A stretch of 64,000 bases of DNA from an uncultured Saprospiraceae bacterium (GTDB taxonomy: Bacteria; Bacteroidota; Bacteroidia; Chitinophagales; Saprospiraceae): assembly GCA_964419545.1 (NCBI GenBank), contig CAYQQU010000029.1, forward strand, positions 68 through 64,067. Reading direction: 5' to 3'. The notes beneath the pieces were generated by a model. It searched no databases and was not told where the DNA came from. It worked only from the letters and a program-made list of their open reading frames with translations. Below, in pieces: positions 1 through 64,000 of this stretch. How positions within the stretch are numbered: position 1 is the first letter of the stretch; each line of letters starts with the position of its first letter. Both the position numbers and the translations under genes were made by a program.

Positions 1-7
1 GCCAATC

Positions 8-52
8 TTCTTCCGTTCTACTGCTCTTCCGTTCTACTGTTCTTCTATTCCC
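8..52. repeat. Short tandem repeat with a ~16-bp unit (cttccgttctactgNN), about 2.5 copies
   Basis: Direct reading: cttcttccgttctactg / ctcttccgttctactg / ttcttctattcc. The ttccgttc core is the reverse complement of the gaacggaa octamer array at 63848-63898. Confidence 0.6.
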
Positions 53-115
53 GCTCATCACACCGCAAACTGAGAAGTTCAGCCCTCCAGTCAGGGCGTT
101 TTAACCCCACCCTTA

Positions 116-178
116 GCCCTTAACCCATATTATTCTAGAATTCTTCGTGATGAGAATCCATGAATAATCCGGGTTAAG
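116..178. repeat. Short, partly degenerate copy of the MITE/REP-like palindromic element
   Basis: The right arm ccatgaataatccgggttaag (158-178) is intact. The left arm cttaacccatattattc is degenerate. Termini match the copies at 30766, 42374 and 61036. Confidence 0.55.
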
Positions 179-184
179 AGTGCT

Positions 185-1421
185 TTCATTGCCGTACACT
201 TTTAAGTTACGGGAAGTTCTTTGAAAATTGGAAAGAAAGATTAAGTGCATGTCTGGCATAAAATCGAATAGCCCGCAGGCCAATCTGGAACACAGACAAG
301 CTGTCAATTCTGTCTTTGCGGCAGAACTTTCCTAAGATGGCCGAATTTCGAGCATCAAACTCAAACAAGATGCAGATGATAAAGGCCAGGCAAGCGACGA
401 TGAGTAGATTGAAAAGTGTCTGAGGCTCTTCAATTCTAGTTTTATGAATGTGGAAGCCGCGAGATTTTATATCCCCGAAAAAGGTTTCGATATGGTATCT
501 CTTGCGGTAATAAGTTTCAGCTTGGGGGCCATATTCCAGACTGGTTAATAGATACAAAGGCCTTTCATAACGGCGCCTGTCGTGCCAGAACAAGCCATTG
601 ACCGGCCCGAAGCCTTGCTTGGTCACATACATTTGGGGCAGAAACAAGCTTTTTTGGCCTGCACCTGCGGCTAAATGGCCAAAGGCCGAAGCGTCTTGCA
701 TGTCCGGATTATCGGCCAGGAGGGTATCCTTAGCCGTTTTGAGAACATAGTGCCAGCCGTGAGCCAGGCAAGCCAGTTGCAACTGATGGCCGTCGAATTC
801 GGCATCTCCTAACAGGATAATCCGGCAATCTCGTTCCAGGACGCTGTCCAATAACATGGCTACTTGCTTGATAATGGCTACATGCATGTGTTCGGGAAAA
901 TGGCCTTTGGGCGCCTTGCGAACCACCCAGCAAATAGGAATGGCTCGTTTGCGCCACACCAGACTAACCATCAGCGCCATACAGTCTTTTCCCACACAAG
1001 AGCCGTCAATGGCCAGAATTAACTCCCCGGTCTTACTCAGGGAGTGTAGAATCGGAAGCAGATAGGGTATAAAGTGCACCGTGACATCGGTCCATTTGTT
1101 CTGCAACCAACGTTTGGCCTTCTTGACCCGGCTTTCCAGGTCAATAGGATCTTCCAGGTGGCGACCTATCTCTGACAAAGAGGCCCGGCCACCTTTGATC
1201 AAGGCACCCAGTAAGCCGGCTAATACCGTTAATCGACGCAAGGCATTGCCTTGAGGCACTTCACATTGATGTTTTATCAACCATTTTTTAGATCTTTACA
1301 GAACGACATTTTGCAAGGGTTTTCTGTAAAGATTTTAAAATCTCAGAAAACCCTTTGTTTTTGTCTCTCTTTCCAAATTTTCAATGAACTTTTTGCCGAA
1401 CTAAAAGTGTACGGCAATGAA
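185..1421 (-). mobile_element. IS4-family insertion sequence (~1.24 kb)
   Basis: 19-bp perfect terminal inverted repeats: ttcattgccgtacactttt (185-203) and aaaagtgtacggcaatgaa (1403-1421). Imperfect complementarity extends about 35 bp further inward. The element encloses a single DDE transposase ORF. No clear target-site duplication is visible. Confidence 0.85.
207..1280 (-). CDS. IS4-family DDE transposase
   Basis: 357-aa ORF with DDE-type blocks (AIDGS..., LLGDAEF...). It carries the exact IS4 Y-(2)-R-(3)-E-(6)-K signature in YRKRYHIETFFGDIKS. Confidence 0.9.
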   Translation of the reverse strand: MIKHQCEVPQGNALRRLTVLAGLLGALIKGGRASLSEIGRHLEDPIDLESRVKKAKRWLQNKWTDVTVHFIPYLLPILHSLSKTGELILAIDGSCVGKDCMALMVSLVWRKRAIPICWVVRKAPKGHFPEHMHVAIIKQVAMLLDSVLERDCRIILLGDAEFDGHQLQLACLAHGWHYVLKTAKDTLLADNPDMQDASAFGHLAAGAGQKSLFLPQMYVTKQGFGPVNGLFWHDRRRYERPLYLLTSLEYGPQAETYYRKRYHIETFFGDIKSRGFHIHKTRIEEPQTLFNLLIVACLAFIICILFEFDARNSAILGKFCRKDRIDSLSVFQIGLRAIRFYARHALNLSFQFSKNFP

Positions 1422-1541
1422 TTCTTTAAGGACAAAAGGGGAATAGAGAGGTTGCAGAAAGCGAAGAATTCAGCCGCCGCTCAAAAATTAAAACTTTCCG
1501 GCAAAGCGAGTTGTTCGATTGCAAATCCCGAACTTTCTACC

Positions 1542-2012
1542 ATGGATAAACACCAGTCACTGGCCCTGCGCCTGGAACTCATTTGGTGGGTAGCGACTTT
1601 GCTGGTCGCGGCCGGCGTCTTGTACCCCATCCTCACCCGGGTGCAGTACTACCCCTTTACCTTCGATAACGCCTTGTACATCATTACTTTCATTACCGTC
1701 ACCCGCTATATCTTCCTGCTTCGCCACACTTTCCTGGCGCGCCGGCAGGTCCTGAAGCTGGTGTTGATCTTCCTTTTTCTTCCCTTTATATTTTACCAGG
1801 TACAGCAGCTCAATTACTTCCAGACTTTCCTCGACGAACAAGGCTTCGACACGCTGATCGGCAACCTGCCCCTGGCGCAACGCGACGGTATGGCGCGCTT
1901 CATTCACAGCCAGATGCTCCTCTTCGGCGTGGGCAGCATCATCAGCTCGGTGCTCTTCCCGCTGCGCTTGATCGTCTCGGTATGGCGCACGCGCAACCTG
2001 AATACGGTTTAA
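1542..2012 (+). CDS. Hypothetical integral membrane protein
   Basis: I start it at the internal ATG (MDKHQSLALRLELIWW...) of track ORF 1251-2012, because the upstream part of that ORF runs into the IS end. About four hydrophobic helices are visible. Confidence 0.6.
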   Translation: MDKHQSLALRLELIWWVATLLVAAGVLYPILTRVQYYPFTFDNALYIITFITVTRYIFLLRHTFLARRQVLKLVLIFLFLPFIFYQVQQLNYFQTFLDEQGFDTLIGNLPLAQRDGMARFIHSQMLLFGVGSIISSVLFPLRLIVSVWRTRNLNTV

Positions 2013-2063
2013 CGTCAGCAAGAATGGCCGAAAGGTGAACTACCGCAAGCTGGAAGTAGCCGG

Positions 2064-2663
2064 TCAGCTGCCGCCACTGCCTTCTTCATCATCCGGTTTG
2101 TCGAAAATGGTAGCCGGCGTCTCCTCGCGTTCTACGGTTTCCTGCAATCCATCCATAAACTGCACGGTATGGTTCCAGAAATCGTTGAAAGTGGGCTTGA
2201 GCACCTTGCCCGCATCCCAGACATAACCCGGAAATTCGATGAGGTACTCGTACGTCTGGGATTGGGCTTTGACCGATTGGGAAATCAGGTGAGAACGGTC
2301 GCTGAACCAAATCAATACACTGAACAGCAAGGTGTTGAGCGCAGACAGCAACAGCCCTCCGGCCAACTGGTTGATGACATTGATATTGGCGGCCTGCAGC
2401 ACTCCTTCCAGCCCGCGGGCCAGCATGCGGATCGCAAACATGGTGAGCACGAAGGTGACCAGAAAACCCGCCAGGAACATAAAGGAACTCTCGCTGTCGA
2501 AGGCGGTTTCCAGAAACTTGGTCATGGCCGGTGAAAACTTCACCGCGGCCATAATGCCGATGAGTACGGATAGCACGGTGAAGATCGTCTGGATGATCCC
2601 CCGTGAGAAACCCAGGTAAAAACCAAAACCCGCAACGGCGATGAAAATGATGTCTATGGCCAT
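2064..2663 (-). CDS. cvpA: CvpA (colicin V production) family membrane protein
   Basis: 199 aa. The N-terminus MAIDIIFIAVAGFGFYLGFSRGIIQ and four TM helices are typical of the CvpA family. The C-terminal tail is acidic. Confidence 0.75.
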   Translation of the reverse strand: MAIDIIFIAVAGFGFYLGFSRGIIQTIFTVLSVLIGIMAAVKFSPAMTKFLETAFDSESSFMFLAGFLVTFVLTMFAIRMLARGLEGVLQAANINVINQLAGGLLLSALNTLLFSVLIWFSDRSHLISQSVKAQSQTYEYLIEFPGYVWDAGKVLKPTFNDFWNHTVQFMDGLQETVEREETPATIFDKPDDEEGSGGS

Positions 2664-2897
2664 AATAAATTCAGCAATAACCGATTAAGGTTTAAAAATA
2701 CGCCAACTCCGACAGAATTAGGGCGTATTTTCGATAAAATGACCGTAACTTTGTATCAACTGTTTTCCGGAGGCCTGCCGCACCTTGATCAAAACGAATA
2801 TATCAACATCTCATTAATCCATTCAGTTGCTTTTTTGATTTGCTTAATCATACCGATCGGATTTACTAATTTTGCTTATAATCAATCAAAACCGATT

Positions 2898-3362
2898 ATG
2901 AAAAAAATGATCCTCCTTTGTTCTTTCGTCAGCTTCCTGGCCGCGCCGCTGCTGGCGCAGGATTCGCCGGTATTCGTGCTCGGCGAACAGGAAAAGAAAT
3001 ACGAGCAACTCACGCGCGACTATAGCCAGTCGCTTCTTACTGCCTGCGACAACGACATGCAGGTGGCTTTCGATAAATGGCTGGAAATGATGCAGGCCAT
3101 GGAGGCTTACGCCAAAAAGATCAGGTTCGACCTCAACGGCGTCAGCGTCTGGTTTCACGTTTTCTGGAGCCCGGAAGGCAATATCGACAACGTTGGGTTC
3201 CTCCTGCGGCCCAATTCCCGCAATATCCCTAATGCCGATCTCGCCGCTTTTCTTTCTTCTTTCATAAAGCGCTACCAGTTTCCGGTAACCAGCGATCAGC
3301 CTTTTTCACACTACACCGGCGCCACTTTCCCGACTTTCTCCCAGCGGGTCGGTGATGAGTGA
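2898..3362 (+). CDS. Hypothetical secreted protein
   Basis: An internal ATG gives the signal peptide MKKMILLCSFVSFLAAPLLAQ. I recognise no family. Confidence 0.55.
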   Translation: MKKMILLCSFVSFLAAPLLAQDSPVFVLGEQEKKYEQLTRDYSQSLLTACDNDMQVAFDKWLEMMQAMEAYAKKIRFDLNGVSVWFHVFWSPEGNIDNVGFLLRPNSRNIPNADLAAFLSSFIKRYQFPVTSDQPFSHYTGATFPTFSQRVGDE

Positions 3363-3463
3363 TCGCTGCCCCATGCCGCTGAAAGGATGAAAAAATACAC
3401 CCTGTTCGCCGGCAGGGGCTTCCCTTTTTTCTTTATGTTCGCATTAAAGTAAATATAAGACTC

Positions 3464-4429
3464 ATGATCAAGATTCTGGCCAACGACGGTATTCATCCGG
3501 ACTGCAAAACGCTCCTCGAGGAGGCCGGATACCACATCGATTTCGAAAAGATACCGGATGAAAAACTCCCCGAAGTATTGCCGGCCTATGACGTCATCAT
3601 CATCCGCAGCGCTACTTCCATCAACCGGGAACTGATCGATCGTTGTCCGGACCTCAAAATTATCGCTCGCGCCGGGGTCAGCCTCGATAATATCGACGTC
3701 GAACACGCCCGCGAAAAAGGCATCACCGTGCTCAATACACCGGCCGCCGCCGCCCATTCGGTCGCCGAACTGGTATTCGCCCACCTGTTCCTGCTGTCGC
3801 GTCGCCTCCACCTCTCCAATCGCGAAATGCCGCTTAAGGGAACAACGGACTTCAAGATGCTCAAAGAGGCTTATTCCGAAGGCGTACAGCTGCGCGGCAA
3901 AACGCTGGGCATCATCGGCTTCGGGCGCGTCGGGCAGGAGGTGGCCCGCATCGGCACCGCCCTGGGGATGACCATCATGCCGGTCGACCTGATCGTCCGG
4001 GAAGCGGATATCGATATCAATGTCTTTAAAAGTGAGGACGTCAGCCTCCACGTGCGCGTTCAAACCTACGACCCCCAGGAAGTGCTGGCCAAAAGCGACT
4101 ACCTGACCATCCACGTTCCCTTCACCGGCGGCAGACCGCTCATCGGCCCCGAGGAGATGACGAAAATGAAAAATTCCGCCATCTTGGTGAATACTTCCCG
4201 CGGCGGCGCGGTCGACGAGGCCGCCCTGCTGCAAGCCCTCAACGAAGGCCGGCTGGGCGGCGCCGCCCTCGACGTTTTCGAGAACGAGCCGGTGCCCCGC
4301 CAGGAATTGCTCAACCATCCCCTGATCTCCGTCTCGCCCCACATCGGTTCCGGCACCCTGGAAGCTCAGGCGAATATCGGACTGGAACTGGCGGATAAGA
4401 TACTGGCGTTTTTTGGGGATGATCAGTGA
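3464..4429 (+). CDS. D-isomer-specific 2-hydroxyacid dehydrogenase, probably a short-form D-3-phosphoglycerate dehydrogenase
   Basis: 321 aa with the NAD-binding motif GKTLGIIGFGRVGQEVA and the family blocks IIARAGVSLDNIDV and SPHIGSGT. There is no ACT domain. Confidence 0.85.
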   Translation: MIKILANDGIHPDCKTLLEEAGYHIDFEKIPDEKLPEVLPAYDVIIIRSATSINRELIDRCPDLKIIARAGVSLDNIDVEHAREKGITVLNTPAAAAHSVAELVFAHLFLLSRRLHLSNREMPLKGTTDFKMLKEAYSEGVQLRGKTLGIIGFGRVGQEVARIGTALGMTIMPVDLIVREADIDINVFKSEDVSLHVRVQTYDPQEVLAKSDYLTIHVPFTGGRPLIGPEEMTKMKNSAILVNTSRGGAVDEAALLQALNEGRLGGAALDVFENEPVPRQELLNHPLISVSPHIGSGTLEAQANIGLELADKILAFFGDDQ

Positions 4430-4432
4430 AGG

Positions 4433-4501
4433 GGTGTGAGTGTGAGTTTGGGTGTGAGTGTGAGTGTGAGTGTGGGTGTGGGTGTGGGTGTGGGTGTGAG
4501 T
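4433..4501. repeat. GT-rich hexamer microsatellite (GTGTGA/GTGTGG/GTTTGG, about 11 units) containing a G3-N3 x4 motif
   Basis: Direct reading. GGG runs at 4474, 4480, 4486 and 4492 are each separated by TGT. The array fills almost the whole gap between convergent stop codons at 4429 (+) and 4506 (-). Confidence 0.9.
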
Positions 4502-4505
4502 TAAA

Positions 4506-5699
4506 TCATCTCTTCAGAATTTTGTGTACGGTCCGGTTGCCGCCTCGCATTTGGAGGGTGAGCAAGTAGAGGCCGGGGGGCAAATCCATCAGTGAAAAGG
4601 CCGGATTAAAAGCATTGACCACCCGGTGGATTACCACCCGGCCGGAAAAGTCGGTGATGGTTGCATGGCGGACCTCCTGCTGGCCGGCAATGGTAACCCG
4701 CCCGGTCGTCGGGTTCGGAAAAACGGTAACGGGCAATTCCGGTTCGTTTTCCTCCGCCGTGCTTACCGCCGGGTCGCAGCGCGTATGTTCGCTGAAAAAC
4801 TGCCAAAGCTCAACGCCGGCCTGCATATCCTCGTTGGTCTCTCCGGCCAGCAATTCGTAACTGGCATTTTCCACTCCGGGCCAGGTATGGCCGCCGTTAT
4901 TGATCCGGAATAATCTTACATCCGCGTTGCAGGTGCAATCCGTATTATCGAAACGGGTAACGGTCGAGTGGTCGGTGGTGTCGGTATCGGGAATTGCTTC
5001 GGCGGGTAGGGTCGATTGGCAGTCATTATTGGCAGTCCAGAACTGGACTAGCGTATCCATACTTACAACGGGCGTTACATCGCCCTGCATCGGACCTCCG
5101 GCATAGGGCACGAACGGATCCGCCGTCCCCATGACCAACAGCATGGGAACGGGGCGACCGGGATGACAATTGGCAAAAAGCATCGTATCCATGGTGCTGC
5201 CCAGGCTGGCCATCGCGGCAAACTGCTGATTGGCCTCGCACGCGATGCGCTGAGTCATAAAACCGCCGTTGGAAAAGCCGCTGAGGTAAACGCGGGCGCT
5301 ATCGATGGCGTAATCGGTCAGGAGGGTGTCGATCAGGCTGTTGATAAAGCCGACATCGTCGATCCCCGCATCGTCGGCTGAAGTACCCCGGCCGTCCGCC
5401 CAGCTGAAACCGGAAGGCTCGACCGGCGCGTAGCCTTCGGGGTAGACCGCGAGGAAGCCGAAAAAGTTGGAGACCAGGTTCAGCAGCGTGAACCCCTGCG
5501 CCGACTGGGCATTGCCGCTGCCGCCGTGGAGGAAGACGACCAGAGGCGCCGGCCCGCCGTTACCGGGATTGGGTGGAATATGAACGATGAATTTTCTCTG
5601 CAATGCTTGATGCTCCAAACTATCATGCACATTCACCTGCCCGAATGAACAGGGCCCTAATGCGAGCCACAAAACCAAAAAATATATCCGCTTACCCAT
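4506..5699 (-). CDS. PHB-depolymerase-family esterase (alpha/beta hydrolase) with a T9SS C-terminal sorting domain
   Basis: 397 aa with a signal peptide. Blocks LVVFLHGGSGNA and the nucleophile elbow GFSNGG are present. The C-terminus VTVFPNPTTGRVTI...LYLLTLQ...KILKR is a typical T9SS type-A CTD. Confidence 0.8.
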   Translation of the reverse strand: MGKRIYFLVLWLALGPCSFGQVNVHDSLEHQALQRKFIVHIPPNPGNGGPAPLVVFLHGGSGNAQSAQGFTLLNLVSNFFGFLAVYPEGYAPVEPSGFSWADGRGTSADDAGIDDVGFINSLIDTLLTDYAIDSARVYLSGFSNGGFMTQRIACEANQQFAAMASLGSTMDTMLFANCHPGRPVPMLLVMGTADPFVPYAGGPMQGDVTPVVSMDTLVQFWTANNDCQSTLPAEAIPDTDTTDHSTVTRFDNTDCTCNADVRLFRINNGGHTWPGVENASYELLAGETNEDMQAGVELWQFFSEHTRCDPAVSTAEENEPELPVTVFPNPTTGRVTIAGQQEVRHATITDFSGRVVIHRVVNAFNPAFSLMDLPPGLYLLTLQMRGGNRTVHKILKR

Positions 5700-5852
5700 A
5701 AACCAGCTTTGGCTTTTGTGACTAGCTGATCCCGCCGTGGTTTAATCACTACCCTAAAAACCGCGCGCCATGCCTCTGCATAAATAATTCCTCCAACTCA
5801 TCCGGTTAAAACCGGGACAGAAACCGATAATAGTCCCGGTCATCCCTACATC

Positions 5853-7025
5853 CTACTCATCCTGATAAAACTTCCGCCCCTCCCGCGCCATCTTCCGCAG
5901 CAGCGGGCTGCACCGGTAGCGCTCCTCCAGGTACTCCGCGTGCAGGCGGTCCATGGCGGTGACGCAGGATTGGATCCCCACCTCATCGGCCCATTGCAGC
6001 AGGCCCTTCGGATAGTTGACGCCCTGGGTCATCGCGCGATCGATATCGTCGCGGCTGGCGATATTGAGATAGAGGGTATCGGCGGCTTCGTTGATCAGCA
6101 TGATGACGATGCGCCACATCAGGGCCTTGCCCTGTTCCTCGTCGCGCCGGGGTTCCGGGTTGACGGCCCCTTCGCGGTAGTCGTAGAAGCCGCGGCCCGA
6201 TTTGCGGCCCAGGAAGCCGGCCTCCACCAGTCGTTTTTGGGTGAAAGCGGGCTTGTAACGAGAGTCGTAGAAGAAAGCTTGAAAAACCGTTTCCGTTACC
6301 GTGTAGTTGACGTCGTGCCCGATGTAGTCCATCAGGGCGAAGGGGCCCATTCGAAACCCGCCGATCTCGGTCATCGACCAGTCGATGGTCGCCGCATCGG
6401 CCAGTCCTTCTTCCAGGATGCGGAGGGCTTCCCCGTAGAAGGGCCGCGCTACGCGATTGACGATAAAGCCCGGCGTATCTTTGGCCTGAACGGTGGTTTT
6501 ACCCCAGTTGCGCATGATCGTTTCGGCGCTTTCCCGCACTCCCGGTGCGGTCTGGATGGCGGGGATCACTTCTACCAGCTTCATCAGGGGCGCCGGATTG
6601 AAAAAGTGCAACCCGATGGTGCGCCCGGTATTCCGGCAGGCGCCCGCGATCGCCGCGATCGGCAGGGAAGAAGTGTTGGAGGCGAGGATGGTCTCTTCCG
6701 AGACGATATCTTCGAGTTGCTCGAAAACGGCCCGTTTGATCTCCAGGTCTTCGACAATGGCTTCGATGACCAGTCCGGCGTCTTTGACCGCGAAAAGGCT
6801 GTCGGCAAAATGAATGCGCCCCAGCAGCGCCTCGGTATCCGCCCTCGTCATTTTGCCTTTCTCCACCAGGCGGGCCAGCACGCGCTCCAGCTTGGCCCGG
6901 GCGCGCTTCAGCGCCGCGGGGTTGTTGTCGTATAAAAAGACTTCGTGGCCGGCCGCCGCCGCCACCTGGGCGATGCCGCTGCCCATCGAGCCGCTCCCGA
7001 CGATGCCGATCTTGGTGGATTGCAT
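5853..7025 (-). CDS. 3-hydroxyacyl-CoA / 3-hydroxybutyryl-CoA dehydrogenase
   Basis: 390 aa. Rossmann motif IGIVGSGSMGSGIAQ, plus the family blocks NTSSL, HFFNPAP and GFIVNR. The C-terminal dimerisation domain is duplicated. Confidence 0.9.
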   Translation of the reverse strand: MQSTKIGIVGSGSMGSGIAQVAAAAGHEVFLYDNNPAALKRARAKLERVLARLVEKGKMTRADTEALLGRIHFADSLFAVKDAGLVIEAIVEDLEIKRAVFEQLEDIVSEETILASNTSSLPIAAIAGACRNTGRTIGLHFFNPAPLMKLVEVIPAIQTAPGVRESAETIMRNWGKTTVQAKDTPGFIVNRVARPFYGEALRILEEGLADAATIDWSMTEIGGFRMGPFALMDYIGHDVNYTVTETVFQAFFYDSRYKPAFTQKRLVEAGFLGRKSGRGFYDYREGAVNPEPRRDEEQGKALMWRIVIMLINEAADTLYLNIASRDDIDRAMTQGVNYPKGLLQWADEVGIQSCVTAMDRLHAEYLEERYRCSPLLRKMAREGRKFYQDE

Positions 7026-7183
7026 ATTTTTCCGCTTTTATTCAAACCCAAAGTAGGAGAGAATTTTGGTAAAAACAAAAAAAGAAAAAGGCTTCCGGTA
7101 TGTCGGAAAAAGGGTTTCCCGGCGAACCCTTTCCCGGCTTACTTGCTTTATTTTTAGTACATTCAAAACAAAAACATCAACCA

Positions 7184-7681
7184 ATGAGAGTACTGACTTT
7201 GCTACCTGCCGTGCTGCTGTTCATCGCACCTGTACTGGCGCAGGACACCATGCCGAAAGAGGTCATGAAAGCCCTTAACAAAATGTATCCGGGCGCCAAC
7301 GTCACGGATTGGGAAGCGGAAATTTACGAAGTAGAATACGAGCTCGACGGCGCCGAACACGAGTCCGCTTTCACCGAAGAAGGGGAATGGGTATATACCA
7401 AGACCGAAATCACGACCGCCGACCTGCCGGCAGCGGTCCATGAGGCCGTCAGCGCCCAGTACGCCGGGTACAAGATCGCCGAAGCAGAAAAGATCACCAG
7501 CCCGGAATGGGACCTGGCTTACGAAGTGGAAATCTCCAACGGCAAAGAGGAAATGACGCTCGTCTTCAACCCCGACGGCAAACTGATCAAGGAAAAGAAA
7601 GAGGCCGCGGAAGACGATGACGAAGAAAAAGAGAAGCAAAAAAGAGAGCGTAAGCGGAAGAAGAACAAAAGCGGCCAATGA
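7184..7681 (+). CDS. PepSY-like (DUF2874-type) secreted protein with a Lys/Glu-rich tail
   Basis: An internal ATG gives the signal peptide MRVLTLLPAVLLFIAPVLAQ. Repeated blocks such as P..V..A....YPGA.V.DWE and ...YEVE match the PepSY-like pattern. It is a paralogue of 17700-18140. Confidence 0.6.
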   Translation: MRVLTLLPAVLLFIAPVLAQDTMPKEVMKALNKMYPGANVTDWEAEIYEVEYELDGAEHESAFTEEGEWVYTKTEITTADLPAAVHEAVSAQYAGYKIAEAEKITSPEWDLAYEVEISNGKEEMTLVFNPDGKLIKEKKEAAEDDDEEKEKQKRERKRKKNKSGQ

Positions 7682-7731
7682 TCATGAAACTTTTTGCACA
7701 GGGGAACACCCCTGCGCAACAAGTCTGTTAA

Positions 7732-8112
7732 TCAGGGCTGATTGTCGACAAACAGGCTGGCGTTGGCGAGGTCTTCGACGGTATAAATGTTAAAGTACTG
7801 TTGAAACAATTCGGCCTTCGCCGGTCCTATCCCTTCGATAATGCCTACAGGCGCGTCGATCAGCTCTTCCGGAGATTTGCTTTCGTAATTAAAGTCTACG
7901 AAAGTGCCCAGCACAATAGCGCTCCCGATCTCGTCTCTGAAAGCGGCCTGAAGCAGGCGGGCGTAGTGGAAGGGGTTGTATCGTTGTAAATCGCCTAAGG
8001 TGCGAATGCCTATTTTGATCAGGGCCTGGATCTGATCAGAGGACAGGCTGCCGATATCGAATACGGAAACGAGGTCGGGGTAGTTTCTTTCGTCATTTTT
8101 TTGCTCAGACAT
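7732..8112 (-). CDS. Hypothetical protein with a helix-hairpin-helix-like motif
   Basis: 126 aa. IEGIGPAKAELF and IRTLGDLQ resemble HhH motifs. No family assigned. Confidence 0.5.
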   Translation of the reverse strand: MSEQKNDERNYPDLVSVFDIGSLSSDQIQALIKIGIRTLGDLQRYNPFHYARLLQAAFRDEIGSAIVLGTFVDFNYESKSPEELIDAPVGIIEGIGPAKAELFQQYFNIYTVEDLANASLFVDNQP

Positions 8113-8155
8113 GGCGATTTGGATTTGGTGATGCAGCGATCAAGGTACGGTTTAC

Positions 8156-8171
8156 CCCGGATTATTCATGG
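8156..8171. repeat. Solo half-site (left-arm orientation) of the MITE/REP-like element
   Basis: cccggattattcatgg preceded by ttac. No matching right arm lies nearby. Confidence 0.6.
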
Positions 8172-8249
8172 CTCATTCGAAAAATAAGATATAGCCCGAC
8201 GGCTCCGGGATTTGCTCTGGTGGCCGTGCGGCAAAATGCCGGCCGAAGC

Positions 8250-8972
8250 CTACCCATCCTGCCGTGCGAACACCCGTCGCAGCAGCTCCGTCGTCCTCGC
8301 AGCTACATTCTGCCGGATATTGATCTCTTCTTTTTCGACCATTCCGAAGAGGCCGTCCAGGGCCTGGCGCGTAACGTAGTCGTCGAGGTCGCTGTTGACC
8401 TTATCCACGAAAGGGATCTTGTTGTAGGCGTTGACGGCGTCGCGCCAGTAGTCGCGGGCGTTGAACTTGTCGAGCGATTCCACGATCACCGGGTTGAACT
8501 CGCGGTACAGGGCGTTGGAAGTGGTGCGTTCCAGGTAGCGGGTGGCGGCGTCTTTTTCGCCCATCAGGATATCCATGGCGTCCTGAAAGGTCATCTGCCG
8601 GATCGCATCCACGAAGATGGGCGTAGCTTTCTTGGCGGCGTCTTCGGCGCCGCGGTTGATTTTTTCGAGAATGACCGCTTCGACGTCAGAGAAGCCCGGG
8701 ATGGCCTGCAGCCGGTCGGTCACCTCGCGCGCTTCCGGCGGGAGGAGTATCTTGTAGACGCTTTTGTAGTAGCCGTCCTTCTGGCTCAGGCGTTCAGCGC
8801 CTTTGCTGATGCCCTTGTTGAGCGCTTCCTTCAAGCCCGAGGCGACCTCGGCGGTGGTGAGCGCGCCTTCGCCCCGGATGGTCTCCAGCGCGCTTTGCAG
8901 TTCCGACTGGGTGCAGGCGGTCAGTTGCAGGAGGAGTACGGTAGCAGCCAGTTTAATCAGGATTTTTTTCAT
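8250..8972 (-). CDS. DUF4197 family lipoprotein
   Basis: 240 aa with the lipoprotein signal MKKILIKLAATVLLLQLTAC. The overall pattern (GLKEAL..G, YLER.T...L...F.P.I, ...DLD.YVT..AL.GLF) matches DUF4197 as I remember it. Confidence 0.7.
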   Translation of the reverse strand: MKKILIKLAATVLLLQLTACTQSELQSALETIRGEGALTTAEVASGLKEALNKGISKGAERLSQKDGYYKSVYKILLPPEAREVTDRLQAIPGFSDVEAVILEKINRGAEDAAKKATPIFVDAIRQMTFQDAMDILMGEKDAATRYLERTTSNALYREFNPVIVESLDKFNARDYWRDAVNAYNKIPFVDKVNSDLDDYVTRQALDGLFGMVEKEEINIRQNVAARTTELLRRVFARQDG

Positions 8973-9030
8973 AGCAGACGATTGTGATGAATGAATTGTT
9001 GATTATGACGAAGATCGGCGGAAAAGTTCC

Positions 9031-9057
9031 TTAACCCGGATTATTCATGGGTTAATC
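9031..9057. repeat. Solo half-site of the MITE/REP-like element, itself a small hairpin (ttaaccc ... gggttaa)
   Basis: ttaacccggattattcatgggttaatc. It overlaps the folB stop codon region and has the same orientation as the half-site at 8156. Confidence 0.6.
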
Positions 9058-9435
9058 CTCTTGATCTTCCTCATCCCCCAGGACGCCCGTGCCGAAAGCG
9101 ACACTGGCGCAAGCCACTCTGCCGCCGAGGGGGGGCTGGAGCTTGCGCAGCTTTACCCGTACGCCGACGACGTCCTCGAAGTATTCGTTGAGCCGGTAGG
9201 CGATGCGCTGTACCACGGTTTCCAGTAGTTTGGCGGGTTTTTTCATCTCCGACTGGCAGATGAGGTAGATGGTCTCGTAGTTCACCGACTTGAAGAGGTC
9301 GTCCTGATTGGCGGCCTGGTTGATGTTCACCCGCACGTAGACGTCGAGCTCATAGTCCTGGCCCAGCTTGTTCTCTTCGGCGTAAAACCCGTGATATGCG
9401 TAAAGCTTGACCCCTTCCAGGGCGATGGTGGCCAT
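9052..9435 (-). CDS. folB: Dihydroneopterin aldolase
   Basis: I start at the internal ATG (MATIALEGVKLYAYHGFYAEENKLGQ.YELDV). This is the classic FolB N-terminal pattern, and 127 aa is the normal size. Confidence 0.85.
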   Translation of the reverse strand: MATIALEGVKLYAYHGFYAEENKLGQDYELDVYVRVNINQAANQDDLFKSVNYETIYLICQSEMKKPAKLLETVVQRIAYRLNEYFEDVVGVRVKLRKLQPPLGGRVACASVAFGTGVLGDEEDQED

Positions 9436-9528
9436 AATTTTTTGCAGCAAAATACAAAACGCTGCGCAAGGCATGTCAAATTTGGGTCCCTTATCCCGCG
9501 GCAAATAGTAAGATTGGGCCTAAATGCG

Positions 9529-9536
9529 TACTTTTG
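9529..9536 (+). promoter_or_regulatory. Candidate Bacteroidota -7 promoter element (TAnnTTTG)
   Basis: TACTTTTG lies 28 nt upstream of the ATG at 9564. No convincing -33 TTG is present. Confidence 0.3.
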
Positions 9537-9563
9537 CTTTATTCCTAACCAAAAAGGAAATGA

Positions 9564-10787
9564 ATGGAAAACTATAGCAACGGCGCGCAGCAGACGATCG
9601 AGAAAAAAGCCCGGGAAGACCGCTTTCAGGGCCACGATTATTACCTCATCGACGAGCTGCTGGAGGACGACCACAAGCTTGCGCGCGACGCCGTGCGCAC
9701 CTGGGTCAAGCAGGAAGTGTCGCCCATCATTGAAGAATATGCCGAGCGGGCGGAATGCCCCATGCACCTCTACCAGGGGCTGGCCGAAATCGGCGCTTAC
9801 GGCCCGAGCCTCCCCGTGGAATACGGCGGCGGCGGCATGGACGAAATGGCCTACGGTCTGATCATGCAGGAACTCGAAAGAGGCGATTCCGGCATCCGTT
9901 CCATGGCGTCGGTGCAGGGGTCGCTGGTCATGTATCCCATCTATAAATTCGGCTCCGAAGCGCAACGCCGCAAATACCTGCCCAAGCTGGGCAGCGGCGA
10001 GTTCATCGGCTGCTTCGGCCTTACCGAACCCGACCACGGCTCCAACCCCGGAGGAATGGTTACCCATATTAAAGACGACGGCGACGCCTACATCCTCAAC
10101 GGCGCCAAGATGTGGATCACCAGCTCGCCGGTGGCTGACATTGCGGTCGTCTGGGCCAAAGACGAGGAAGGCAAAGTGCGCGGCCTGATCGTGGAAAAGG
10201 ACATGCCCGGCTTCTCGGCGCCCACAATCCACGGCAAATGGTCGTTGCGGGCCTCCATCACCGGCGAACTGGTCTTCGAAGACGTGCGCGTACCCAAAGC
10301 CAACCTGCTGCCGAACGTGCAAGGCCTCAAAGGGCCTCTCTCCTGCCTGTCTAAAGCCCGCTACGGCATTGCCTGGGGCGCGATCGGAGCGGCGCTCGAC
10401 TGCTACGACTCCGCCCTGCGCTATTCCCTGGAGCGCGTTCAGTTCGACAGACCCATCGCCGGGTTCCAGCTTACACAGAAAAAACTGGCCGAGATGATCA
10501 CCGAGATCACCAAAGCCCAGCTGCTGGCCTGGCGCCTCGGCGCCCTCGCCAACCAGGGCAAAGCGACGCCCGCACAGATCTCCATGGCCAAACGGAACAA
10601 CGTCCACATGGCTCTCGAGGTCGCCCGCGAGGCGCGTCAGATCCACGGAGGCATGGGCATCACCAATGAGTATCCGGTAATGCGCCACATGATGAACCTC
10701 GAAACCGTGCTGACCTACGAAGGCACCCACGATATTCACCTGTTGATTACCGGCTACGACGTCACCGGTATCAACGCGTTTAAATAA
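9564..10787 (+). CDS. Acyl-CoA dehydrogenase, glutaryl-CoA dehydrogenase-like
   Basis: 407 aa. Blocks GCFGLTEPDHGSNPGGM, NGAKMWITSSP and IHGGMGIT..YPVMRH are present, with YEGT.DIH near the C-terminus. Confidence 0.9.
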   Translation: MENYSNGAQQTIEKKAREDRFQGHDYYLIDELLEDDHKLARDAVRTWVKQEVSPIIEEYAERAECPMHLYQGLAEIGAYGPSLPVEYGGGGMDEMAYGLIMQELERGDSGIRSMASVQGSLVMYPIYKFGSEAQRRKYLPKLGSGEFIGCFGLTEPDHGSNPGGMVTHIKDDGDAYILNGAKMWITSSPVADIAVVWAKDEEGKVRGLIVEKDMPGFSAPTIHGKWSLRASITGELVFEDVRVPKANLLPNVQGLKGPLSCLSKARYGIAWGAIGAALDCYDSALRYSLERVQFDRPIAGFQLTQKKLAEMITEITKAQLLAWRLGALANQGKATPAQISMAKRNNVHMALEVAREARQIHGGMGITNEYPVMRHMMNLETVLTYEGTHDIHLLITGYDVTGINAFK

Positions 10788-11122
10788 AGATCACAGAGCG
10801 GCGCCGGGCCGACTGCCTGCAGCGCCTCCTCTTGCCTGGAACCCCTCTCTGTGCTTTCCTTGGACCTTCGATCGAAGCGGATGCAAAACCGCCGCGGGCT
10901 CTTAAGAAAGCGTTAATATCTTTGCCCCGGATCAGGTTTTTCGGCCAATTCTAGTATTTTCATATTAGTTGCCGGCTAATCTGACCCCGGAGACGCCTCT
11001 TTTCTGTCCGAAGTAGCCCGAAAATGTACTCGTGAAAGGAGTAGACGCCTATATTTTCGCGGACAGCAAAACAAATTGAGGGAGTTATTTCGTTAATTGC
11101 TTTGTAACACAACCGTTGATTT

Positions 11123-12325
11123 ATGAGGAAGCGCATTTCTGCATTGCTGCCAGTATTGTTGCCGCTCTTTTTTTCTTACGCGTGGGGCCAGAGCGGCGAC
11201 ACCATCTTTCTGACCAATCCCTCCTTCGAAGATATGCCGCGGCACAGCAAACCGCCGCGCGCCTGGGAAGACTGCGGGTTCGTGGGCGAAACCCCGCCCG
11301 ACGTGCAGCCGAGCGGTGAGTTCGGCGTCACGCGCCCGGCTTACGAAGGAAAGACCTACCTGGGCATGGTGGTGCGCGATAACGATACCTGGGAGGCCGT
11401 CTCCCAAAGAATAAGCCGCCCCATGCGCAAAGGCCAGTGCTACGAGTTCCGCCTGTATCTCGCCCGCTCGCCCATGTACGTCAGCGTAAGCCGCCGCACC
11501 GACGAGACGGCCAATTACGTCAAGCCGGCCAAAGTCAGGGTTTACGGTGGCTTCGATTACTGCGACAAGCAATACCAACTCGACGAAACGGTGCTGATCG
11601 AAAACGACGAGTGGAAAGAATACCGCTTTAAGCTCGAACCCATCGCTAATTACACCCACCTCATCATCGAAGCTTTTTACCAAACGCCAACCCTCTTTCC
11701 TTATAACGGCAACGTGCTGGTGGATATGGCTTCGGCGCTGGTGCCTATCGATTGCGATCAGCCGGTGACCGACGCCCCGCTGCCGCCGCCTGTGCGCACC
11801 GAACCGGAGGAAGAACTGCTCACCGAGCGCACGCCCGCGCCGCCCCGCCGTCCTTCGCCGCCGCCCGTTCGCACCCTCGACGAAAAGCCGAAAGCACCCG
11901 CCGTACAGCCGGATACCAAACCCGCAGAAGAAGAAGTCACCATCGCCGGCCTGACCCGCGCCGAATTACGCGAAGGGACTACCATCCGCATCGACCGGCT
12001 CTACTTCGAAGCCGACTCTTCCATGATCACCACCACCTCTTTCGAGGTGCTTGACGAAATCTACCGTTTTCTGAACAAAAATTCCGATGTCGTTATCGAG
12101 ATCGGCGGACATACCAACGGGCTGCCGCCCCACGACTACTGCGACCGCCTCTCGCGCGACCGCGCCAAAGCCGTGGCCGAATACCTGGTCTCGAAAGGCA
12201 TCGATCGCAATCGCCTCCAATACAAAGGCTACGGCAAACGCGATCCCATCGCGGATAACGATACGGCTGAAGGCAGGCGGCTGAACCAAAGAGTGGAAAT
12301 CAAGATACTCGGCTTTGACGGCTGA
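11123..12325 (+). CDS. OmpA-family protein with a Pro-rich linker
   Basis: 400 aa: signal peptide, N-terminal beta domain, PPPVRTEPEE...PPRRPSPPPV linker and C-terminal OmpA domain (IEIGGHTN...RLS.DRAKAV..YL...GI...RL...GYG...P.A.N.T..GR..NQRVE). Confidence 0.9.
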   Translation: MRKRISALLPVLLPLFFSYAWGQSGDTIFLTNPSFEDMPRHSKPPRAWEDCGFVGETPPDVQPSGEFGVTRPAYEGKTYLGMVVRDNDTWEAVSQRISRPMRKGQCYEFRLYLARSPMYVSVSRRTDETANYVKPAKVRVYGGFDYCDKQYQLDETVLIENDEWKEYRFKLEPIANYTHLIIEAFYQTPTLFPYNGNVLVDMASALVPIDCDQPVTDAPLPPPVRTEPEEELLTERTPAPPRRPSPPPVRTLDEKPKAPAVQPDTKPAEEEVTIAGLTRAELREGTTIRIDRLYFEADSSMITTTSFEVLDEIYRFLNKNSDVVIEIGGHTNGLPPHDYCDRLSRDRAKAVAEYLVSKGIDRNRLQYKGYGKRDPIADNDTAEGRRLNQRVEIKILGFDG

Positions 12326-12439
12326 TCTGCTGTTTTCTCCCGGGGCTGCCAGGAGGTGATTAATCCGGAAAAAAGGCGCCGCTGATGGAAAAGACTAGGC
12401 TCGAGTGAATGGCCGCCCGGTTGTTGAAACCTCCCCGGT

Positions 12440-13690
12440 TCATTGCTGCGCGACCACAAAGCCCAGTTTTTGCAGGTCATCCCAAAAATCGGGATAAGAC
12501 TTCACCACCACCATCGGATCTTCGATCTCGACGGGGCCCAGCAGCGCCAGCGGCGCGAACGCCATAGCCATGCGGTGATCCTCGTAAGTGGCGAAGCGCG
12601 GCGGGTATCGAAGGTCGGCCTTCCCTTCCAGGAGGTAGAACTTTTTGTCGGAACGGCCGGCGAGGCGAGGAGGGAGTTCGGAAAAAAAGACCTGCACTTT
12701 CATCAGTTCTTTCTGCAGCGCATCGATGCGGTCCGTTTCCTTGATGCGCAGCGTTTTTAATCCACTGAACACCCCGCGCACCCCGAGCCCGCCGCAGATA
12801 ACGGCCAGTGTCTGCGCCAGGTCGGGGCACCGCAGAAAATCGCGTTCGAACAGTTGGGCCGGCTCTCCCGTACGCGTCAAACGCACGCCTTGCTCGTTGA
12901 AGGTCGACCGGAGCCCGAAACGCGCCGTCATTTCGGTGAGTATGGCGTCGCCCTGTACGCTTTCGGAAAATAATCCGTTGAGCTGCAGGTCGACTGTTTC
13001 GCCGAAAGCAGCCATGGCGTAGTAGTAGGAAGCGGCCGACCAGTCGGCTTCAACCGTGAAGGGACGGGCCTGGTAAGCCTGGGGCGGCACGCGGATGTGA
13101 GGACCCTCCCAGGAGTGGTCGACCCCGAAGTAGCGCATCAGGTTCAGCGTCATTTCGATGTAGGGGCGCGAAACGATTTCGCCCTCGAGTTCCAGGGTCA
13201 GGCCGCCCGGCAGCACCGGAGCGATCATCAGCAGTGCGGAGATGTACTGGCTGCTGGTGTCGGCCGGGATAGCGAGCCGGTCGGTGCGGCCCATGGTGGT
13301 TGCTTCCCCGATCCGCAGCGGCGGATAGCCTTCCCGTTCCAGGTATTCGATGCGGGCGCCCAGGGTGCGCAGGGCTTCCACCAGCAGGCCGATGGGGCGC
13401 TGTTTCATGCGTTGGGTCCCGGTCAGGATCTGGACGCCGGGTTGCAGGGCAAAGTAAGCGGTCAGAAACCGAAAGGTGGTGCCCGCCGGCCCGGCGTTCC
13501 GCTCTTCGGTCTCGCTGTTCAGCAGTTCCTGAAGCAGGCGGGTGTCATTGGCGTTGGCCAGGCGTTCGATGGGAAAGGGCTGTTCGCAAAGTGCGCGAAT
13601 GAGGAGCGCGCGGTTGCTGATGCTCTTGGAACCGGCCAGGTCGATGGCCCCGACGAGCCGCCGGTCGGGTCTGCTGATGCGATAGATCAT
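12440..13690 (-). CDS. aroA: 3-phosphoshikimate 1-carboxyvinyltransferase (EPSP synthase)
   Basis: I start at the internal ATG (MIYRISRPDRRLVGAIDLAGSKSISNRALLI). The 88 codons upstream of this ATG in the 504-aa track ORF are Arg/Pro-rich and unlike any protein I know. Confidence 0.9.
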   Translation of the reverse strand: MIYRISRPDRRLVGAIDLAGSKSISNRALLIRALCEQPFPIERLANANDTRLLQELLNSETEERNAGPAGTTFRFLTAYFALQPGVQILTGTQRMKQRPIGLLVEALRTLGARIEYLEREGYPPLRIGEATTMGRTDRLAIPADTSSQYISALLMIAPVLPGGLTLELEGEIVSRPYIEMTLNLMRYFGVDHSWEGPHIRVPPQAYQARPFTVEADWSAASYYYAMAAFGETVDLQLNGLFSESVQGDAILTEMTARFGLRSTFNEQGVRLTRTGEPAQLFERDFLRCPDLAQTLAVICGGLGVRGVFSGLKTLRIKETDRIDALQKELMKVQVFFSELPPRLAGRSDKKFYLLEGKADLRYPPRFATYEDHRMAMAFAPLALLGPVEIEDPMVVVKSYPDFWDDLQKLGFVVAQQ

Positions 13691-13950
13691 TTCTGGAGTA
13701 ATATTTTCGCCAAGGTGGCTGTATAGTTGGGGCCGGCAGGCAGTAGGCGGCGCCGGCGCACGGATAGGTCGTTCGGGGTGCGCCCGGAAATAAATGATCC
13801 CCCGGCCTGACAAAGTTAGCGGGAAAATCCGGCAGCGCGCATTCGAAACCTGGTTTTCGCTGCAAGCGATCTTCTTACGGACAAGCTCGCCGGCAAAGAA
13901 CGGTCGCCGAAAAAAGTTATTCCCGCCGGAGCGGGGGCCATTCCCGGCGA

Positions 13951-14136
13951 TCAATCCACTAGATCCCGGTATTGGCTGGCCACTTCGCGCGAGGTCTTAT
14001 CCTTTTCCGGCGAGGTCGGGGTCGCCCCTTCCCGCAGCGGCGTGATCTGTTCGATAACGCCCAGGTTGCGCAGGTTTTCCAGAATCTGGACAACCGCTTT
14101 TTCTTTGGTGCTGTCGACGGTGATGACAAACTGCAT
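13951..14136 (-). CDS. Hypothetical small protein (61 aa)
   Basis: MQFVITVDSTKEKAVVQILENLRNLGVIEQI... starts 11 nt downstream of the phoH stop. The coding-like composition is the only support. Confidence 0.4.
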   Translation of the reverse strand: MQFVITVDSTKEKAVVQILENLRNLGVIEQITPLREGATPTSPEKDKTSREVASQYRDLVD

Positions 14137-14147
14137 ACAAGTAGAAT

Positions 14148-15137
14148 TTATTCTTCTTCGTCCCCTTTTTTCCGACGCTGGCGTTTGGCTTCGTCCGATT
14201 TTTCGTACGCGTGGATGATTTCCTTGACCAGGCGGTGGCGCACCACGTCGGTGGCGTCGAGGTAAATGGCCTCGATGCCGCTGAGCGGTTCCAGCAGGTC
14301 GATGGCGCGGCGCAGTCCCGATTTTTGGTGAAACGGCAGGTCGACCTGCGACAGGTCGCCGGTGATGATGCATTTAGCCGAAGGCCCGAGTCGGGTCAGG
14401 AACATTTTGAGCTGCATGGTCGAGCAGTTCTGTGCTTCGTCCAGGATAATGAAGGCGTTGTCGAGCGTCCGGCCCCGCATAAAAGCGAGGGGGGCGATCT
14501 CGATGACGCGGGTATCCATGAAGTGGGCCAGCTTTTCGGCGGGCAGCATATCGTCGAGCGCGTCGTAGAGCGGGCGCAGGTAAGGGTCGATTTTTTCCTT
14601 GAGGTCGCCGGGCAGGAAGCCGAGGCTCTCGCCGGCCTCGACCGCCGGGCGGGTCAGGATGATCTTTTTGACCAGCCGGTTGCGCAGGGCCTGCACGGCC
14701 AGGGCTACGGCCGTATAGGTTTTGCCGGTGCCGGCAGGGCCGACGGCGAAGACGATATCGTTTTCGGCGGAAGCATGAATGAGCTTCTTCTGGTTGCGGG
14801 TTTTGGCCCGGATGGGTTTGCCGTCGCGACCGTAAAGGATAATCTTATTGTCTTTGCCGTTGCCCAGGCGCGTATCGAAGGGGTTGGTGCCCGCCATCAG
14901 GTCTTCCACCACCTGCATGGGCAACTCCCGGTGCTCGCGCAGCAGGCGCACCATCAGTTCGAATTTGTTCTTTACCTTTTGCGTGTACTTTTTGTCGCCG
15001 GCGATCTTTAAGCTGTTGCCGCGGGAGGTGATGGTGACTTCCGGGTAAGCTTCTTTCAGCAGGTTGAGTTTGGCGTTGTTTTGTCCGTAGAGTTCGACCG
15101 GGTCGACTCCGTCAACGGTTAAAATGATCTCGCTCAA
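14148..15137 (-). CDS. phoH: PhoH-family ATPase
   Basis: Walker A motif GPAGTGKT and the blocks RPAVEAGE.LGFLPGDL and IILDEAQN are present. Homology to PhoH proteins begins at SEIILTVDG, so I favour the TTG at 15137. The track ORF extends to an ATG at 15254. Confidence 0.85.
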   Translation of the reverse strand: MSEIILTVDGVDPVELYGQNNAKLNLLKEAYPEVTITSRGNSLKIAGDKKYTQKVKNKFELMVRLLREHRELPMQVVEDLMAGTNPFDTRLGNGKDNKIILYGRDGKPIRAKTRNQKKLIHASAENDIVFAVGPAGTGKTYTAVALAVQALRNRLVKKIILTRPAVEAGESLGFLPGDLKEKIDPYLRPLYDALDDMLPAEKLAHFMDTRVIEIAPLAFMRGRTLDNAFIILDEAQNCSTMQLKMFLTRLGPSAKCIITGDLSQVDLPFHQKSGLRRAIDLLEPLSGIEAIYLDATDVVRHRLVKEIIHAYEKSDEAKRQRRKKGDEEE

Positions 15138-15345
15138 TATTTGGACCTCTGTTTGGTGAAAAATAGTAACCAAACAACCCCGAAGGCGGGCGAAAAGTTC
15201 TGTTCCTTTGGCTGGATATTCAAAGGGTTGATTATCAATAATAACAGAACACAAGGCCCGGCGCCTTCTGGCTTGCTCCGATCATTACAAAGGTAGGATT
15301 TTATTGGGATAAAATCATGGGCGGGACGTTGTGCCGGGCGTTTCC

Positions 15346-15353
15346 TATTTTTG
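15346..15353 (+). promoter_or_regulatory. Candidate -7 promoter element (TAnnTTTG)
   Basis: TATTTTTG lies 32 nt upstream of the ATG at 15385. Confidence 0.3.
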
Positions 15354-15384
15354 CGTCTGAAAATTAAAAATCCGGCAATACAGC

Positions 15385-16182
15385 ATGGGCATCGTCACTA
15401 TCACTTCTGACTTTGGGGGGAAAGATTACTACCTGGCGCGCATCAAGGGGGCGATACTGTGTGCGGCGCCGGACTGGCAGATCGTCGATGTAGCCCACGA
15501 CATTGACAACTACGATATCGTACAGGCGGCTTTCGTTTTCGGGCAGGCCTGGTCCAGTTTTCCCGAAGGTACGATCCACCTGGTCAGCGTCAACGATTTT
15601 CCGGTGCGCGACGGCCGGTTCGTGGCGATCCAGCGCCAGGGGCATTACTTTATCGGGCCCGACAACGGCCTTTTTTCACTGGTTTTTCAGGAATCTCTGC
15701 AGCAGGTGCGCGTGCTGCCGGCGCCCCGCGAAAGCCGGTTCCCCCTGAGCGCCATCTATGGCGAGGCGATCGGCCACCTCGCCGGCGGAGCGTCATTCGA
15801 TACCCTGGGGCGTCCGGCCGAAGGCATCGTGCAGCGCATCACTTTCCAACCGGTGATCAGCGCCTCTCAGATCCGCGGCTCGGTCATTTACATCGATAAC
15901 TTCGAGAATGCAGTGGTCAATATATCGAAGGAATTGTTTGAACAGGTGGGACGCGGACGGGCCTTCGCCCTGTATTTCAAACGCCACGAACCCCTGCGCA
16001 ACCTGGTGACGCACTTCCACGACGTAGGGGTAGGGGAGCCGCTTTGCCGGTTCAACTCGGCCGGATACCTCGAAATCGCCGTCAATATGGGCAGGGCCTG
16101 CACCCTGCTGGGCCTCAACGTCGAAGATATGGTGCAGATCGATTTCGAAGGCGTGGGCGCCCAGTCGATACTGTCCGAATAA
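15385..16182 (+). CDS. SAM hydroxide adenosyltransferase / SAM hydrolase family protein (DUF62)
   Basis: 265 aa. The N-terminus IVTITSDFGGKDYY....KG and HLVSV are typical of the DUF62 family. Confidence 0.8.
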   Translation: MGIVTITSDFGGKDYYLARIKGAILCAAPDWQIVDVAHDIDNYDIVQAAFVFGQAWSSFPEGTIHLVSVNDFPVRDGRFVAIQRQGHYFIGPDNGLFSLVFQESLQQVRVLPAPRESRFPLSAIYGEAIGHLAGGASFDTLGRPAEGIVQRITFQPVISASQIRGSVIYIDNFENAVVNISKELFEQVGRGRAFALYFKRHEPLRNLVTHFHDVGVGEPLCRFNSAGYLEIAVNMGRACTLLGLNVEDMVQIDFEGVGAQSILSE

Positions 16183-16201
16183 TCCGAGTTAAAAAACGAC
16201 C

Positions 16202-16507
16202 ATGATCAAACGGATTGTAAAAATGACTTTCAAGCCGGATCGGATCAACGATTTTTTGGCGGTTTTCGCGGAAAACAAAGATCGGATCCGCGCTTTTGAG
16301 GGATGCCGTTACGTCGCATTGCTGCGCTGTGAGGATCCCGATAATGTCTTTTTCACCTACAGCTTCTGGGAAAGCAAGGCCGCCCTGGAGCAATACCGCC
16401 GGTCCGACCTTTTTCGCAATACCTGGGCCCGCACCAAGGTGCTGTTCGACGGCCGGCCCGAAGCCTGGTCGACCGTCGAAGTGGCCCGGGGGAACGATCC
16501 GGAATAA
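16202..16507 (+). CDS. Antibiotic-biosynthesis-monooxygenase (ABM) domain protein
   Basis: 101 aa with a ferredoxin-like ABM pattern (FLAVF...IRAFEGC....LL......NVFFTYS.WES..ALE.YR.S..F). Confidence 0.7.
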   Translation: MIKRIVKMTFKPDRINDFLAVFAENKDRIRAFEGCRYVALLRCEDPDNVFFTYSFWESKAALEQYRRSDLFRNTWARTKVLFDGRPEAWSTVEVARGNDPE

Positions 16508-16518
16508 AATGAAGTAGC

Positions 16519-17616
16519 ATGAGCGCTGTTCTCGAATTGTCGAACTACCCCATTCACGTTGGCTCGCCATGGCCGGCTTTCCGGCGTATGCTGAGCGAGC
16601 GGGAATACTCGCAGCTGCTGGTGATCGCCGATCACAACACCCGCCGGCACTGCTGGCCCCTGTTGCGGGAAGCCTTGCCGGAAGCTGCGCTGCGCCCCAT
16701 CGTCGTACCGCCCGGCGAGCGGCGCAAAAACCTGGATACCTGCCGCTACATCTGGCAGGAGATGATGGCCGCCGGCGCCGACCGCCGCGCCCTCGTCATC
16801 AACCTCGGCGGCGGCGTGATCGGCGATATGGGCGGTTTTTGCGCCGGCACGTTCAAGCGCGGAGTAGACTTCGTACAGGTCCCGACTACCCTGCTCTCGC
16901 AGGTGGATGCTTCCATCGGCGGCAAACTGGGAATTGATTTCGGCGGTATCAAAAACAGCATCGGCCTTTTTGCCGACCCACAGGCCGTTTTTATCGATCC
17001 GGCTTTCCTGAAAACGCTGCCGCAGCGGGAGTTGCGCAGCGGCTTCGCGGAAATGGTGAAACACGCGCTGATCGCCGACTCCGGGCATTGGCGGCAACTG
17101 CAGGCCCTCGCTGACCTGGAGCAGGTCGACTGGCCGGCGCTGCTGCTGCCGTCCCTGCGCATCAAGCAACGCATTGTCGAGGCCGACCCCTATGAACACG
17201 GGCTCCGCAAAGCGCTCAACTTCGGGCATACCATCGGCCATGCCGTGGAAGGGCTGGCGCTGCAATCGGATCTGCCCCTCCTGCACGGAGAAGCCGTGGC
17301 CGTCGGTATGGTCGCAGAAGCCTGGCTCTCCCATCGGGAAAAACTCCTTTCCGCCGGGGCGCTGCAGGCCGTTGTCGAACTGATCTTCCGCCATTTCGGG
17401 AAGGTGGCCTTGCAGCGCGACGATTACCCTCGCTACCACGAACTGATGCGCAACGACAAGAAAAACGAAGGCGGGCAGGTGCTGTTCAGCCTCATCGGCC
17501 CTCTGGGCGCGGCCTGCATCAATCGCCCCGTGCCGGCGCCGTTAATTGAAGAGGCCCTCGATTATTACCAAAAAACACCTCTATTTAAGAACAAAATCGC
17601 TCCTGGCAGGTTATAG
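16519..17616 (+). CDS. aroB: 3-dehydroquinate synthase
   Basis: 365 aa. Blocks LGGGVIGDMGGF.A.T..RG..F.QVPTTLL.QVD.S.GGK and HGEAVA.GM are present. Confidence 0.9.
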   Translation: MSAVLELSNYPIHVGSPWPAFRRMLSEREYSQLLVIADHNTRRHCWPLLREALPEAALRPIVVPPGERRKNLDTCRYIWQEMMAAGADRRALVINLGGGVIGDMGGFCAGTFKRGVDFVQVPTTLLSQVDASIGGKLGIDFGGIKNSIGLFADPQAVFIDPAFLKTLPQRELRSGFAEMVKHALIADSGHWRQLQALADLEQVDWPALLLPSLRIKQRIVEADPYEHGLRKALNFGHTIGHAVEGLALQSDLPLLHGEAVAVGMVAEAWLSHREKLLSAGALQAVVELIFRHFGKVALQRDDYPRYHELMRNDKKNEGGQVLFSLIGPLGAACINRPVPAPLIEEALDYYQKTPLFKNKIAPGRL

Positions 17617-17699
17617 TACCTATCATTGTCTGCCCCGACCCTGCCTGACACCCTTGTCGAGAAGTCAGGAAAAACCCATACGCAAAAATCGCCCGTACA

Positions 17700-18140
17700 A
17701 TGAAAAGCCTGTTGTTTCTCGCTTTTTTCTCCCTCCTCATAGCTGTCGACGGCCAGGTGCCGCAGGCCGTTCAGGAACGATTCGCCAAAATGTTTCCGAA
17801 AGCGGAAGAAGTGCGCTGGAGCGTTCAGGATGAACGCCACGTCGCTACCTTCAAGCACTATCGCAGCCTTAAAAAAGCCCTCTTCGCCCAGGACGGCAAC
17901 TGGCTGGAAACGCATATCCAACGCCCCCTTTGGTCGTGCCCCGATCCGGTTATCGCTTACGTCGAGCTGAATCACAAGGAAGCCGCCGTCACTGCGGCAG
18001 CTAAGGTGATTCTCGAAGAAGACCGCTTCTACCGCGTAGAAGTCGAATATCCGGAAAAAGTAGTCGTCCTGGACCTCAACGAAGGAGGCTATTTGCTCGA
18101 CGAGCAGGTGATTCCGTTTACTTTCGAGCTGGATTTTTAA
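17700..18140 (+). CDS. PepSY-like (DUF2874-type) secreted protein
   Basis: 146 aa with the signal peptide MKSLLFLAFFSLLIAVDGQ. The pattern VP.AV...F..MFP.A..V.W, ...FYRVEVE is similar to 7184-7681. Confidence 0.55.
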   Translation: MKSLLFLAFFSLLIAVDGQVPQAVQERFAKMFPKAEEVRWSVQDERHVATFKHYRSLKKALFAQDGNWLETHIQRPLWSCPDPVIAYVELNHKEAAVTAAAKVILEEDRFYRVEVEYPEKVVVLDLNEGGYLLDEQVIPFTFELDF

Positions 18141-18229
18141 ACTGCGAAGCCGCGTTCTGTACTCTTCCCGTCTGATCTTTCCCAGGTATAAATTTTACCG
18201 GCCCTTGCGTTCGGCTTCCGTATTCGGCG

Positions 18230-18237
18230 TATCTTTG
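18230..18237 (+). promoter_or_regulatory. Candidate -7 promoter element (TAnnTTTG)
   Basis: TATCTTTG lies about 113 nt upstream of the PBP1A start. The long leader lowers my confidence. Confidence 0.25.
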
Positions 18238-18349
18238 CAATAATTTCGCTCACCGGCAGCGTTATTATGAGAATGGGCAAAACGGGGGGTGATCTGTATT
18301 ATCCACCTGCTTCCAACAAGCCCTTTTACTGCGCAATAAAAAGAAACGT

Positions 18350-20875
18350 ATGCTCGATCGCCTGCTCAACCAGGAAGAAAAACCGGTTTACCGGGATATC
18401 GTCAAATGGATGTGGCGGCTTACCTTCGCCGGCATCGCGGCAGTAATCCTGCTGTTTATTTTCCTGTCGTTCACGGACCTGCCGTCCGTTTCCCAATTGG
18501 AAAATCCCAAAAGTTCGCTCGCTTCCCAGGTTTTCGCCGCCGACGGTAAGGTGCTGGGGCGCTATTATACCGAAAACCGGGTGCCGGTAGGGTATGACGA
18601 GCTTTCGCCGCACCTGATCAGCGCATTGATCGCCACGGAAGACGAGCGGTATTTCGAGCATAGCGGCATCGACTTCCCGGCGCTGGGCCGGGTGGCCGTG
18701 AAGACTGTATTGCTGGGACAACGCAGTTCCGGCGGCGCCAGCACCATCACCCAGCAGCTGGCCAAACTGTTGTTCACCGAACACCGCGCCACCTCCCTGA
18801 CCAAGCGCGTCTTCCAGAAACTCAAAGAATGGATCATCGCCGTACGGCTGGAGCGAAAGTATACCAAGGTGGAGATCATTGCTATGTACCTCAACAAGTT
18901 CGACTTCATCAACGGCGCGTACGGCATCAAAGCAGCTTCGGAGATCTATTTCGGCAAACCGCAGGACTCCCTGGCCGTACAGGAGGCGGCCATGCTGGTC
19001 GGCATGCTGAAAAACCCTTCGCTCTTCAACCCGCTGCGGCGCCAGGATACCGTCCTCCACCGCCGCATGGTCGTGCTCAAACAAATGGAGAAAAACGGCC
19101 TGCTTACCGCCGCCGAATACGATACACTGCGGCAGAAGCCACTGGGCATCAATTACACCCGACAAACGCATATCGACGGGCTGGCGCCGTACTTCCGCAT
19201 GGAACTGGCCAAAGAAGTGAAAAATATCCTGGCGCGGCCCGAAAACCATAAAACCGACGGCTCGGAATACGACATCTACCGGGACGGCCTCAAGATCTAC
19301 ACGACCATCGACAGCGATATTCAGCGTATCGCCGAACAGGAGATGACCAAACACATGGCCAAGGTGCAAAAAGTGTTCTGGCGCCGCTGGAAAAACCTGG
19401 ACCCCTGGACGTTTGAGACCGACTCCAAGTACGACATCCCGGTCGCCGTCCGGAAGGAAAAGTTCAATGATCTGCTTCGCGAATCCGACCGTTACCAGGC
19501 GATGCGGGAGAAATACCTGGACGGGGTGCTCCAAAAGATGAACAAAGAACTGCCGGGCTTTACCTTCCACCGCGACGATCGCGAAATCGACCGCATCGTC
19601 CGGGAACGACGCCAGGGGGGCGTGATCGACGATCTGGTGGCCCGGGAACGCATCAGCCGCACCCTGGCTGCCCAATACCGGCAGGTGATGCGCAGCGACC
19701 ATTTCCCGGAATTGCAGCAACAGTGGGACCTGCTCCAGGAAGCCGCCGAGCAGGCTTTCAAAACGCCGGTGAAGATGCGCGTTTTCGCCTATAACGATCA
19801 GATGGAGACGGATACTACAATGACCCCGCTCGACTCCATCAAGTACCACCTCATGTTTTTGCAAACCGGCAGCCTCGCCGTAGAGCCGGCTACCGGGCAC
19901 GTCAAAGCCTGGATCGGGGGGATCAACCACAAATACTTCCAGCTCGACCACGTGCGATCGGAACGGCAGGTGGGCTCCACTTTCAAACCCTTCGTTTACG
20001 CTACGGCCATTGCGCTGCAGGGTTTTTCGCCCTGTTTTCCCGTACTCGACGTCGAACAGGCCATCATGCCCGGCGACGGGAACTTCAGCCTCAACGAACC
20101 CTGGGTGCCGCGCAATGCCGACGGCGTATTCACGGGCGAGTCGTTCACCCTCAAAAAGGGCCTCGCCAAATCGAAGAATACCGTATCGGTTTATCTCATG
20201 AAACAACTCGGCGATACCGAACCGGTACGCGGTATCGTCGAGCAGATGGGCGTCCCCCGCAGTAAGGTGCCGCCGGCGCCGTCGATCTGCCTGGGCGCTA
20301 CCGACCTCACCGTGATGGATATGACGGGCGCCTACACCACCTTCGCAAATAACGGCATCTACAACCGCCCCATTTACCTGCTGCGCATCGAAGACCGCAA
20401 CGGACGGGTGATCTACGAAGAATTGCCGGAAGAACGGCAGGCGCTGCCGCCCAACGCCAACTACGTCATGGTCGAAATGCTGAGGTACGCCGGCGGCATG
20501 GGACGCCGGTTCAACAGCGACGCCGGCGGCAAAACGGGAACCACCAACGAATACGCCGACGGATGGTTCATGGGCATAACCCCCAACCTGGTGGTCGGCA
20601 CCTGGGTGGGCGGCGAATACCGCTGGATCCGGTTTCGGTCTTTGCTCTACGGACAAGGCGCCTACATGGCGAAGCCCTTTTTCATTTCGCTTATCCAGCG
20701 ACTGGAAAAAGAAAAGAACATCGACTACGATTCCCAGGATCGCTTTTACCGGCCGCCCGGCGACCTCGGGATCGAAATGGACTGCGGAGAATACCAGCGC
20801 CAGATGCTGCCGACAGAAGATGACGAATTTGAAGACGAGTTCGCCGAAGACATCTTCGGCGATGAATCGTATTAA
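18350..20875 (+). CDS. mrcA: Penicillin-binding protein 1A (bifunctional transglycosylase/transpeptidase)
   Basis: 841 aa with an N-terminal TM anchor. GT51 motifs ATEDERYFEHSGID and GASTITQQLAK are present, as are the transpeptidase motifs STFKP and KTGTT. Confidence 0.92.
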   Translation: MLDRLLNQEEKPVYRDIVKWMWRLTFAGIAAVILLFIFLSFTDLPSVSQLENPKSSLASQVFAADGKVLGRYYTENRVPVGYDELSPHLISALIATEDERYFEHSGIDFPALGRVAVKTVLLGQRSSGGASTITQQLAKLLFTEHRATSLTKRVFQKLKEWIIAVRLERKYTKVEIIAMYLNKFDFINGAYGIKAASEIYFGKPQDSLAVQEAAMLVGMLKNPSLFNPLRRQDTVLHRRMVVLKQMEKNGLLTAAEYDTLRQKPLGINYTRQTHIDGLAPYFRMELAKEVKNILARPENHKTDGSEYDIYRDGLKIYTTIDSDIQRIAEQEMTKHMAKVQKVFWRRWKNLDPWTFETDSKYDIPVAVRKEKFNDLLRESDRYQAMREKYLDGVLQKMNKELPGFTFHRDDREIDRIVRERRQGGVIDDLVARERISRTLAAQYRQVMRSDHFPELQQQWDLLQEAAEQAFKTPVKMRVFAYNDQMETDTTMTPLDSIKYHLMFLQTGSLAVEPATGHVKAWIGGINHKYFQLDHVRSERQVGSTFKPFVYATAIALQGFSPCFPVLDVEQAIMPGDGNFSLNEPWVPRNADGVFTGESFTLKKGLAKSKNTVSVYLMKQLGDTEPVRGIVEQMGVPRSKVPPAPSICLGATDLTVMDMTGAYTTFANNGIYNRPIYLLRIEDRNGRVIYEELPEERQALPPNANYVMVEMLRYAGGMGRRFNSDAGGKTGTTNEYADGWFMGITPNLVVGTWVGGEYRWIRFRSLLYGQGAYMAKPFFISLIQRLEKEKNIDYDSQDRFYRPPGDLGIEMDCGEYQRQMLPTEDDEFEDEFAEDIFGDESY

Positions 20876-20905
20876 TCACTCCTTGCAGGATCACCTTTCC
20901 GACCG

Positions 20906-21262
20906 ATGAAGCCCTTTCAGGCGAACCTGGTGAATGCATTGGTGCTCGTGGCCTGCGGGCTCTGGGACGCCTGGCAGCATTCCGAGTCTTCTTCTACGGC
21001 CCTCATACCCGTGGGGTTCGGCCTGCTCTTCGCTTTGTCGACGCCACCTTTGCGCAAAGAAAACCGCCTGGTTCTATACCTCCTCGCGATCCTCACTTTC
21101 TTATTGCTCATCGCGCTGCTAATGTCCTTATTGCGGGCCATACGCACGGGGCCGGCCCTCGAAATACTGCGCCAGGGGCTGATGCTGACGGGTTCGGGCT
21201 ACGCTTTTTTTGTCTTTGTACGCAAGGAAATGGCGACCCTGAGAAGCTCGGGAGAAACTTAG
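20906..21262 (+). CDS. Hypothetical membrane protein
   Basis: 118 aa with four hydrophobic segments, tightly packed after the PBP1A gene. Confidence 0.5.
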   Translation: MKPFQANLVNALVLVACGLWDAWQHSESSSTALIPVGFGLLFALSTPPLRKENRLVLYLLAILTFLLLIALLMSLLRAIRTGPALEILRQGLMLTGSGYAFFVFVRKEMATLRSSGET

Positions 21263-21299
21263 CAAACGTGCAAAGTTTTTCAAAACGGGCAAAACCGAC

Positions 21300-21307
21300 T
21301 ATTTTTG
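21300..21307 (+). promoter_or_regulatory. Candidate -7 promoter element (TAnnTTTG)
   Basis: TATTTTTG lies 24 nt upstream of the ATG at 21331. Confidence 0.3.
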
Positions 21308-21330
21308 CTCCCCGTAGGTATCTTGTACCA

Positions 21331-23343
21331 ATGAATATGAATAAACTACTCCTATTTTATCTGACCCTGGCGGTATTGTTGTATGCCGGCTGTATGCCGT
21401 ACGAGGAAGAGGTGATCACCGACATCCGCATTGATCTGGAAGACGAGACGTTCCGGCGCATTTATGATTTTCAGGACCGCCAGATCAGCGACAGCCTCTA
21501 TCTTTACCTTCGGGACAAGAATCCCACCTACCGCTACGCAGCGGCGCTCGCTTTCGCATCGACGAAAGACCCTGCCGGGCTGGACAGCCTCTTTCTGTTG
21601 CTGAGCGATAAAGTGGACGAGGTGCGCGCCGCCGCCGCCTACGCCATCGGCCAGATCGGTGATCCGCGGGCCGAACAGCCCCTGGTGGAGGCTTTCGACC
21701 AGCTGGATACGGCGGGCAATTTCCGCCGGGCCAACCGCGCGATCCTGGAAGCCATCGGCAAGTGCGGACCCGAAAACCGCCTCCGGCAGATCAGCAGCGT
21801 CACTACCTATCAGCCCCGCGATACGGCGCTGCTGGAGGGGCAATGCTGGAGCATCTACCGCTTTGCTTTGCGGGGGCTCGTCAGCCCCGAAGGCACCGAT
21901 CGCATGGTCGACCTCGCTACCGATGCGGAGATGCCTGCTTCGGTGCGCTTTATCGCGGCAAATTACCTTTACCGGGCAAAGAACCTAAACCTCGACAGCC
22001 TGGCCGGCAACCGCCTCGCCGCACGCGCCGGCATCGACGGGGACGCCCGCGTTCGCATGGCGCTCGCCATTGCATTGGGAAAGACAAAGACGAGAACCGC
22101 GCTGGATACCTTGCTGAAGATCATTAAACGCGATCAGGATTACCGGGTGCGGTGCAATGTATTGCGGGCGCTCGGCAATTTTAATTACGCCGACGTCCAG
22201 GAAGCCGTCCTGCCCAGCCTCCGCGATCCCAACTGGCACGTCGCTACCTGCGCCGCCCAGTACTTCACTGCTCACGGCATTCCGCCGGACGCAACCTTTT
22301 ACTGGCGCACCGCTAAAGATTCGCTGCCGCCCCTCGTGCAGGTGGAACTCTACCGGGCCGCCAACCGGCACCTGCCGGTATATCTCGCCGATTTTCGCAA
22401 CAGCATCAATACCGAACTGCGGCAGCGCTTCCGCCAGGCGCCTGCCGACGAAGAGCGAGCCGCTGCTCTCCTGGCTCTCGCGGAGTTCGGATGGAACCTG
22501 CGGTTTATTCAGCGAGAAGGCTACCCCGCGGAATCGGCATTGTTGCGCACAAGCAGCGTGACCGCCCTGAAAAGCATCAGCGACCGCCCCGACTTCGATC
22601 GCTTCTTCGGCCTGGGCGCCCGCCGGATGCGGGGCGAACTGGCCGCTTTCTTTCGGGAAGCGATCGAAAGCGGCGACGCCGGAATGGCCGCGGTCGCCGC
22701 CTCGGCCTTACGGCATCCCGAATACGATTACCAGACGCAGTTCGACAGCCTGGGCTTCCTGAGCGCAGCGCTCGAAAAACTGGAACTGCCGCGCCACCTG
22801 GAAACCTATAACGAAATTCAGGCGACCATCGCGTGGTTCGCCGGCAACCGCGACCCGCAACCTCGCCGTCCGGAGTACAACCATCCCATCGATTGGTCGG
22901 TGCTCGATCCGCAAGTGGTCGAGCCCACGGCTATCGTGCGCACCAACCGCGGCAACGTGCGCTTGAAATTATGGCCGAAGCTGGCCCCCGGCAGCGCGAT
23001 CAACTTTATCCGATTGGGGCGCTCCGGATATTACAACGGAAAAACCTTTCACCGCGTCGTACCCAATTTCGTAGTGCAGGGCGGTTGCCCGCGCGGCGAC
23101 GGCTACGGAAGCCTCGATTACACCATCCGGTCGGAACTGCCGCCTTTGCATTACGACCGGGAAGGTCTGCTGGGCATGGCTTCCGCGGGGAACCATACCG
23201 AAAGCGTGCAGTTCTTTATTACACATTCTCCGGCGCCCCATCTCGACGGAAATTATACTATTTTCGGGCGCGTCACCGAAGGCATGGACGTCGTGCACCG
23301 ATTGCAGCCGGGAGACGTGATCGAAAGCCTGATTATTCAATAA
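21331..23343 (+). CDS. HEAT-repeat lipoprotein fused to a cyclophilin-type peptidyl-prolyl isomerase
   Basis: The start at ATG 21331 gives the lipobox MNMNKLLLFYLTLAVLLYAGC. HEAT-like repeats are visible (VR.AAA.ALG.IGD). The C-terminal cyclophilin blocks are FHRVVPNFVVQGG.P.GDG.G, ...MA.AG..T...QFFIT and GRV.EGMDVV. Confidence 0.85.
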   Translation: MNMNKLLLFYLTLAVLLYAGCMPYEEEVITDIRIDLEDETFRRIYDFQDRQISDSLYLYLRDKNPTYRYAAALAFASTKDPAGLDSLFLLLSDKVDEVRAAAAYAIGQIGDPRAEQPLVEAFDQLDTAGNFRRANRAILEAIGKCGPENRLRQISSVTTYQPRDTALLEGQCWSIYRFALRGLVSPEGTDRMVDLATDAEMPASVRFIAANYLYRAKNLNLDSLAGNRLAARAGIDGDARVRMALAIALGKTKTRTALDTLLKIIKRDQDYRVRCNVLRALGNFNYADVQEAVLPSLRDPNWHVATCAAQYFTAHGIPPDATFYWRTAKDSLPPLVQVELYRAANRHLPVYLADFRNSINTELRQRFRQAPADEERAAALLALAEFGWNLRFIQREGYPAESALLRTSSVTALKSISDRPDFDRFFGLGARRMRGELAAFFREAIESGDAGMAAVAASALRHPEYDYQTQFDSLGFLSAALEKLELPRHLETYNEIQATIAWFAGNRDPQPRRPEYNHPIDWSVLDPQVVEPTAIVRTNRGNVRLKLWPKLAPGSAINFIRLGRSGYYNGKTFHRVVPNFVVQGGCPRGDGYGSLDYTIRSELPPLHYDREGLLGMASAGNHTESVQFFITHSPAPHLDGNYTIFGRVTEGMDVVHRLQPGDVIESLIIQ

Positions 23344-23415
23344 AACAGCCGAACGGCGGCCGGGGCAATACCGATATCGCCTTGCCGGCAGCCGGATAAA
23401 ACCACTATTACTCCG

Positions 23416-24522
23416 ATGAAAAGTACTCCGCTAACCGAAAAGCACCTCGCGCTGGGCGCACGGATGACCGAATTTGCCGGCTATAACATGCCCATAGCCT
23501 ATGGCGGCATCAAAGAAGAACATTTGCACGTGCGCCGCTCGGTAGGGGTATTTGATGTCTCGCATATGGGCGAATTCATTGTCCGCGGAAAAGAAGCGCT
23601 GGACCTGGTGCAGAAGGTAACCTCAAATAATGCCGCCCGGCTGGCTATCGGCGACGCTCAGTATTCCTGCCTGCCCAACGACCGGGGCGGCATCGTCGAC
23701 GATCTACTGGTATACCGCTTGCCGGAAGACCAATGCGCCGAAGGGGAACAGGCCTTCATGCTGGTGGTGAACGCCGCCAATATCGAAAAAGACTGGGCGT
23801 GGATCAGTGAACACAATACTTTCGACACAAAGCTGATCAACATTTCCGATCAGACGGCATTGCTGGCCGTGCAGGGCCCTAAAGCTACCGCTGCCCTGCA
23901 ACCGCTGACGGAGGTGGACCTTGCCGCCATGAAATTCTACACCTTTACCAAAGGCGCCTTCGCCGGCGTGGAAAACGTGCTGATCTCCGCTACCGGCTAC
24001 ACCGGCGCCGGCGGTTTTGAGCTTTACGTTGACAGCCGCCACGCCGCAGCCGTCTGGGACGCCGTCTTCGAATCCGGGCAGGCGTACGGCATTCAACCCG
24101 TCGGGCTCGGCGCCCGCGACACCCTCCGCCTGGAAATGGGCTATTGCCTGTACGGTAACGATATCACCGACGAAACTTCTCCGCTGGAAGCAGGGCTGGG
24201 ATGGATCACCAAAACGAAAAAAGGACCGTTCATCAGCCGCGAGATCTTCGTCCGGCAGCGCGAAGCAGGCGTGGAACGCCGGCTCGTCGGTTTTACGGTA
24301 AACGACCGCCGCGTGCCGCGCCAGGGATACGCCATCCAGGACGCCGAAGGGAACAACATCGGGGAGGTCACTTCCGGCACCCAATCGCCTTCCCTGGGCC
24401 ATCCCATCGGCATGGGCTACGTCAAAAAAGCATTTCGGGAACCCGGCACGGAGATCAAAATCCTGGCCGGCCGAAAGCTGATCGCCGCTACCGTGGCGAA
24501 GACGCCCTTCCTAGCGAAGTAA
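23416..24522 (+). CDS. gcvT: Glycine cleavage system aminomethyltransferase (T protein)
   Basis: 368 aa. Blocks T.L...H..LGA.M..FAG..MP..Y, VFDVSHMGE, TGYTG..GFE and LGARD.LRLE are present. Confidence 0.92.
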   Translation: MKSTPLTEKHLALGARMTEFAGYNMPIAYGGIKEEHLHVRRSVGVFDVSHMGEFIVRGKEALDLVQKVTSNNAARLAIGDAQYSCLPNDRGGIVDDLLVYRLPEDQCAEGEQAFMLVVNAANIEKDWAWISEHNTFDTKLINISDQTALLAVQGPKATAALQPLTEVDLAAMKFYTFTKGAFAGVENVLISATGYTGAGGFELYVDSRHAAAVWDAVFESGQAYGIQPVGLGARDTLRLEMGYCLYGNDITDETSPLEAGLGWITKTKKGPFISREIFVRQREAGVERRLVGFTVNDRRVPRQGYAIQDAEGNNIGEVTSGTQSPSLGHPIGMGYVKKAFREPGTEIKILAGRKLIAATVAKTPFLAK

Positions 24523-24701
24523 GCCCGCTGCCGGAAGTTAGTATGAAATTCCGCTGATGAAAATGCGGCGAGGACGGCGGAAGGTTAAACAAAAGCAGAT
24601 ATTTTTCATTTAGATACAGATAAATACTTTCAGTAAGTTTTGAAAGAAAAAGCCTGGTGTTGTTTCGGATACCTAAGGCGTCACCAAATGACAATTACAC
24701 C

Positions 24702-25202
24702 ATGACGGTTGTTGAAGGAAAAGATAAGTTCATCCAGTCTTGGGGAGCGCTGGGATCAAGCTGGGGCGTAAACCGTACGATGGCCCAGATTCACGCCTTG
24801 CTTTTGATCTCGCCCGAAGCCCTGAGCTCGGAAGACATAATGAAGGAGCTGAAGATCTCCCGGGGAAACGCCAATATGAATATCCGCGCCCTTATCGACT
24901 GGGGCCTGGTCTACAAAGAGCTGAAACCCGGGGAGCGAAAGGAGTATTTCGTGGCGGAAAAAGACATGTGGGAGGTCGTCAAGAACATCATCGTTCAGCG
25001 GAAAAAGAAAGAACTGGAACCTATGCTGAAAGTGCTGGATGAACTAGCCAGCGTAGAAGGCAATGACCACGAAACGCAGGAGTTCACCGAAGTGATCAAA
25101 GAGATCAAGCTTTTCTCCAATAAGGCGGATTCCACGCTCGATACCCTCATCAAGGCCGATTCCAACTGGTTTGTCGGCACTTTTATGAAAATGATCAAAT
25201 AG
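24702..25202 (+). CDS. GbsR/MarR-family winged-helix transcriptional regulator
   Basis: I start at ATG 24702 (MTVVEGKDKFIQSWGALGSSWGVNRTMAQIHALLL). The pattern matches GbsR-like (COG1510) regulators. Confidence 0.7.
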   Translation: MTVVEGKDKFIQSWGALGSSWGVNRTMAQIHALLLISPEALSSEDIMKELKISRGNANMNIRALIDWGLVYKELKPGERKEYFVAEKDMWEVVKNIIVQRKKKELEPMLKVLDELASVEGNDHETQEFTEVIKEIKLFSNKADSTLDTLIKADSNWFVGTFMKMIK

Positions 25203-25308
25203 CCTCTGCCCTGCCGTTCTGCTGCTACTAATAGCATAGCGGCTCGACGGCCATCAATGATCCGGATTCCAAAATCCCGAATACTTTCATACCGACACCC
25301 CTTACTTT

Positions 25309-27024
25309 TCAATACCTCCACGCCACGTCCACCTTCTTCCTCTCTCCCGTCTCGGTGATCAAGAAGGCGCCCATCTCCAGCGTTTCGCCGGCATAATCCT
25401 CGAAGTATTGCAGCCGAAGCGGATGCAGCCCTTTGGCCAGGGCCAGTCGCCCGGAGCGCAGGCGGGCGGAATGGGAGCCGCCGTTGTCGACTACCAGCTG
25501 TTCGTGGACGTACAGGCGGGAACCGTCGTCGGAGAGGGTGAAAAACTCATAGAGTCCGGTTTGCGGCACCGCAACGAATCCTTCGAAGACAAGCGCGTAG
25601 TGATCCGGCCGCCCGGCCAGCGGGGCGGGCGCCAGGGATTGGGTCGTGCCGGTATCTACCGGCGTCAGCGATGGAAAGTCGGGCAGCTTTGCGAACGCCC
25701 CTTCGTAGTAGCGATAACGCAGTCCGGGGCGGGTCGCCCGATCGGGTACGGCTTCCAGGGGCTGGGTGCGCGGATAAGTGCGGGATACTTCCCGGCCGCG
25801 GGCGTTGCCGGCTTCGTCGAAGAGCCTGGCTCTGAGCCTGGTCGTTGCTTTTAGTTCGATGGGCTCCGTATAGCGGGGAGCGGCGGCGCTGGGCCTGCTT
25901 CCATCCAGCGTATAATGCACTTGCAGGCGGGGATAGGTATGGGTGGCGCGTACCGTAAAGCGCTCGGTAAACTGGCTGGCGGGCGTCAAAGCCAGATGCA
26001 GGTTCAATTCATGCAGGTTGACGCGGTAAATAACTTCCGCCTGGCGGGTCGTCGCATCAAAGACCCGGAACAGCAGGTGCGGCAAATTGTGTTCCGTCGT
26101 GTCCCATTGAATATCGATCAGGGCGTAGCTGTGCAGCGACTCACATACCGTGGATACCCGGTAGGAATTGCGTTCGGGCGCTTCGATCTGATTGAGGCTG
26201 GCGAACTGCAATTCGACGGCGTCATAATCGAACGCGCCCGGCGCCCGGGCCACTTCGCCGTAGTGCTGGTCGCCGGTGAGCAGCACCACACCTTCGGCAT
26301 TGGTATGGCGGATGAGATCAAAGAGGCGCTGCCGGGCTTCGGGAAACAGCGCCCAGGTTTCTGACCCGGAGTCGGCGTCGAGCAGGATCTGGAAGCCGGA
26401 TACCAGCAGGCGGAGGTCGGCCGGCTTTCGGAGCGCCTCGGCCAGCCATTGCCATTGGGCCTCGCCGAGGACATCGCCGCCCGTGCCCGGCGCATCGCGG
26501 TTGTACCGGACGTCGAGCATGATCACCTGGAGCCTGTTGCCGCCAGCGTCAAAGAAGTGGTCGTAATAAATGCCGGGGCGTTCGGCGGGCACCGTTTCGT
26601 TCAGCTCCCAGAAGTCCAGGAACAGTTGTCTGCTTTCCGCCTTGAGCGGATATTCTTTGCCGGCGTTGTTTAAGCCGAAGTCGTGGTCGTCCCAGGTGGC
26701 CAGGAAAGGCGCTGCGGCCTTGAGCCGTTGAAAATAAGGCCGGGCGGCCAGCTTGTCGTAGCAGGCCTGAATGAAGCCGGGATCGTCTTCGGTGTCGGCG
26801 TACACATTGTCGCCGATCCAGAGGCAAAGGTCGGGCTCCGCTTCGAAGTAGGCCTGGAGCGCCGGCGCCGGTTCGTCCTGCCGGTGGCAGGCCATCACGG
26901 CGATACGCGAACCTGCTCTTTGAGCGACGACGGCCGGCAAAGCGAAAAACCATCCGGCGAAAAACAGCAGCATCAGCGCCGGGGTCCGGCGTTGAGGAAT
27001 AAAGAAGGCGCAAGGATTGGGCAT
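25309..27024 (-). CDS. PhoD-like metallophosphatase fused to a chitobiase-C-like domain and a PA14 domain
   Basis: 571 aa with a signal peptide. The metallophosphatase blocks are GDNVYAD, WDDHDFG.N and GDQH. Further on come YTLDGS.PS and then a PA14-like segment, GLRYRYYEG.F..LPDF...G.YEF...SDDGS.LY....LVVDN. Confidence 0.8.
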   Translation of the reverse strand: MPNPCAFFIPQRRTPALMLLFFAGWFFALPAVVAQRAGSRIAVMACHRQDEPAPALQAYFEAEPDLCLWIGDNVYADTEDDPGFIQACYDKLAARPYFQRLKAAAPFLATWDDHDFGLNNAGKEYPLKAESRQLFLDFWELNETVPAERPGIYYDHFFDAGGNRLQVIMLDVRYNRDAPGTGGDVLGEAQWQWLAEALRKPADLRLLVSGFQILLDADSGSETWALFPEARQRLFDLIRHTNAEGVVLLTGDQHYGEVARAPGAFDYDAVELQFASLNQIEAPERNSYRVSTVCESLHSYALIDIQWDTTEHNLPHLLFRVFDATTRQAEVIYRVNLHELNLHLALTPASQFTERFTVRATHTYPRLQVHYTLDGSRPSAAAPRYTEPIELKATTRLRARLFDEAGNARGREVSRTYPRTQPLEAVPDRATRPGLRYRYYEGAFAKLPDFPSLTPVDTGTTQSLAPAPLAGRPDHYALVFEGFVAVPQTGLYEFFTLSDDGSRLYVHEQLVVDNGGSHSARLRSGRLALAKGLHPLRLQYFEDYAGETLEMGAFLITETGERKKVDVAWRY

Positions 27025-27109
27025 CGAACAGTGTTTTGTTCGAAAAATAAATCATTGCGCCCGTCCTCGTTTTGTCTGCGGCCGGTTATTTTAAAAAGTT
27101 AAAACTTGG

Positions 27110-30100
27110 TTAACGTACCGTCAGTCGTTTCACTATGGTCCCCTGCGGCGTGCGCAAGCGCAACAAGTAGACGCCGCCCGGCAGATCGCCTATGGAAAAG
27201 GGAATGGTTTGCGGACCGCTGAGCAGCGGCCGTTCCCGCTGTTGCAGCCATTGCCCGTCGGGCCGGAAAAGTTCTATTTGTAATGTTCCGGCCTGCGGGC
27301 TGTTCAGGCTGATGTTAATCCATTCGCCGGCGGGGTTGGGAAATATTTTGACTTGCGGCTTTCCCGGGGTGACGGGTTCCGCGCCGGAGACCGTACCCGG
27401 CTCGACGATGGTCCCGCGGTGCGGCGCTGCGGCGCAGGCCTGATCGCCCTGGTCCGAGCTGACGCAGGCCTCGCTATTGTAGTTGACCAGGTCGAAAAAT
27501 TCCACGTCGTCGACGTACCAGCCGCCCAGGCCGGGGACGCCCTCCTCTTCCAGTTCGGTGCCGAAGCGGAAGCGCAGCAGCACCTCCTGCCCGGCGTACG
27601 GGCTCAGGTCGACGTAAGTATCGACCATGCCGCCGCTATCGCCCCAGAATCCTTCCAGGTCGGGAATCGAGAAGGTCCGGTAATTGAGCTGCCCGCGGTA
27701 AGGGTTCTTGAACATCAAGTCGCCCAGGTCTTCCCAGGCGAGCCCGCCGTCGGTGGATACCTGAACGATGCCGCCGTCGAGCACCGGGTCGGTGAGGTAG
27801 CGGTGAAAGAAGCGCAGTACGGGTTGGTTGCCGGAGGGGACGACGGGTTCCGCCAGTTGCAGCACCTGGTCGCTCTCATCGGGGGTAGCCGGCACAAACC
27901 AGGCGAAAGAGCCGCTATTGGCTTGCGTCGTGAATCCCAGCTCCCAGATGCTGAGGCTTTCCGAGAGCGGCAGGAAGACCCAGTTGGCGTCGCCCGTTTC
28001 CATATCGTCGTAGAATTGGCGCACCGATACGAGGGCTTCGGAGCTGGCCAGCGTATATTTCAGGTTTACCGAAGCTCCGCTGGCGATTTCTCCGATTTCA
28101 AAGATCAACAGACCGCCCTCGGTGGTCAGTTCGGCCTCGCCGCTGTAGGAACCGGCCACAAAGGCAGCGCCGGCCGGGATGGGGTCGGTGACGACCACGC
28201 CGCTCACCGCCGTTTCTTTATGATTGGTAACGACCAGCTCGACGTCGATCTCTTCACCTGCTTCGATATTTGCGGTAACCGTCTTGGCGATCTTAAGTTC
28301 TTTGATGCAGGTGGGCGGCGCGAAAAAGTCCTGTACGCCGTCGGTGCGGTCGAAGGGGCTGTTCTGCTGAGCATTTATCCCGAAGCCGCGCCGGGCGAAT
28401 ACTTCCCAGATCAGGCACTGGTGGAGGCCGTCGTAGAGCAGCTCGTCGGCGGCGAGGATGGCGTCGCGGCCGTCGATGAAGCCGGGGGTGCAGGCCTGCA
28501 GTTTCATGCCGTCCATCACCAGTTGGATGGCGATGTTATTGCCGCCCGCGCCGTAGTAGAGGTCTTCATCCCAGCCGTATTCCTCGACGAGCCGCCAGTA
28601 GAGGTCCCAAAGCAGGCTGGTCCATACCTCGCCCAGCGGATGGGGCGCCGAGGTGGCGATCACATCGTCGTAGACCTGGTTGTTTACCGCCGGGTCGGTA
28701 GCGTACGGGAAGCGCCGGATACCCGCGCCGTTGACGCCGGCCCGGGTAGCGAAGTTGCCGATGCCGCGGGGCATCTCCCCGGTATCGCCCGGCCGGGCGG
28801 TAGTGATGAGCGTAAAAAAATCGCTCCAGCCTTCGCCCATCTGTTCGTCATTGGTCAGGCAGCTGGCGGCGCTGGGCCCGCCGGTGAGGCGGTTGGAGAT
28901 GCCATGGCCGTATTCGTGGGCGATGATGCCGTTATCCAGGGTGCCGTCGGTAAACTCAGGGCCGCTGCTGCCCGGCGGCAATTGCAGGGTAGCGACCACG
29001 CCTTCGGCGATTCGCTGCCGGATGAGCTGGCAGTCGGTGCTTCTCAGCATCACGGAGGGTATTCCCGGATTGGGTACTTCGGCGACGCCGCCCATGCCGA
29101 CGACCGCGTTGTCGTAATTGCAGATGATGACGGCGATCGCGCCGGCGGCTTCCGCATTGGCGGTCTTTTGTTCAAAAAAGCAACTGCCGCGATCGATGAG
29201 GGCGATCTTGCCGGCTACGGCATCGGCATTGACGATGGGCTCGCAGGCCAGGGAAGGCGCCTGCGTCTCGTCGAATGCTTCCGCCACTTCACCGGTGACC
29301 GGCGTTTCGCTGACGGGCGGGCCGTAGCTGGCGGTGCCGGTGAGGTAGCTGCCGCTGATCGCTTCCGGCGCCACTACGGTGAGCAGTTCGCCGCCTACGC
29401 GGTTCCAGAGGTACATCTGCATGCGGCCGTTGCCGCCGTCGGGGGGCGTACTGAAATTGGCGTTGTTGATATTCTCTCCGGCGCCGTAGCCATCCTGGGC
29501 TTCGGCGATCACGTAATCGCCGCCGTTGCCGTCATTGCCGTAGGTGTTTTCCTGAAAGTTGCCGGCAGCTTCGTCGAACCCGTACGCATACGCAAAATCG
29601 TGCATGGCGTTGTTGAGGTAAAACAGCTGGGTGACCGATATTTCCTGATTTTCGCTCGGTTCGGCCGCGGGGTCATAAGGGAAATCGAAGAGGAGGGCGT
29701 CGCCGCCGTCAGGCTCATCATCACTGGAGAAGTTGACGTCGGCGAGGTCGAGATAGGCGTGTACGTTATTACCGCGGGTAATCCGGTATTCGAAACCTTC
29801 CGCGCCGTCCGTGTCGTGCCAGCCGAAGGGCGAAGCCAGGGGATCGGCGGGATTGACGACGAGCTCCCGCTCGCCGTGGATCGGGCTCTCCAGCGGCAGC
29901 GGCCATACGTTATATGTTGCACCGTCGGTCACTAAAGGAGGGCGGGGCGCCGGCATCGCGCCGGAGCGGCAGGCGTGCGCCGGAGAATGGGCATGGTGAT
30001 GACCGAATGAACAGTACAGGGTCCAGTTGTCTTTTTCCAGCATCGCGCCGGTAACTGCGTCGATGCGCAGGCTCCAGTAATCGGACGAACCGATGGGGTT

Positions 30101-30664
30101 CAGGGATAGCGACCAGGCCAGGCGTGCGCGGTCGGTATCCGGGAAATACTGATAGACCAGTTCGACGGGTACGTCATTCTGGGCGAAGCCGGCGCCGGAA
30201 AACAGGTAGCGCTGCTCTGCGGCAGTGTCGATGCGGCGGGGAGGCGCGGACAGCGCGATGCCCAGGTGGCCGGCGGCGGCGCGCAGGGCCGCTTCGGCCG
30301 AAAGCAGCGGCTCGATGGCATTGATCTTTTGTGCCAGCGAGTCGACGAAGCGGTTGGTCGCAAAGCCTACCTCGCCGTCCGGGCGCAGGTGCACCCCGGA
30401 GATGGCGTTGTGTACGGGAATACCCTGATGGCGTTGCTGCAGGTACAGGTGCGTTACGCCGTTGTGCCGGGAGCGGTACTGATCGTTGAGTTGCAGGTCG
30501 GCAATATCGCCGGAGGTAAGCCCCCAGGCGGTGCGTTGCTTTTCCAGGTGAAGCCGGGCGGCGTTCAGGAAGTCGGTCGATTGAGCTTTCAGGATGACGG
30601 GCCCCTGACAAAGGAGGCACAGGCCGACGATCACCTGAAGAGCGTAGATGTTGCGAGCATTCAT
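27110..30664 (-). CDS. M36 (fungalysin-type) metalloprotease with FTP propeptide, PA domain, C-terminal beta domains and a T9SS sorting domain
   Basis: 1184 aa with a signal peptide. It has the zinc motif AHEYGHGISNRLTGG with downstream GEGWSDF, and the PA-domain block GKIALIDRGSCFFEQK...AGA.AVII.N. The T9SS CTD is VKIFPNPAGEWINI...VYLLRL. Confidence 0.88.
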   Translation of the reverse strand: MNARNIYALQVIVGLCLLCQGPVILKAQSTDFLNAARLHLEKQRTAWGLTSGDIADLQLNDQYRSRHNGVTHLYLQQRHQGIPVHNAISGVHLRPDGEVGFATNRFVDSLAQKINAIEPLLSAEAALRAAAGHLGIALSAPPRRIDTAAEQRYLFSGAGFAQNDVPVELVYQYFPDTDRARLAWSLSLNPIGSSDYWSLRIDAVTGAMLEKDNWTLYCSFGHHHAHSPAHACRSGAMPAPRPPLVTDGATYNVWPLPLESPIHGERELVVNPADPLASPFGWHDTDGAEGFEYRITRGNNVHAYLDLADVNFSSDDEPDGGDALLFDFPYDPAAEPSENQEISVTQLFYLNNAMHDFAYAYGFDEAAGNFQENTYGNDGNGGDYVIAEAQDGYGAGENINNANFSTPPDGGNGRMQMYLWNRVGGELLTVVAPEAISGSYLTGTASYGPPVSETPVTGEVAEAFDETQAPSLACEPIVNADAVAGKIALIDRGSCFFEQKTANAEAAGAIAVIICNYDNAVVGMGGVAEVPNPGIPSVMLRSTDCQLIRQRIAEGVVATLQLPPGSSGPEFTDGTLDNGIIAHEYGHGISNRLTGGPSAASCLTNDEQMGEGWSDFFTLITTARPGDTGEMPRGIGNFATRAGVNGAGIRRFPYATDPAVNNQVYDDVIATSAPHPLGEVWTSLLWDLYWRLVEEYGWDEDLYYGAGGNNIAIQLVMDGMKLQACTPGFIDGRDAILAADELLYDGLHQCLIWEVFARRGFGINAQQNSPFDRTDGVQDFFAPPTCIKELKIAKTVTANIEAGEEIDVELVVTNHKETAVSGVVVTDPIPAGAAFVAGSYSGEAELTTEGGLLIFEIGEIASGASVNLKYTLASSEALVSVRQFYDDMETGDANWVFLPLSESLSIWELGFTTQANSGSFAWFVPATPDESDQVLQLAEPVVPSGNQPVLRFFHRYLTDPVLDGGIVQVSTDGGLAWEDLGDLMFKNPYRGQLNYRTFSIPDLEGFWGDSGGMVDTYVDLSPYAGQEVLLRFRFGTELEEEGVPGLGGWYVDDVEFFDLVNYNSEACVSSDQGDQACAAAPHRGTIVEPGTVSGAEPVTPGKPQVKIFPNPAGEWINISLNSPQAGTLQIELFRPDGQWLQQRERPLLSGPQTIPFSIGDLPGGVYLLRLRTPQGTIVKRLTVR

Positions 30665-30765
30665 GGACTACGAAATATAGGGGTAATGAAATACGGTCTT
30701 GGGAATTCGCTTTGCCGGTGCGCGCCCAGGCGCATCGGCTTCCGGTGCTTGGGTATGGGTATTAG

Positions 30766-30919
30766 CCCGGATTATTCATGGATTAATCTATTGCCGGCCG
30801 CCATTCTGCCCCGCTCACTCACCGTGTTTGGGGGATACCTGCCTGCAGCAGGCGTGTCGCCTTCCTGTGCGAACGCAAGCCTGTCAACCGTCATGACGAA
30901 GAACCTATGAATAATCCGG
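30766..30919. mobile_element. MITE/REP-like non-autonomous element, full-length (~154 bp) copy
   Basis: Terminal inverted repeats are cccggattattcatgg and ctatgaataatccgg. The copy is about 90 percent identical by eye to 42374-42522. It has no coding capacity. Confidence 0.8.
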
Positions 30920-31048
30920 TTTAGAGCGGCGTAAATATCTATCTAAAAAGCAAATTTACCATTTATTTTCCGGCGGCAAATCGTCGGTTGCTTGGCGGAG
31001 CGCGTGTTTTTGTCGATATTCCTGCATTCGGAAATCCGCAAATGAAAT

Positions 31049-31798
31049 ATGCAAGATAAAAATATCGTGTACGGGCGTCATCCCGTCCTGGATGCCATCG
31101 AATCGGGGGCGACGATGGAAAAGCTGGTATTACAACAGGGGATTCGCGGGGATTTCGAGAAAGAAATCCGCCGGCTGAGCAAAGCGCACAACATTCCGGT
31201 ACAGGTGGCGCCCAAGGAAAAGCTCAATCGCCTGGTAAAAGGGAACCATCAGGGCATCGTCGGTTTTCTCTCGCTGATCCGGTACTACGAGCTGGCGGAC
31301 GTGGTGCCGACGATCTACGAACGCTCCGAAACGCCGCTGATCGTGCTTCTGGACGGCGTGACCGACGTGCGCAACCTGGGCGCTATCGCGCGGTCGGCGG
31401 AGTGCAGCGGCGCCCATGCGCTGGTGGTGGCGCGCCGGGGAAGCGCTCAGATCAACGCCGAGGCTATGAAGACATCGGCGGGCGCCTTAGCCAATATTCC
31501 CGTTTGCCGCGAGGGCAGCCTGGTCAAGGCGGTGGGATGGCTGCAAATGTCGGGGCTTGCTGTGGTCGCGGGCGACCTCGGCGCAGAAAAACCGATTTAC
31601 GAAGTGGATCTGAAGCGGCCGGTCTGTTTGGTGATGGGGGCGGAGGGCGCCGGCATCAGCCCCGCCATGCGCAAATGTGCGGACGAGTTGTTCGTCATCC
31701 CGCAGGCCGGAGCGAGCAATTCGTTTAACGTTTCAGTTGCAGCGGGGATCATGCTTTATGAAGTGATGCGACAGCGAGGAATATGGAAGCAAGCCTGA
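31049..31798 (+). CDS. rlmB: 23S rRNA (guanosine-2'-O-)-methyltransferase, RlmB/TrmH group 3
   Basis: 249 aa with a SpoU substrate-binding N-terminus (GRH.V..A) and the SPOUT motifs LD.V.D..NLGAI.RSA, ...LVMG.EG.G and IP......SLNVSVA-like. Confidence 0.88.
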   Translation: MQDKNIVYGRHPVLDAIESGATMEKLVLQQGIRGDFEKEIRRLSKAHNIPVQVAPKEKLNRLVKGNHQGIVGFLSLIRYYELADVVPTIYERSETPLIVLLDGVTDVRNLGAIARSAECSGAHALVVARRGSAQINAEAMKTSAGALANIPVCREGSLVKAVGWLQMSGLAVVAGDLGAEKPIYEVDLKRPVCLVMGAEGAGISPAMRKCADELFVIPQAGASNSFNVSVAAGIMLYEVMRQRGIWKQA

Positions 31799-31805
31799 AA
31801 GTTTA

Positions 31806-31890
31806 CCCGGATGATTCACGGATTCATCTGTTGCCGGTCGCTATTCTGCCCCGCTAACCCGGATGATTCATGGATTCATCTATTGCGAAG
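31806..31890. repeat. Two tandem left-arm fragments of the MITE/REP-like element
   Basis: cccggatgattcacggattcatctgttgccggtcgctattctgccccgct, then cccggatgattcatggattcatctattgcg. No right arm is present. Confidence 0.75.
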
Positions 31891-31940
31891 CCAAACTGGC
31901 CGGGACAAATAATGAGCCTTGGATTTCCCTCTGGAAACGG

Positions 31941-32270
31941 TCGGCTCACCAGACATTCAAAGACCAAACCCGCACATTCTCGGAATTCAACAAAGGCAGC
32001 TGGGTCGTACTCTGTCGGCTCACAAAGCGCTCAAAGACCAAGCCCGCACATTCTCGGACTTCAACAAAGGCAGCTGGGTCGTACTTTGTCGGCCCACAAA
32101 GCGCTCAAAGACCAAGCCCACACATTCTCGGACTTCAACAAAGGCAGCTGGGTCGTACTCTGTCGGCCTACAAAGCGCTCAAAGACCAAGCCCGCACATT
32201 CTCGGAATTCAACAAAGGCAACTGGGTCGTACTTTGTCGGCCCACAGAGCGCTCAAAGACCAAGCCCGCA
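31941..32270. repeat. 74-bp tandem repeat, about 4.4 copies
   Basis: Units start at 31941, 32015, 32089, 32163 and 32237 (the last truncated) and differ by only a few substitutions. The unit length is not a multiple of 3. The unit has no stop trinucleotide in any forward frame, which explains the three overlapping track ORFs. Confidence 0.9.
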
Positions 32271-32318
32271 ATGGGTTCCTAACGAACCCGCTCCAAACAT
32301 GGGGCAGACCCCAAAGGG

Positions 32319-32349
32319 GAAAAAACCCCCGGCGCGGCGAAGCGCCGGG
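32319..32349 (-). terminator. Rho-independent terminator of the S24 peptidase gene
   Basis: On the minus strand, cccggcgc-ttcgcc-gcgccggg is followed by gg and a T6 run. It lies 37 nt downstream of the stop codon. Confidence 0.7.
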
Positions 32350-32385
32350 AGGCATAATCAAAAAACAGCAGGATATGTTGTCTTT

Positions 32386-33129
32386 TCAGGATAAATCGCT
32401 GATGCGGCGGACGACTTCGTAGAGGCGGGTGTACTCGTTGACGTCCTCTTCGAAGGGGTCGTGTTCGAGGTGGTTGGCGGAGATCATTTTCAGGCCGACC
32501 ACCCGGCCGCGGCTGTCGAAGATCCGTTGTACGAATTTCACCCAGAGGGAGCCGTTGCTTTTGACGGCGTAGATCTTGTTGTCGCGAATTTCGTGGGGGC
32601 CGCCGATTTCCCGGCAGATCACGATGTCTCCGTTCTGGATGACCGGTTCCATACTATTGCCGTTGATGGGGAAGGCGACGAGCCCGCTGCCGGCGAGGCC
32701 GGGCAGGGAGAAATATTCCAGTTCTTCGGTAGCGAAGCTTTGATCGACGGTGGCGCCGGCGAAAGCTTCGGTGGTGGTGAACAGGATATTTCCCCGGTAG
32801 ACCGGTTCCGCTTCCGTTTCTTCGGCTGCTTCCTGGCGGGGCAGGTCCATGCCGAAAGGCGTGCCGATGCCGTCGAGCATGTAGGATTCGTTGACGCCGT
32901 ATTCCTGGCAAAGGATCCTGGCGTGGCGGTAATCCAGGCAACGGTTATCATCCGGGTTGAGAAAAGCACGGATGATATGGCCGTAAGCCCGGTTGCCCAG
33001 GATCTTTTCGGCAAAGTCGCCCATGCCCTTGCCGTTGCGGTCGTTCTTGACGATTTCACCCCGTTCCTCCAATAGCCGGAATACCTTGATGAAGCGCTCA
33101 TTCAGCTGCCGACGGTCTTCTCGAATCAT
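32386..33129 (-). CDS. S24-family (LexA / phage cI-like) peptidase-repressor
   Basis: 247 aa. The C-terminal S24 domain has the catalytic-Ser motif GNSMEP and a downstream Lys (LWVKF). The N-terminal ~90 aa is a helical putative DNA-binding domain. Confidence 0.8.
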   Translation of the reverse strand: MIREDRRQLNERFIKVFRLLEERGEIVKNDRNGKGMGDFAEKILGNRAYGHIIRAFLNPDDNRCLDYRHARILCQEYGVNESYMLDGIGTPFGMDLPRQEAAEETEAEPVYRGNILFTTTEAFAGATVDQSFATEELEYFSLPGLAGSGLVAFPINGNSMEPVIQNGDIVICREIGGPHEIRDNKIYAVKSNGSLWVKFVQRIFDSRGRVVGLKMISANHLEHDPFEEDVNEYTRLYEVVRRISDLS

Positions 33130-33261
33130 TTTGTTGGGTATTTTTGGCTTTCAAACAATACGAAATAATTTGGTTGGCAAGTTAAAACAAAAGTTGATGA
33201 AAAACAAATTATTTCTACAAAAATTGTCTTTGTTTGGGAAAAGAAACGGATCGGATGCGAA

Positions 33262-33507
33262 TCATTGTAAATCGGCGTTGATTAATTTGAAGACCATGAT
33301 GGTGGTCGGTTCCTGCGCAAAGGTTTGTTTGACCTCGCGGTTCAGCGCCGCCATCAGTACGTCGTAATCCCCGAATACCTGGGTGCTCATGTTGTTGGTG
33401 CGCACCGTGAGGCTTTCGTGCTGATTGAGGCGGTCGATGAATTCGAGGATCGATTTCTTGTAGTCGGAGCGAAGAGGATACATGCTGATTTCTACGGATG
33501 CTTGCAT
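33262..33507 (-). CDS. MTH1187/YkoF-like (DUF77) small protein
   Basis: 81 aa. The N-terminus ASVEISMYPL with a ferredoxin-like pattern resembles the MTH1187 family. This assignment is tentative. Confidence 0.5.
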   Translation of the reverse strand: MQASVEISMYPLRSDYKKSILEFIDRLNQHESLTVRTNNMSTQVFGDYDVLMAALNREVKQTFAQEPTTIMVFKLINADLQ

Positions 33508-33730
33508 AACATTAAATTTGGTTTGGAATGAAGATAAGAAAACCGGCGGGCAGGAGAAAACCGGAAAGTTCTCAATTAAGAACGGAAATGGCTATTTTTG
33601 CAGACTGACAGGTTCCGGAGTACTACCGACCGGGGTTCGGAACGTACAGATAGCCGGCTGTTGAAAAAATCGGATATTTACCGAACGAGAGGCGGCCGTC
33701 GTCATCTCTCATCACCGAAGGAGCAACCAA

Positions 33731-36184
<2,454 letters not shown>

Positions 36185-36234
36185 GAAAGGAGGTGTACCG
36201 CTTCCGTTCTACAACAGTCCCGAATCAGCGAATT

Positions 36235-36313
36235 TCGGTTTGAAACATTATTGTGCTCTCGTCCCGGCAGGAGGAGCTATGGGTAGAATATTTTGCATGC
36301 AGTGATTGCCGCC
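36235..36313 (+). repeat. Conserved ~78-nt intergenic element, copy A of 2 (a second repeat family)
   Basis: tcggtttgaaacatt...ctcgtcccggc.gga.gagctat.g..g....ttttg.a.gcagtgattgccgc is shared with 60619-60695, about 80 percent identical by eye and in the same orientation. Confidence 0.7.
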
Positions 36314-36318
36314 CCGGG

Positions 36319-37485
36319 CTACTCTTCCACCTCGATAAACTCGTAAGGTTCCAGGGTGATGTCTTCCGTCAGGGCTTTGCGGTAGGCGATGTGTACGCGG
36401 TCTACCGTAACGTTGAGTTTCTGGTAGATGCGTACGGCCTCCTTGTTGTGGGCCCGCACGGTGGTGAGGTACATGTCCGGATAGCGGCTGACGTTGCGCG
36501 GGGTGAAGAGAAAATCGGTGATGAAAGCGAAGATGCCTTTACTCGAATAGTCGGGATGGATGCCGAAGCCGATCCCTTTGGCGTTGAAGGTGCGGCGCAG
36601 GCGGCGGCGTAACAGAAAGCCGGGCAGGGTCATCCAGTTGAGTTTTCCTTTGGCCGGCTTGAGCAGGGGGTTGATATCCGGGAAGAAGGCGCAGAAGCCG
36701 GCGGGATTTCCTTCGAAGTAGGCGATGCACAGGATATTGGTGTCCATGATAGGCGCGGCTTCTTGCATCAATTTGATGACCTGCGGGGGCGCCAGCGGTT
36801 TGAAGTGCGTAAAGTGGCGGAAAGAGGCGTTGTAGATCTCGCAAAAGTCGTTGGCGTAGCGTTCGAGATGCTGCGGGTTGTACTGTTCGAGGTGAACGTT
36901 GTAATTGCGGCGGATGCGTTCCACTACTTTTTTCATGCGTTCGACCGGAATATCCGGGGTGTGGCCTTTGAGGGTGAGGATCTGTTCGTACGGGATATAG
37001 CCCCGCTCGGTGAAATAGGCCTGATAACGGGCCGGCTGATAATTTTCCTGAAAGAGTGGCGGGACGAAACCTTTGACCAACAGCCCCCAGTACTTGTCGC
37101 GTTCCCCGAAATTTATAGGGCCGTCGATTGCCTGGACGCCCTGTTCGGCGAGGTAGGTTTCGGCTGTTTCGAAGAGCAGGTTCACCACTTTCGGGTCGTC
37201 GACGGCGTCGAAGAAACCGATGCCGCCGACGGGGTAGGGCTGGGTTTCGTTGCGCCGGTGGTCGATGAAGGCGGCGATGCGGCCGACGGCTTGCCGGCGG
37301 TCGTTTTGTACGACGAACAGTCGGGCTTCGCCGTTGTCGAGGGTTTTATTGATCCGGGGGTCGAAGATGGACTCAATATCCCCTTCCAGCGGGGCGATCC
37401 AGTTGGGGTCATCCTGGTAGACGCGATGAGGGGCCTGGTGAAACAGCCGCCACGTTTCGCGCGAATTTACCTGAATTACATTCAT
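36319..37485 (-). CDS. GNAT-like N-acetyltransferase family protein (two-domain, ~390-aa type)
   Basis: 388 aa. The N-terminal pattern F...P..VY.DDPNW..PL..D....F....N........A.LF......GR.AAF.D and ...GG.GFF. matches a widespread, poorly characterised GNAT-annotated family. Confidence 0.6.
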   Translation of the reverse strand: MNVIQVNSRETWRLFHQAPHRVYQDDPNWIAPLEGDIESIFDPRINKTLDNGEARLFVVQNDRRQAVGRIAAFIDHRRNETQPYPVGGIGFFDAVDDPKVVNLLFETAETYLAEQGVQAIDGPINFGERDKYWGLLVKGFVPPLFQENYQPARYQAYFTERGYIPYEQILTLKGHTPDIPVERMKKVVERIRRNYNVHLEQYNPQHLERYANDFCEIYNASFRHFTHFKPLAPPQVIKLMQEAAPIMDTNILCIAYFEGNPAGFCAFFPDINPLLKPAKGKLNWMTLPGFLLRRRLRRTFNAKGIGFGIHPDYSSKGIFAFITDFLFTPRNVSRYPDMYLTTVRAHNKEAVRIYQKLNVTVDRVHIAYRKALTEDITLEPYEFIEVEE

Positions 37486-37575
37486 GTTGCTGGTCTATTT
37501 AGATCGTCAGCCCGTATCGGGGCGCGAAATTAGCCAGAAATTTTGAAAACCGGCGCGATCTGTTGCATTTTGTTT

Positions 37576-38994
37576 TCAGAGGGTAGCCAGCTTGGCCAGC
37601 AGCCAGGAGCGGTCTTTGGTCGTCATGGGCTTGGCGACGGCGATCTCGTCCTGCAGCTTCTGCCGCTCTTTTTTATCGAACGGGTTGACGCGCAGCAGCT
37701 TGCGGGTGTACTGGATCAGGTTGGCGAAGTTGTCTTTGTGGTAACCCATCATTTTCTTGCGCTGCAGATAAGTCCGCATGCTGTCGAGAAGCGACTCGAG
37801 GGCGTCGAACTCGGCCTCCTCGTAGTACATTTGGAGGAGGGTGGTTTTGGCGTTGAGGGTCATGAGGATATCGTCGGAGTCGAACTGGGCCAGGAGTTGC
37901 ATCGCCCGGCGATAGTCCTTCTGTTCATAATGCAACTTAGCCAGGCAATAATTGACGGTATCTTCTCGGAACTGGGCATGCAAATAGTCTTGATTATTGA
38001 AAATAAAGGACTGAACCCAAGAAAACTCGCCGAGCTTCAGGCCGGTGGCTACCACATTGCGGAAGGTGAAACGGGAGACGGTTTTGTTTTCAATGAGGAC
38101 CCTTTGTTCGAATCCTTGCCGGTATAAATCAAATGCTTCTCGGATAAACTGTTCGCCACCAGCGTTAAACCTGGCGGCACAGTAATTTATGGCCATGAGA
38201 TAGATATCTCTCAATTCTGAAGGAGTAAAAAGATGGCCGTTTTGGTTAATCTGTTTTTTAAGCGAATAGAAATGGGTCGGGTTCTCTCTATCGGTAAATG
38301 ACCGGTAAATAAAATAATAAACAGCAATTGCGGGAACTGAAAGAAAATCTTCGTTTGTCTCAACGTAACAAAGCACCTCGTCCAGAAGTCCAATCTTGTA
38401 TTCAGCTTTGAATACAGCTTGGTGGGAAAGCATCAGGCAGCTCTGTCTTAGTTTATCTGCAAAATACGTAAGGTCAAGTGCGTCGGACACCTCCTGCAGA
38501 TTCATTTTAATGTTGCGTTTTCTCTCTTCGAAAAAACGGTAGTGCTCGATTTGCAGCAGGTATTCATTGCGCATGAAATTTTCGTCCCGGTAGATCGATT
38601 TTTCCTGAATTTGCTCCACGCTGCGCATCGTCTTCTGAAAAGCCTTTTCCAGTTTCCGTTTCCGGTAGACGCTGGCCAGCCCCATGCGCGAGCGCACCTC
38701 GTCTTCGCGCAGTTCGTGGTAGATCAGAAACTCCTCCACGCACTTCAACAGGAAATGCATGGTCTGCCGTATTTTTCCGTCGTCAAATGGCTCGCCGGGA
38801 AAAATCTTGGCAAAAACCCGTTCTTTTTGCAGAAATTTAGATTCCCGTAAGTGGCGGCCGGTGAATAAGTACTCGAAAAGCGCGATCACGTCCTCGCGCT
38901 GGTTGTGCACCGGCGAGTGCAGCCATTTGCGCAATTCCCGAATCTCCTTCTTGGTCAGGGTAGACAAAATAATGGCCAAATGACTATTTTCCAT
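37576..38994 (-). CDS. Uncharacterised all-alpha/TPR-like cytoplasmic protein, cassette 1 partner
   Basis: I start at the ATG giving MENSHLAIILSTLTKKEIRELRKWLHSP, which aligns with the N-terminus of paralogue 42584-43990. It has no signal peptide or TM segment. I recognise no family. Confidence 0.8.
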   Translation of the reverse strand: MENSHLAIILSTLTKKEIRELRKWLHSPVHNQREDVIALFEYLFTGRHLRESKFLQKERVFAKIFPGEPFDDGKIRQTMHFLLKCVEEFLIYHELREDEVRSRMGLASVYRKRKLEKAFQKTMRSVEQIQEKSIYRDENFMRNEYLLQIEHYRFFEERKRNIKMNLQEVSDALDLTYFADKLRQSCLMLSHQAVFKAEYKIGLLDEVLCYVETNEDFLSVPAIAVYYFIYRSFTDRENPTHFYSLKKQINQNGHLFTPSELRDIYLMAINYCAARFNAGGEQFIREAFDLYRQGFEQRVLIENKTVSRFTFRNVVATGLKLGEFSWVQSFIFNNQDYLHAQFREDTVNYCLAKLHYEQKDYRRAMQLLAQFDSDDILMTLNAKTTLLQMYYEEAEFDALESLLDSMRTYLQRKKMMGYHKDNFANLIQYTRKLLRVNPFDKKERQKLQDEIAVAKPMTTKDRSWLLAKLATL

Positions 38995-39252
38995 ACTGGA
39001 ATAATTAAGTTTTTTCAACAATGAAAACCGAGGCAAGTGATGGCTAAAAAATTGATTATCAAGTTATTTCGTTTTTTCATCAGTGTTTCTGCTATCCAAA
39101 AATACGCGTTTTTTTTCAACAAATGCGATTTATTGTCTTTGAGGAAGCAATGGGATAGCGGCATATTTGTATCGTATTCGAGATTGAAATATGAAAAACG
39201 ACTTGCGTCAATGATCTCATCGAACGCTGCACGACCGGCCCGCAACGCCTTA

Positions 39253-42180
39253 ATGAAGGTTGCTTTGTTTTTGGGGCTGGCGCTTTCGCTGAGTGTCGGC
39301 GCCCACGCACAGGGATGGCAACTGGTTTTCGGGGACGATAAAGAGGATGAAGGATACGCCATCGTCCAAACCGTCGACCACGGTTTCCTGCTCGCCGGAT
39401 GGAGCGAATCCTTCGGCAACCCGTTCGATCAGGACATCGATTTTTACCTGGTTAAAGTAGATGTCGATGGCACACTGGTCTGGCAGGAAGTTTACGACGG
39501 AGGATACGAAAGAGATGATTTCGCCTATGGTGTCGTGGAAACGGAAGACAACGGTTTTCTGGTCGTTGGTGAAGCGGAGAAGGAAGGAGGATCAGACCTC
39601 TACCTCCTCAAAGTGGATCCGAACGGGAATTTTGAATGGGATCATCATTTCGAGGCCGGCCCCGATGTATTAAGGGCGCGCGGCAACGATATCATACCAA
39701 CTTCAGATGGGGGCTATCTCATCACAGGGTTCCGGGAAACTGCCGACGGCGATGAGGATGCGCTGGCCATTAAGATCAACAGCCAGGGCGAAGCGATCTG
39801 GACGAAATACTACGGTAGTCCGACCCTTGATGAGGCAGCCAACGCGGTAACCAGGTTCCAGGACGGCTACGCCATCGTCGGCACCCGGTCGGTCACTCCG
39901 ACGGACGTCGATGTCATCGTACTGAGAATTGACGCCGATGGCAATATGGTCTGGGATGATCTGGTGCAGTGGCAAGGCGTCGTTCCCGGAGAAAACCGAA
40001 CCGACGAAGCCCTGGATGTCATCGAGAGTTCCCAGGGACACATTGTCTGGACCGGTTCTGCTAACTCCGGGCCGGATGCGGTGGTCGCAGCGCACGACGC
40101 AGCGGGCAACCTCCTCTGGGAGCACTTTGTAGACCGCGGGATCGGCGACAGCGGTGTTTTTCTGGAAGAAAAGCTTTCCGGGAATATCTTCGTCGCCGGC
40201 TTCACCGAGGATAGCAACGAGGACATCAACCACCTTTACTTTGAAGTGGCTGCAGACGGGAGTGACACCCTTTGGACCAAAAGTGTCGGAGATCAGTTTT
40301 TCGACAAGCCCAACGATTTCGTCTCAACCATAAGCGGCGGATATATGTCGGTAGGCGTAAGCGGGGTGGCCGGAGTGATCGGTTCGCTTCCTAACCTGAC
40401 CCTAGTCAAGTCCGACGCCCAGGGCAACATCCGCACCAATTATGTCGAAGGCCGCATCTTCCGGGATCTCGATGGAAACTGCGAATTCAACTTCGACGAC
40501 AATCTCGAAGGTTGGCTGGTAAAAGCAGAGAACGCCAACGCTACTTACTTTGGAAGTTCTAACGCCAACGGGCGTTACTACATACTCGCCGATACCGGGG
40601 AATTTCTGGTGACGCTGATGCCGCCGGGCCCCGACATCTGGCAAGCGTGCGAAGGTTTCGATTCGACACTGGTCACTTTTGAAACTTTCTACGATTCGAT
40701 TACGGTGGATTTTCCGGTGGATACCCTCGGCGATCCGTGCCCGTACCTTGAAATTGACGTAACGGCTCCTTTTTTGAATCCTTGTTCGGAGGTCGTCTAT
40801 ACGGTAACCTACTGCAACGTGGGCACCGAAGCGGCGATAGCCGATGAGACGGAGATTACCATCGAGCTGGACGACGAGCTAACCCTGATCGACGCGAGCA
40901 TTCCCTTTACGGATGAAGACACGCTCTATCGTTTCGATCTGGGAGACATCCTGGTTACCGAGTGTGGTCAGTTTACGATCACCACGGAAGCAGCGTGCGG
41001 CGGCATTGTGCAGGGGCAGGCCGGCTGGGTTGAAGCTCAGATCTACCCGCAAGACCTCTGCCAGGAACCCGATACCGCCTGGGATGGTTCGAGTATCATT
41101 GTCAGCGGGGTCTGTGAACCGGACCTGGTTCGCTTCAACATCACGAATGTTGGCGAGCCGATGGATACGCCAAGAACGTTCTTTGTGGTAGAAGATGATT
41201 TCCTCCTGCTGCAGGATACATTCAAACTTCCGGAAGGTGGAATAAAGGCAGATACATTCGCGAAGAACGGAGCCACTTACCGCCTAATCGCCCAACAGTC
41301 GGCATTCCACCCGGGTATGAGCTTCCCTACCTTCGTCATCGAAGGCTGCGCGGAAGACGGCACGGTGGAATACTCAACAGAATACGTGACACAGTTTCCC
41401 GAAAACGATCGGGATGCATACATAGCCATTGACGTACAGGAAATAGTCGGTTCCCTCAATGACCCAATAGAATTGAGAGGCTATCCCAAAGGCTACGGCG
41501 CCCAGAGGCTCGTAGACGACAGTACCGATATCACATACACCATTTTCTTTAGCAATACTGGAACCGACACTATTACCAGGGTAGTAATTCGGGATACCTT
41601 GCCCCCCGAGCTTGACTTGCAATCATTACAGCTCGGAAGCAGCAGTCATCCATACCAACTTCAAATCTATGACGAAGGTATCCTGAAATTTACCTTCTCT
41701 GGTATCCAACTTCTGCCAGGTAGCAGCGCGAGCGATCCGAAAGCTTACGGATTTATCAAGTTCAAATTATCCCAAAAACAGGACATCGTCACCGACGGAG
41801 CCCAAATCACAAATAGCGCTGCTATCTATTTTGAAAACGAAGCACCCCGCATCACGAACACGGTTCGTCACAGGGTTCGCACGCTGGAATTTCCCTGGTC
41901 GGAAATTCCGGTCAGCAGCCAGGAAACTTTTGTGCCGGGGGTTGAAATAAAAATTGCTCCGAATCCGTTTAAAGAACAGGCCACCTTCGAAATTGAGGGT
42001 CTGCCTCGCGGAGAAGTCATGTTCGAACTTATAGACGCCACCGGGCGTTTGGTCAGTACGAAGACCTTCCGAGGCAACAGGTTCGAGTTCCAACGGCGCA
42101 ATCTGCAACCAGGCGTGTATTTCTACCGCCTCACCGCAGAAGGGCAATTGATTAACACTGGAAAGGTATTAGTGCGATAA
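39253..42180 (+). CDS. Large secreted multidomain protein (beta-propeller-like repeats, DUF11-like modules, T9SS sorting domain), cassette 1
   Basis: The ATG at 39253 gives the signal peptide MKVALFLGLALSLSVGAHAQ (alternative ATG at 39211). The track ORF begins at 39037. The D[GN]G[YF]hhhG repeats are present, as are CPYLEIDVTAPFLNPC, NTGTDTITRVVIRDTL and SSHPY. The CTD is IKIAPNPFKEQATFEI...VYFYRL. Confidence 0.85.
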   Translation: MKVALFLGLALSLSVGAHAQGWQLVFGDDKEDEGYAIVQTVDHGFLLAGWSESFGNPFDQDIDFYLVKVDVDGTLVWQEVYDGGYERDDFAYGVVETEDNGFLVVGEAEKEGGSDLYLLKVDPNGNFEWDHHFEAGPDVLRARGNDIIPTSDGGYLITGFRETADGDEDALAIKINSQGEAIWTKYYGSPTLDEAANAVTRFQDGYAIVGTRSVTPTDVDVIVLRIDADGNMVWDDLVQWQGVVPGENRTDEALDVIESSQGHIVWTGSANSGPDAVVAAHDAAGNLLWEHFVDRGIGDSGVFLEEKLSGNIFVAGFTEDSNEDINHLYFEVAADGSDTLWTKSVGDQFFDKPNDFVSTISGGYMSVGVSGVAGVIGSLPNLTLVKSDAQGNIRTNYVEGRIFRDLDGNCEFNFDDNLEGWLVKAENANATYFGSSNANGRYYILADTGEFLVTLMPPGPDIWQACEGFDSTLVTFETFYDSITVDFPVDTLGDPCPYLEIDVTAPFLNPCSEVVYTVTYCNVGTEAAIADETEITIELDDELTLIDASIPFTDEDTLYRFDLGDILVTECGQFTITTEAACGGIVQGQAGWVEAQIYPQDLCQEPDTAWDGSSIIVSGVCEPDLVRFNITNVGEPMDTPRTFFVVEDDFLLLQDTFKLPEGGIKADTFAKNGATYRLIAQQSAFHPGMSFPTFVIEGCAEDGTVEYSTEYVTQFPENDRDAYIAIDVQEIVGSLNDPIELRGYPKGYGAQRLVDDSTDITYTIFFSNTGTDTITRVVIRDTLPPELDLQSLQLGSSSHPYQLQIYDEGILKFTFSGIQLLPGSSASDPKAYGFIKFKLSQKQDIVTDGAQITNSAAIYFENEAPRITNTVRHRVRTLEFPWSEIPVSSQETFVPGVEIKIAPNPFKEQATFEIEGLPRGEVMFELIDATGRLVSTKTFRGNRFEFQRRNLQPGVYFYRLTAEGQLINTGKVLVR

Positions 42181-42201
42181 TCATAATCCCATAAGCCGAT
42201 T

Positions 42202-42227
42202 GGTTCCCCGCTAACGAGCGGGGAACC
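42202..42227 (+). other. Perfect 10-bp stem-loop immediately downstream of the cassette 1 cargo gene
   Basis: ggttccccgc-taacga-gcggggaacc, with no T-run on either strand. Confidence 0.6.
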
Positions 42228-42330
42228 CTCACTTACCAAAAAAGAAAAGAGCTTTAATAATAACTTTGAAACACTAAAGAATTAGGTCGTCTTATTTTTT
42301 CATGAGATTATGATTTGTTATTAGCGAGAG

Positions 42331-42361
42331 GCCGCGTCTAAACGACGCGGCTTTTTTTTTT
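42331..42361 (+). terminator. Rho-independent terminator
   Basis: gccgcgtc-taaac-gacgcggc is followed by a T10 run. It is flanked by a further complementary pair, agcgag / ctcgct. Confidence 0.8.
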
Positions 42362-42373
42362 GCTCGCTGCCAA

Positions 42374-42522
42374 ACCGGATGATTCATGGATTCATCTCTT
42401 GCCGGCCGCCATTCTGCCCCGCTCACTCATCGTATCCGGGGATACCTGCCTGCAGCAGGCGGTCGCCTGCGCGAACGCAAGCCTGACAACCGTTATGACT
42501 AAGAACCCATGAATAATCCGGG
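42374..42522. mobile_element. MITE/REP-like element, full-length (~149 bp) copy between the two cassettes
   Basis: Termini are accggatgattcatgg and ccatgaataatccggg. The interior is colinear with 30766-30919 apart from small indels. Confidence 0.8.
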
Positions 42523-42583
42523 CTTACAATTAAATCTAATCTACGAGCTTTTTTTCAAATTGTTACAATAAAGATATAAAAAT

Positions 42584-43990
42584 TCATAATTTTTTAACCT
42601 GCTCCAACAGCCAGTCTCGCTCAGTCAGTACCGCTTCTGCACTTATTTCCCGCTCCAGTTGTTCCTTTTCCTTGCGATCGAAAGGGTTGGTTTTCAGTAA
42701 CATCCGGGTGAGCCGCACGATGTTGCGGTAGTTGTTGCGATGGTAGCCCAGCTTGCGGTTGCGACGCAGAAAATTTTGCATCGCCGCGAGGTGGGAAGCC
42801 AGGAGCTCGTGTTCTTCGGTTTCGTAATAGATCTTCAACAGCAGCGTTTTGGCGGCCAGGTTGAGCAGCGGATCATCGTAATCGGCTTTTTGCAGAGCCT
42901 GCATCGCCTGCCCGTGCCGCCCCCGGAAGTAAGCCAGCCGCGCCAGACTGAAGCTGTACATGCTTTCCCGGTGAGCCGGCTCCAGGTAAGGGTAGTACTG
43001 ATGGATAAACTGCTCGGTGCGAATGAAATCTTTCTCCTTGAGGCCCATCGCCACGATATTGCGGTAGGCGAAGCGCGACAGTACGCCGTTGGTAAGCAGA
43101 TCTCCCCGCTCCAGAGCGGCCCGGTATAGCTTCAGTCCGGCCGCCGCGTACTGCTCCTGCCCGGCGTTGAGGCTACGAATGCAGTGGTTGATGGCTAGCA
43201 AGAACAAATCTCTCCTTTCTTCCTCCGGAAAAAGAGCGGCATGCGCGAGCAGGGCGCGCTGAAAGTGAGGAAAATGCGTCGCCGCATCCGGATGAGCCAG
43301 CGTCTGATACGCATAATAGTAAACGGCTACGGCCGGTTCCCGATCCAGTCCCTGCTTTTCGACGAGTTGCAGAACGGTCGGCAGCAAGCCCCAATCGTAC
43401 TCCGTGGGGTTGACCGCGCGGTGGGCGAGCAGCAAGCAGCTTTGCCGCAGCTTCTGCAACACGAATCGCAGGTCGAGATGATCCGCCGTAGCTTGCAGAT
43501 GCTGCTCGCCGAAACGCTGTTCGCGGGAAGTGAACTGGTACGCTTCCCAGCCCAGCCGGTACTGTATCTCGAAATACAGGGCTTGCCGGTAGGGCTGCCG
43601 CTCCAGCTGCGCTGCTGCTTTGCGTAGCGTCTGCTGAAAATGCTTGGCCAACCCCAGCTTGCGGTACATCGCCGCCAGCGCCAGCCAGGTGTCGAGCGGC
43701 TCCGCCTGCAGCTGTTCCAGCGCCAGAAAATGCTCGATCTGCTGCAGCAAATAGCTCATCAACTGGCGGATCCGCTGGGCGTCATAAGGTTCTTCCGGAA
43801 AGAGGTAGGCGCTCATTTCCTGCTTGGTCGGCCTCAGCCCGAGCTCGAATAGCCGTTCTTCCAAAAAGTGGTATAAGCGCGTAACCGCAGGCCGGCGGTT
43901 GAAAAAGGGCGAGTCCAGCAAACGGGCCACCGCGCCGCGCTGCCGGGGCGAAAGTACTTCCAGCAGGGTAAGTAGCCGACTGTTTTTCAA
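42584..43990 (-). CDS. Uncharacterised all-alpha/TPR-like cytoplasmic protein, cassette 2 partner
   Basis: 468 aa. It aligns end to end with 37576-38994, sharing KLRQSCL.L.H, L.AIN.C....NAG.EQ, SRF..RN.VA.GLK, AKT.LL..YYE and NPFD.KE. Confidence 0.85.
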   Translation of the reverse strand: MKNSRLLTLLEVLSPRQRGAVARLLDSPFFNRRPAVTRLYHFLEERLFELGLRPTKQEMSAYLFPEEPYDAQRIRQLMSYLLQQIEHFLALEQLQAEPLDTWLALAAMYRKLGLAKHFQQTLRKAAAQLERQPYRQALYFEIQYRLGWEAYQFTSREQRFGEQHLQATADHLDLRFVLQKLRQSCLLLAHRAVNPTEYDWGLLPTVLQLVEKQGLDREPAVAVYYYAYQTLAHPDAATHFPHFQRALLAHAALFPEEERRDLFLLAINHCIRSLNAGQEQYAAAGLKLYRAALERGDLLTNGVLSRFAYRNIVAMGLKEKDFIRTEQFIHQYYPYLEPAHRESMYSFSLARLAYFRGRHGQAMQALQKADYDDPLLNLAAKTLLLKIYYETEEHELLASHLAAMQNFLRRNRKLGYHRNNYRNIVRLTRMLLKTNPFDRKEKEQLEREISAEAVLTERDWLLEQVKKL

Positions 43991-44056
43991 TTTGCAAAAT
44001 AATTAATTCGTTTTATAAATGGGCTGTTTTAAAACATGGATAAGGTACGGTTTTTT

Positions 44057-44414
44057 AGTCTTTGGTTTCAAGGAGGCAGCCAAAGACCAAAGACTAAAGA
44101 CCAACTGCTAAAGACTAAAAGGCTGAGGTTGAGGCGCCAAAGACCAAAGACTAAAGACCAAAGACCAACTGCTAAAGACTAAAGACCAACTGCTAAAGAC
44201 TAAAAGGCTGAGGTTGAGGTTGAGGCGCCAAAGCCCAAAGACTAAAGACCAAAGACTAAAGACCAAAGACCAACTGCTAAAGACTAAAAGGCTGAGGTTG
44301 AGGTTGAGGCGCCAAAGACCAAAGCCCTCCAGCATCAACGAACCCATCACTCACCGATGTTTTGCCCTCCGCACCGTCGAGCGACCAAAGACTAATGACC
44401 AAAAACCAAAAATC
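44057..44414. repeat. Hierarchical microsatellite array: heptamers AAAGACC/AAAGACT plus hexamers TGAGGT, organised in 3-4 higher-order blocks
   Basis: Blocks lie at about 44080-44136 (57 bp), 44137-44227 (91 bp) and 44228-44311 (84 bp), with a truncated fourth. They differ only in the copy number of the heptamer and hexamer units. An inverted copy (agtctttggt) is at 44057, and isolated heptamers are at 44384-44414. Confidence 0.9.
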
Positions 44415-44497
44415 ATTCCTTATAAACCACTTTTTTTGTCTTTGCTTTCCGCTCCTTTCTCCCCAATATTTGTACCGTAAGTAAACCACAAAGAGCA

Positions 44498-47338
44498 ATG
44501 ATCAACCGCAACCTACTTTTCATACTACTCTTCGCTTTATTCCTGCCGGCAAGCGCGACGGGGCAGGGCTGGGAACGCACTTACCCTTACGAGGCGCCCA
44601 ACGGCGCCGGCAGTGTCGAACAAGCGCATTTTCTGAATAAAACACCTGACGGCGGCTACATCCTGGCCGGTGAGGTCGACCTGGCTACCGGGGCGATCCG
44701 GCATTACGTGCGACTCATCAAGACCGATGCCGGGGGACAGTTGCAGTGGGAGCAGGTTTACCAGGAAGGGAACATCCTCCACAAAACCGTTTCCGGGGTC
44801 AGCGTACTCGCCGACGGCGGGTATATGCTGGCCGTCACTGACGTATTATCGCTCGGGTCGGATATGGGGTTGTTGCGCGTAAATGCCTTTGGGGACTCCC
44901 TGTGGACGTCTGATATCGTCCAAGGGCTGGCCCGGTCCCTGGTAGCTGCGCCCAATGGCGACTTCCTGCTGGGCGGACGAACGAACCTGGATTTTGCTAT
45001 CAATTCGCCTAAACTGGTTCGCTATTCGAGTACGGGGGAACTGCTGTGGGAACGCGTCTATTCCGAATTCGGAGAAGGCGTTTTCTTCGGCCTGGCGCCG
45101 GTGAGCACCGGGGGCTACGTGGCTACCGGCCGTTCGGAAGGGCAAACGCTGTTTTGTAAGCTAAGCGAAGCCGGAGATATCGAGTGGGACATCACCGGAT
45201 CGCTGCCTAGCAACGGCGGCTATGACGCGATCGAAGCATCGGGGGGCGGGTTCGTTATCGCTGCCGCCTACGACGGCTTCGCCGGATACGGCCCGTTAAT
45301 GATAAAGACGGATGCGCAGGGTAACGAAGAATGGACGACCTACCTCACTTCCGGCCTCGGCGTGCCGGTCGCGGTGGAGGAAACGCCCCAGGGCGACTTT
45401 ATCACGACCGGATCGGCGGGCGACTTCTGGTCGTTCTGGACCGGGACGACCGGCTTTATCAGCAAGGTAGATGCGGCGGGAACCGAACTATGGTCGAAAA
45501 ATATCTACAACCAACCCGGTACGCCTTCCGGCGCCGACATGGTGACGCTGCCCGGCGGCGGCGGTGTCGTAGCCGGAGTGAAGGCGAATCAGGCCTGGCT
45601 GACCCGCTTCGATGCGGCGGGCAATTCCCTGACCAACTGGATACAAGGCTCCGTCTACCGCTCCACTACCTGCGATACCGACGACGTCATCAGCCAGATG
45701 GCGGGCTGGACGGTGCGCCTCCACGACGACACGGATACCCTTTACACCCTTACCGATCCGCTCGGCCAATTCCGGTTCCTGGTCGATACCGGCAATTACG
45801 CCATCCGGGTGATGCCGCCCAATGCGCTCTGGACGGCCTGCGACGGCGATTTGCCGCTCGATCTGCCCGATTTTTACGATACGACCTACGTCAACCTGCA
45901 GGTAGCCGCCGAAACCATCGAATGCCCGCTGCTCACCGTCGATATCTCCGCGCCTTTCCTGCGGCGTTGCTTCGAGAATACGTATACCGTGCAATACTGT
46001 AACGAAGGCTCCGCTACGGCGCTCGACGCCTACGTGGAAGTTACCCTGGATCCTTTTCTCACCCTGACGAGCGCCGACCTGCCGTTCACGGACCTAGGCG
46101 ACAACCAGTACGCTTTCGACATCGGCGATCTTCCCGTCAACGAATGCGGCGCCTTTTCTTTTAGGGCCGAACTGGATTGCGACAATACGGTGCTCGGCCA
46201 GACGCATTGCACCGAAGCGCATATTTTCCCCGATACCAGCTGCTTTGATATCCTGCCCCAGGCGATCATCGATATCGAGCCGGCCTGCGAACCCGATTCC
46301 GTGGCTTTTCTGTTGCGCAACATCGGCGAGGCCGATATGCAGGGGGCGGCGAATTTCATTGTCATCGAAGACGATGTCATGTACAGCACCCAGCCCTTTG
46401 AACTGGATGAAGGGGAAGAACGCACCGTGCGCTTCCCGGCCAACGGCGCTACCTACCGCCTGGAAACCCTGCGGCGCCCCGACTTTTCCGACTCCAAACG
46501 CATCAGCGCCGTCCTCGAAGGCTGCGCCAATGACGGCTTCTTCAGCACCGGCTTTGTCAACCTGCTGCCCAATTACACCGGATCGTCGGCCATCGATCTC
46601 GACTGCCAGGAAAATATCGGGTCCTATGACCCCAACGACAAGCAGGCGTTCCCCACCGGCTACGGCGATGAGCATTTTATCAAGCCGGACACCGAGCTGG
46701 AGTACCTGATCCGCTTCCAGAATACCGGAACCGACACGGCTTTCCGGGTGGTGATCCGCGACACCCTGGCCTCCTGGCTCGATCCGGCTTCGGTGCGGGC
46801 CGGCGCCAGCAGTCATCCGTATTCTTTTTCCATCCTGGGCGGAGGCATTCTGGAATTCGTTTTTGATCCCATCGCCCTGCCCGACAGCAACGTCAACGTC
46901 GCAGGCTCTATCGGCTTTGTCCGGTTTGCGGTAACCCCCAAAGCCGCCACGCCGCTGGGCGCGCAAATCGATAACGAAGCCGCCATCTACTTCGACTTCA
47001 ATCCGCCCGTGATCACCAATACCGTATTCCACACCATCGGCGAAGATTTCATCATTTCCAGTAATCCGACCCCGCCGGACGGGCGAGCGCCGGTCACCAT
47101 CCGGGTTTTTCCCAATCCGTTCGTCGATCAAACGACTTTGGAAGTTTCGGGGCCGCCGCTCGACGCTGCTTTATTGGAGTGGTACAACGCACAGGGGCAG
47201 CTGGTGAGAAGAACGGTCGTAAACGGGAACCGCCTGGTGGTCAAAGCCGGTGCATTGCCGGGCGGCTGCTACTATTTCCGGCTGATGGAGCAGGGCCGGG
47301 TTCTGGGCAGCGGCGTACTTTTGCTGAACCGGGAATAG
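44498..47338 (+). CDS. Large secreted multidomain protein (beta-propeller-like repeats, DUF11-like modules, T9SS sorting domain), cassette 2
   Basis: 946 aa with the signal peptide MINRNLLFILLFALFLPASATGQ. Domain order matches 39253-42180: CPLLTVDISAPFLRRC, GSYDPNDK, FQNTGTDTAFRVVIRDTL, SSHPY, then the CTD IRVFPNPFVDQTTLEV...CYYFRL. Confidence 0.9.
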   Translation: MINRNLLFILLFALFLPASATGQGWERTYPYEAPNGAGSVEQAHFLNKTPDGGYILAGEVDLATGAIRHYVRLIKTDAGGQLQWEQVYQEGNILHKTVSGVSVLADGGYMLAVTDVLSLGSDMGLLRVNAFGDSLWTSDIVQGLARSLVAAPNGDFLLGGRTNLDFAINSPKLVRYSSTGELLWERVYSEFGEGVFFGLAPVSTGGYVATGRSEGQTLFCKLSEAGDIEWDITGSLPSNGGYDAIEASGGGFVIAAAYDGFAGYGPLMIKTDAQGNEEWTTYLTSGLGVPVAVEETPQGDFITTGSAGDFWSFWTGTTGFISKVDAAGTELWSKNIYNQPGTPSGADMVTLPGGGGVVAGVKANQAWLTRFDAAGNSLTNWIQGSVYRSTTCDTDDVISQMAGWTVRLHDDTDTLYTLTDPLGQFRFLVDTGNYAIRVMPPNALWTACDGDLPLDLPDFYDTTYVNLQVAAETIECPLLTVDISAPFLRRCFENTYTVQYCNEGSATALDAYVEVTLDPFLTLTSADLPFTDLGDNQYAFDIGDLPVNECGAFSFRAELDCDNTVLGQTHCTEAHIFPDTSCFDILPQAIIDIEPACEPDSVAFLLRNIGEADMQGAANFIVIEDDVMYSTQPFELDEGEERTVRFPANGATYRLETLRRPDFSDSKRISAVLEGCANDGFFSTGFVNLLPNYTGSSAIDLDCQENIGSYDPNDKQAFPTGYGDEHFIKPDTELEYLIRFQNTGTDTAFRVVIRDTLASWLDPASVRAGASSHPYSFSILGGGILEFVFDPIALPDSNVNVAGSIGFVRFAVTPKAATPLGAQIDNEAAIYFDFNPPVITNTVFHTIGEDFIISSNPTPPDGRAPVTIRVFPNPFVDQTTLEVSGPPLDAALLEWYNAQGQLVRRTVVNGNRLVVKAGALPGGCYYFRLMEQGRVLGSGVLLLNRE

Positions 47339-47355
47339 AAAAAAGTTAATCCGGG

Positions 47356-48006
47356 TTAAAAATCAAAATCGATGTAGATCGTATCCTCCGGCACCTGCAG
47401 CGCGTGCGACCAGATGACCGTTGTGTCCTGCAAGGAGTAATAGGCCGAGGCGGTCACGCGGTGCGGCTCTCCCGGTACGCCGGGCAGCAGCACCGTCGTA
47501 TCCGGGCGGCCGAGCAGAAAGTATTCGTCGTACAACAGGCGTTGCGGGCTTTCGTAGGGAATGGTGATGCTGCTTTGCAAGCGGATGCCGTCGGGGTGCG
47601 AATGGCGGCACGAGATACCGACCTGGATGATGCGCCGGATAGGCTTGACCCGGATCTCGACAAAATTGTTGCGGCCTTTGCGAATGCGGGAATACTGCGG
47701 CAAAGCGTAGCCGAAGTGCTCGCCCGGCGGCAGCGACAGGTAGTAGTCATTGCCGGGCTGATGCCGGAAACGCACCGAAAAGGTGCCGTCGGAAGCGGCG
47801 TAAAAAGCACGCCAGGGCGTATACCGATCGGGCTCGAAAGGATTGCTCACCTTGTGGTTGATGAATAACTTGGCGGATTGCTGAACGGTATCGCCGGTAT
47901 GGAAATCGACCAGCGCCCCGGAAATACGGGTAGTGTCGCTGGTCAGCCGCAGGTTACAATCCTGCAGGTAGCTCATGGCGAGTACGAAAAGCAACGTCCA
48001 CCTCAT
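47356..48006 (-). CDS. Hypothetical secreted protein
   Basis: The ATG at 48006 gives the signal-like MRWTLLFVLAMSYLQ. The protein looks beta-rich. No family recognised. Confidence 0.55.
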   Translation of the reverse strand: MRWTLLFVLAMSYLQDCNLRLTSDTTRISGALVDFHTGDTVQQSAKLFINHKVSNPFEPDRYTPWRAFYAASDGTFSVRFRHQPGNDYYLSLPPGEHFGYALPQYSRIRKGRNNFVEIRVKPIRRIIQVGISCRHSHPDGIRLQSSITIPYESPQRLLYDEYFLLGRPDTTVLLPGVPGEPHRVTASAYYSLQDTTVIWSHALQVPEDTIYIDFDF

Positions 48007-48092
48007 AGGCCCGGGATTTGCGGATGGGGTCAATGGAAAAGGGAGTCAACCCTGAATTGCTGTACGAAACCTGCGTTCCACACAAAAAACAC

Positions 48093-49541
48093 TCAAAACT
48101 CCGCATTCCCCGGCGTACGCGGGAAGGGGATCACGTCGCGAATATTTTTCATGCCCGTAATGAACTGCACCATGCGTTCGAAGCCGAGGCCGAAGCCTGC
48201 GTGGGGTGCGCCGCCGAACTGGCGCAGCTCCAGGTACCACCACAGCTCCTCTTCGGGAACGCCCATTTCTTCCATGCGCTGCCGGAGCACCGCGTAGCGT
48301 TCTTCGCGCTGGGAGCCGCCGATCACTTCTCCGATTCCGGGGAACAAGACGTCCATGGCGCCGACGGTGCGGCCGGGCACGTCGGGCGACTCGTCGTTGA
48401 GCCGCATGTAAAAAGCTTTGATGACGGCCGGATAATCGCGGACGATCACCGGCTTTTTGAACTTCTTCTCCACCAGGTAGCGCTCGTGTTCCGCTTGCAG
48501 GTCTTTGCCCCACTCTACGGGAAATTCGAATTTTCCTTTTTTGTAGGGTTTGGAATTTTGCAGTATGCGGATGGCTTCGGTATAGGTGATGCGTTCGAAC
48601 TCGTTATCCAATACGAAGCGGAGCTGTTCGATCAGCCCCATCGGGCGCCGTTGTTCTTTAGGCAGGTTTTGCTCTTCGCCGGCGATGCGCGCGTCGAGGA
48701 ATTTCAGTTCTTCGGCGTAGTGTTCGAGGACGTAACCGATGAGGTATTTGGTGAACTCCTCGGCCAGGTCCATATTCCCTTCCAGGTCGCAGAAGGCCAT
48801 CTCCGGTTCGATCATCCAGAACTCGGCCAGGTGGCGGGGCGTATTGGAATTTTCGGCGCGGAAGGTAGGGCCGAAGGTGTATACTTTACCCAGCGCCAGC
48901 GCCCCGATCTCCGCTTGCAGCTGGCCGGATACGGTGAGGTTGGTGGGGCCGCCGAAAAAATCCTGCGACCAGTCGACCTGACCGGCTTCGTCGCGCGGGG
49001 GTTGGTCGAAGGGCAGGGTAGTTACGCGAAACATCTCGCCCGCCCCTTCGGCATCACTCCCGGTAATGATCGGAGAATGGAGATAGAAAAACCCCTGGTC
49101 GTTGAAATATTTGTGGATGGCGTAGGCGATGCCGTGGCGGATGCGAAAGACGGCGCTGAAGGTATTGGTGCGCATGCGGAAATGCGCTTTCTGGCGCAGG
49201 AACTCCATAGTTTGCCGTTTGGGCTGGAGCGGGTACTTTTCCAGGTTGGTTTCTCCGATCACCTCCACGGATTCGGCGAGTATCTCTACCGGTTGTTCGC
49301 TGCCTTTGGATTCCACCAGCCGGCCGGTGACGGCGAGGCAGGCGTGGAAGCCGATGCGGCGGATCAGGTCTTCGGGAAAATTCTCGAAATCGACGACCAC
49401 CTGCAGGTTGTTCATCGTCGAGCCGTCGTTGAGGGCAATGAAGCGGTTGGCCCGGAAGGCGCGCACCCAGCCCATCACGGTGACGGTGTCGTCGATGGCG
49501 GGGGCCTGCAACAATTTGGCAATTTCCGTTCGCTGGATCAT
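48093..49541 (-). CDS. asnS: Asparagine--tRNA ligase
   Basis: 482 aa with an N-terminal OB fold (V.GWV...R.....F..L.DGS). Class II motifs FRAENSNT.RHL.EFWM.E.E and GGSQRE are present, and GFG.G.ER is at the C-terminus. Confidence 0.93.
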   Translation of the reverse strand: MIQRTEIAKLLQAPAIDDTVTVMGWVRAFRANRFIALNDGSTMNNLQVVVDFENFPEDLIRRIGFHACLAVTGRLVESKGSEQPVEILAESVEVIGETNLEKYPLQPKRQTMEFLRQKAHFRMRTNTFSAVFRIRHGIAYAIHKYFNDQGFFYLHSPIITGSDAEGAGEMFRVTTLPFDQPPRDEAGQVDWSQDFFGGPTNLTVSGQLQAEIGALALGKVYTFGPTFRAENSNTPRHLAEFWMIEPEMAFCDLEGNMDLAEEFTKYLIGYVLEHYAEELKFLDARIAGEEQNLPKEQRRPMGLIEQLRFVLDNEFERITYTEAIRILQNSKPYKKGKFEFPVEWGKDLQAEHERYLVEKKFKKPVIVRDYPAVIKAFYMRLNDESPDVPGRTVGAMDVLFPGIGEVIGGSQREERYAVLRQRMEEMGVPEEELWWYLELRQFGGAPHAGFGLGFERMVQFITGMKNIRDVIPFPRTPGNAEF

Positions 49542-49593
49542 GTGAACCGTTTTTCCCGGCGGCCACGGGGCGCGCCGGCGCCTGGAAAGCTGC

Positions 49594-49627
49594 GAAATTA
49601 AAGCATTTGGCGAGAAACGGCAAATGC
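49594..49627 (-). terminator. Possible terminator of the DCC-family gene
   Basis: On the minus strand, gcatttg-ccgtttctcgc-caaatgc is followed by tttaattt. The stem is only 7 bp and the T-run is interrupted. Confidence 0.35.
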
Positions 49628-49635
49628 CGCATCTT

Positions 49636-50076
49636 TCAATTATCCAAAAAACGATCGCGCAGGTCCGGCGTCGGCAGCCAGCAGCTGTCTTTTTCGCCGA
49701 ACCACCGGTAGCGGTTGCGGGCGATCCAGTTGTAGACGGCGTCGCGCCAGGGGCGCGGAACGATGCGCAGGGCGTAAAGGGCGGGCCAGAGGCCGCTGAG
49801 GTGGCGCGCGGCGCGCAGGGCCGCGTCGGAACGGGTATACACCTGGCCGTTCTCGATGAGCACCACGCTTTTCAGCGATTCTCCGGTCAGGTCGGTGTCG
49901 CTGAGCATTTGTTCAGCGACCTCCGATTGCAGGGAAGCAAAGCGAAAGCGCGCCGCGGGGTCCCGTTCGATGATGAACTGGACCGACTGGCTGCAGAGGT
50001 TGCACACGCCGTCGAACAGCAGCACCGGATGTTCGGTGGTGCGGGCGGCGTCGATTGTGTTGGATGATTTCATCAT
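49636..50076 (-). CDS. Thiol-disulfide oxidoreductase DCC family protein (DUF393)
   Basis: I start at ATG 50076 (MMKSSNTID...). The motif LLFDGVCNLCS and the C-terminal block YNWIARNRYRWFG are present. Confidence 0.8.
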   Translation of the reverse strand: MMKSSNTIDAARTTEHPVLLFDGVCNLCSQSVQFIIERDPAARFRFASLQSEVAEQMLSDTDLTGESLKSVVLIENGQVYTRSDAALRAARHLSGLWPALYALRIVPRPWRDAVYNWIARNRYRWFGEKDSCWLPTPDLRDRFLDN

Positions 50077-50090
50077 TTTTTTGTAACTAC

Positions 50091-50229
50091 TTAGGTCCCT
50101 CCGATTGAGAGGCGAAAATACCTGGTTTTGCCCCGGCCCTAAATGGGAGCCCAGGCATTTTCGCCCTTTGCTCCCATTTAGGGCCGGGGCAAACAAAGGG
50201 CGAAAATGCCTTTAGAAGGAGGGACCTAA
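50091..50229. repeat. 139-bp nested hairpin with a triplicated 15-17-mer allowing alternative pairings
   Basis: The outer 12-bp stem pairs 50091-50102 with 50218-50229. The inner 24-bp perfect stem pairs 50127-50150 with 50170-50193. Loop segment 50153-50169 is exactly complementary to 50195-50211 and matches 14 of 15 positions against 50111-50125. Confidence 0.85.
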
Positions 50230-50277
50230 ATGGTTACCCTTTTTTTAACAGTATTGGGCCGAGTAAGTTTGGCGGCT

Positions 50278-51651
50278 TCATTCGAATAGTTCGCGGTAGA
50301 GCTCTTCCACTTTGCCGATGGTCGTCACTTCGATGCGGTAGCGTTTGAAATCCAGGCCTTTCAGGTTGTATTTGGAGATGAAAATGCGGTTGAACCCGAG
50401 GCGATCGGCTTCGGTGATGCGGTTTTCGATCCGGTTTACGGCGCGGATCTCCCCGGACAGCCCTACTTCCCCGGCGAAGCAAATATCGCTGGGAATGGCG
50501 ATGTCCTCCAGCGAAGAGATGAGCGCACCGACGATGGCGAGGTCTACTGCCGGGTCGACGGCGCGGATGCCGCCTGCGAGGTTGAGGAAGACGTCGTTCT
50601 GTGCAAAAGGGAGGCCGCCCCTTTTTTCAAGCACGGCGAGCAACATGCTGAGGCGGCGCAGGTCGAAGCCCGTCGCGGATCGCTGCGGCGTCCCGTAAAC
50701 GGCGGTGCTCACGAGCGCCTGGGTCTCGATGAGCATGGGGCGCAGCCCTTCGACGGTGGCGGCTACGGCGCTGCCGCTCAGGTCTTCTTCCTTCTGGCTG
50801 AGGAGGAGTTCGGAGGGGTTGCTCACTTCCCGCAGCCCCCCGGCCTGCATTTCGTAGATGCCAAGCTCATCGGTCGAGCCGAAACGGTTCTTGATCGTGC
50901 GCAGAATGCGGTAGGTATGATGCTGGTCGCCTTCAAACTGGAGCACAGCGTCGACGATGTGTTCGAGCAGCTTCGGGCCGGCAATGGCGCCATCTTTGGT
51001 GATGTGGCCGATGATGAAAACCGGAATGCCCGTTTCTTTGGCGAAGCGCTGCAGCAGCCCGGCGCATTCGCGCACCTGCGAGATGCTGCCCGGCGTCGAT
51101 TCGATGTGCGGAGAAGATAAGGTTTGGATAGAATCGGCAATGAGCAGGTCCGGCTGTAGCTTCTGGGCGTGGCCGAGCACTTTGTCGATATTCGTTTCGG
51201 TGAGGATAAAACAATGGTCGGGGGCGCCCCCCAGCCGGTCGGCGCGCATCTTGATTTGTTCTTCCGACTCTTCGCCGGAAACGTACAGCACTTTTACCGG
51301 CGTGTTGAGGGCGACCTGGAGCATCAGGCTCGATTTGCCGATCCCCGGCGCCCCGCCCAGCAGAATAAGCGATCCCAGAACTATGCCGCCCCCGCCGAGC
51401 ACGCGGTTCAGTTCTTCGTCGGGGGTGGGAATGCGGCGGGTCTTACCGGCCATAATGTCGGGCAAAGCTACCGGGCTGGGGCCGGATCGTTCTCCCTGCC
51501 AGGCGCGCTGCTTGATCTCCGTCTTCGTCTCGCGGGCAATGACCTCCTCCTGATAGGTGTTCCAACTATCGCAGTGCGGGCATTTCCCGATCCACTTGGG
51601 AGAAGAGGCCCCGCACTGGGAGCAGAGAAAAACTTTTTTAATTTTTGCCAA
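50278..51651 (-). CDS. radA: DNA repair protein RadA
   Basis: It has a zinc-ribbon N-terminus (AKIKKVFLCSQCG.....W.GKCP.C..WN), the Walker A motif GGAPGIGKSSL, a KNRFG motif and a Lon-like C-terminus. I prefer the TTG at 51651, which gives the canonical (M)AKIKK start. The track ORF extends to ATG 51717. Confidence 0.9.
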   Translation of the reverse strand: MAKIKKVFLCSQCGASSPKWIGKCPHCDSWNTYQEEVIARETKTEIKQRAWQGERSGPSPVALPDIMAGKTRRIPTPDEELNRVLGGGGIVLGSLILLGGAPGIGKSSLMLQVALNTPVKVLYVSGEESEEQIKMRADRLGGAPDHCFILTETNIDKVLGHAQKLQPDLLIADSIQTLSSPHIESTPGSISQVRECAGLLQRFAKETGIPVFIIGHITKDGAIAGPKLLEHIVDAVLQFEGDQHHTYRILRTIKNRFGSTDELGIYEMQAGGLREVSNPSELLLSQKEEDLSGSAVAATVEGLRPMLIETQALVSTAVYGTPQRSATGFDLRRLSMLLAVLEKRGGLPFAQNDVFLNLAGGIRAVDPAVDLAIVGALISSLEDIAIPSDICFAGEVGLSGEIRAVNRIENRITEADRLGFNRIFISKYNLKGLDFKRYRIEVTTIGKVEELYRELFE

Positions 51652-52035
51652 GAGTATTACTTTTTGCGTTAGTTTTTTTCTATCTTTCCGTTGTTCGCCA
51701 CTTCCTAAGGGAATCATCTAATCGGTTTCGCTACATTTAACACTTTTTCCGATTGATTTTTCTCAAAAATTCCTCTAATTTGTAGATGAGATAATGTATT
51801 CTCCGCTACATTTCGGCTCAGTCCGCCGAACTTTTCGAGCGCTAAATTATTTAATAAATGTTTGGTAATTTCCACTAAAAAACGATATTTGCACCCATGT
51901 TAATTATTCGTTAAATAAATTTGAACAAAAACAACCGTCGGAAAAACACTGTTATAGTGATATAGGTTAAAAAAACAGCGACGGCTGAAGATATTTTATA
52001 CGTAGATTGTTTTCATTTGGTTTTTTGGGGTTATG

Positions 52036-52077
52036 CAGGGCCCAGAGCTTACAAAGCACTGGAGCCCTGTTTTTTTT
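52036..52077 (+). terminator. Orphan plus-strand intrinsic terminator in an AT-rich intergenic region
   Basis: cagggcccag-(13-nt loop)-ctgg(a)gccctg is followed by a T8 run. No plus-strand CDS lies upstream. Confidence 0.5.
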
Positions 52078-52212
52078 GTATGGCTTTTTTGTAAATATGG
52101 ACTTTTTGTATTGAAGATTTTTCAAAGGGATACAGCTTTTTCCCTCGGCCAATAGCAAAAAGCCAAAAATTTCGGGTTTTATTGAGATAAAGCCAAAACT
52201 CAGATTGCCCGG

Positions 52213-52551
52213 TTACGGCCGGTCGGCGCAACGAACGCAACGCGAACTCTGCGGCATGTACATCAGCCGGGCCGTCGGGATCGCCTGACCGCACCGGGCG
52301 CACTTGCCGAAATCAGGCTGGTCGATTTTGCTCAGCGCCATTTTCAGATTGGTCAGTTTGCGGCGAGCGGTACGCAGAGCTGCCTCCGCAACGCTTTTGT
52401 TGTTGATCGCATCCATCCGGCTCACGCGCCCGATGGCGTTTTCCGGAGAAATAGGCTGGGTATTTTTTTCTAATCCGACCAGCTCTGCTTCCGTGCTCCC
52501 GATAGCGGCCTCGATCTTCAGCTTCAGCTCCCGCCGTTCTTCCGCATTCAT
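52213..52551 (-). CDS. DksA/TraR-family C4 zinc-finger protein
   Basis: 112 aa with a coiled-coil N-terminus and CARCGQAIP..R.......RCVRC. Confidence 0.8.
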   Translation of the reverse strand: MNAEERRELKLKIEAAIGSTEAELVGLEKNTQPISPENAIGRVSRMDAINNKSVAEAALRTARRKLTNLKMALSKIDQPDFGKCARCGQAIPTARLMYMPQSSRCVRCADRP

Positions 52552-52555
52552 CCGC

Positions 52556-53317
52556 TTAGTCGTTTGAGGAGAACAAGGCGATCAACCGCAGCATTTCCAC
52601 ATAGAGCCAAACGAGGGTTACCAGCAGGCCCAGCGCGCAAAACCATTCCATATAGCCCGGCGCACCGTGTTGTTCTCCTTTTTCAAAATTGTCGAAATCA
52701 AGCAATAGGTTGAGGGAAGCCACCCCTACGATCACCAGGCTGATGCCGATACTCATCCAGCCACCGTCGTGTAAGTACCCGATATCGATACCGAAAAAAG
52801 ATAGCACAAAACTGAGTAAGTAGAATACCAGTATGCCGCCGGTGGCCATGATGACACCCAAACGGAACTTCTGCGTCACCTTGATGATGCCGGCTTTGTA
52901 GATGAAAAGCATCATGAATAGCACCGCTATGGTGAGCGTTATGGCCTGAAAAACAATGCCTTCCAACAACGAAGCGTACATCGCGGAGATCGCTCCGACG
53001 AACAGCCCTTCCAGCCCGGCGTAGACCGGCGCGAGGATCGGGGAATGCTGCGGGCGAAAGGCGGCGATAAGAACGGTGATCAGGCCGCCGATGGCGCCGA
53101 CCCACATCAGCCAGGGATAGGTTTCTCCCCACATAAAACCGAGCATGGCGGTAGCGAACAGCAAGGCGCTGAGGAGCAGCGTTTTATTGACTGCCCCCTG
53201 CACGGTCATGGTTTCTCCTTCCCGAATGACCGGTCCGGCTTGTTCCCGGGCGCCCTGCAGGGCTTTTTCCGTCATTACGGGATTATGCGATTCGAAAAAG
53301 TTTCTTCTTCTGCTCAT
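52556..53317 (-). CDS. Bax inhibitor-1/YccA-family membrane protein
   Basis: I start at ATG 53317 (MSRRRNFFESHNPVM...), giving 253 aa with about seven TM helices. The upstream 162 codons of the track ORF cross a long hairpin repeat and are not protein-like. Confidence 0.75.
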   Translation of the reverse strand: MSRRRNFFESHNPVMTEKALQGAREQAGPVIREGETMTVQGAVNKTLLLSALLFATAMLGFMWGETYPWLMWVGAIGGLITVLIAAFRPQHSPILAPVYAGLEGLFVGAISAMYASLLEGIVFQAITLTIAVLFMMLFIYKAGIIKVTQKFRLGVIMATGGILVFYLLSFVLSFFGIDIGYLHDGGWMSIGISLVIVGVASLNLLLDFDNFEKGEQHGAPGYMEWFCALGLLVTLVWLYVEMLRLIALFSSND

Positions 53318-53330
53318 ATTCTTTTTTTCA

Positions 53331-53492
53331 GAGCTTGTTTGGAGGTAGTGCTTTTGAAGCGAAAAACTCAGATTTTGGGTTCTCCCGAAGGGATTTTTCC
53401 GGCTCATAGCAGCGCTACGGGTCGGAAAAATGCCACAGGGAGGTTCCAAAAGCTGGGTTTTGCAGCCAAAATGACTACCTCCAAACAAGCTC
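53331..53492. repeat. 162-bp imperfect long hairpin with 19-bp perfect termini
   Basis: gagcttgtttggaggtagt (53331-53349) pairs with actacctccaaacaagctc (53474-53492). The arms remain partly complementary inward. Confidence 0.8.
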
Positions 53493-53538
53493 TCAAACAA
53501 TTCAAAGCTACAATATAGCAAACAAATAGAAGGAACCA

Positions 53539-53925
53539 CTAGTTCTCCAGCCTTTCTTCGAACTGGCGGCGCTTGATCGAGGTCGCCCGGAAGGCATAGC
53601 TGATCAGGTACGCCGTTCCGACGAAAAGGAACCCCAGTCCGATGCCCACCAGAATGGTGATATAGGTGGCCTGCCAGTTTACCGTCAGCGCGCCCAGGAA
53701 ACCGCCCAGCACGCAGATGGCCGCCGCGACGTAGAGCATCACCAGGGCGTGGTGGAGCCGGCCGAGTTGCCGGATCTTCTGGTGTAAAATATCCCGGCTG
53801 CACTTCTGGTCATTGAGCATCCGTTCGATCTCTCCGGCGAGGGCGGTCGCCCAGTTGGTGCTCGACATGATGATCAGGCCGATGCCGGGTAAAATGGTCA
53901 GAGGAAAAATCCAGGATTCCATCAT
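53539..53925 (-). CDS. DUF2721-family membrane protein
   Basis: 128 aa with three TM segments. The pattern resembles DUF2721 (L.PG..L...S...........R...L). Confidence 0.6.
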   Translation of the reverse strand: MMESWIFPLTILPGIGLIIMSSTNWATALAGEIERMLNDQKCSRDILHQKIRQLGRLHHALVMLYVAAAICVLGGFLGALTVNWQATYITILVGIGLGFLFVGTAYLISYAFRATSIKRRQFEERLEN

Positions 53926-53971
53926 GTAGAAAAGGTGAAAATGGTGTCCGGAAAAAAGTTGTCTGCGGGCC

Positions 53972-54901
53972 TCAACCGGCCCCGTATTTCCATCGGTATT
54001 CGAAAACGTCGGGCCGGGCGTAATGCCCGGTGGGGTCGAAGTCCATCTTGCCGCTGGTCGTTTCCGTCAGGTCCAGCTGAGCGTAGAGAATGCCTTCTTC
54101 GTCCCATAAGGGGCCGGCCAGCGCATCGCCGAGGGGCGAAAAGATGACGCTGCCCCCGCGGGAAAGCACCTCCGGGCCGTTCGCCGGCGTTTCGCGGTAC
54201 GGCTCCGGATAATCTTTACGCTCGACGTACTGGTTGCAGCCCAGCACGAAGCAGCGCCCCTCGCAGGCGATGTGCCGCAGCGTCGCCTGCCAGGTAGGCC
54301 GCTGGTCGGCAGTGGGCGCCAGGTAGAGTTGTACGTTTTGCTGGTAAAGGGCGTAGCGGGCCAGGGGCATGTAGTTCTCCCAGCAGATGAGGCCGCCGAG
54401 GCGCCCCAGGGGAGTGGGCGCTATCTGCAGATCGTCTCCGCGCCCTTCCCCCCAGATGATGCGCTCGGCGCCGGTGGGTTTGAGCTTGCGATGGCGCAGC
54501 AACAGGGCGCCGTCGGGGCCGAAACAGAGCAGGCTGCAATAGAGCGTCCCGCCCCCCGGTTCTTTTTCGACGACGCCGATAGCCAGATACACCCGGTGTC
54601 GGCGGGCGAAGCCGCCGAGCAGGTCGACGGCTTCGCCGGGGGCGGTCAGGGTGTTTTCCCAATACTTCAGCCATTGATCGCGCCCGGCCGGGGAGCGGCT
54701 GCCGACTACCGTGCCGAAGCTCAGCCCCCGCGGATAGCCCGGAATAAAAGCTTCCGGGAACAGGATGAGCTGCGCGCCCTGTCCGGCCGCCTCTGCAGTC
54801 AGGCGTCCGACCTTGGCCAGGGTCTCTTCCAGCCGGAAGAGGACGGGCGTGGCTTGTACGACCGCTACCCGGCAGGTTGTTGCATCTGTTGGGTTCGCCA
54901 T
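53972..54901 (-). CDS. Nitrilase / carbon-nitrogen hydrolase family protein
   Basis: 309 aa with the Glu-Lys-Cys triad contexts LILFPEAFIPGYP, HRKLKPT and GLICWENYMP. Confidence 0.88.
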   Translation of the reverse strand: MANPTDATTCRVAVVQATPVLFRLEETLAKVGRLTAEAAGQGAQLILFPEAFIPGYPRGLSFGTVVGSRSPAGRDQWLKYWENTLTAPGEAVDLLGGFARRHRVYLAIGVVEKEPGGGTLYCSLLCFGPDGALLLRHRKLKPTGAERIIWGEGRGDDLQIAPTPLGRLGGLICWENYMPLARYALYQQNVQLYLAPTADQRPTWQATLRHIACEGRCFVLGCNQYVERKDYPEPYRETPANGPEVLSRGGSVIFSPLGDALAGPLWDEEGILYAQLDLTETTSGKMDFDPTGHYARPDVFEYRWKYGAG

Positions 54902-55009
54902 AGTGGATGCTGCGAATTTATAAGTTAAATATCAGCCGCCGCGTATACCTTTTTTGCTGCAAAACGAAACATAAGAAACACATTTTTTTTCCAAAAAACC
55001 AAAATCCAC

Positions 55010-55918
55010 ATGGCTAACATTAGCACCTTCGAACTGCTGGTAAAGCGCATCGCGCCCCTCGTCGGCAATCCGCTCATCGATGCGCCTTTCCGGCGTGCGG
55101 TGCAAGGGTACTTCCTGACCATCAGCAATCCCAACGATCGCGACATCTTCTTTCGCATCCGGGCCCGCATCCCCGTCATCGATCCTGCTTCTCCGGATCG
55201 CATCGTGCAACGGGAGCTCATCAACGGCAGCCCGGCCGATCGCAACCACATCTACACCTACGACATCACCGGCGGGCCCGAGAACGGCCAGCTGGTCTAC
55301 GAACCGATGCGCTGCCGGCGCACCACCTTCGGCGGAAGCCAGCGCACCTTCGTCACCAGAAACCTGAGGCTCCCGCCCGGCCAGACGGCGGCCTACAAGC
55401 TGTTGCCGGATATCGTGTCGCCGACGGTGAACCTCCCCGAGCCGGCCCTGGAGATCAGAGGATACCTGGAGTTTGTTCAGCTGGATTCGTTCATCATCAT
55501 CATCCGGCCCGACGGTACTTTCGAGCTGGTGTCCGTAGACGCCGCGCCGGCCGACCTGCTGTTTACGCCCGAAATCCGGGGTACTTTCCTCGACAATAAC
55601 TACCCCGGCGGCGCCGACCTCGACTTTGACCAGATTGCGTACGCGATGCCTACCAGCACGGGCGGCGCTCAGATGACGATCACGGAATCAGAGTCGCTTT
55701 TCCTGATTTGCAACCTGCCCTTCATCCTCGACCCGGCAGATCTTTCCGGCTCCATCGACTTCAGCGGACGGGTAGTGCTCGACGAAAAGACCCTGAAAAA
55801 AATCGACGCCAAAGTGAAGAAACACCAGAAGATCGAACCCGACCAGCGCTTCGAATTAAAGGACGTGGCCGGCGAGATCGAAGCTACGCTGAACCAGTTG
55901 GAACGAAGAAAGAAGTAA
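55010..55918 (+). CDS. Hypothetical protein (orphan to me)
   Basis: 302 aa. It has no signal peptide or TM segment, looks beta-rich and ends in a Lys-rich coiled tail. It has its own strong terminator. Confidence 0.65.
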   Translation: MANISTFELLVKRIAPLVGNPLIDAPFRRAVQGYFLTISNPNDRDIFFRIRARIPVIDPASPDRIVQRELINGSPADRNHIYTYDITGGPENGQLVYEPMRCRRTTFGGSQRTFVTRNLRLPPGQTAAYKLLPDIVSPTVNLPEPALEIRGYLEFVQLDSFIIIIRPDGTFELVSVDAAPADLLFTPEIRGTFLDNNYPGGADLDFDQIAYAMPTSTGGAQMTITESESLFLICNLPFILDPADLSGSIDFSGRVVLDEKTLKKIDAKVKKHQKIEPDQRFELKDVAGEIEATLNQLERRKK

Positions 55919-55949
55919 GCCTTCTTTTTAAATCAGTTCTATGTATAAC

Positions 55950-55985
55950 CACCGTCCCCGCAAGGTTATTGGGGACGGTGTTTTT
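55950..55985 (+). terminator. Rho-independent terminator
   Basis: caccgtcccc-(11-nt loop)-ggggacggtg is followed by a T5 run. Confidence 0.8.
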
Positions 55986-56005
55986 CGTTTCGCCGCTAGG
56001 GCCGT

Positions 56006-56620
56006 TCAGGGCCGGGCGTAGCCGAGCTGGGTGTCCCGCTGCCCTCGGTAGTAAGTATCCAGTCCCAGCACCGCCAGGCTTTCCGACTGCTCCGGGTAGA
56101 CGTGGCCGTCTTCGGCCGGCATGTCTTCCGGCAGCAAGATCTCTACGATTTTTCCTACGATAAAGAGGGCGCCGTTGGCCTGGATGGGGTGTTCTTCAAC
56201 GAATTCGAGGCCCATCTTTACGCGGCTTTCCGCTACGTAGGGCGCGGGATGGCGTTCCGAAAATTGAGGCGTCAGCCCCACAGCGCTGAATTCCGAGGTG
56301 CGCTCGTCGTAATTGGCCGAGCTCTGGTGGGCCCGCTCCAGGATCTCCGGATGGATGTGGTTGAGCGTGAAGTAGCCTTTGGCTTTGATGTTGTGGTAGG
56401 TATGGCGGGGCACCGTCAGCGGGCGAAGCACGAACCCCAGCAGAGGCGGCGTGGCCCCCAGGTGCGTGACGGAATTGAAGACGCCGAGGTTGGCCGCGCC
56501 GCGGTGTCCCATCGTACCCACCAGCAAGGCGCTGCGCAGGCCGGCGACGGTATTGATGAGGTGCATGCGGTAGAAACGGTCGGCCGAGAGGATCTCTTCC
56601 AGGGTAATGCGTTTTTCCAT
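56006..56620 (-). CDS. Flavin reductase-like (FMN-binding split-barrel) family protein
   Basis: I start at ATG 56620 (MEKRITLEEILS...). The pattern ...RSALLVGT......N....NS..H.G..PP.....RP is typical of flavin reductase domain proteins. Confidence 0.65.
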   Translation of the reverse strand: MEKRITLEEILSADRFYRMHLINTVAGLRSALLVGTMGHRGAANLGVFNSVTHLGATPPLLGFVLRPLTVPRHTYHNIKAKGYFTLNHIHPEILERAHQSSANYDERTSEFSAVGLTPQFSERHPAPYVAESRVKMGLEFVEEHPIQANGALFIVGKIVEILLPEDMPAEDGHVYPEQSESLAVLGLDTYYRGQRDTQLGYARP

Positions 56621-56649
56621 ATCTTGGGCTTTGCGAAAAAATCGAAACC

Positions 56650-57372
56650 TTGACCTGGCAGGCATTCGTACAGCCGAATACCCACTTCGGACTTTTTAAC
56701 AACCAACATCTGCTGATGTTGGCGCTGACCGTGCTATTGTCCGTCCTTTTGGCGTTTCTGGGCCGCCGGACGCCTTCGGAACGGCGCCGCCTGCGCCTGG
56801 CCCGCCTGTTGAGCCTGGTGCTGAGCGGCACGGTGATCGGCTGGACGTTGCTGCGGCTGCGGCTGGGCGTTTTCGATCATCGCACCGATCTGCCCTTCGA
56901 CATCTGCAACATGCTGGCCCTGGCGGCGCCCCTCTATGCCTGGCGCCCCCGGCAGCGCGTATTCGAGATCGTTCACCTTTGGGTGCTGGCCGGCACCCTG
57001 CAGGCGGTGCTTACGCCCCACCTGGAGGAAGGGTTCCCGCATTTTACGTTCTTCAAATACTGGATCGTGCACGGCGGGCTGATCGTTTTTGTCATCTATC
57101 TCGCCGTCGCTTTTCAGCTTTTTCCCACGCTGCGTTCGGTAGGGCGGGCTTTCCTCTGGTTGCAGGGGTACGGGCTATTCGTGCTGGCCGGCAATCTGCT
57201 GCTGGGCGCCAATTACGTCTACCTCCTCGGCAAGCCGCCCACGGCTTCGGCGCTCGACTACCTGGGGCCCTGGCCTTATTACCTGCTGGTAGTGGAAGGA
57301 GTGGCCCTGTTGCTGTTCCTGCTGATCTACCGGGTCACCGCGAGCCTGCGCCGGTGGCTGAATTTCTCCTGA
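56650..57372 (+). CDS. TIGR02206 (YwaF-like) family integral membrane protein
   Basis: 240 aa with a TTG start as given in the track. It has about seven TM helices. LPF.ICN, ...LTP.L...FP.F.F..Y...HG resembles TIGR02206. Confidence 0.6.
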   Translation: MTWQAFVQPNTHFGLFNNQHLLMLALTVLLSVLLAFLGRRTPSERRRLRLARLLSLVLSGTVIGWTLLRLRLGVFDHRTDLPFDICNMLALAAPLYAWRPRQRVFEIVHLWVLAGTLQAVLTPHLEEGFPHFTFFKYWIVHGGLIVFVIYLAVAFQLFPTLRSVGRAFLWLQGYGLFVLAGNLLLGANYVYLLGKPPTASALDYLGPWPYYLLVVEGVALLLFLLIYRVTASLRRWLNFS

Positions 57373-57452
57373 AGCAAAGAGCCGAAGAGACCCAAGCAGC
57401 TAACCAAACCCCGTTTTTGTTTCGTAACTTCGCCAGGCAAAACGATGAACGC

Positions 57453-60002
57453 ATGCGCCGTCTTCTCCTGCTGCTCCTGAGCTTACCCTTCCTGTTACAC
57501 GGCCAGACCGAAGCCGCTTTCCAAAAGGCGGAAAACCTGGCGGCCGAAGGCGACCGTTACGGCGCCGTCCGGCAGTTGGAACAATTGATCGCCGATTTCC
57601 CGAAACGCGAATACGACTGCTCGGTGGCTTATCTGCGCATCAGCGAACTACAACAGGAAATGGGCGACTTCACCGCCGCCCTGGAGGCGAACGAGCGCTC
57701 CAAAGCGCTGCGCGATGAGCTGCGCGCGGACGATACTGCAGACAACTTTTTCCGGTACGGAGAGATCTACCGGGCGATGGGCCAATACGAAAGGGCGCTC
57801 TTCTATTACGAAAAAGCCCGCGATCTGCCTTTCCTGTTCCCGGAACTGTTCGCCCGGGTGAATGCCGGTATGGGGGAGGCTTTTCTCGCTATGGAGCTCC
57901 ACGATGAGGCGGTTGCCTATTACCGCAAAGCGATCAACCTGCTGGAGATCGAGTTCGGCGCCGACGATCCGTTCCTCTTTTCGTATTACGAGCACGGCGC
58001 GCGCGTGGCGCTGGCCGCCGGCGATCCGGACCTGGCGGCGGCTTACCTGCGGCGGGCGGAAGCCATCCGCACGGACCCGGTCGTGTACTACCTCCTGGGC
58101 GAATGCGCCGCGGCCGAGGAATCGACAGTGGAAGCCCGCGACCAGTGGTTGCGCGCGCACCGTTATTTTAGCGCCGATATCCAGGCTTCGCGCCGCGACA
58201 AAGCACAGACGGAGCTGGCGCTGGCCCGCCTCAATGCCGGGGAGGGCGACCGCCAAGCCGCCTGCTCTTTTCTGCAAATGGCGATCCGCACCCTCTGTCC
58301 GCGCTTCAGCGGCGAAGATTTCCTGGAGAATCCACCCGACGGCGCGCTGGTGCTCGACCCTTTGCTGCTGGTCGAAGCGCTGGGGGTGAAAATAGACTGG
58401 CTCTCCGCCACCGGCGCCGTCGATTCGCTGACCGCCGCCCTGGAAGCGGCGCGCTACGGCGTCAACGTACTGGACGACTTTCTGGCGTTCGGCGACCAGT
58501 CGCAACTCAACTGGCGTCGCGCTACCCGCGTCGCCCATCCTTTTTTCACTGCGGCTATAAAAGCCGGGCAGCGAGCCTATCGACGCACGGGCGACGAAGC
58601 CCATCTGCGGCGGGCCTTTGAATGGGGCGAACGCGGCCGGCACTGGGCCCTGCGCCTCTACCAGCTGCTCTTGCTCCAGCAAAGCCGCTTCGGAGAGCCG
58701 CTGCGGGAAGACTGGAAGGTGCGGCGCTGGCTGCAGGAGGCTACGCAGGAACTGGCCCGCGACCCGGAGAACCAGCGCTTGTGGATCGACGTCAAACAGC
58801 GCCAGCGCCTCCTCGACGAGCGCATCGCCCGCTACCGGGAAGCGGCGCCCGAACTGTACCGCTGGCTCTACGACCGCAGCATTCCCCGCAACCGCGACCT
58901 GCCGGCATTGCTGCAGGAAGATGAACTGTTACTCGCCTATTACGTCGGGACAGACCAGACGTTTATTTTTACTCAGCGGGCGGAAAACCTGTCGCTGCAC
59001 GTAGCGCCCGTCGGCGCCGCTGCACTCGCAGCGCTGGTCGATAGCGTCCGCTTCGGCCTGGCTCGCCGGCGGGAAGAGATGCTGGTTGCCCACGCCGCCA
59101 CTTTATCCGAGGCCCTCCTCGCTCCGGTCGGTCGCGACCTGAAAAGAGCCGATCGCGTGCTCGTCGTACCGCACGGCCCTCTGTACGCGCTGCCTTTTGC
59201 CCTCCTGCCGGGCAAAGCGCCGCGGGGGCGCCGCATCAACCACCGGCAGCTCGATTACCTGGGCGTCGAGAAAACCTTGCTTACGGTCCCCTCGCTCACC
59301 GCCTGGTCCAACTGGTTGCAAAACGAAACGCCGCGCCAGGACAAGACCCTGGCCATCCTGACGGTCGATCCGGAGGCGGCGGCGGTCCCGGCCGACTGGC
59401 GGTTCGTTTTCGATACGCTTTATCAACGCAACGCCCGCAGCTTGCGGGTCTTATCGCGCGACGGGCAGCGGTTGGAGACCTTCAAAAGAGACACCCTTTC
59501 CGTTGATCAGGCAGTGCTCATCAGCGGCGCCCAAGCTGAAGACTGGGAGGCGGCGATGGCAAAGCACACCTACCTGCACCTGCGGGCGCCGGCCTTCGTC
59601 GACGCTACCACGCCCGTTTTTTCAGGGCTGCTGCTGCACCGCCAACGCAAAAAAAAGGAGCTCATGGAGCCGCTATTCAGCGAAGGATTCTACGGGCTGC
59701 CCCTCGGCGGCCGGCATCTGGTGCTGGACGGTTTTACAGGAGAAACGGCAGACTGGGGCCTGGCCGGCAGCTGGCCCGCGCTGGCGACGCCCCTGCTGCA
59801 GGCCGGCGCCCGCTCGGTGATGATCAGCTGGTTCGACGACCCGCGCGACCAGTCCCGCTTCTGGGCGCGCTACTACCAACTACTGCCCGAGCAGCCCTCC
59901 GAAGCCGCTGCTCTCCAAACCTTGCGCGCCGAATGGGTGCGCCGCCCCGAAACCGCCGCTCCCTGGTACTGGGGGGGTGGGGTGATTAGTGGGGGGGGAT
60001 GA
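57453..60002 (+). CDS. Secreted TPR-repeat / CHAT-domain protein (CHAT dyad apparently degenerate)
   Basis: The ATG at 57453 gives the signal peptide MRRLLLLLLSLPFLLHGQ. The N-terminal half has TPR-like repeats. The C-terminal CHAT blocks are RVLVVPHGPLYALPFALL, YLHLRAPAF, HLVLDGFTGE and PWYWGG. Confidence 0.8.
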   Translation: MRRLLLLLLSLPFLLHGQTEAAFQKAENLAAEGDRYGAVRQLEQLIADFPKREYDCSVAYLRISELQQEMGDFTAALEANERSKALRDELRADDTADNFFRYGEIYRAMGQYERALFYYEKARDLPFLFPELFARVNAGMGEAFLAMELHDEAVAYYRKAINLLEIEFGADDPFLFSYYEHGARVALAAGDPDLAAAYLRRAEAIRTDPVVYYLLGECAAAEESTVEARDQWLRAHRYFSADIQASRRDKAQTELALARLNAGEGDRQAACSFLQMAIRTLCPRFSGEDFLENPPDGALVLDPLLLVEALGVKIDWLSATGAVDSLTAALEAARYGVNVLDDFLAFGDQSQLNWRRATRVAHPFFTAAIKAGQRAYRRTGDEAHLRRAFEWGERGRHWALRLYQLLLLQQSRFGEPLREDWKVRRWLQEATQELARDPENQRLWIDVKQRQRLLDERIARYREAAPELYRWLYDRSIPRNRDLPALLQEDELLLAYYVGTDQTFIFTQRAENLSLHVAPVGAAALAALVDSVRFGLARRREEMLVAHAATLSEALLAPVGRDLKRADRVLVVPHGPLYALPFALLPGKAPRGRRINHRQLDYLGVEKTLLTVPSLTAWSNWLQNETPRQDKTLAILTVDPEAAAVPADWRFVFDTLYQRNARSLRVLSRDGQRLETFKRDTLSVDQAVLISGAQAEDWEAAMAKHTYLHLRAPAFVDATTPVFSGLLLHRQRKKKELMEPLFSEGFYGLPLGGRHLVLDGFTGETADWGLAGSWPALATPLLQAGARSVMISWFDDPRDQSRFWARYYQLLPEQPSEAAALQTLRAEWVRRPETAAPWYWGGGVISGGG

Positions 60003-60036
60003 GTGTGGGTGTGGGGATGAGTGTGGGTGTGGGTTC
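59971..60036. repeat. G-run-rich tract including an 18-bp direct repeat (ggggatgagtgtgggtgt x2)
   Basis: The direct repeat units are 59995-60012 and 60013-60030. G runs of 3-8 lie at 59971, 59979, 59991, 60007, 60013, 60025 and 60031. The tract spans the last codons of the CHAT gene and the whole gap to the convergent NUDIX stop at 60041. Confidence 0.85.
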
Positions 60037-60040
60037 AGGC

Positions 60041-60574
60041 TCATTTAAACTTAATTGCCTCCAGGGCCAAGAAGCCGCTTCCGATATTGGCGAAGCTCTT
60101 CTCTTCGGGGTCGGTCATCATTTGCAGCAGCTCGGTTGGGCTGACGGTGAAGACCTCGATGAATTCCAGTGGGTCCAGCTGCTGCGACTGGATGCGGCGG
60201 CAGCCGGTGGCCAGCATACAATATTGGCATTCAGTGGTATAGGAATTGCGCACCTCTTTGAGCAGGGTGATCCGCTCGGCCACGTAGCCGGTTTCTTCCT
60301 GCAATTCGCGGGCGGCGGCCACCTGGGGCGTTTCGTTCTCATCGAGATAGCCTTCGGGGAAGCTGGTCAGTACCTTTTCGGGGCCCGGCCGGAACTGGCG
60401 GACCAGGATAAACTCCTCCTGCTCGGTGAGGGCGGCGACGGTGACGAACGAGTCGTTCCCGAAAATATCATAATCGGCCTCGCGCCCGTCGGGCAGCCGG
60501 AAACGCCGCCGGATCAGGTCGCGCCAGCCGCGGTAGGCGTAGCGCTCGCTTATCTTTTCCCAGGGTTGGATCAT
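60041..60574 (-). CDS. NUDIX hydrolase
   Basis: 177 aa with the NUDIX box GYLDENETPQVAAARELQEETGY. Confidence 0.88.
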   Translation of the reverse strand: MIQPWEKISERYAYRGWRDLIRRRFRLPDGREADYDIFGNDSFVTVAALTEQEEFILVRQFRPGPEKVLTSFPEGYLDENETPQVAAARELQEETGYVAERITLLKEVRNSYTTECQYCMLATGCRRIQSQQLDPLEFIEVFTVSPTELLQMMTDPEEKSFANIGSGFLALEAIKFK

Positions 60575-60618
60575 ATTGGTTGTTTTTGCGCATCAATAAC
60601 ATTTGCGGCCGGCCATTC

Positions 60619-60695
60619 TCGGTTTGAAACATTGTATGCGCTCGTCCCGGCCGGACGAGCTATCGGCAGCCTGTTTTGTACGCAGTGATTGCCGC
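60619..60695 (+). repeat. Conserved ~78-nt intergenic element, copy B of 2
   Basis: Colinear with 36235-36313. It contains a perfect 8-bp hairpin, gctcgtcc-cggcc-ggacgagc. Confidence 0.7.
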
Positions 60696-61035
60696 GCCGG
60701 AGGTGCGGAATAGAAAAGATGGCCGGCATGCCGGGAATATTCTGTACCTCCGGCACGGAGGCCCCTGGTGTGTAACTCCTGTTTTGCATGAAGATCAATT
60801 GCTTAAAAATGCATACTGCCAAACCGGATATCGCTGCTTTGCGGTGCAATTTTAAGCTTTCTTAGGGAAAAGAGGGATGCGCCCCCCAATTTTAAAAGAT
60901 CACTAACGCAAGAAAAGGTGGTGGAAGAGCAGATCCGCCACAAGAGCTTCGGGATCAACGCCGGCGTGCTGCTCCCCTTCGGCGGATCGAAGGAGCCGTA
61001 TGCTTACCGCTTTTAGCAGAAACGGCTTCAGTATA

Positions 61036-61084
61036 ACCCGGATCATTCATGGGTTCACAATAGATTGATCCATGAATAATCCGG
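61036..61084. mobile_element. Minimal (49-bp) copy of the MITE/REP-like palindromic element
   Basis: cccggatcattcatgg - 17 nt - ccatgaataatccggg. Confidence 0.75.
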
Positions 61085-61121
61085 GTAAACGAAAAAACCT
61101 TCAGCCCCACAAACCTCAATC

Positions 61122-61763
61122 TCAAGAGCCGCCCTCCGGCCGTTCTTCCAGCAGCATATCGATATCCTTCAGAAACTGATCGACCGATTTCGGGTCGGTG
61201 CCGTCGCAGAAAGAGCGGACGTAGCGGTTGGAATCTACCAGGATGAGGCGGCCGCTATGGTCGAAGCCGCCGGGCGCGTCGGGGTTTTCGGTGGCGATGC
61301 TGAAGTAGTCGTCGGCGATGCCGTAGATCTCCTGCTTATCGCCCGTCACAAAATGCCATTTGGGAGCGGAGACGCCGAGGTTTTCGGCGTACCGTTTGAG
61401 CCGCCCCACCGTATCCCTTTTGGTGTCGATGCTGTGGGAGAGCAGCAGCAGCCGGTCTTCGTCTTTGAATTTTTCGTACACCCGCAGCATCTGTCGTTTC
61501 ACGATAGGGCAGATGGTAGGGCAGGAGGTGAAAAAGAAGTCGGCCACGTAGGCCTTGCCGGCGAAATCGGCATTGGTCACCTGTTGGCTGTCCTGATTGA
61601 CAAACCGGAAATCGGGAATGGTGTGGTAAACCGTATCCCCGTCAACGAAGTCGCGATAGCCCAGGATGGGCAGCGTCTGTTCGGTTGGCGGGCCGCTGCA
61701 GGCTGTGATCATAGCGATCAGCAGCGCCAGGCCCGGCAGGAAATTATTCCATTTTCGGATCAT
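61122..61763 (-). CDS. SCO1/SenC-family copper chaperone (thioredoxin fold) lipoprotein
   Basis: 213 aa with a lipobox (LLIAMITAC), the CxxxC motif FFFTSCPTICP and the downstream block HS..D. Confidence 0.88.
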   Translation of the reverse strand: MIRKWNNFLPGLALLIAMITACSGPPTEQTLPILGYRDFVDGDTVYHTIPDFRFVNQDSQQVTNADFAGKAYVADFFFTSCPTICPIVKRQMLRVYEKFKDEDRLLLLSHSIDTKRDTVGRLKRYAENLGVSAPKWHFVTGDKQEIYGIADDYFSIATENPDAPGGFDHSGRLILVDSNRYVRSFCDGTDPKSVDQFLKDIDMLLEERPEGGS

Positions 61764-62214
61764 CCACTAAAGCTTTTGCGTTATCGATACTGCTGAGGAT
61801 CTGGTCGCGCACCTCGGCAATTTTCTTTTCTTCGGTATTCAGGTACTCGACGATGCCCTCGTGCGCCAGCGAATCGCGCAACTCGCCGAGCTGCTTGATG
61901 CCGTACATCCAGTCCCACATCCCTTTGTCGGCCGCCTCCAGCTGTTGAACAGCCTGCGACAGTTCCTGTTTTTCGGCCTCCGGGGCGGTCTCCATTCGTT
62001 CTTTCAGCTGTTCCGTCAGGCGGTTCACTTCGCTCATGCGGGGCATGACCTCGTCGTGGACGGCCATGACCTCCTCCCACTTTTTCTGTTGGATTTGCAT
62101 ATTGCCGCGGTCGATGTTCTGTTCTTCCACCTCCGCTTTCTGTTCTCCGCTCTTCGGCTTACAAGCGACGGCCAGGAGGCCGATCAGGAGAAAAATGATG
62201 CTTTTCGTTTGCAT
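61744..62214 (-). CDS. Hypothetical coiled-coil lipoprotein
   Basis: 156 aa with the lipobox MQTKSIIFLLIGLLAVAC. It is Glu/Lys-rich and helical. Its 3' end overlaps the SCO gene start by 20 nt. Confidence 0.65.
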   Translation of the reverse strand: MQTKSIIFLLIGLLAVACKPKSGEQKAEVEEQNIDRGNMQIQQKKWEEVMAVHDEVMPRMSEVNRLTEQLKERMETAPEAEKQELSQAVQQLEAADKGMWDWMYGIKQLGELRDSLAHEGIVEYLNTEEKKIAEVRDQILSSIDNAKALVDDPKME

Positions 62215-62370
62215 AGGTCGGATTTTGTTTTATAAATCAAAGGTATTTTTTTCGGCAATTGTTTATGGCGGGCGGCAAAACGGACTGCAGTAAAAATATC
62301 GTAAAATTGTGGGTGTGGATGGTGATCGCCATCAAAAGGAAAAAATATTAAAGCAAAATCCTGACCGAGC

Positions 62371-63585
62371 ATGACTGAAACCTACATCATCGACGCGATA
62401 CGCACGCCGATCGGCAAATTCGGCGGCGCCTTGTCTACCATCCGCACCGACGACCTGGCGGCGCACGTCATCCGCACCCTGACGGAGCGCCATCCCGACA
62501 TCCCCCTCGACGCTTATGACGACGTCATCCTGGGCTGCGCCAACCAGGCCGGCGAAGACAACCGCAACGTGGCCCGCATGGCCCTGCTGCTGGCCGGCCT
62601 GCCCTTCACCGTGCCCGGCGAGACCGTCAACCGCCTGTGCGCCTCCGGCATGTCGGCCGTCATCCACGCCCACCGCGCCGTCACCACCGGCGACGGCGAC
62701 CTTTTCATCAGCGGCGGTGTGGAGCACATGACGCGCGGCCCCTGGGTGATCTCCAAAGTATCCAAACCTTTCGGCCGCGACGCGCAGATGCACGACTCCA
62801 GCTTCGGCTGGCGCTTTGTCAACCCCCAGATGAAAGAACTTTACGGTACCCACAGCATGGGCCAGACCGCCGAAAACCTGGTCGAAAAATACGGCATCTC
62901 CCGCGAAGACCAGGACCGTTTTGCTTACCACTCCCAGCGCAAAGCGGCCGCCGCCCAGGCCGGCGGCCGGCTGGCGGAAGAGATCGTCCCGGTATCCATC
63001 CCTCAGCGCAAAGCCGACCCGATTGAATTTAAGGACGATGAATTTATCCGTCCGGGCACGACCTTGGAAGTATTGTCCAAACTCCGTCCGGCTTTCAAAT
63101 CCGCCGAAGAAGGCGGCGCCGTCACCGCCGGCAACGCTTCCGGCCTCAACGACGGCGCGGCAGCCGTACTGGTCGCTTCGGATAGTGCAGTAAAACGATA
63201 CGGCCTCCAGCCGCTGGCGCGTATTGTCAGCTCTGCCGTCGTGGGCGTAGAGCCGCGCATCATGGGCATCGGCCCCGTCTACGCCTCCCAGAAGGCTCTG
63301 AAAAAAGCCGGCCTCACCCTCGACCAGATGGACATTATCGAGATCAACGAGGCTTTTGCGGCCCAGGTGCTGGCCTGCACCCGGGAACTGGGGCTGGCGG
63401 ACGACGATCCGCGGATCAATCCCAACGGTGGGGCGATTGCCATCGGGCATCCATTAGGTGTGACCGGGGCGCGGATCTTGCAGACGGCGGCGATTGAGTT
63501 GCATAAGCAGCAGCAGAAATACGCGTTGGTGACGATGTGTGTGGGGGTGGGGCAAGGGTATGCGGTGGTGATTAAGCGGGGGTGA
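62371..63585 (+). CDS. Acetyl-CoA C-acyltransferase (thiolase)
   Basis: 404 aa with the active-site contexts [27 protein letters not shown] and CVGVGQG. Confidence 0.92.
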
Positions 63586-63654
63586 GTTTGAGTTTGAGCG
63601 TGGGTGTGGACATTGGAAGTGAGGTTGAGGTTCAGGTTCAGGTTGAGGTTGAGG
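63584..63654. repeat. GT-rich hexamer repeats (GAGTTT x2 ... GAGGTT/CAGGTT x6)
   Basis: Direct reading. The array begins inside the thiolase stop codon. Confidence 0.85.
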
Positions 63655-63847
63655 GCTCCGCGAGCGTCTTTGTTCCGCTCGTCCCAGTCTCCCGACTGGG
63701 GGTGATATCTTGGGGTCGCTGACCGCAAATAGGGATATTCAGTAAAACGGTGTGCAGCGGCGTCCGATCAATGGCAGGAAAGATGGCGAAATAGGCTGTG
63801 GGCATGTGGAGACGGGTTGAAAGATTGGCCGGACGACTGGGGAAATG

Positions 63848-63898
63848 GAACGGAAGAACGGAAGAACGGATGAACGGATGAACGGAAGAACGGATGAA
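63848..63898. repeat. Octamer microsatellite GAACGGAA/GAACGGAT, about 6.4 units
   Basis: Direct reading. It is the reverse-complement motif of the repeat at 8-52. Confidence 0.85.
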
Positions 63899-64000
63899 TT
63901 GCTTTTGCACGGTTGAGGGATGCCTTCCATCTGTTCACTTTTGTAAAGATCAACTTAAACTGATTTTTTATATTTCAAAAAAGCTTAAGCCTGAAATACG

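Follow-up and report, generated by a model that had tools for sequence, protein, structure and literature searches.

Proteins of a family here called A (cytoplasmic, all-helical, about 470 aa) are most likely dedicated partners, and probably regulatory ones, of the secreted-protein genes (here B) that diverge from their own. Two such A-B pairs lie in tandem in the window, the 64-kb stretch of DNA analysed here. The role considered likeliest for A, with a probability of roughly 45%, is that of a local regulator of the shared A-B promoter region, with putative DNA binding.

Two divergent gene pairs in tandem

A1 (37576..38994, minus strand) encodes a TPR-like protein of 472 aa from an uncharacterised family, as judged from its translation and an AF2 model, and its paralogue A2 (42584..43990, minus strand, TTG start) one of 468 aa. 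Each is paired with a gene for a T9SS-secreted surface protein, B1 (39211..42180, plus strand) and its paralogue B2 (44498..47338, plus strand, 946 aa, domain order as in B1). All four ORFs were confirmed where the earlier note had placed them, except that B1 begins at 39211 in public gene calls (989 aa) and not at the ATG at 39253 (975 aa). By tblastn the window holds exactly two copies of each gene, and the proposed tandem duplication of the cassette is borne out, as both A1-A2 and B1-B2 are paralogous end to end. BLASTP aligns A1 with A2 over 472/468 aa at 38% identity (58% positives, 4 gaps, E 9e-107), so the end-to-end alignment stands and the estimate of about one third was slightly low; for B1 and B2 the identity is 31% across about 975 aa (E 5e-128). 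An intrinsic-terminator-like hairpin (13-bp stem and T run) lies 3' of B1 at 42326..42356 on the plus strand. The flanks of the cassette hold ordinary housekeeping genes of the chromosome (FtsK, a class II aminoacyl-tRNA synthetase of the Asp/Lys/Asn type, a RadA-like ATPase and GcvT), and the scan of flanking ORFs turned up neither a transposase nor an integrase. Another CTD protein, an M36 peptidase, is encoded in the window at 27110-30664 with no adjoining A gene.

Features of the A and B proteins

A has neither a signal peptide nor a TM segment, no hydrophobic segment being present in A1 or A2 (maximum KD19 1.05 and 0.68, respectively), and the AF2 model of A1 (pLDDT 89) has 25 helices and no sheet, in agreement with the initial description of a helix-rich, TPR-like protein. 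That it belongs to no named family also held, as searches of Pfam, NCBIfam, PADLOC and PDB gave no match for A1 or A2. The predicted fold is a confident all-helical solenoid whose likeness is restricted to generic TPR proteins; RapI had the top target-normalised TM-score among the targets listed (TMt 0.46), other Rap proteins reached 0.42-0.43, and synthetic consensus-TPR proteins were just behind at 0.39-0.40. This very large family comprises 11,172 clusters at 50% identity, A1 homologues in Saprospiria are 50-72% identical, and the median pI is 8.6 for the whole protein and 9.1 for the N-domain. This N-domain is a conserved N-terminal helical domain of 95 residues with a KWLxSPxHNQR loop, and its model is confident (pLDDT 92) with no significant PDB neighbour (best E-value 2.4). 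No HTH family was matched even at E <= 5 when divergent A members were searched, and the winged-helix matches of the N-domain, to CadC and PerR, were not significant. Asn/Arg residues at N269/270, N312/313, R411/412 and N425 are kept even in very distant members.

Both B proteins have the order signal peptide, N-terminal repeats, Cys-rich middle, DUF7619 and T9SS type-A CTD. Several details given in the earlier note were revised. The repeat period was measured at ~51-57 aa and not ~45 aa; the carboxypeptidase-regulatory/Cna-B-like insert claimed for both proteins gave a sub-threshold match in B2 alone (E 0.002); the Cys-bracketed modules read as DUF11-like have no DUF11 match of their own, since DUF11 is matched solely inside the DUF7619 region; and "giant" was an overstatement for proteins of ~950-990 aa. 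DUF7619, a CnaA-like domain with a predicted intramolecular isopeptide bond (PMC12617251), scores 106 bits in B1 and 149 bits in B2 (cutoff 27), and the DPNDK lysine of B2 is replaced by Leu in B1. Por_Secre_tail/TIGR04183 is matched by both, with the CTD of B2 scoring slightly too low for the curated cutoffs (21.4 bits where 23 are required, and 18.8 where 27 are).

Conservation of the pairing

The synteny survey proposed in the earlier note was strongly positive, as 84 of the 97 A genes from 80 species genomes have, divergently upstream, a full-length B homologue whose start is no more than 900 bp away. Of the other 13, most show a B-like match to the C-terminal part alone, some of these matches being truncated at the locus end. 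The A-B spacer is typically 159-400 bp, and the neighbour downstream of A is not conserved, which identifies the A-B pair as the unit. Because the pairing recurs in every Saprospiria-type genome and metagenome contig sampled, A is most likely a dedicated partner.

Two A genes are present at 22 of the 80 loci, several with the same order as the window, indicating that the duplication is ancient. Orthologues of both pairs occur in unchanged order in other genera, A2-type genes always adjoin B2-type genes across the 80 loci, and A2-type orthologues are 42-51% identical at loci L008, L010, L011, L014, L030, L035 and L085. Of the two options that had been considered, an old duplication and two separate acquisitions, the old duplication is therefore the right one.

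Six of seven sampled distant A homologues also have a divergent Por_Secre_tail neighbour. In a distant-clade sample of 80 metagenome loci, with A only 28-39% identical to the clade's own query, 73 upstream neighbours (91%) are divergent, and Por_Secre_tail is found in 60 of 62 complete upstream neighbours compared with 6 of 71 downstream ones (Fisher p = 4e-28). These neighbours fall into 52 distinct CTD clusters, and their passenger domains are mutually unrelated. Across the family, partner lengths run from 162 to 1536 aa, with dockerin-like, PKD, beta-helix and SprB-repeat proteins represented; a signal peptide and a type-A CTD are the sole feature common to all partner genes. The rule is thus an A-family gene together with a T9SS cargo gene, and this linkage persists despite full passenger replacement and divergence of A to about 25% identity. 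These neighbour statistics favour the suggested dedicated head-to-head partnership, but not its restriction to propeller/DUF11 proteins, as any type-A CTD gene serves.

Conserved elements in the spacers

The A1-B1 spacer carries a direct repeat of the 12-mer TTGTTGAAAAAA on the minus strand, with a proximal copy at 39010..39021, starting at -27 from the A1 ATG, and a distal copy at 39111..39122, starting at -128 and about 10 nt past the B1 -33-like box. The 10-mer core TTGTTGAAAA occurs twice in the window, both times in this spacer. In 79 A1-type spacers the footprint is a direct repeat, TTTGTTGAAAA, with copies near -128 and -27 of A; the proximal copy is kept at about -27 in most of them, and the repeat 9-mer is enriched about 140-fold in A-B spacers. 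A perfect palindrome, TTGATAATCAA, at 39052..39062 shows partial conservation among A1-type spacers (their consensus being tTgataatcAa, with most positions under 80%), and some A2-type spacers have it too.

The region at 39134..39171 on the plus strand (TGTCTTTG, 20 nt, CATATTTG(TA)) is presumably the B1 promoter, given its resemblance to the Bacteroidota -33/-7 consensus; both its -33-like TTTG (39138-39141) and its -7-like box (39162-39169) are conserved in 79 orthologous spacers. A promoter-like region upstream of B2 (44436..44472, plus strand; TTGTCTTTG, 20 nt, AATATTTG) shares the layout TTTG-N20-nATATTTG with that of B1. As the repeat itself contains TTTG, the core of the Bacteroidota promoter box, part of its conservation may reflect ordinary promoter function.

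The 507-bp A2-B2 spacer of the window lacks the direct-repeat pair and has instead a microsatellite-like array at 44080..44324 (an 84-bp unit repeated 2.9 times, about 21 heptamers AAAGAC[CT]); no comparable array was found in the ~260 nt directly preceding the second-pair A genes compared. The two-copy layout is seen in other paralogue groups with differing tails (TCTCT, TCGG, TAAA, TACA, TCAAA), and self comparisons gave matches of at least 11/12 in 6 of 23 cases, cross-locus comparisons in 23 of 506. The two-copy motif is weak or absent in the distant clade (self mean 9.06, cross-locus mean 8.90).

The divergent layout and the conserved spacer elements favour a regulator role for A; Korbel et al. 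reportedly found in 2004 that a conserved bidirectional pair most commonly consists of a regulator and its target. We infer that A would regulate transcription and that the repeated spacer element would be its site of action. This reading draws on the conserved divergent adjacency, the co-duplication, the family-wide CTD rule and the spacer footprints, as well as on the lack of a signal peptide or TM segment, the basic pI and the top TM-score of RapI. Counted against it are the absence of a recognisable DNA-binding domain, the A2-B2 spacer without the repeat pair and the weak motif in the distant clade.

Alternative explanations

A may instead be a cytoplasmic binding partner of nascent cargo, such as a holdase, targeting chaperone or secretion-coupled sensor, which by analogy with type III TPR class II chaperones would read the signal peptide or the T9SS CTD. 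This is unlikely, although these are the only trait of all partners, extended peptides and C-terminal tails are typical ligands of a TPR-like solenoid, the Asn/Arg positions persist in very distant A, no DNA-binding domain was detected, and the P. gingivalis TPR protein TprA, which binds the CTD proteins TapA and TapB, provides a precedent (PMC4674972). Stoichiometric chaperones, however, are usually co-transcribed with their clients and not divergent across a 160-400-bp regulatory spacer, and A is better conserved across genera than B (50-60% versus 30-43% identity). The unpaired M36 CTD protease and the 6 of 71 downstream CTD genes suggest that only some cargo is paired. Furthermore, T9SS cargo passes the inner membrane via Sec, and we know of no cytoplasmic cargo-specific factor for T9SS.

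It also seems improbable that A and the cargo gene are merely co-regulated neighbours with a common bidirectional control region, A serving another cytoplasmic process needed simultaneously and acting on neither B nor its gene. The searches gave no biochemical clue to the activity of A, and spacer boxes such as the palindrome could be sites of an unrelated global regulator, but the linkage outlasts passenger replacement and the divergence of A, and the pair was duplicated as a unit, which is difficult to account for if no direct dependency links A and B. Finally, chance adjacency or hitch-hiking in genomes where T9SS cargo genes are frequent (as the downstream CTD neighbours and the other CTD protein in the window, the M36 peptidase, illustrate), or a mobile cassette, is effectively refuted, being contradicted by the CTD bias towards upstream neighbours, by the divergent orientation of 91% of these neighbours, and by the housekeeping flanks with no transposase or integrase among the ORFs scanned.

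Comparison with known systems and proposed role

As a candidate local regulator, A resembles the RRNPP receptors of Firmicutes (Rap, NprR, PlcR, PrgX), which are cytoplasmic, about 350-470 aa long, and start with a small helical domain that leads into a TPR superhelix; the conserved repeat-groove Asn, the RapI score and the regulatory output on nearby genes, proposed for A, add to the likeness. The sequence and fold matches are, however, not significant (E >= 8e-3, TM below 0.5), A lacks an XRE-type HTH, no small gene for a pro-peptide was seen beside it, and A belongs to another phylum and is partnered with a T9SS cargo gene. The head-to-head genes and short common control region, with one conserved site by the target promoter and another near the regulator start, recall LysR-type layouts, but neither a DNA-binding domain nor the LysR substrate-binding fold is recognisable in A. 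Type III class II TPR chaperones (IpgC, SicA, SycD/LcrH) are likewise cytoplasmic and dedicated to secreted substrates, and some double as transcriptional co-activators, coupling secretion to expression; they measure about 160 aa, contain three TPRs, are co-transcribed with their clients and have AraC-type partners, whereas A is about 470 aa and divergent from a cargo that travels via Sec and T9SS. TprA is, like A, a Bacteroidota TPR protein tied to T9SS CTD proteins, and tapABC expression is lower in a tprA mutant (PMC4674972); by description it differs in being reportedly periplasmic with three TPR motifs, and by locus numbers tprA (PG1385) lies apart from tapABC (PG2100-2102); A, for its part, has no signal peptide. 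B1 and B2 resemble the CLIPPER/DUF11-DUF7619 fibrillar-adhesin-like proteins in combining DUF7619 with a secretion/sorting domain, but have one DUF7619 and no tandem stalk, and carry N-terminal repeats that may form a propeller in place of a known adhesin head.

In the proposed mechanism, A and B would be an ancient unit kept together, in which A, as a mildly basic cytoplasmic solenoid, acts locally at the shared divergent promoter region and controls how the neighbouring T9SS cargo gene, and probably the A gene too, is transcribed. Ligand or protein sensing may fall to the helical-repeat body, which holds the Asn/Arg residues invariant across the family, and output to the N-domain, through contact with DNA or another transcription component. 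B would then be the output of the system, a Sec-exported, T9SS-anchored surface protein that combines a repeat domain at its N-terminus with a CnaA-like stalk domain, DUF7619.

Two divergent gene pairs in the window

The four ORFs described in the earlier note were all present. A1 (37576-38994, minus strand, 472 aa) and A2 (42584-43990, minus strand, 468 aa from a TTG start) encode members of an uncharacterised family, here called A, and each lies head-to-head with the gene of a larger protein; B1 (39253-42180, plus strand, from an ATG; public gene calls use the ATG at 39211, giving 989 aa) and B2 (44498-47338, plus strand, 946 aa). A1 and A2 are 38% identical end to end (4 gaps, E 9e-107), B1 and B2 are 31% identical across their entire length (E 5e-128), and tblastn detected exactly two copies per gene in the window for A and B alike. 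Two ORFs of about 480 codons were considered as further A paralogues and rejected, as their 482-aa and 479-aa products are a class II aminoacyl-tRNA synthetase and a RadA-like ATPase.

The flanking genes are ordinary chromosomal ones (FtsK, a SpoU methylase, an S24 peptidase-domain (LexA-like) protein, GcvT, a HEAT-cyclophilin and an M36 T9SS peptidase). Scanning of flanking ORFs turned up no gene of a mobile element, and an Rfam search of the region recognised no known RNA element. The 1007-aa product of an ORF at 56979-60002 combines TPR repeats with a CHAT (caspase-like) domain at its C-terminus and is not related to the A family. A strong intrinsic-terminator-like hairpin (13-bp stem with 7 G-C pairs, followed by a T run) is located 3' of B1 at 42326-42356, which suggests that B1 is a single-gene transcription unit. 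A REP/MITE-like 23-mer, CCGGATGATTCATGGATTCATCT, occurs five times in the window at up to 3 mismatches, vs 0 expected by chance (30767, 31807, 31859 and 42375 on the plus strand, 61062 on the minus strand); at least four copies are intergenic, and one lies just past the B1 terminator. Between the SpoU methylase and S24 (LexA-like) genes there is also an intergenic 74-bp tandem repeat (4.2 copies, 94% matches, 31957-32270), and a mechanical 174-aa ORF over it had no family match.

Conservation of the pairing

A scan of one genome per species yielded at least 521 stretches encoding A relatives, from which the best 80 loci were fetched. These loci contain 102 A genes, 97 of them with enough upstream DNA to be judged, and the synteny check proposed in the earlier note came out in favour of the pairing; for 84 of the 97, a B homologue lies on the opposite strand with its N-terminus within 900 bp. 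The remaining 13 mostly show a B-like match to the C-terminal part only, and some are clipped by the locus end. The spacers, that is the DNA between the divergent A and B starts, cluster at 160-400 bp. Downstream of A the gene is variable (a 388-aa ORF in the window and two other species, aroB in others), so what is conserved as a unit is the A-B pair. The 388-aa ORF was considered as an operon partner of A1 and discarded, as it was found in only 2 other loci.

Two A genes are present in 22 of the best 80 loci. The order B2'-A2'-B1'-A1', as in the window, recurs in loci L008, L010, L011, L014, L030, L035 and L085, and an A2-type gene always adjoins a B2-type gene; in L030, for example, identity between the A gene and A2 is 50%, and the neighbouring B shares 44% with B2 vs 30% with B1. 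Because gene order and A2/B2 matching are shared with other genera, the tandem duplication is judged to be old, predating the split of these genera, with the pairs kept together since.

Far homologues of A were sampled by a walk-out from one of them (P0265, 31% identical to A1), which gave sequences 25-39% identical to that query. Six of the seven sampled have a divergent upstream neighbour with Por_Secre_tail, the T9SS type-A C-terminal domain (CTD). Only two of these six neighbours carry DUF7619, the others being a cadherin/Big_9 protein and small proteins (365-465 aa). The one clear head-to-head exception among the distant homologues sampled is on an Aureispira contig (L088, 4239-7392), where the gene directly ahead of the A homologue, in the same orientation, is one for AIPR (abortive infection), and a DUF7619/T9SS gene is about 4 kb away.

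A metagenome scan seeded with an alignment of 6 distant-clade sequences added 80 loci, and by a simple ORF-neighbour analysis the upstream neighbour of A was divergent in 73 of them. When the C-terminal 120 residues were searched, Por_Secre_tail was detected in 60 of the 62 complete divergent neighbours (97%) vs only 6 of 71 downstream neighbours (Fisher's exact p = 4e-28), and four of the six are at the same time paired, as upstream neighbour, with another A gene. Adjacency of A and cargo (the CTD protein) by chance is ruled out by these neighbour statistics. Clustering of the 62 CTDs at 60% identity leaves 52 groups, and the passenger domains belong to unrelated types (dockerin-like, PKD, beta-helix, SprB repeats, DUF7619); the smallest partner, of 162 aa, extends scarcely beyond a CTD. 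The pairing had been described as one with propeller-DUF11-T9SS genes, of which the T9SS CTD is the constant part, but the passenger domain varies and the rule is wider; the family-wide association is that of an A gene and a type-A CTD gene in head-to-head layout.

Sequence and predicted fold of A

As the earlier note had it, A is without signal peptide or membrane segment; no N-terminal hydrophobic segment was seen, and hundreds of homologues begin at the same MxNSxL N-terminus. Searches of Pfam, NCBIfam and PADLOC all stayed below threshold, in agreement with its supposed position outside curated families. The best TPR score of A1 was to ANAPC3 (19 bits vs a cutoff of 27.2), the matches of A2 had E values of at least 0.37, and one canonical TPR motif at residues ~346-369 recurred weakly in 6 of 18 distant members (best E 7e-5). 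Searched against PDB sequences, neither A1 by itself nor a profile of 27 sequences gave more than consensus-TPR noise (profile E ~0.5). A confident AlphaFold (AF2) model built on 27 homologues has 25 helices (pLDDT 89, pTM 0.75), and the top Foldseek matches of full-length A in the PDB were almost all generic TPR/helical-repeat solenoids, among them Ctr9, APC/C subunits, IFIT and Rap/NprR (E at least 3e-3, TM 0.2-0.46). The fold predicted by the model is a TPR-like superhelix of helical hairpins.

The most striking motif, KWLxSPxHNQR, sits in the N-terminal 95 residues. In a separate, confident model (pLDDT 92) these residues fold into a small helical domain to which nothing in the PDB is significantly similar (best E 2.4), and for this reason no DNA-binding claim is made for A. 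A hidden HTH in this domain was sought and not found, the CadC and PerR winged-helix matches not being significant; no HTH family matched A, and none recurred across divergent members. The family is mildly basic (median pI 8.6 for the whole protein, 9.1 for the N-domain), and Asn and Arg residues are kept even in very distant members.

The family is very large: of 1.84 billion cluster representatives (clusters at 50% identity) searched with a profile, 11,172 matched at E <= 1e-3, and 5,233 of them still did so at E <= 1e-30. Among 150 listed matches nearly all are 460-480 aa, full-length and without domain fusions. Source annotations all read 'hypothetical protein', save one evidently spurious JGI label. 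The named sources (Saprospiraceae, Lewinellaceae, Phaeodactylibacter, Lewinella and Aureispira) are of the Saprospiria group, the lineage having been checked for Phaeodactylibacter only.

The B proteins

The N-termini of B1 and B2 are hydrophobic (KD19 1.94 and 1.77 at residues 13 and 6), consistent with a Sec signal peptide on both. The N-terminal part of each holds repeats with a measured period of 51-57 aa, which replaces the earlier estimate of about 45 aa, and the middle region of both is Cys-rich. The propeller and carboxypeptidase-regulatory-like assignments proposed before were both sub-threshold in profile searches, with propeller-type NCBIfam repeats scoring 34 bits vs 400 (Lepto_SBBP_lipo) and 26.8 vs 76.5 (delta_60_rpt). 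DUF11 matches were found in both proteins, but solely inside a stretch that matches Pfam DUF7619 at 106.4 bits (B1) and 149.4 bits (B2) vs a cutoff of 27.

DUF7619 is a CnaA-like, CLIPPER/DUF11-related domain with a predicted intramolecular isopeptide bond, typical of surface/adhesin-like proteins (PMC12617251). In B2 the candidate isopeptide residues K715 (within DPNDK) and D755 have the expected spacing. The domain of B1 starts with DPIEL, so that L741 replaces the Lys of B2 residue 715 (~41473 and ~46640), and its cross-link may therefore have been lost. The predicted T9SS type-A sorting domain was recovered in both proteins; that of B1 is above the curated cutoffs (TIGR04183 35.8 bits vs 23, Pfam 28.8 vs 27), and that of B2 is slightly under both (21.4 and 18.8 bits), aligns end to end with the CTD of B1 and has the PNPF motif. 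PDB sequence searches found no relatives of B1 or B2. From the signal-peptide-like N-terminus, repeats, DUF7619 and CTD together, B is therefore predicted to be a cell-surface protein secreted via the T9SS.

Conserved elements in the spacers

Alignment of 79 A1-type spacers gave a footprint with conserved boxes on the B side, TGTCTTTG (with a -33-like TTTG) and, 20 nt on, nAnnTTTGTA (-7-like); B2 is preceded by the same layout (TTTG-N20-nATATTTG). These boxes fit the Bacteroidota -33/-7 promoter consensus. On the A side a direct repeat, TTTGTTGAAAA, is present in two copies at about -128 and -27 from the A start, the distal copy being ~10 nt beyond the -33-like box of B. The A1-B1 spacer is 216 bp long and holds copies of TTGTTGAAAAAA; within the 64-kb window TTGTTGAAAA, the 10-mer core of the 12-mer, occurs at these two sites only. 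Across 1.13 Mb of loci, the 9-mer was counted 62 times in 23 kb of spacers (A sense) vs 41 times elsewhere (both strands). In other paralogue groups two copies are again present, but TTTGT is followed by another tail; the copy nearer to A is at -16 to -36, and its partner lies 60-66 or ~100-112 nt further upstream. At least 11 of 12 positions matched in 6 of 23 self comparisons vs 23 of 506 cross-locus comparisons, so the likeness within a locus is above the control; in the distant metagenome clade the two-copy motif was not significantly above it. The footprints fit a putative site-specific factor acting on both promoters, and that A is this factor is a conjecture.

Several other features of the spacers were observed. 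In L008 an extra pair of TTGTTGAAA copies, 99 bp apart (4250 and 4349), lies outside all A-B spacers, in the DNA that runs from the A2-type gene to the B1-type 3' end, and could be a remnant spacer or another target. A perfect palindrome, TTGATAATCAA, is found between the two repeat copies at 39052-39062 and again at 15228-15238. It is partly conserved in A1-type spacers and present in some A2-type ones (L030, L035), L081 having the core TGATAATCAA only; it resembles half of a Fur box and may be a site of an unrelated global regulator. The A2-B2 spacer (507 bp) contains an 84-bp tandem repeat (2.9 copies, 44080-44324) consisting largely of ~21 heptamers AAAGAC[CT]; read on the other strand, this heptamer gives the GTCTTT(G) core seen in the -33-like box upstream of B1 and B2. 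An array of this kind was not visible in the last ~260 nt upstream displayed for second-pair A genes. At the TTG start of A2 (43985-44005) the TTATTTTG box abuts the start codon with its G 4 nt upstream, the A1-type box being at about -27, and on these grounds A2 may be leaderless or poorly expressed.

Possible function of A

The pair is conserved, co-duplicated and divergent, with the secretion signal the sole constant on the partner side, and this argues for a direct functional dependency between A and the cargo gene. The reading we favour, at a probability of roughly 0.45, is that A is a local regulator of the divergent cargo gene. A regulator with its target is reportedly the commonest explanation of conserved bidirectional pairs (a 2004 study by Korbel and colleagues), and the regulatory reading is preferred for this reason and because it fits both the spacer architecture and the lack of co-transcription. 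Both a conserved head-to-head layout with the target and conserved spacer elements, as in divergent regulators, were found. Neither family searches nor the N-domain model found a DNA-binding domain in A; the mildly basic pI lends some support, and A might work indirectly, in the manner of Rap proteins.

It is less probable that A is a cytoplasmic cargo-binding protein, either chaperone-like or a secretion-coupled sensor, which would suit its TPR-like fold, the Asn/Arg conservation over very distant members and the TprA-TapA/B precedent of Porphyromonas gingivalis. About equally doubtful is that A and cargo are co-regulated without direct interaction. Less likely still, the A family would be a hitherto overlooked class of receptors in the cytoplasm, each dedicated to its own T9SS cargo. 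The helical-repeat groove of such a receptor would hold a feature of the cognate unexported pre-cargo (signal peptide or CTD), and A would then feed back onto the shared promoter, coupling surface-protein expression to secretion. To our knowledge this coupling logic is known for type III secretion chaperones and not for the type IX system, for which a secretion-coupled role, if true, would be categorically new.

The nearest analogues (RRNPP receptors, TprA/Tap, T3SS TPR chaperones and LysR-type layouts) each share single features with A, but each fails at least one defining feature among those tested. The XRE-type HTH or Rap 3-helix bundle of RRNPP receptors was not found in A (N-domain best E 2.4), and no adjacent small secreted pro-peptide gene was evident in the spacers read. 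P. gingivalis TprA, linked to TapA/B, is the nearest literature precedent (PMC4674972); it is reported to be periplasmic, and the N-terminal hydrophobic segment expected of a protein with a signal peptide was not seen in A. A and its cargo can be described as a local, divergent pair of partner or regulator type, in which A comes from a helical-repeat family outside present classifications. No paper on the family or the pairing was found in the literature, where the TprA/Tap precedent alone turned up, and no curated model for the family was found.

The known T9SS regulators PorX, PorY and SigP act mainly on secretion-machine genes. The A family is tied to such cargo genes about as tightly as genomic context allows, and the pairing offers a simple rule by which thousands of 'hypothetical proteins' could be annotated. 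For the Saprospiria, which are abundant in wastewater, marine and algal-surface communities, it points to a concrete candidate that may control or handle cargo specifically.

Follow-up and report, generated by a model that had tools for sequence, protein, structure and literature searches.

The window, a 64,000-nucleotide stretch of one contig (C29) from an uncultured Saprospiraceae bacterium, carried two paralogous cassettes, each with a cargo gene and a partner gene. The genome assembly behind it was a short-read draft of 6.18 Mb in 176 contigs with 56.7% GC, and the context statistics given below were based on crude gene calls (4566 genes, 89% coding). In cassette 2, a plus-strand gene encoding a 946-aa protein and a minus-strand gene encoding a 468-aa protein diverged from a 507-bp spacer, and this extent, proposed by an earlier sequence-only reading, agreed with the gene coordinates (Table 1). 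The 946-aa protein contained a DUF7619 domain; in its cassette 1 paralogue, a T9SS C-terminal sorting domain was present in addition. No Pfam match was obtained for the 468-aa partner, a member of a multi-copy family of which this genome had 15 copies and relatives as many as 32; its best relative was 45% identical, and a search for an identical protein returned no record of the exact product. A JGI metagenome scan for strain comparison retrieved only relatives with 26% identity. RadA was 72-77% identical to its counterparts in genomes of the same GTDB family, 72% to that of a Lewinellaceae MAG, and 71% to that of a Saprospiraceae MAG, from which the organism is probably a Saprospiraceae/Lewinellaceae-like member of the Bacteroidota. 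The window had no family match in Rfam.

Repeat-family material, namely a hairpin, tandem blocks, a tail, and degenerate heptamers (about 44049-44414), occupied about 366 bp of the 507-bp spacer. The building units AAAGACC/AAAGACT (heptamers) and TGAGGT (hexamer), together with their arrangement into blocks of 57, 91, and 84 bp plus a truncated fourth (44082-44327; designated array A here), had already been recognized by the sequence-only reading and were reproduced by letter-by-letter parsing. The blocks followed the formula (AAAGACY)n AACTGCT AAAGACT [AAAGACC AACTGCT AAAGACT] AAAAGGC (TGAGGT)1-2 TGAGGCGCC. They had been described as differing only in unit counts: whole-unit differences were indeed found, but one AAAGACC to AAAGCCC change and a C/T alternation were present in addition. 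TRF identified a period of 84 bp with 2.9 copies at 44080-44324 (87% matches, score 376) and nested rows with periods of 7, 14, 21, and 6 inside the array; the heptamer dimer AAAGACYAAAGACY occurred 10 times in the window, all in the array region, against 0.01 occurrences expected from shuffles.

Table 1. Start codons, putative promoter motifs, and repeat components of the divergent spacer of cassette 2 (window coordinates)
Feature	Position	Strand	Content or basis
468-aa gene start	43990	-	TTG start codon
TTAATTATT motif	43998..44006	-	8 nt upstream of 468-aa gene start; cassette alignment
Hairpin at left array edge	44049..44102	.	DNA and RNA folding
Block 1, 57 bp	44082..44138	+	3 heptamers, AACTGCT, AAAGACT, AAAAGGC, 1 TGAGGT, TGAGGCGCC
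Block 2, 91 bp	44139..44229	+	4 heptamers, AACTGCT, 2 heptamers, AACTGCT, AAAGACT, AAAAGGC, 2 TGAGGT, TGAGGCGCC
Block 3, 84 bp	44230..44313	+	AAAGCCC, 5 heptamers, AACTGCT, AAAGACT, AAAAGGC, 2 TGAGGT, TGAGGCGCC; TRF period 84
Truncated block 4	44314..44327	+	AAAGACC AAAGCCC
59-66-bp tail common to arrays A and B only	44328..44386	+	blastn against the genome
Degenerate heptamers	44387..44414	+	AAAGACT AATGACC AAAAACC AAAAATC
Putative core promoter of 946-aa gene	44436..44479	+	Bacteroidota-type motif scan and conservation in cassette 1
946-aa gene start	44498	+	ATG start codon

The hairpin at the left edge of array A was formed by pairing of its left arm TTTAGTCTTTGGT (44054-44066) with ACCAAAGACTAAA (44086-44098) around a loop of about 19 nt, and its right arm fell inside the first heptamers of the array; the predicted folding energies were -10.9 kcal/mol (z -3.09) as DNA and -24.4 kcal/mol as RNA. 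At the other edge, the tail could be read as the 68-bp core of the repeat family (see below) in inverted orientation, with divergence and truncation. A CRISPR array was ruled out, as the blocks consisted of repeat words only and had no unique spacers. As for MITE features, neither TIR nor TSD was obvious in the array flanks as read. Kinship with the 74-bp tandem repeat at 31957-32270 was likewise rejected, the blastn similarity being confined to the shared heptamer.

The cassette comparison was also applied to the flanks of array A. The motif TTGTCTTTG-N21-ATATTTGTAyCGTA, whose internal spacer was non-conserved, was found upstream of the cargo genes of both cassettes; it included a -33 TTTG at 44441-44444 within TTGTCTTTG, and its 3' part was ATATTTGTACCGTA. 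A scan for Bacteroidota -33/-7 elements identified the -7-like box AATATTTG at 44465-44472 with TTTG 20 nt upstream. On the minus strand, TTAATTATT was kept just upstream of the partner-gene starts in cassettes 1 and 2, and TTATTTTG at 44002-43995 was a near-match to the Bacteroidota -7 box; TTAATTATT presumably marks the region near the promoter or the initiation site of the 468-aa gene. A sigma-70 promoter and terminator scan, which is not suited to Bacteroidota, found nothing. Since the plus promoter-like motif was located downstream of array A (44082-44327), the array would lie upstream of both putative core promoters, i.e., 44436-44479 on the plus strand and about 43995-44006 on the minus strand. 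The repeat material filled the non-conserved middle of the spacer, and both promoter-proximal segments were intact. The repeats had been proposed to lie between or within promoter elements; on the promoter assignments made here, array A appears to fall outside both. A transcription start site upstream of the array would, as a possible counterpoint, place the array in a 5' UTR. The spacer of cassette 1 (38995-39252), said to have no such array, was free of it by both TRF and cassette-by-cassette comparison. An array was present upstream in one of the 13 listed paralogous cassettes of this genome, that of cassette 2, and in none of the 11 best homologous loci of relatives.

A twin of array A (array B) was located about 20.5 kb downstream in the same orientation. 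The sequence AACTGCTAAAGACTAAAAGG was found only in array B, namely at the very end of the window contig (C29:64962) and at the start of contig C14, and these two contig termini overlapped and thus evidently represented one array. The 66-bp tail of array B (C14:167-232) was 98.5% identical by blastn to window positions 44321-44386, with a single A/G difference, while the blocks of array B were uniform 50-bp units compared to those of 57, 91, and 84 bp in array A, and contained AAAAGGT where array A had AAAAGGC. Nearly identical tails attached to different block structures indicated that the arrays restructure much faster than their flanks gain substitutions. The footprint of repeated slipped-strand expansion and contraction that had been read from array A was thereby supported on an evolutionary time scale, through both the whole-unit block differences and the comparison of arrays A and B. 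Array A is real and, judged from these comparisons, clearly mutable, and its length probably varies between strains.

The words of array A were dispersed throughout the genome, the family occupying more than 100 sites: AAAGACCAAAGAC and TGAGGTTGAGGT occurred 146 and 156 times, respectively, compared to fewer than one expected, and about 60 loci contained at least two heptamers and about 59 at least two hexamers. In a genome-wide TRF search, the dominant SSRs of 5-9 nt were GAGGTT (84 arrays), AAAGACC (62), GGGTGT (43), and AAAGACT (12). Many loci carried a higher-order unit of ~110-130 bp with the organization (TGAGGT)n TGAGG-GCTCCGCGGGTG...TTTACGACG-CC AACGACT (AAAGACC)n AACGACC AATAGGT, and the 68-bp core of this unit was present in 50 copies at 24 loci. 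The window linker AAAGACC AACTGCT AAAGACT AAAAGGC TGAGGT was colinear with AAAGACT AACTGCC AACGACC AATAGGT TGAGGT of the family, and TGAGGCGCC of the window blocks corresponded to the two ends of the core joined at the junction TGAGG|CGCC; by this reading of the letters, the window unit is a core-less derivative of the full family unit.

The tracts were 75-85% intergenic, while roughly 11% of the genome was non-coding according to the crude gene calls. Heptamer tracts were distributed among convergent (28), co-directional (35), and divergent (15) spacers, the arrays containing the 68-bp core were likewise found in convergent, tandem, and divergent spacers, and many heptamer/hexamer loci were positioned at 3' ends of genes. 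Between co-directional genes, the TGAGGT tracts displayed some bias toward the sense orientation (23 versus 9), which hints at selection at the RNA level. Large family arrays adjoined pheS, an Asp/Glu racemase gene, a methyltransferase gene, and ccmB (CcmB-type transporter gene). An association of the tracts with surface or host-interaction genes was not found: housekeeping genes were among the neighbours, all spacer classes were occupied, and one of 13 cassettes had an array.

Among 121 genomes of the taxonomic family, the 68-bp core was found in this genome only (0 of 120 other genera). (AAAGACC)3 had 44 matches in this genome and was present in two of 150 other genera, and (AAAGACC)n occurred at multiple loci in scattered other phyla. 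(AAAGACC)n as a specially favoured word was rejected, because within the family it was no commoner than a reversed control, and its presence in many phyla may be simple convergence. Four further accounts of the repeats or their core were tried and discarded: (i) coding function of the 68-bp core, the variation of which had no 3-nt periodicity and some copies of which contained stop codons; (ii) structured RNA encoded by the core, for which 41 distinct cores gave an alifold value of -1.7, no supported helix, and no covariation; (iii) REP/BIME-RAYT membership, the Y1 transposase gene at C162:1913-2257 being flanked by a different tandem REP (GCCCCGATGGGGC...) and not by heptamers; and (iv) loss of mismatch repair as the reason why SSRs are so abundant, MutS and MutL being present and intact. 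A search of the accessible literature for the exact words AAAGACY and TGAGGT returned only chance matches in human primer sequences. Taken as a long-SSR family, the repeats displayed a tandem unit within 5-11 nt, many dispersed loci, a mainly intergenic position, and a sporadic, lineage-specific distribution.

Array A is best explained as a member, amplified locally after deletion of the core, of a genome-wide and lineage-specific long-SSR family in a Saprospiraceae/Lewinellaceae-like Bacteroidota genome. The family would comprise three parts: (i) AAAGACY heptamer tracts, often organized as hairpins (RGTCTTT)n-loop-(AAAGACY)n; (ii) TGAGGT hexamer tracts; and (iii) the ~110-130-bp unit (TGAGGT)n-TGAGG-[68-bp core]-CGCC-AACGACT-(AAAGACC)n. 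The core would have been lost from the window unit, leaving the junction TGAGG|CGCC, and replication slippage together with unequal recombination would then have duplicated what remained of the unit and altered its size, as suggested by the whole-unit differences between blocks and by the twin array. With the repeat material in the non-conserved middle of the spacer and the promoter-proximal segments intact, the locus is most likely a passive insert. We therefore favour, as the likely account on present sequence comparisons, a hypermutable and functionally passive VNTR-like insert belonging to this family; any effect on the two genes would at most be modulatory, exerted via upstream DNA spacing or topology.

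BOX elements of S. pneumoniae, BIMEs/REPs of enterobacteria, and MIRU-VNTRs of mycobacteria are modular dispersed intergenic elements with variable copy number. The heptamer/hexamer family resembled them in local tandem amplification and hairpin potential, but it differed from them in that the heptamer family had no RAYT association and its modules were microsatellites instead of fixed boxes. Closer counterparts were found among the heptamer repeats, which according to Mrazek et al. (2007), as relayed in PMC4679880 and PMC4692102, rank first among over-represented long SSRs in many bacteria and are predominantly intergenic, with a sporadic distribution. Xanthomonas has about 186 GGGAATC loci, inverted pairs included (PMC4692102). 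For TAACTGA repeats, which are known from Beggiatoaceae, cyanobacteria, and some Bacteroidetes, assemblages of mixed heptamers and contigs that terminate in arrays have been described (PMC4679880). Compared to the cyanobacterial STRR, GGGAATC, and TAACTGA repeats, the family described here shared (i) a 6-7-nt unit, with a few words amplified at tens to hundreds of intergenic loci, (ii) a sporadic, lineage-specific spread with length varying between loci, and (iii) stem-loop-capable inverted pairs, mixed heptamers within a spacer, and assembly breaks; it differed in its words AAAGACY and TGAGGT, which were not found in the searchable literature, and in having the ~110-130-bp unit around a 68-bp core plus core-less blocks of 50-91 bp. 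Array A is thus a new instance of a lineage-specific long-SSR family with a higher-order unit, and the kind itself is known.

The sequence comparison was also applied to hairpin polarity and to genes found between arms of the same words, and the results concern the origin of the family and leave the passive-insert reading of array A as it stands. All 19 oriented heptamer hairpins of this genome had RGTCTTT first and none had AAAGACY first, and the window hairpin (44049-44102) shared this G/T-arm-first polarity. Eighteen hairpin loci were classified, of which 14 were intergenic, and nine of these 14 lay between convergent genes at 4-29 nt from stop codons. At 118 loci with at least four AAAGACC units in many phyla, GGTCTTT was found upstream only at 26 and downstream only at two, or at 24 and none by a stricter criterion. 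The small four-helix-bundle gene PF05635 ('23S rRNA intervening-sequence protein', S23p) had two strong copies in this genome, on contigs C115 and C129. The C115 copy (77 bits) was located between tRNA-Ser and tRNA-Pro genes and was bracketed by GGGTGT/GGGTTT/TGAGGT words in its 5' arm and ACCTCC ACACCC ACACCC AAACCC in its 3' arm; these words belonged to the genome's own hexamer SSR families, and the joined arms folded at -53.7 kcal/mol. In an Acidobacteriota MAG, a PF05635 ORF (94.6 bits) was enclosed by a GGTCTTT arm on one side and an (AAAGACC)4 arm on the other. Complementary arms enclosing a PF05635 ORF were thus present at C115 and at the Acidobacteriota locus, and at the window locus there was no ORF to enclose.

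From these data, it is a tentative possibility, compatible with the explanation preferred above, that the heptamer/hexamer hairpins and arrays originated as gene-less stems or remnants of IVS-like PF05635 cassettes; array A would then have grown from an empty stem (44049-44102) through expansion of its A/C-rich 3' arm. The fixed polarity here and in other phyla, the tRNA-operon gene of C115 bracketed by the genome's own hexamer words, and the Acidobacteriota ORF speak for such an origin, and the window hairpin resembled the PF05635 cassettes in that its 5' arm was G/T-rich and was matched by a complementary, A/C-rich 3' arm. The window locus differed from those cassettes in having only a short-loop hairpin with one-sided expansion and no ORF remnant; moreover, no PF05635 gene in this genome had AAAGACC arms, the other strong copy (C129) had unrelated arms, the 68-bp core displayed neither coding periodicity nor covarying structure, TGAGGT arrays rarely formed hairpins, the supporting cassettes numbered two, and at one locus the same arms bracketed a DUF2905 gene instead. 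The link is suggestive as to origin and does not bear on the function of the locus. Its broadest form, in which array A and at least 100 SSR loci would be gene-less stems and runaway expansions of a self-propagating class of IVS-like PF05635 cassettes, is doubtful. What heptamer repeats do and where they come from have been open questions ever since these repeats were described in cyanobacteria; if the link were true, the strict G/T-arm-first polarity would be the signature of an IVS-like element, and such an origin would account for the surplus of heptamer repeats long noted in bacteria. A testable connection between heptamer repeats and a gene family would be of real interest, although it is not established here.

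A regulatory role was the proposal of the sequence-only reading, in which array A would act as a phase-variable or rheostat switch: slippage would alter the number of heptamers, hexamers, or blocks and thereby how strongly the secreted DUF7619 protein, its partner, or both are expressed, by way of upstream-element spacing or of a hairpin transcribed in the 5' UTR. In favour of a switch, the mutability of the tract is clear, the gene downstream of this divergent regulatory spacer encodes a large secreted T9SS-type protein, and the hairpin takes in the first repeats, resembling hmw1A of H. influenzae, in which an (ATCTTTC)n hairpin in the 5' UTR is processed by RNase III and tunes the adhesin level (PMC12721329). 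Heptamer control of HMW adhesins provides a precedent (PMC8262952), and there are known cases with a tuning repeat upstream of the core promoter or in the 5' UTR, as for hmw1A (ATCTTTC)n (PMC12721329). The hmw1A/hmw2A repeats (PMC12721329, PMC8262952) and array A have in common a heptamer SSR upstream of a large secreted adhesin-type gene, participation of the repeats in a hairpin, and a mutable copy number. The differences are that the hmw repeats are transcribed in the 5' UTR and adhesin-specific, whereas array A lies upstream of the putative promoter, combines 7-mers, 6-mers, and linkers, and is part of a family scattered among unrelated genes. The same units were found beside housekeeping genes and at 3' ends, the 12 other paralogous cassettes and the 11 loci of relatives had no array, array A fell outside the putative core promoter elements conserved between cassettes, and MutS and MutL were intact. 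A switch dedicated to the adhesin-like gene is thus unsupported by the genomic context, and a switch of any of the proposed kinds appears quite unlikely.

The exact copy numbers of array A were given by the short-read draft assembly alone, and it is conceivable that the 57/91/84-bp block detail is partly an assembly artefact, the true array being longer, shorter, or reordered. Family repeats were found at 13 of 352 contig ends and in 9 of 35 N-gaps, compared to 0.5% of random 200-nt windows, array B was split over two contigs, and the Logan contigs of the three runs SRR7048222-4 that carry the 946-aa gene all ended at 44334; since this point is 31 nt before the sole A/G difference to array B, these contigs are silent on copy number. 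Array A, however, is continuous in the assembly and bordered by unique sequence on either side, variants that tell its blocks apart are present (AAAGCCC, and AAAAGGC versus AAAAGGT in array B), and the whole array (246 bp) was within the reach of paired reads, which together make an artefact improbable. Finally, array A could offer multivalent binding sites to a nucleic-acid-binding protein, for example a nucleoid protein or a post-transcriptional regulator as hypothesized for the TAACTGA repeats (PMC4679880), and would then act by binding and not by length switching. This reading would suit the dominance of a few specific words genome-wide and the orientation bias of TGAGGT, but with no candidate binder identified, arrays highly variable in content and position, and the family absent from almost all related genera, it is very improbable for array A.

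The passive-insert reading of array A carries a warning that not every microsatellite in a promoter region is a contingency switch: seen in its genome-wide context, the locus should by default be read as a passive repeat that evolves rapidly. The genome illustrates cleanly how families of 6-7-nt repeats can expand in a lineage-specific burst in an environmental member of the Bacteroidota, distinguished by the higher-order unit, the strict hairpin polarity, and a PF05635 cassette using the same words. The family arrays are good VNTR markers for strain typing, and they explain many of the breaks in this assembly.

The source genome carried simple sequence repeat (SSR) families, including AAAGACY heptamers and TGAGGT/GGGTGT-type hexamers, and several further members of its SSR families were located in the window (see table): near the two window ends, (TCTTCCGTTCTACTGC)n and the complementary (GAACGGAA)n were found, and (GTGTGA/GGGTGT)n and (TGAGKT)n were also present. 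A 74-bp tandem repeat (4.2 copies) resembled the array of cassette 2 in one heptamer only. Even the reversed control word (CCAGAAA)3 had been amplified in two further genera of this family (genomes G058 and G101, with 7 and 3 matches, respectively), and separate genera apparently each amplified their own heptamer. Heptamer hairpins of the source genome displayed a strict genome-wide polarity, RGTCTTT-first versus AAAGACY-first being 19:0; the same RGTCTTT-first polarity was found where (AAAGACC)n occurred in genomes of Acidobacteriota, Bacteroidota, and other groups (26:2 and 24:0, from loci L026-L143).

TGAGGT hexamers and AAAGACC heptamers were further combined in a minisatellite of the source genome with a period of ~110-130 bp, composed of (TGAGGT)n, a 68-bp core GGGCTCCGCGGGTG...TTTACGACGCC, and (AAAGACC)n. 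The core was present at 24 loci, examples of which are given in the table, in 50 copies representing 41 distinct sequences and free of indels; neither coding periodicity nor covarying structure was found among these copies. The minisatellite was found in none of the 120 other genera of the family.

Features identified in the window and the source genome (C, contig; L, extracted locus)
Feature	Coordinates	Score
Minisatellite with 68-bp core	C103:12847-13587 (L148:2348-3088)	
Minisatellite with 68-bp core	C14:2285-2851 (L146)	
Minisatellite with 68-bp core	C118:1630-2299	
Minisatellite with 68-bp core	C34:1-351	
Minisatellite with 68-bp core	C95:1-310	
Other SSR-family members	window 9-45, 4432-4501, 59979-60034, 63583-63654, 63848-63898, 31957-32270 (74-bp repeat)	
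Cargo-gene promoter-like motif	window 39131-39176, 44436-44479	
PF05635 gene, tRNA operon	C115:~990-1510 (L151)	
Y1 (IS200/RAYT-like) transposase gene with REP-like flanks	C162:1400-2800	95 bits (transposase)
PF05635/Avd-like ORF	C1:~162400-163400 (L153)	
Array B	C29:64939-64983 (~870 nt past window end) plus L146:1-280 (C14 start)	

Repeat arms of this kind also enclosed genes. A gene of PF05635 ('23S rRNA IVS protein') was observed within a tRNA-Ser(GCT)/tRNA-Pro(TGG) operon on C115, bounded on both sides by complementary arms built from the hexamer words of the genome (GGGTGT/GGGTTT/TGAGGT versus ACCTCC/ACACCC/AAACCC); this is an IVS-like layout inside a tRNA operon. Inverted GGTCTTT/AAAGACC arms flanked (i) a PF05635 ORF (94.6 bits) in L087 (Acidobacteriota MAG JALYTI010000039) and (ii) in L138, and in reverse orientation, the gene of a small DUF2905 membrane protein.

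The Y1 transposase gene was bordered on both sides by tandem copies, in inverted orientation, of a REP-like hairpin (GCCCCGATGGGGC...ATATTTGTAG) that differed from the heptamer/hexamer repeats of the array; the locus looked like a classical RAYT/REP arrangement. Separately, a weak PF05635/Avd-like ORF adjoined a reverse-transcriptase-like ORF; upstream of it lay a gene that terminates with a C-type-lectin/FGE-like tail, and then a GC-rich hairpin. This locus is probably a diversity-generating retroelement.

Both cassettes kept a promoter-like motif, TTGTCTTTG-N21-ATATTTGTAyCGTA, upstream of the cargo genes, its 21-nt spacer being non-conserved between them, and TTAATTATT was conserved immediately upstream of the partner-gene start in each. 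The window's array had a twin, array B, ~20.5 kb downstream in direct orientation. Array B consisted of uniform, core-less 50-bp blocks, was interrupted by a break in the assembly, and shared with the window's array a 66-bp tail (98.5% identical), followed in array B by inverted (ACCTCA)n. As direct repeats 20 kb apart, the two arrays could cause the stretch between them to be deleted or duplicated.
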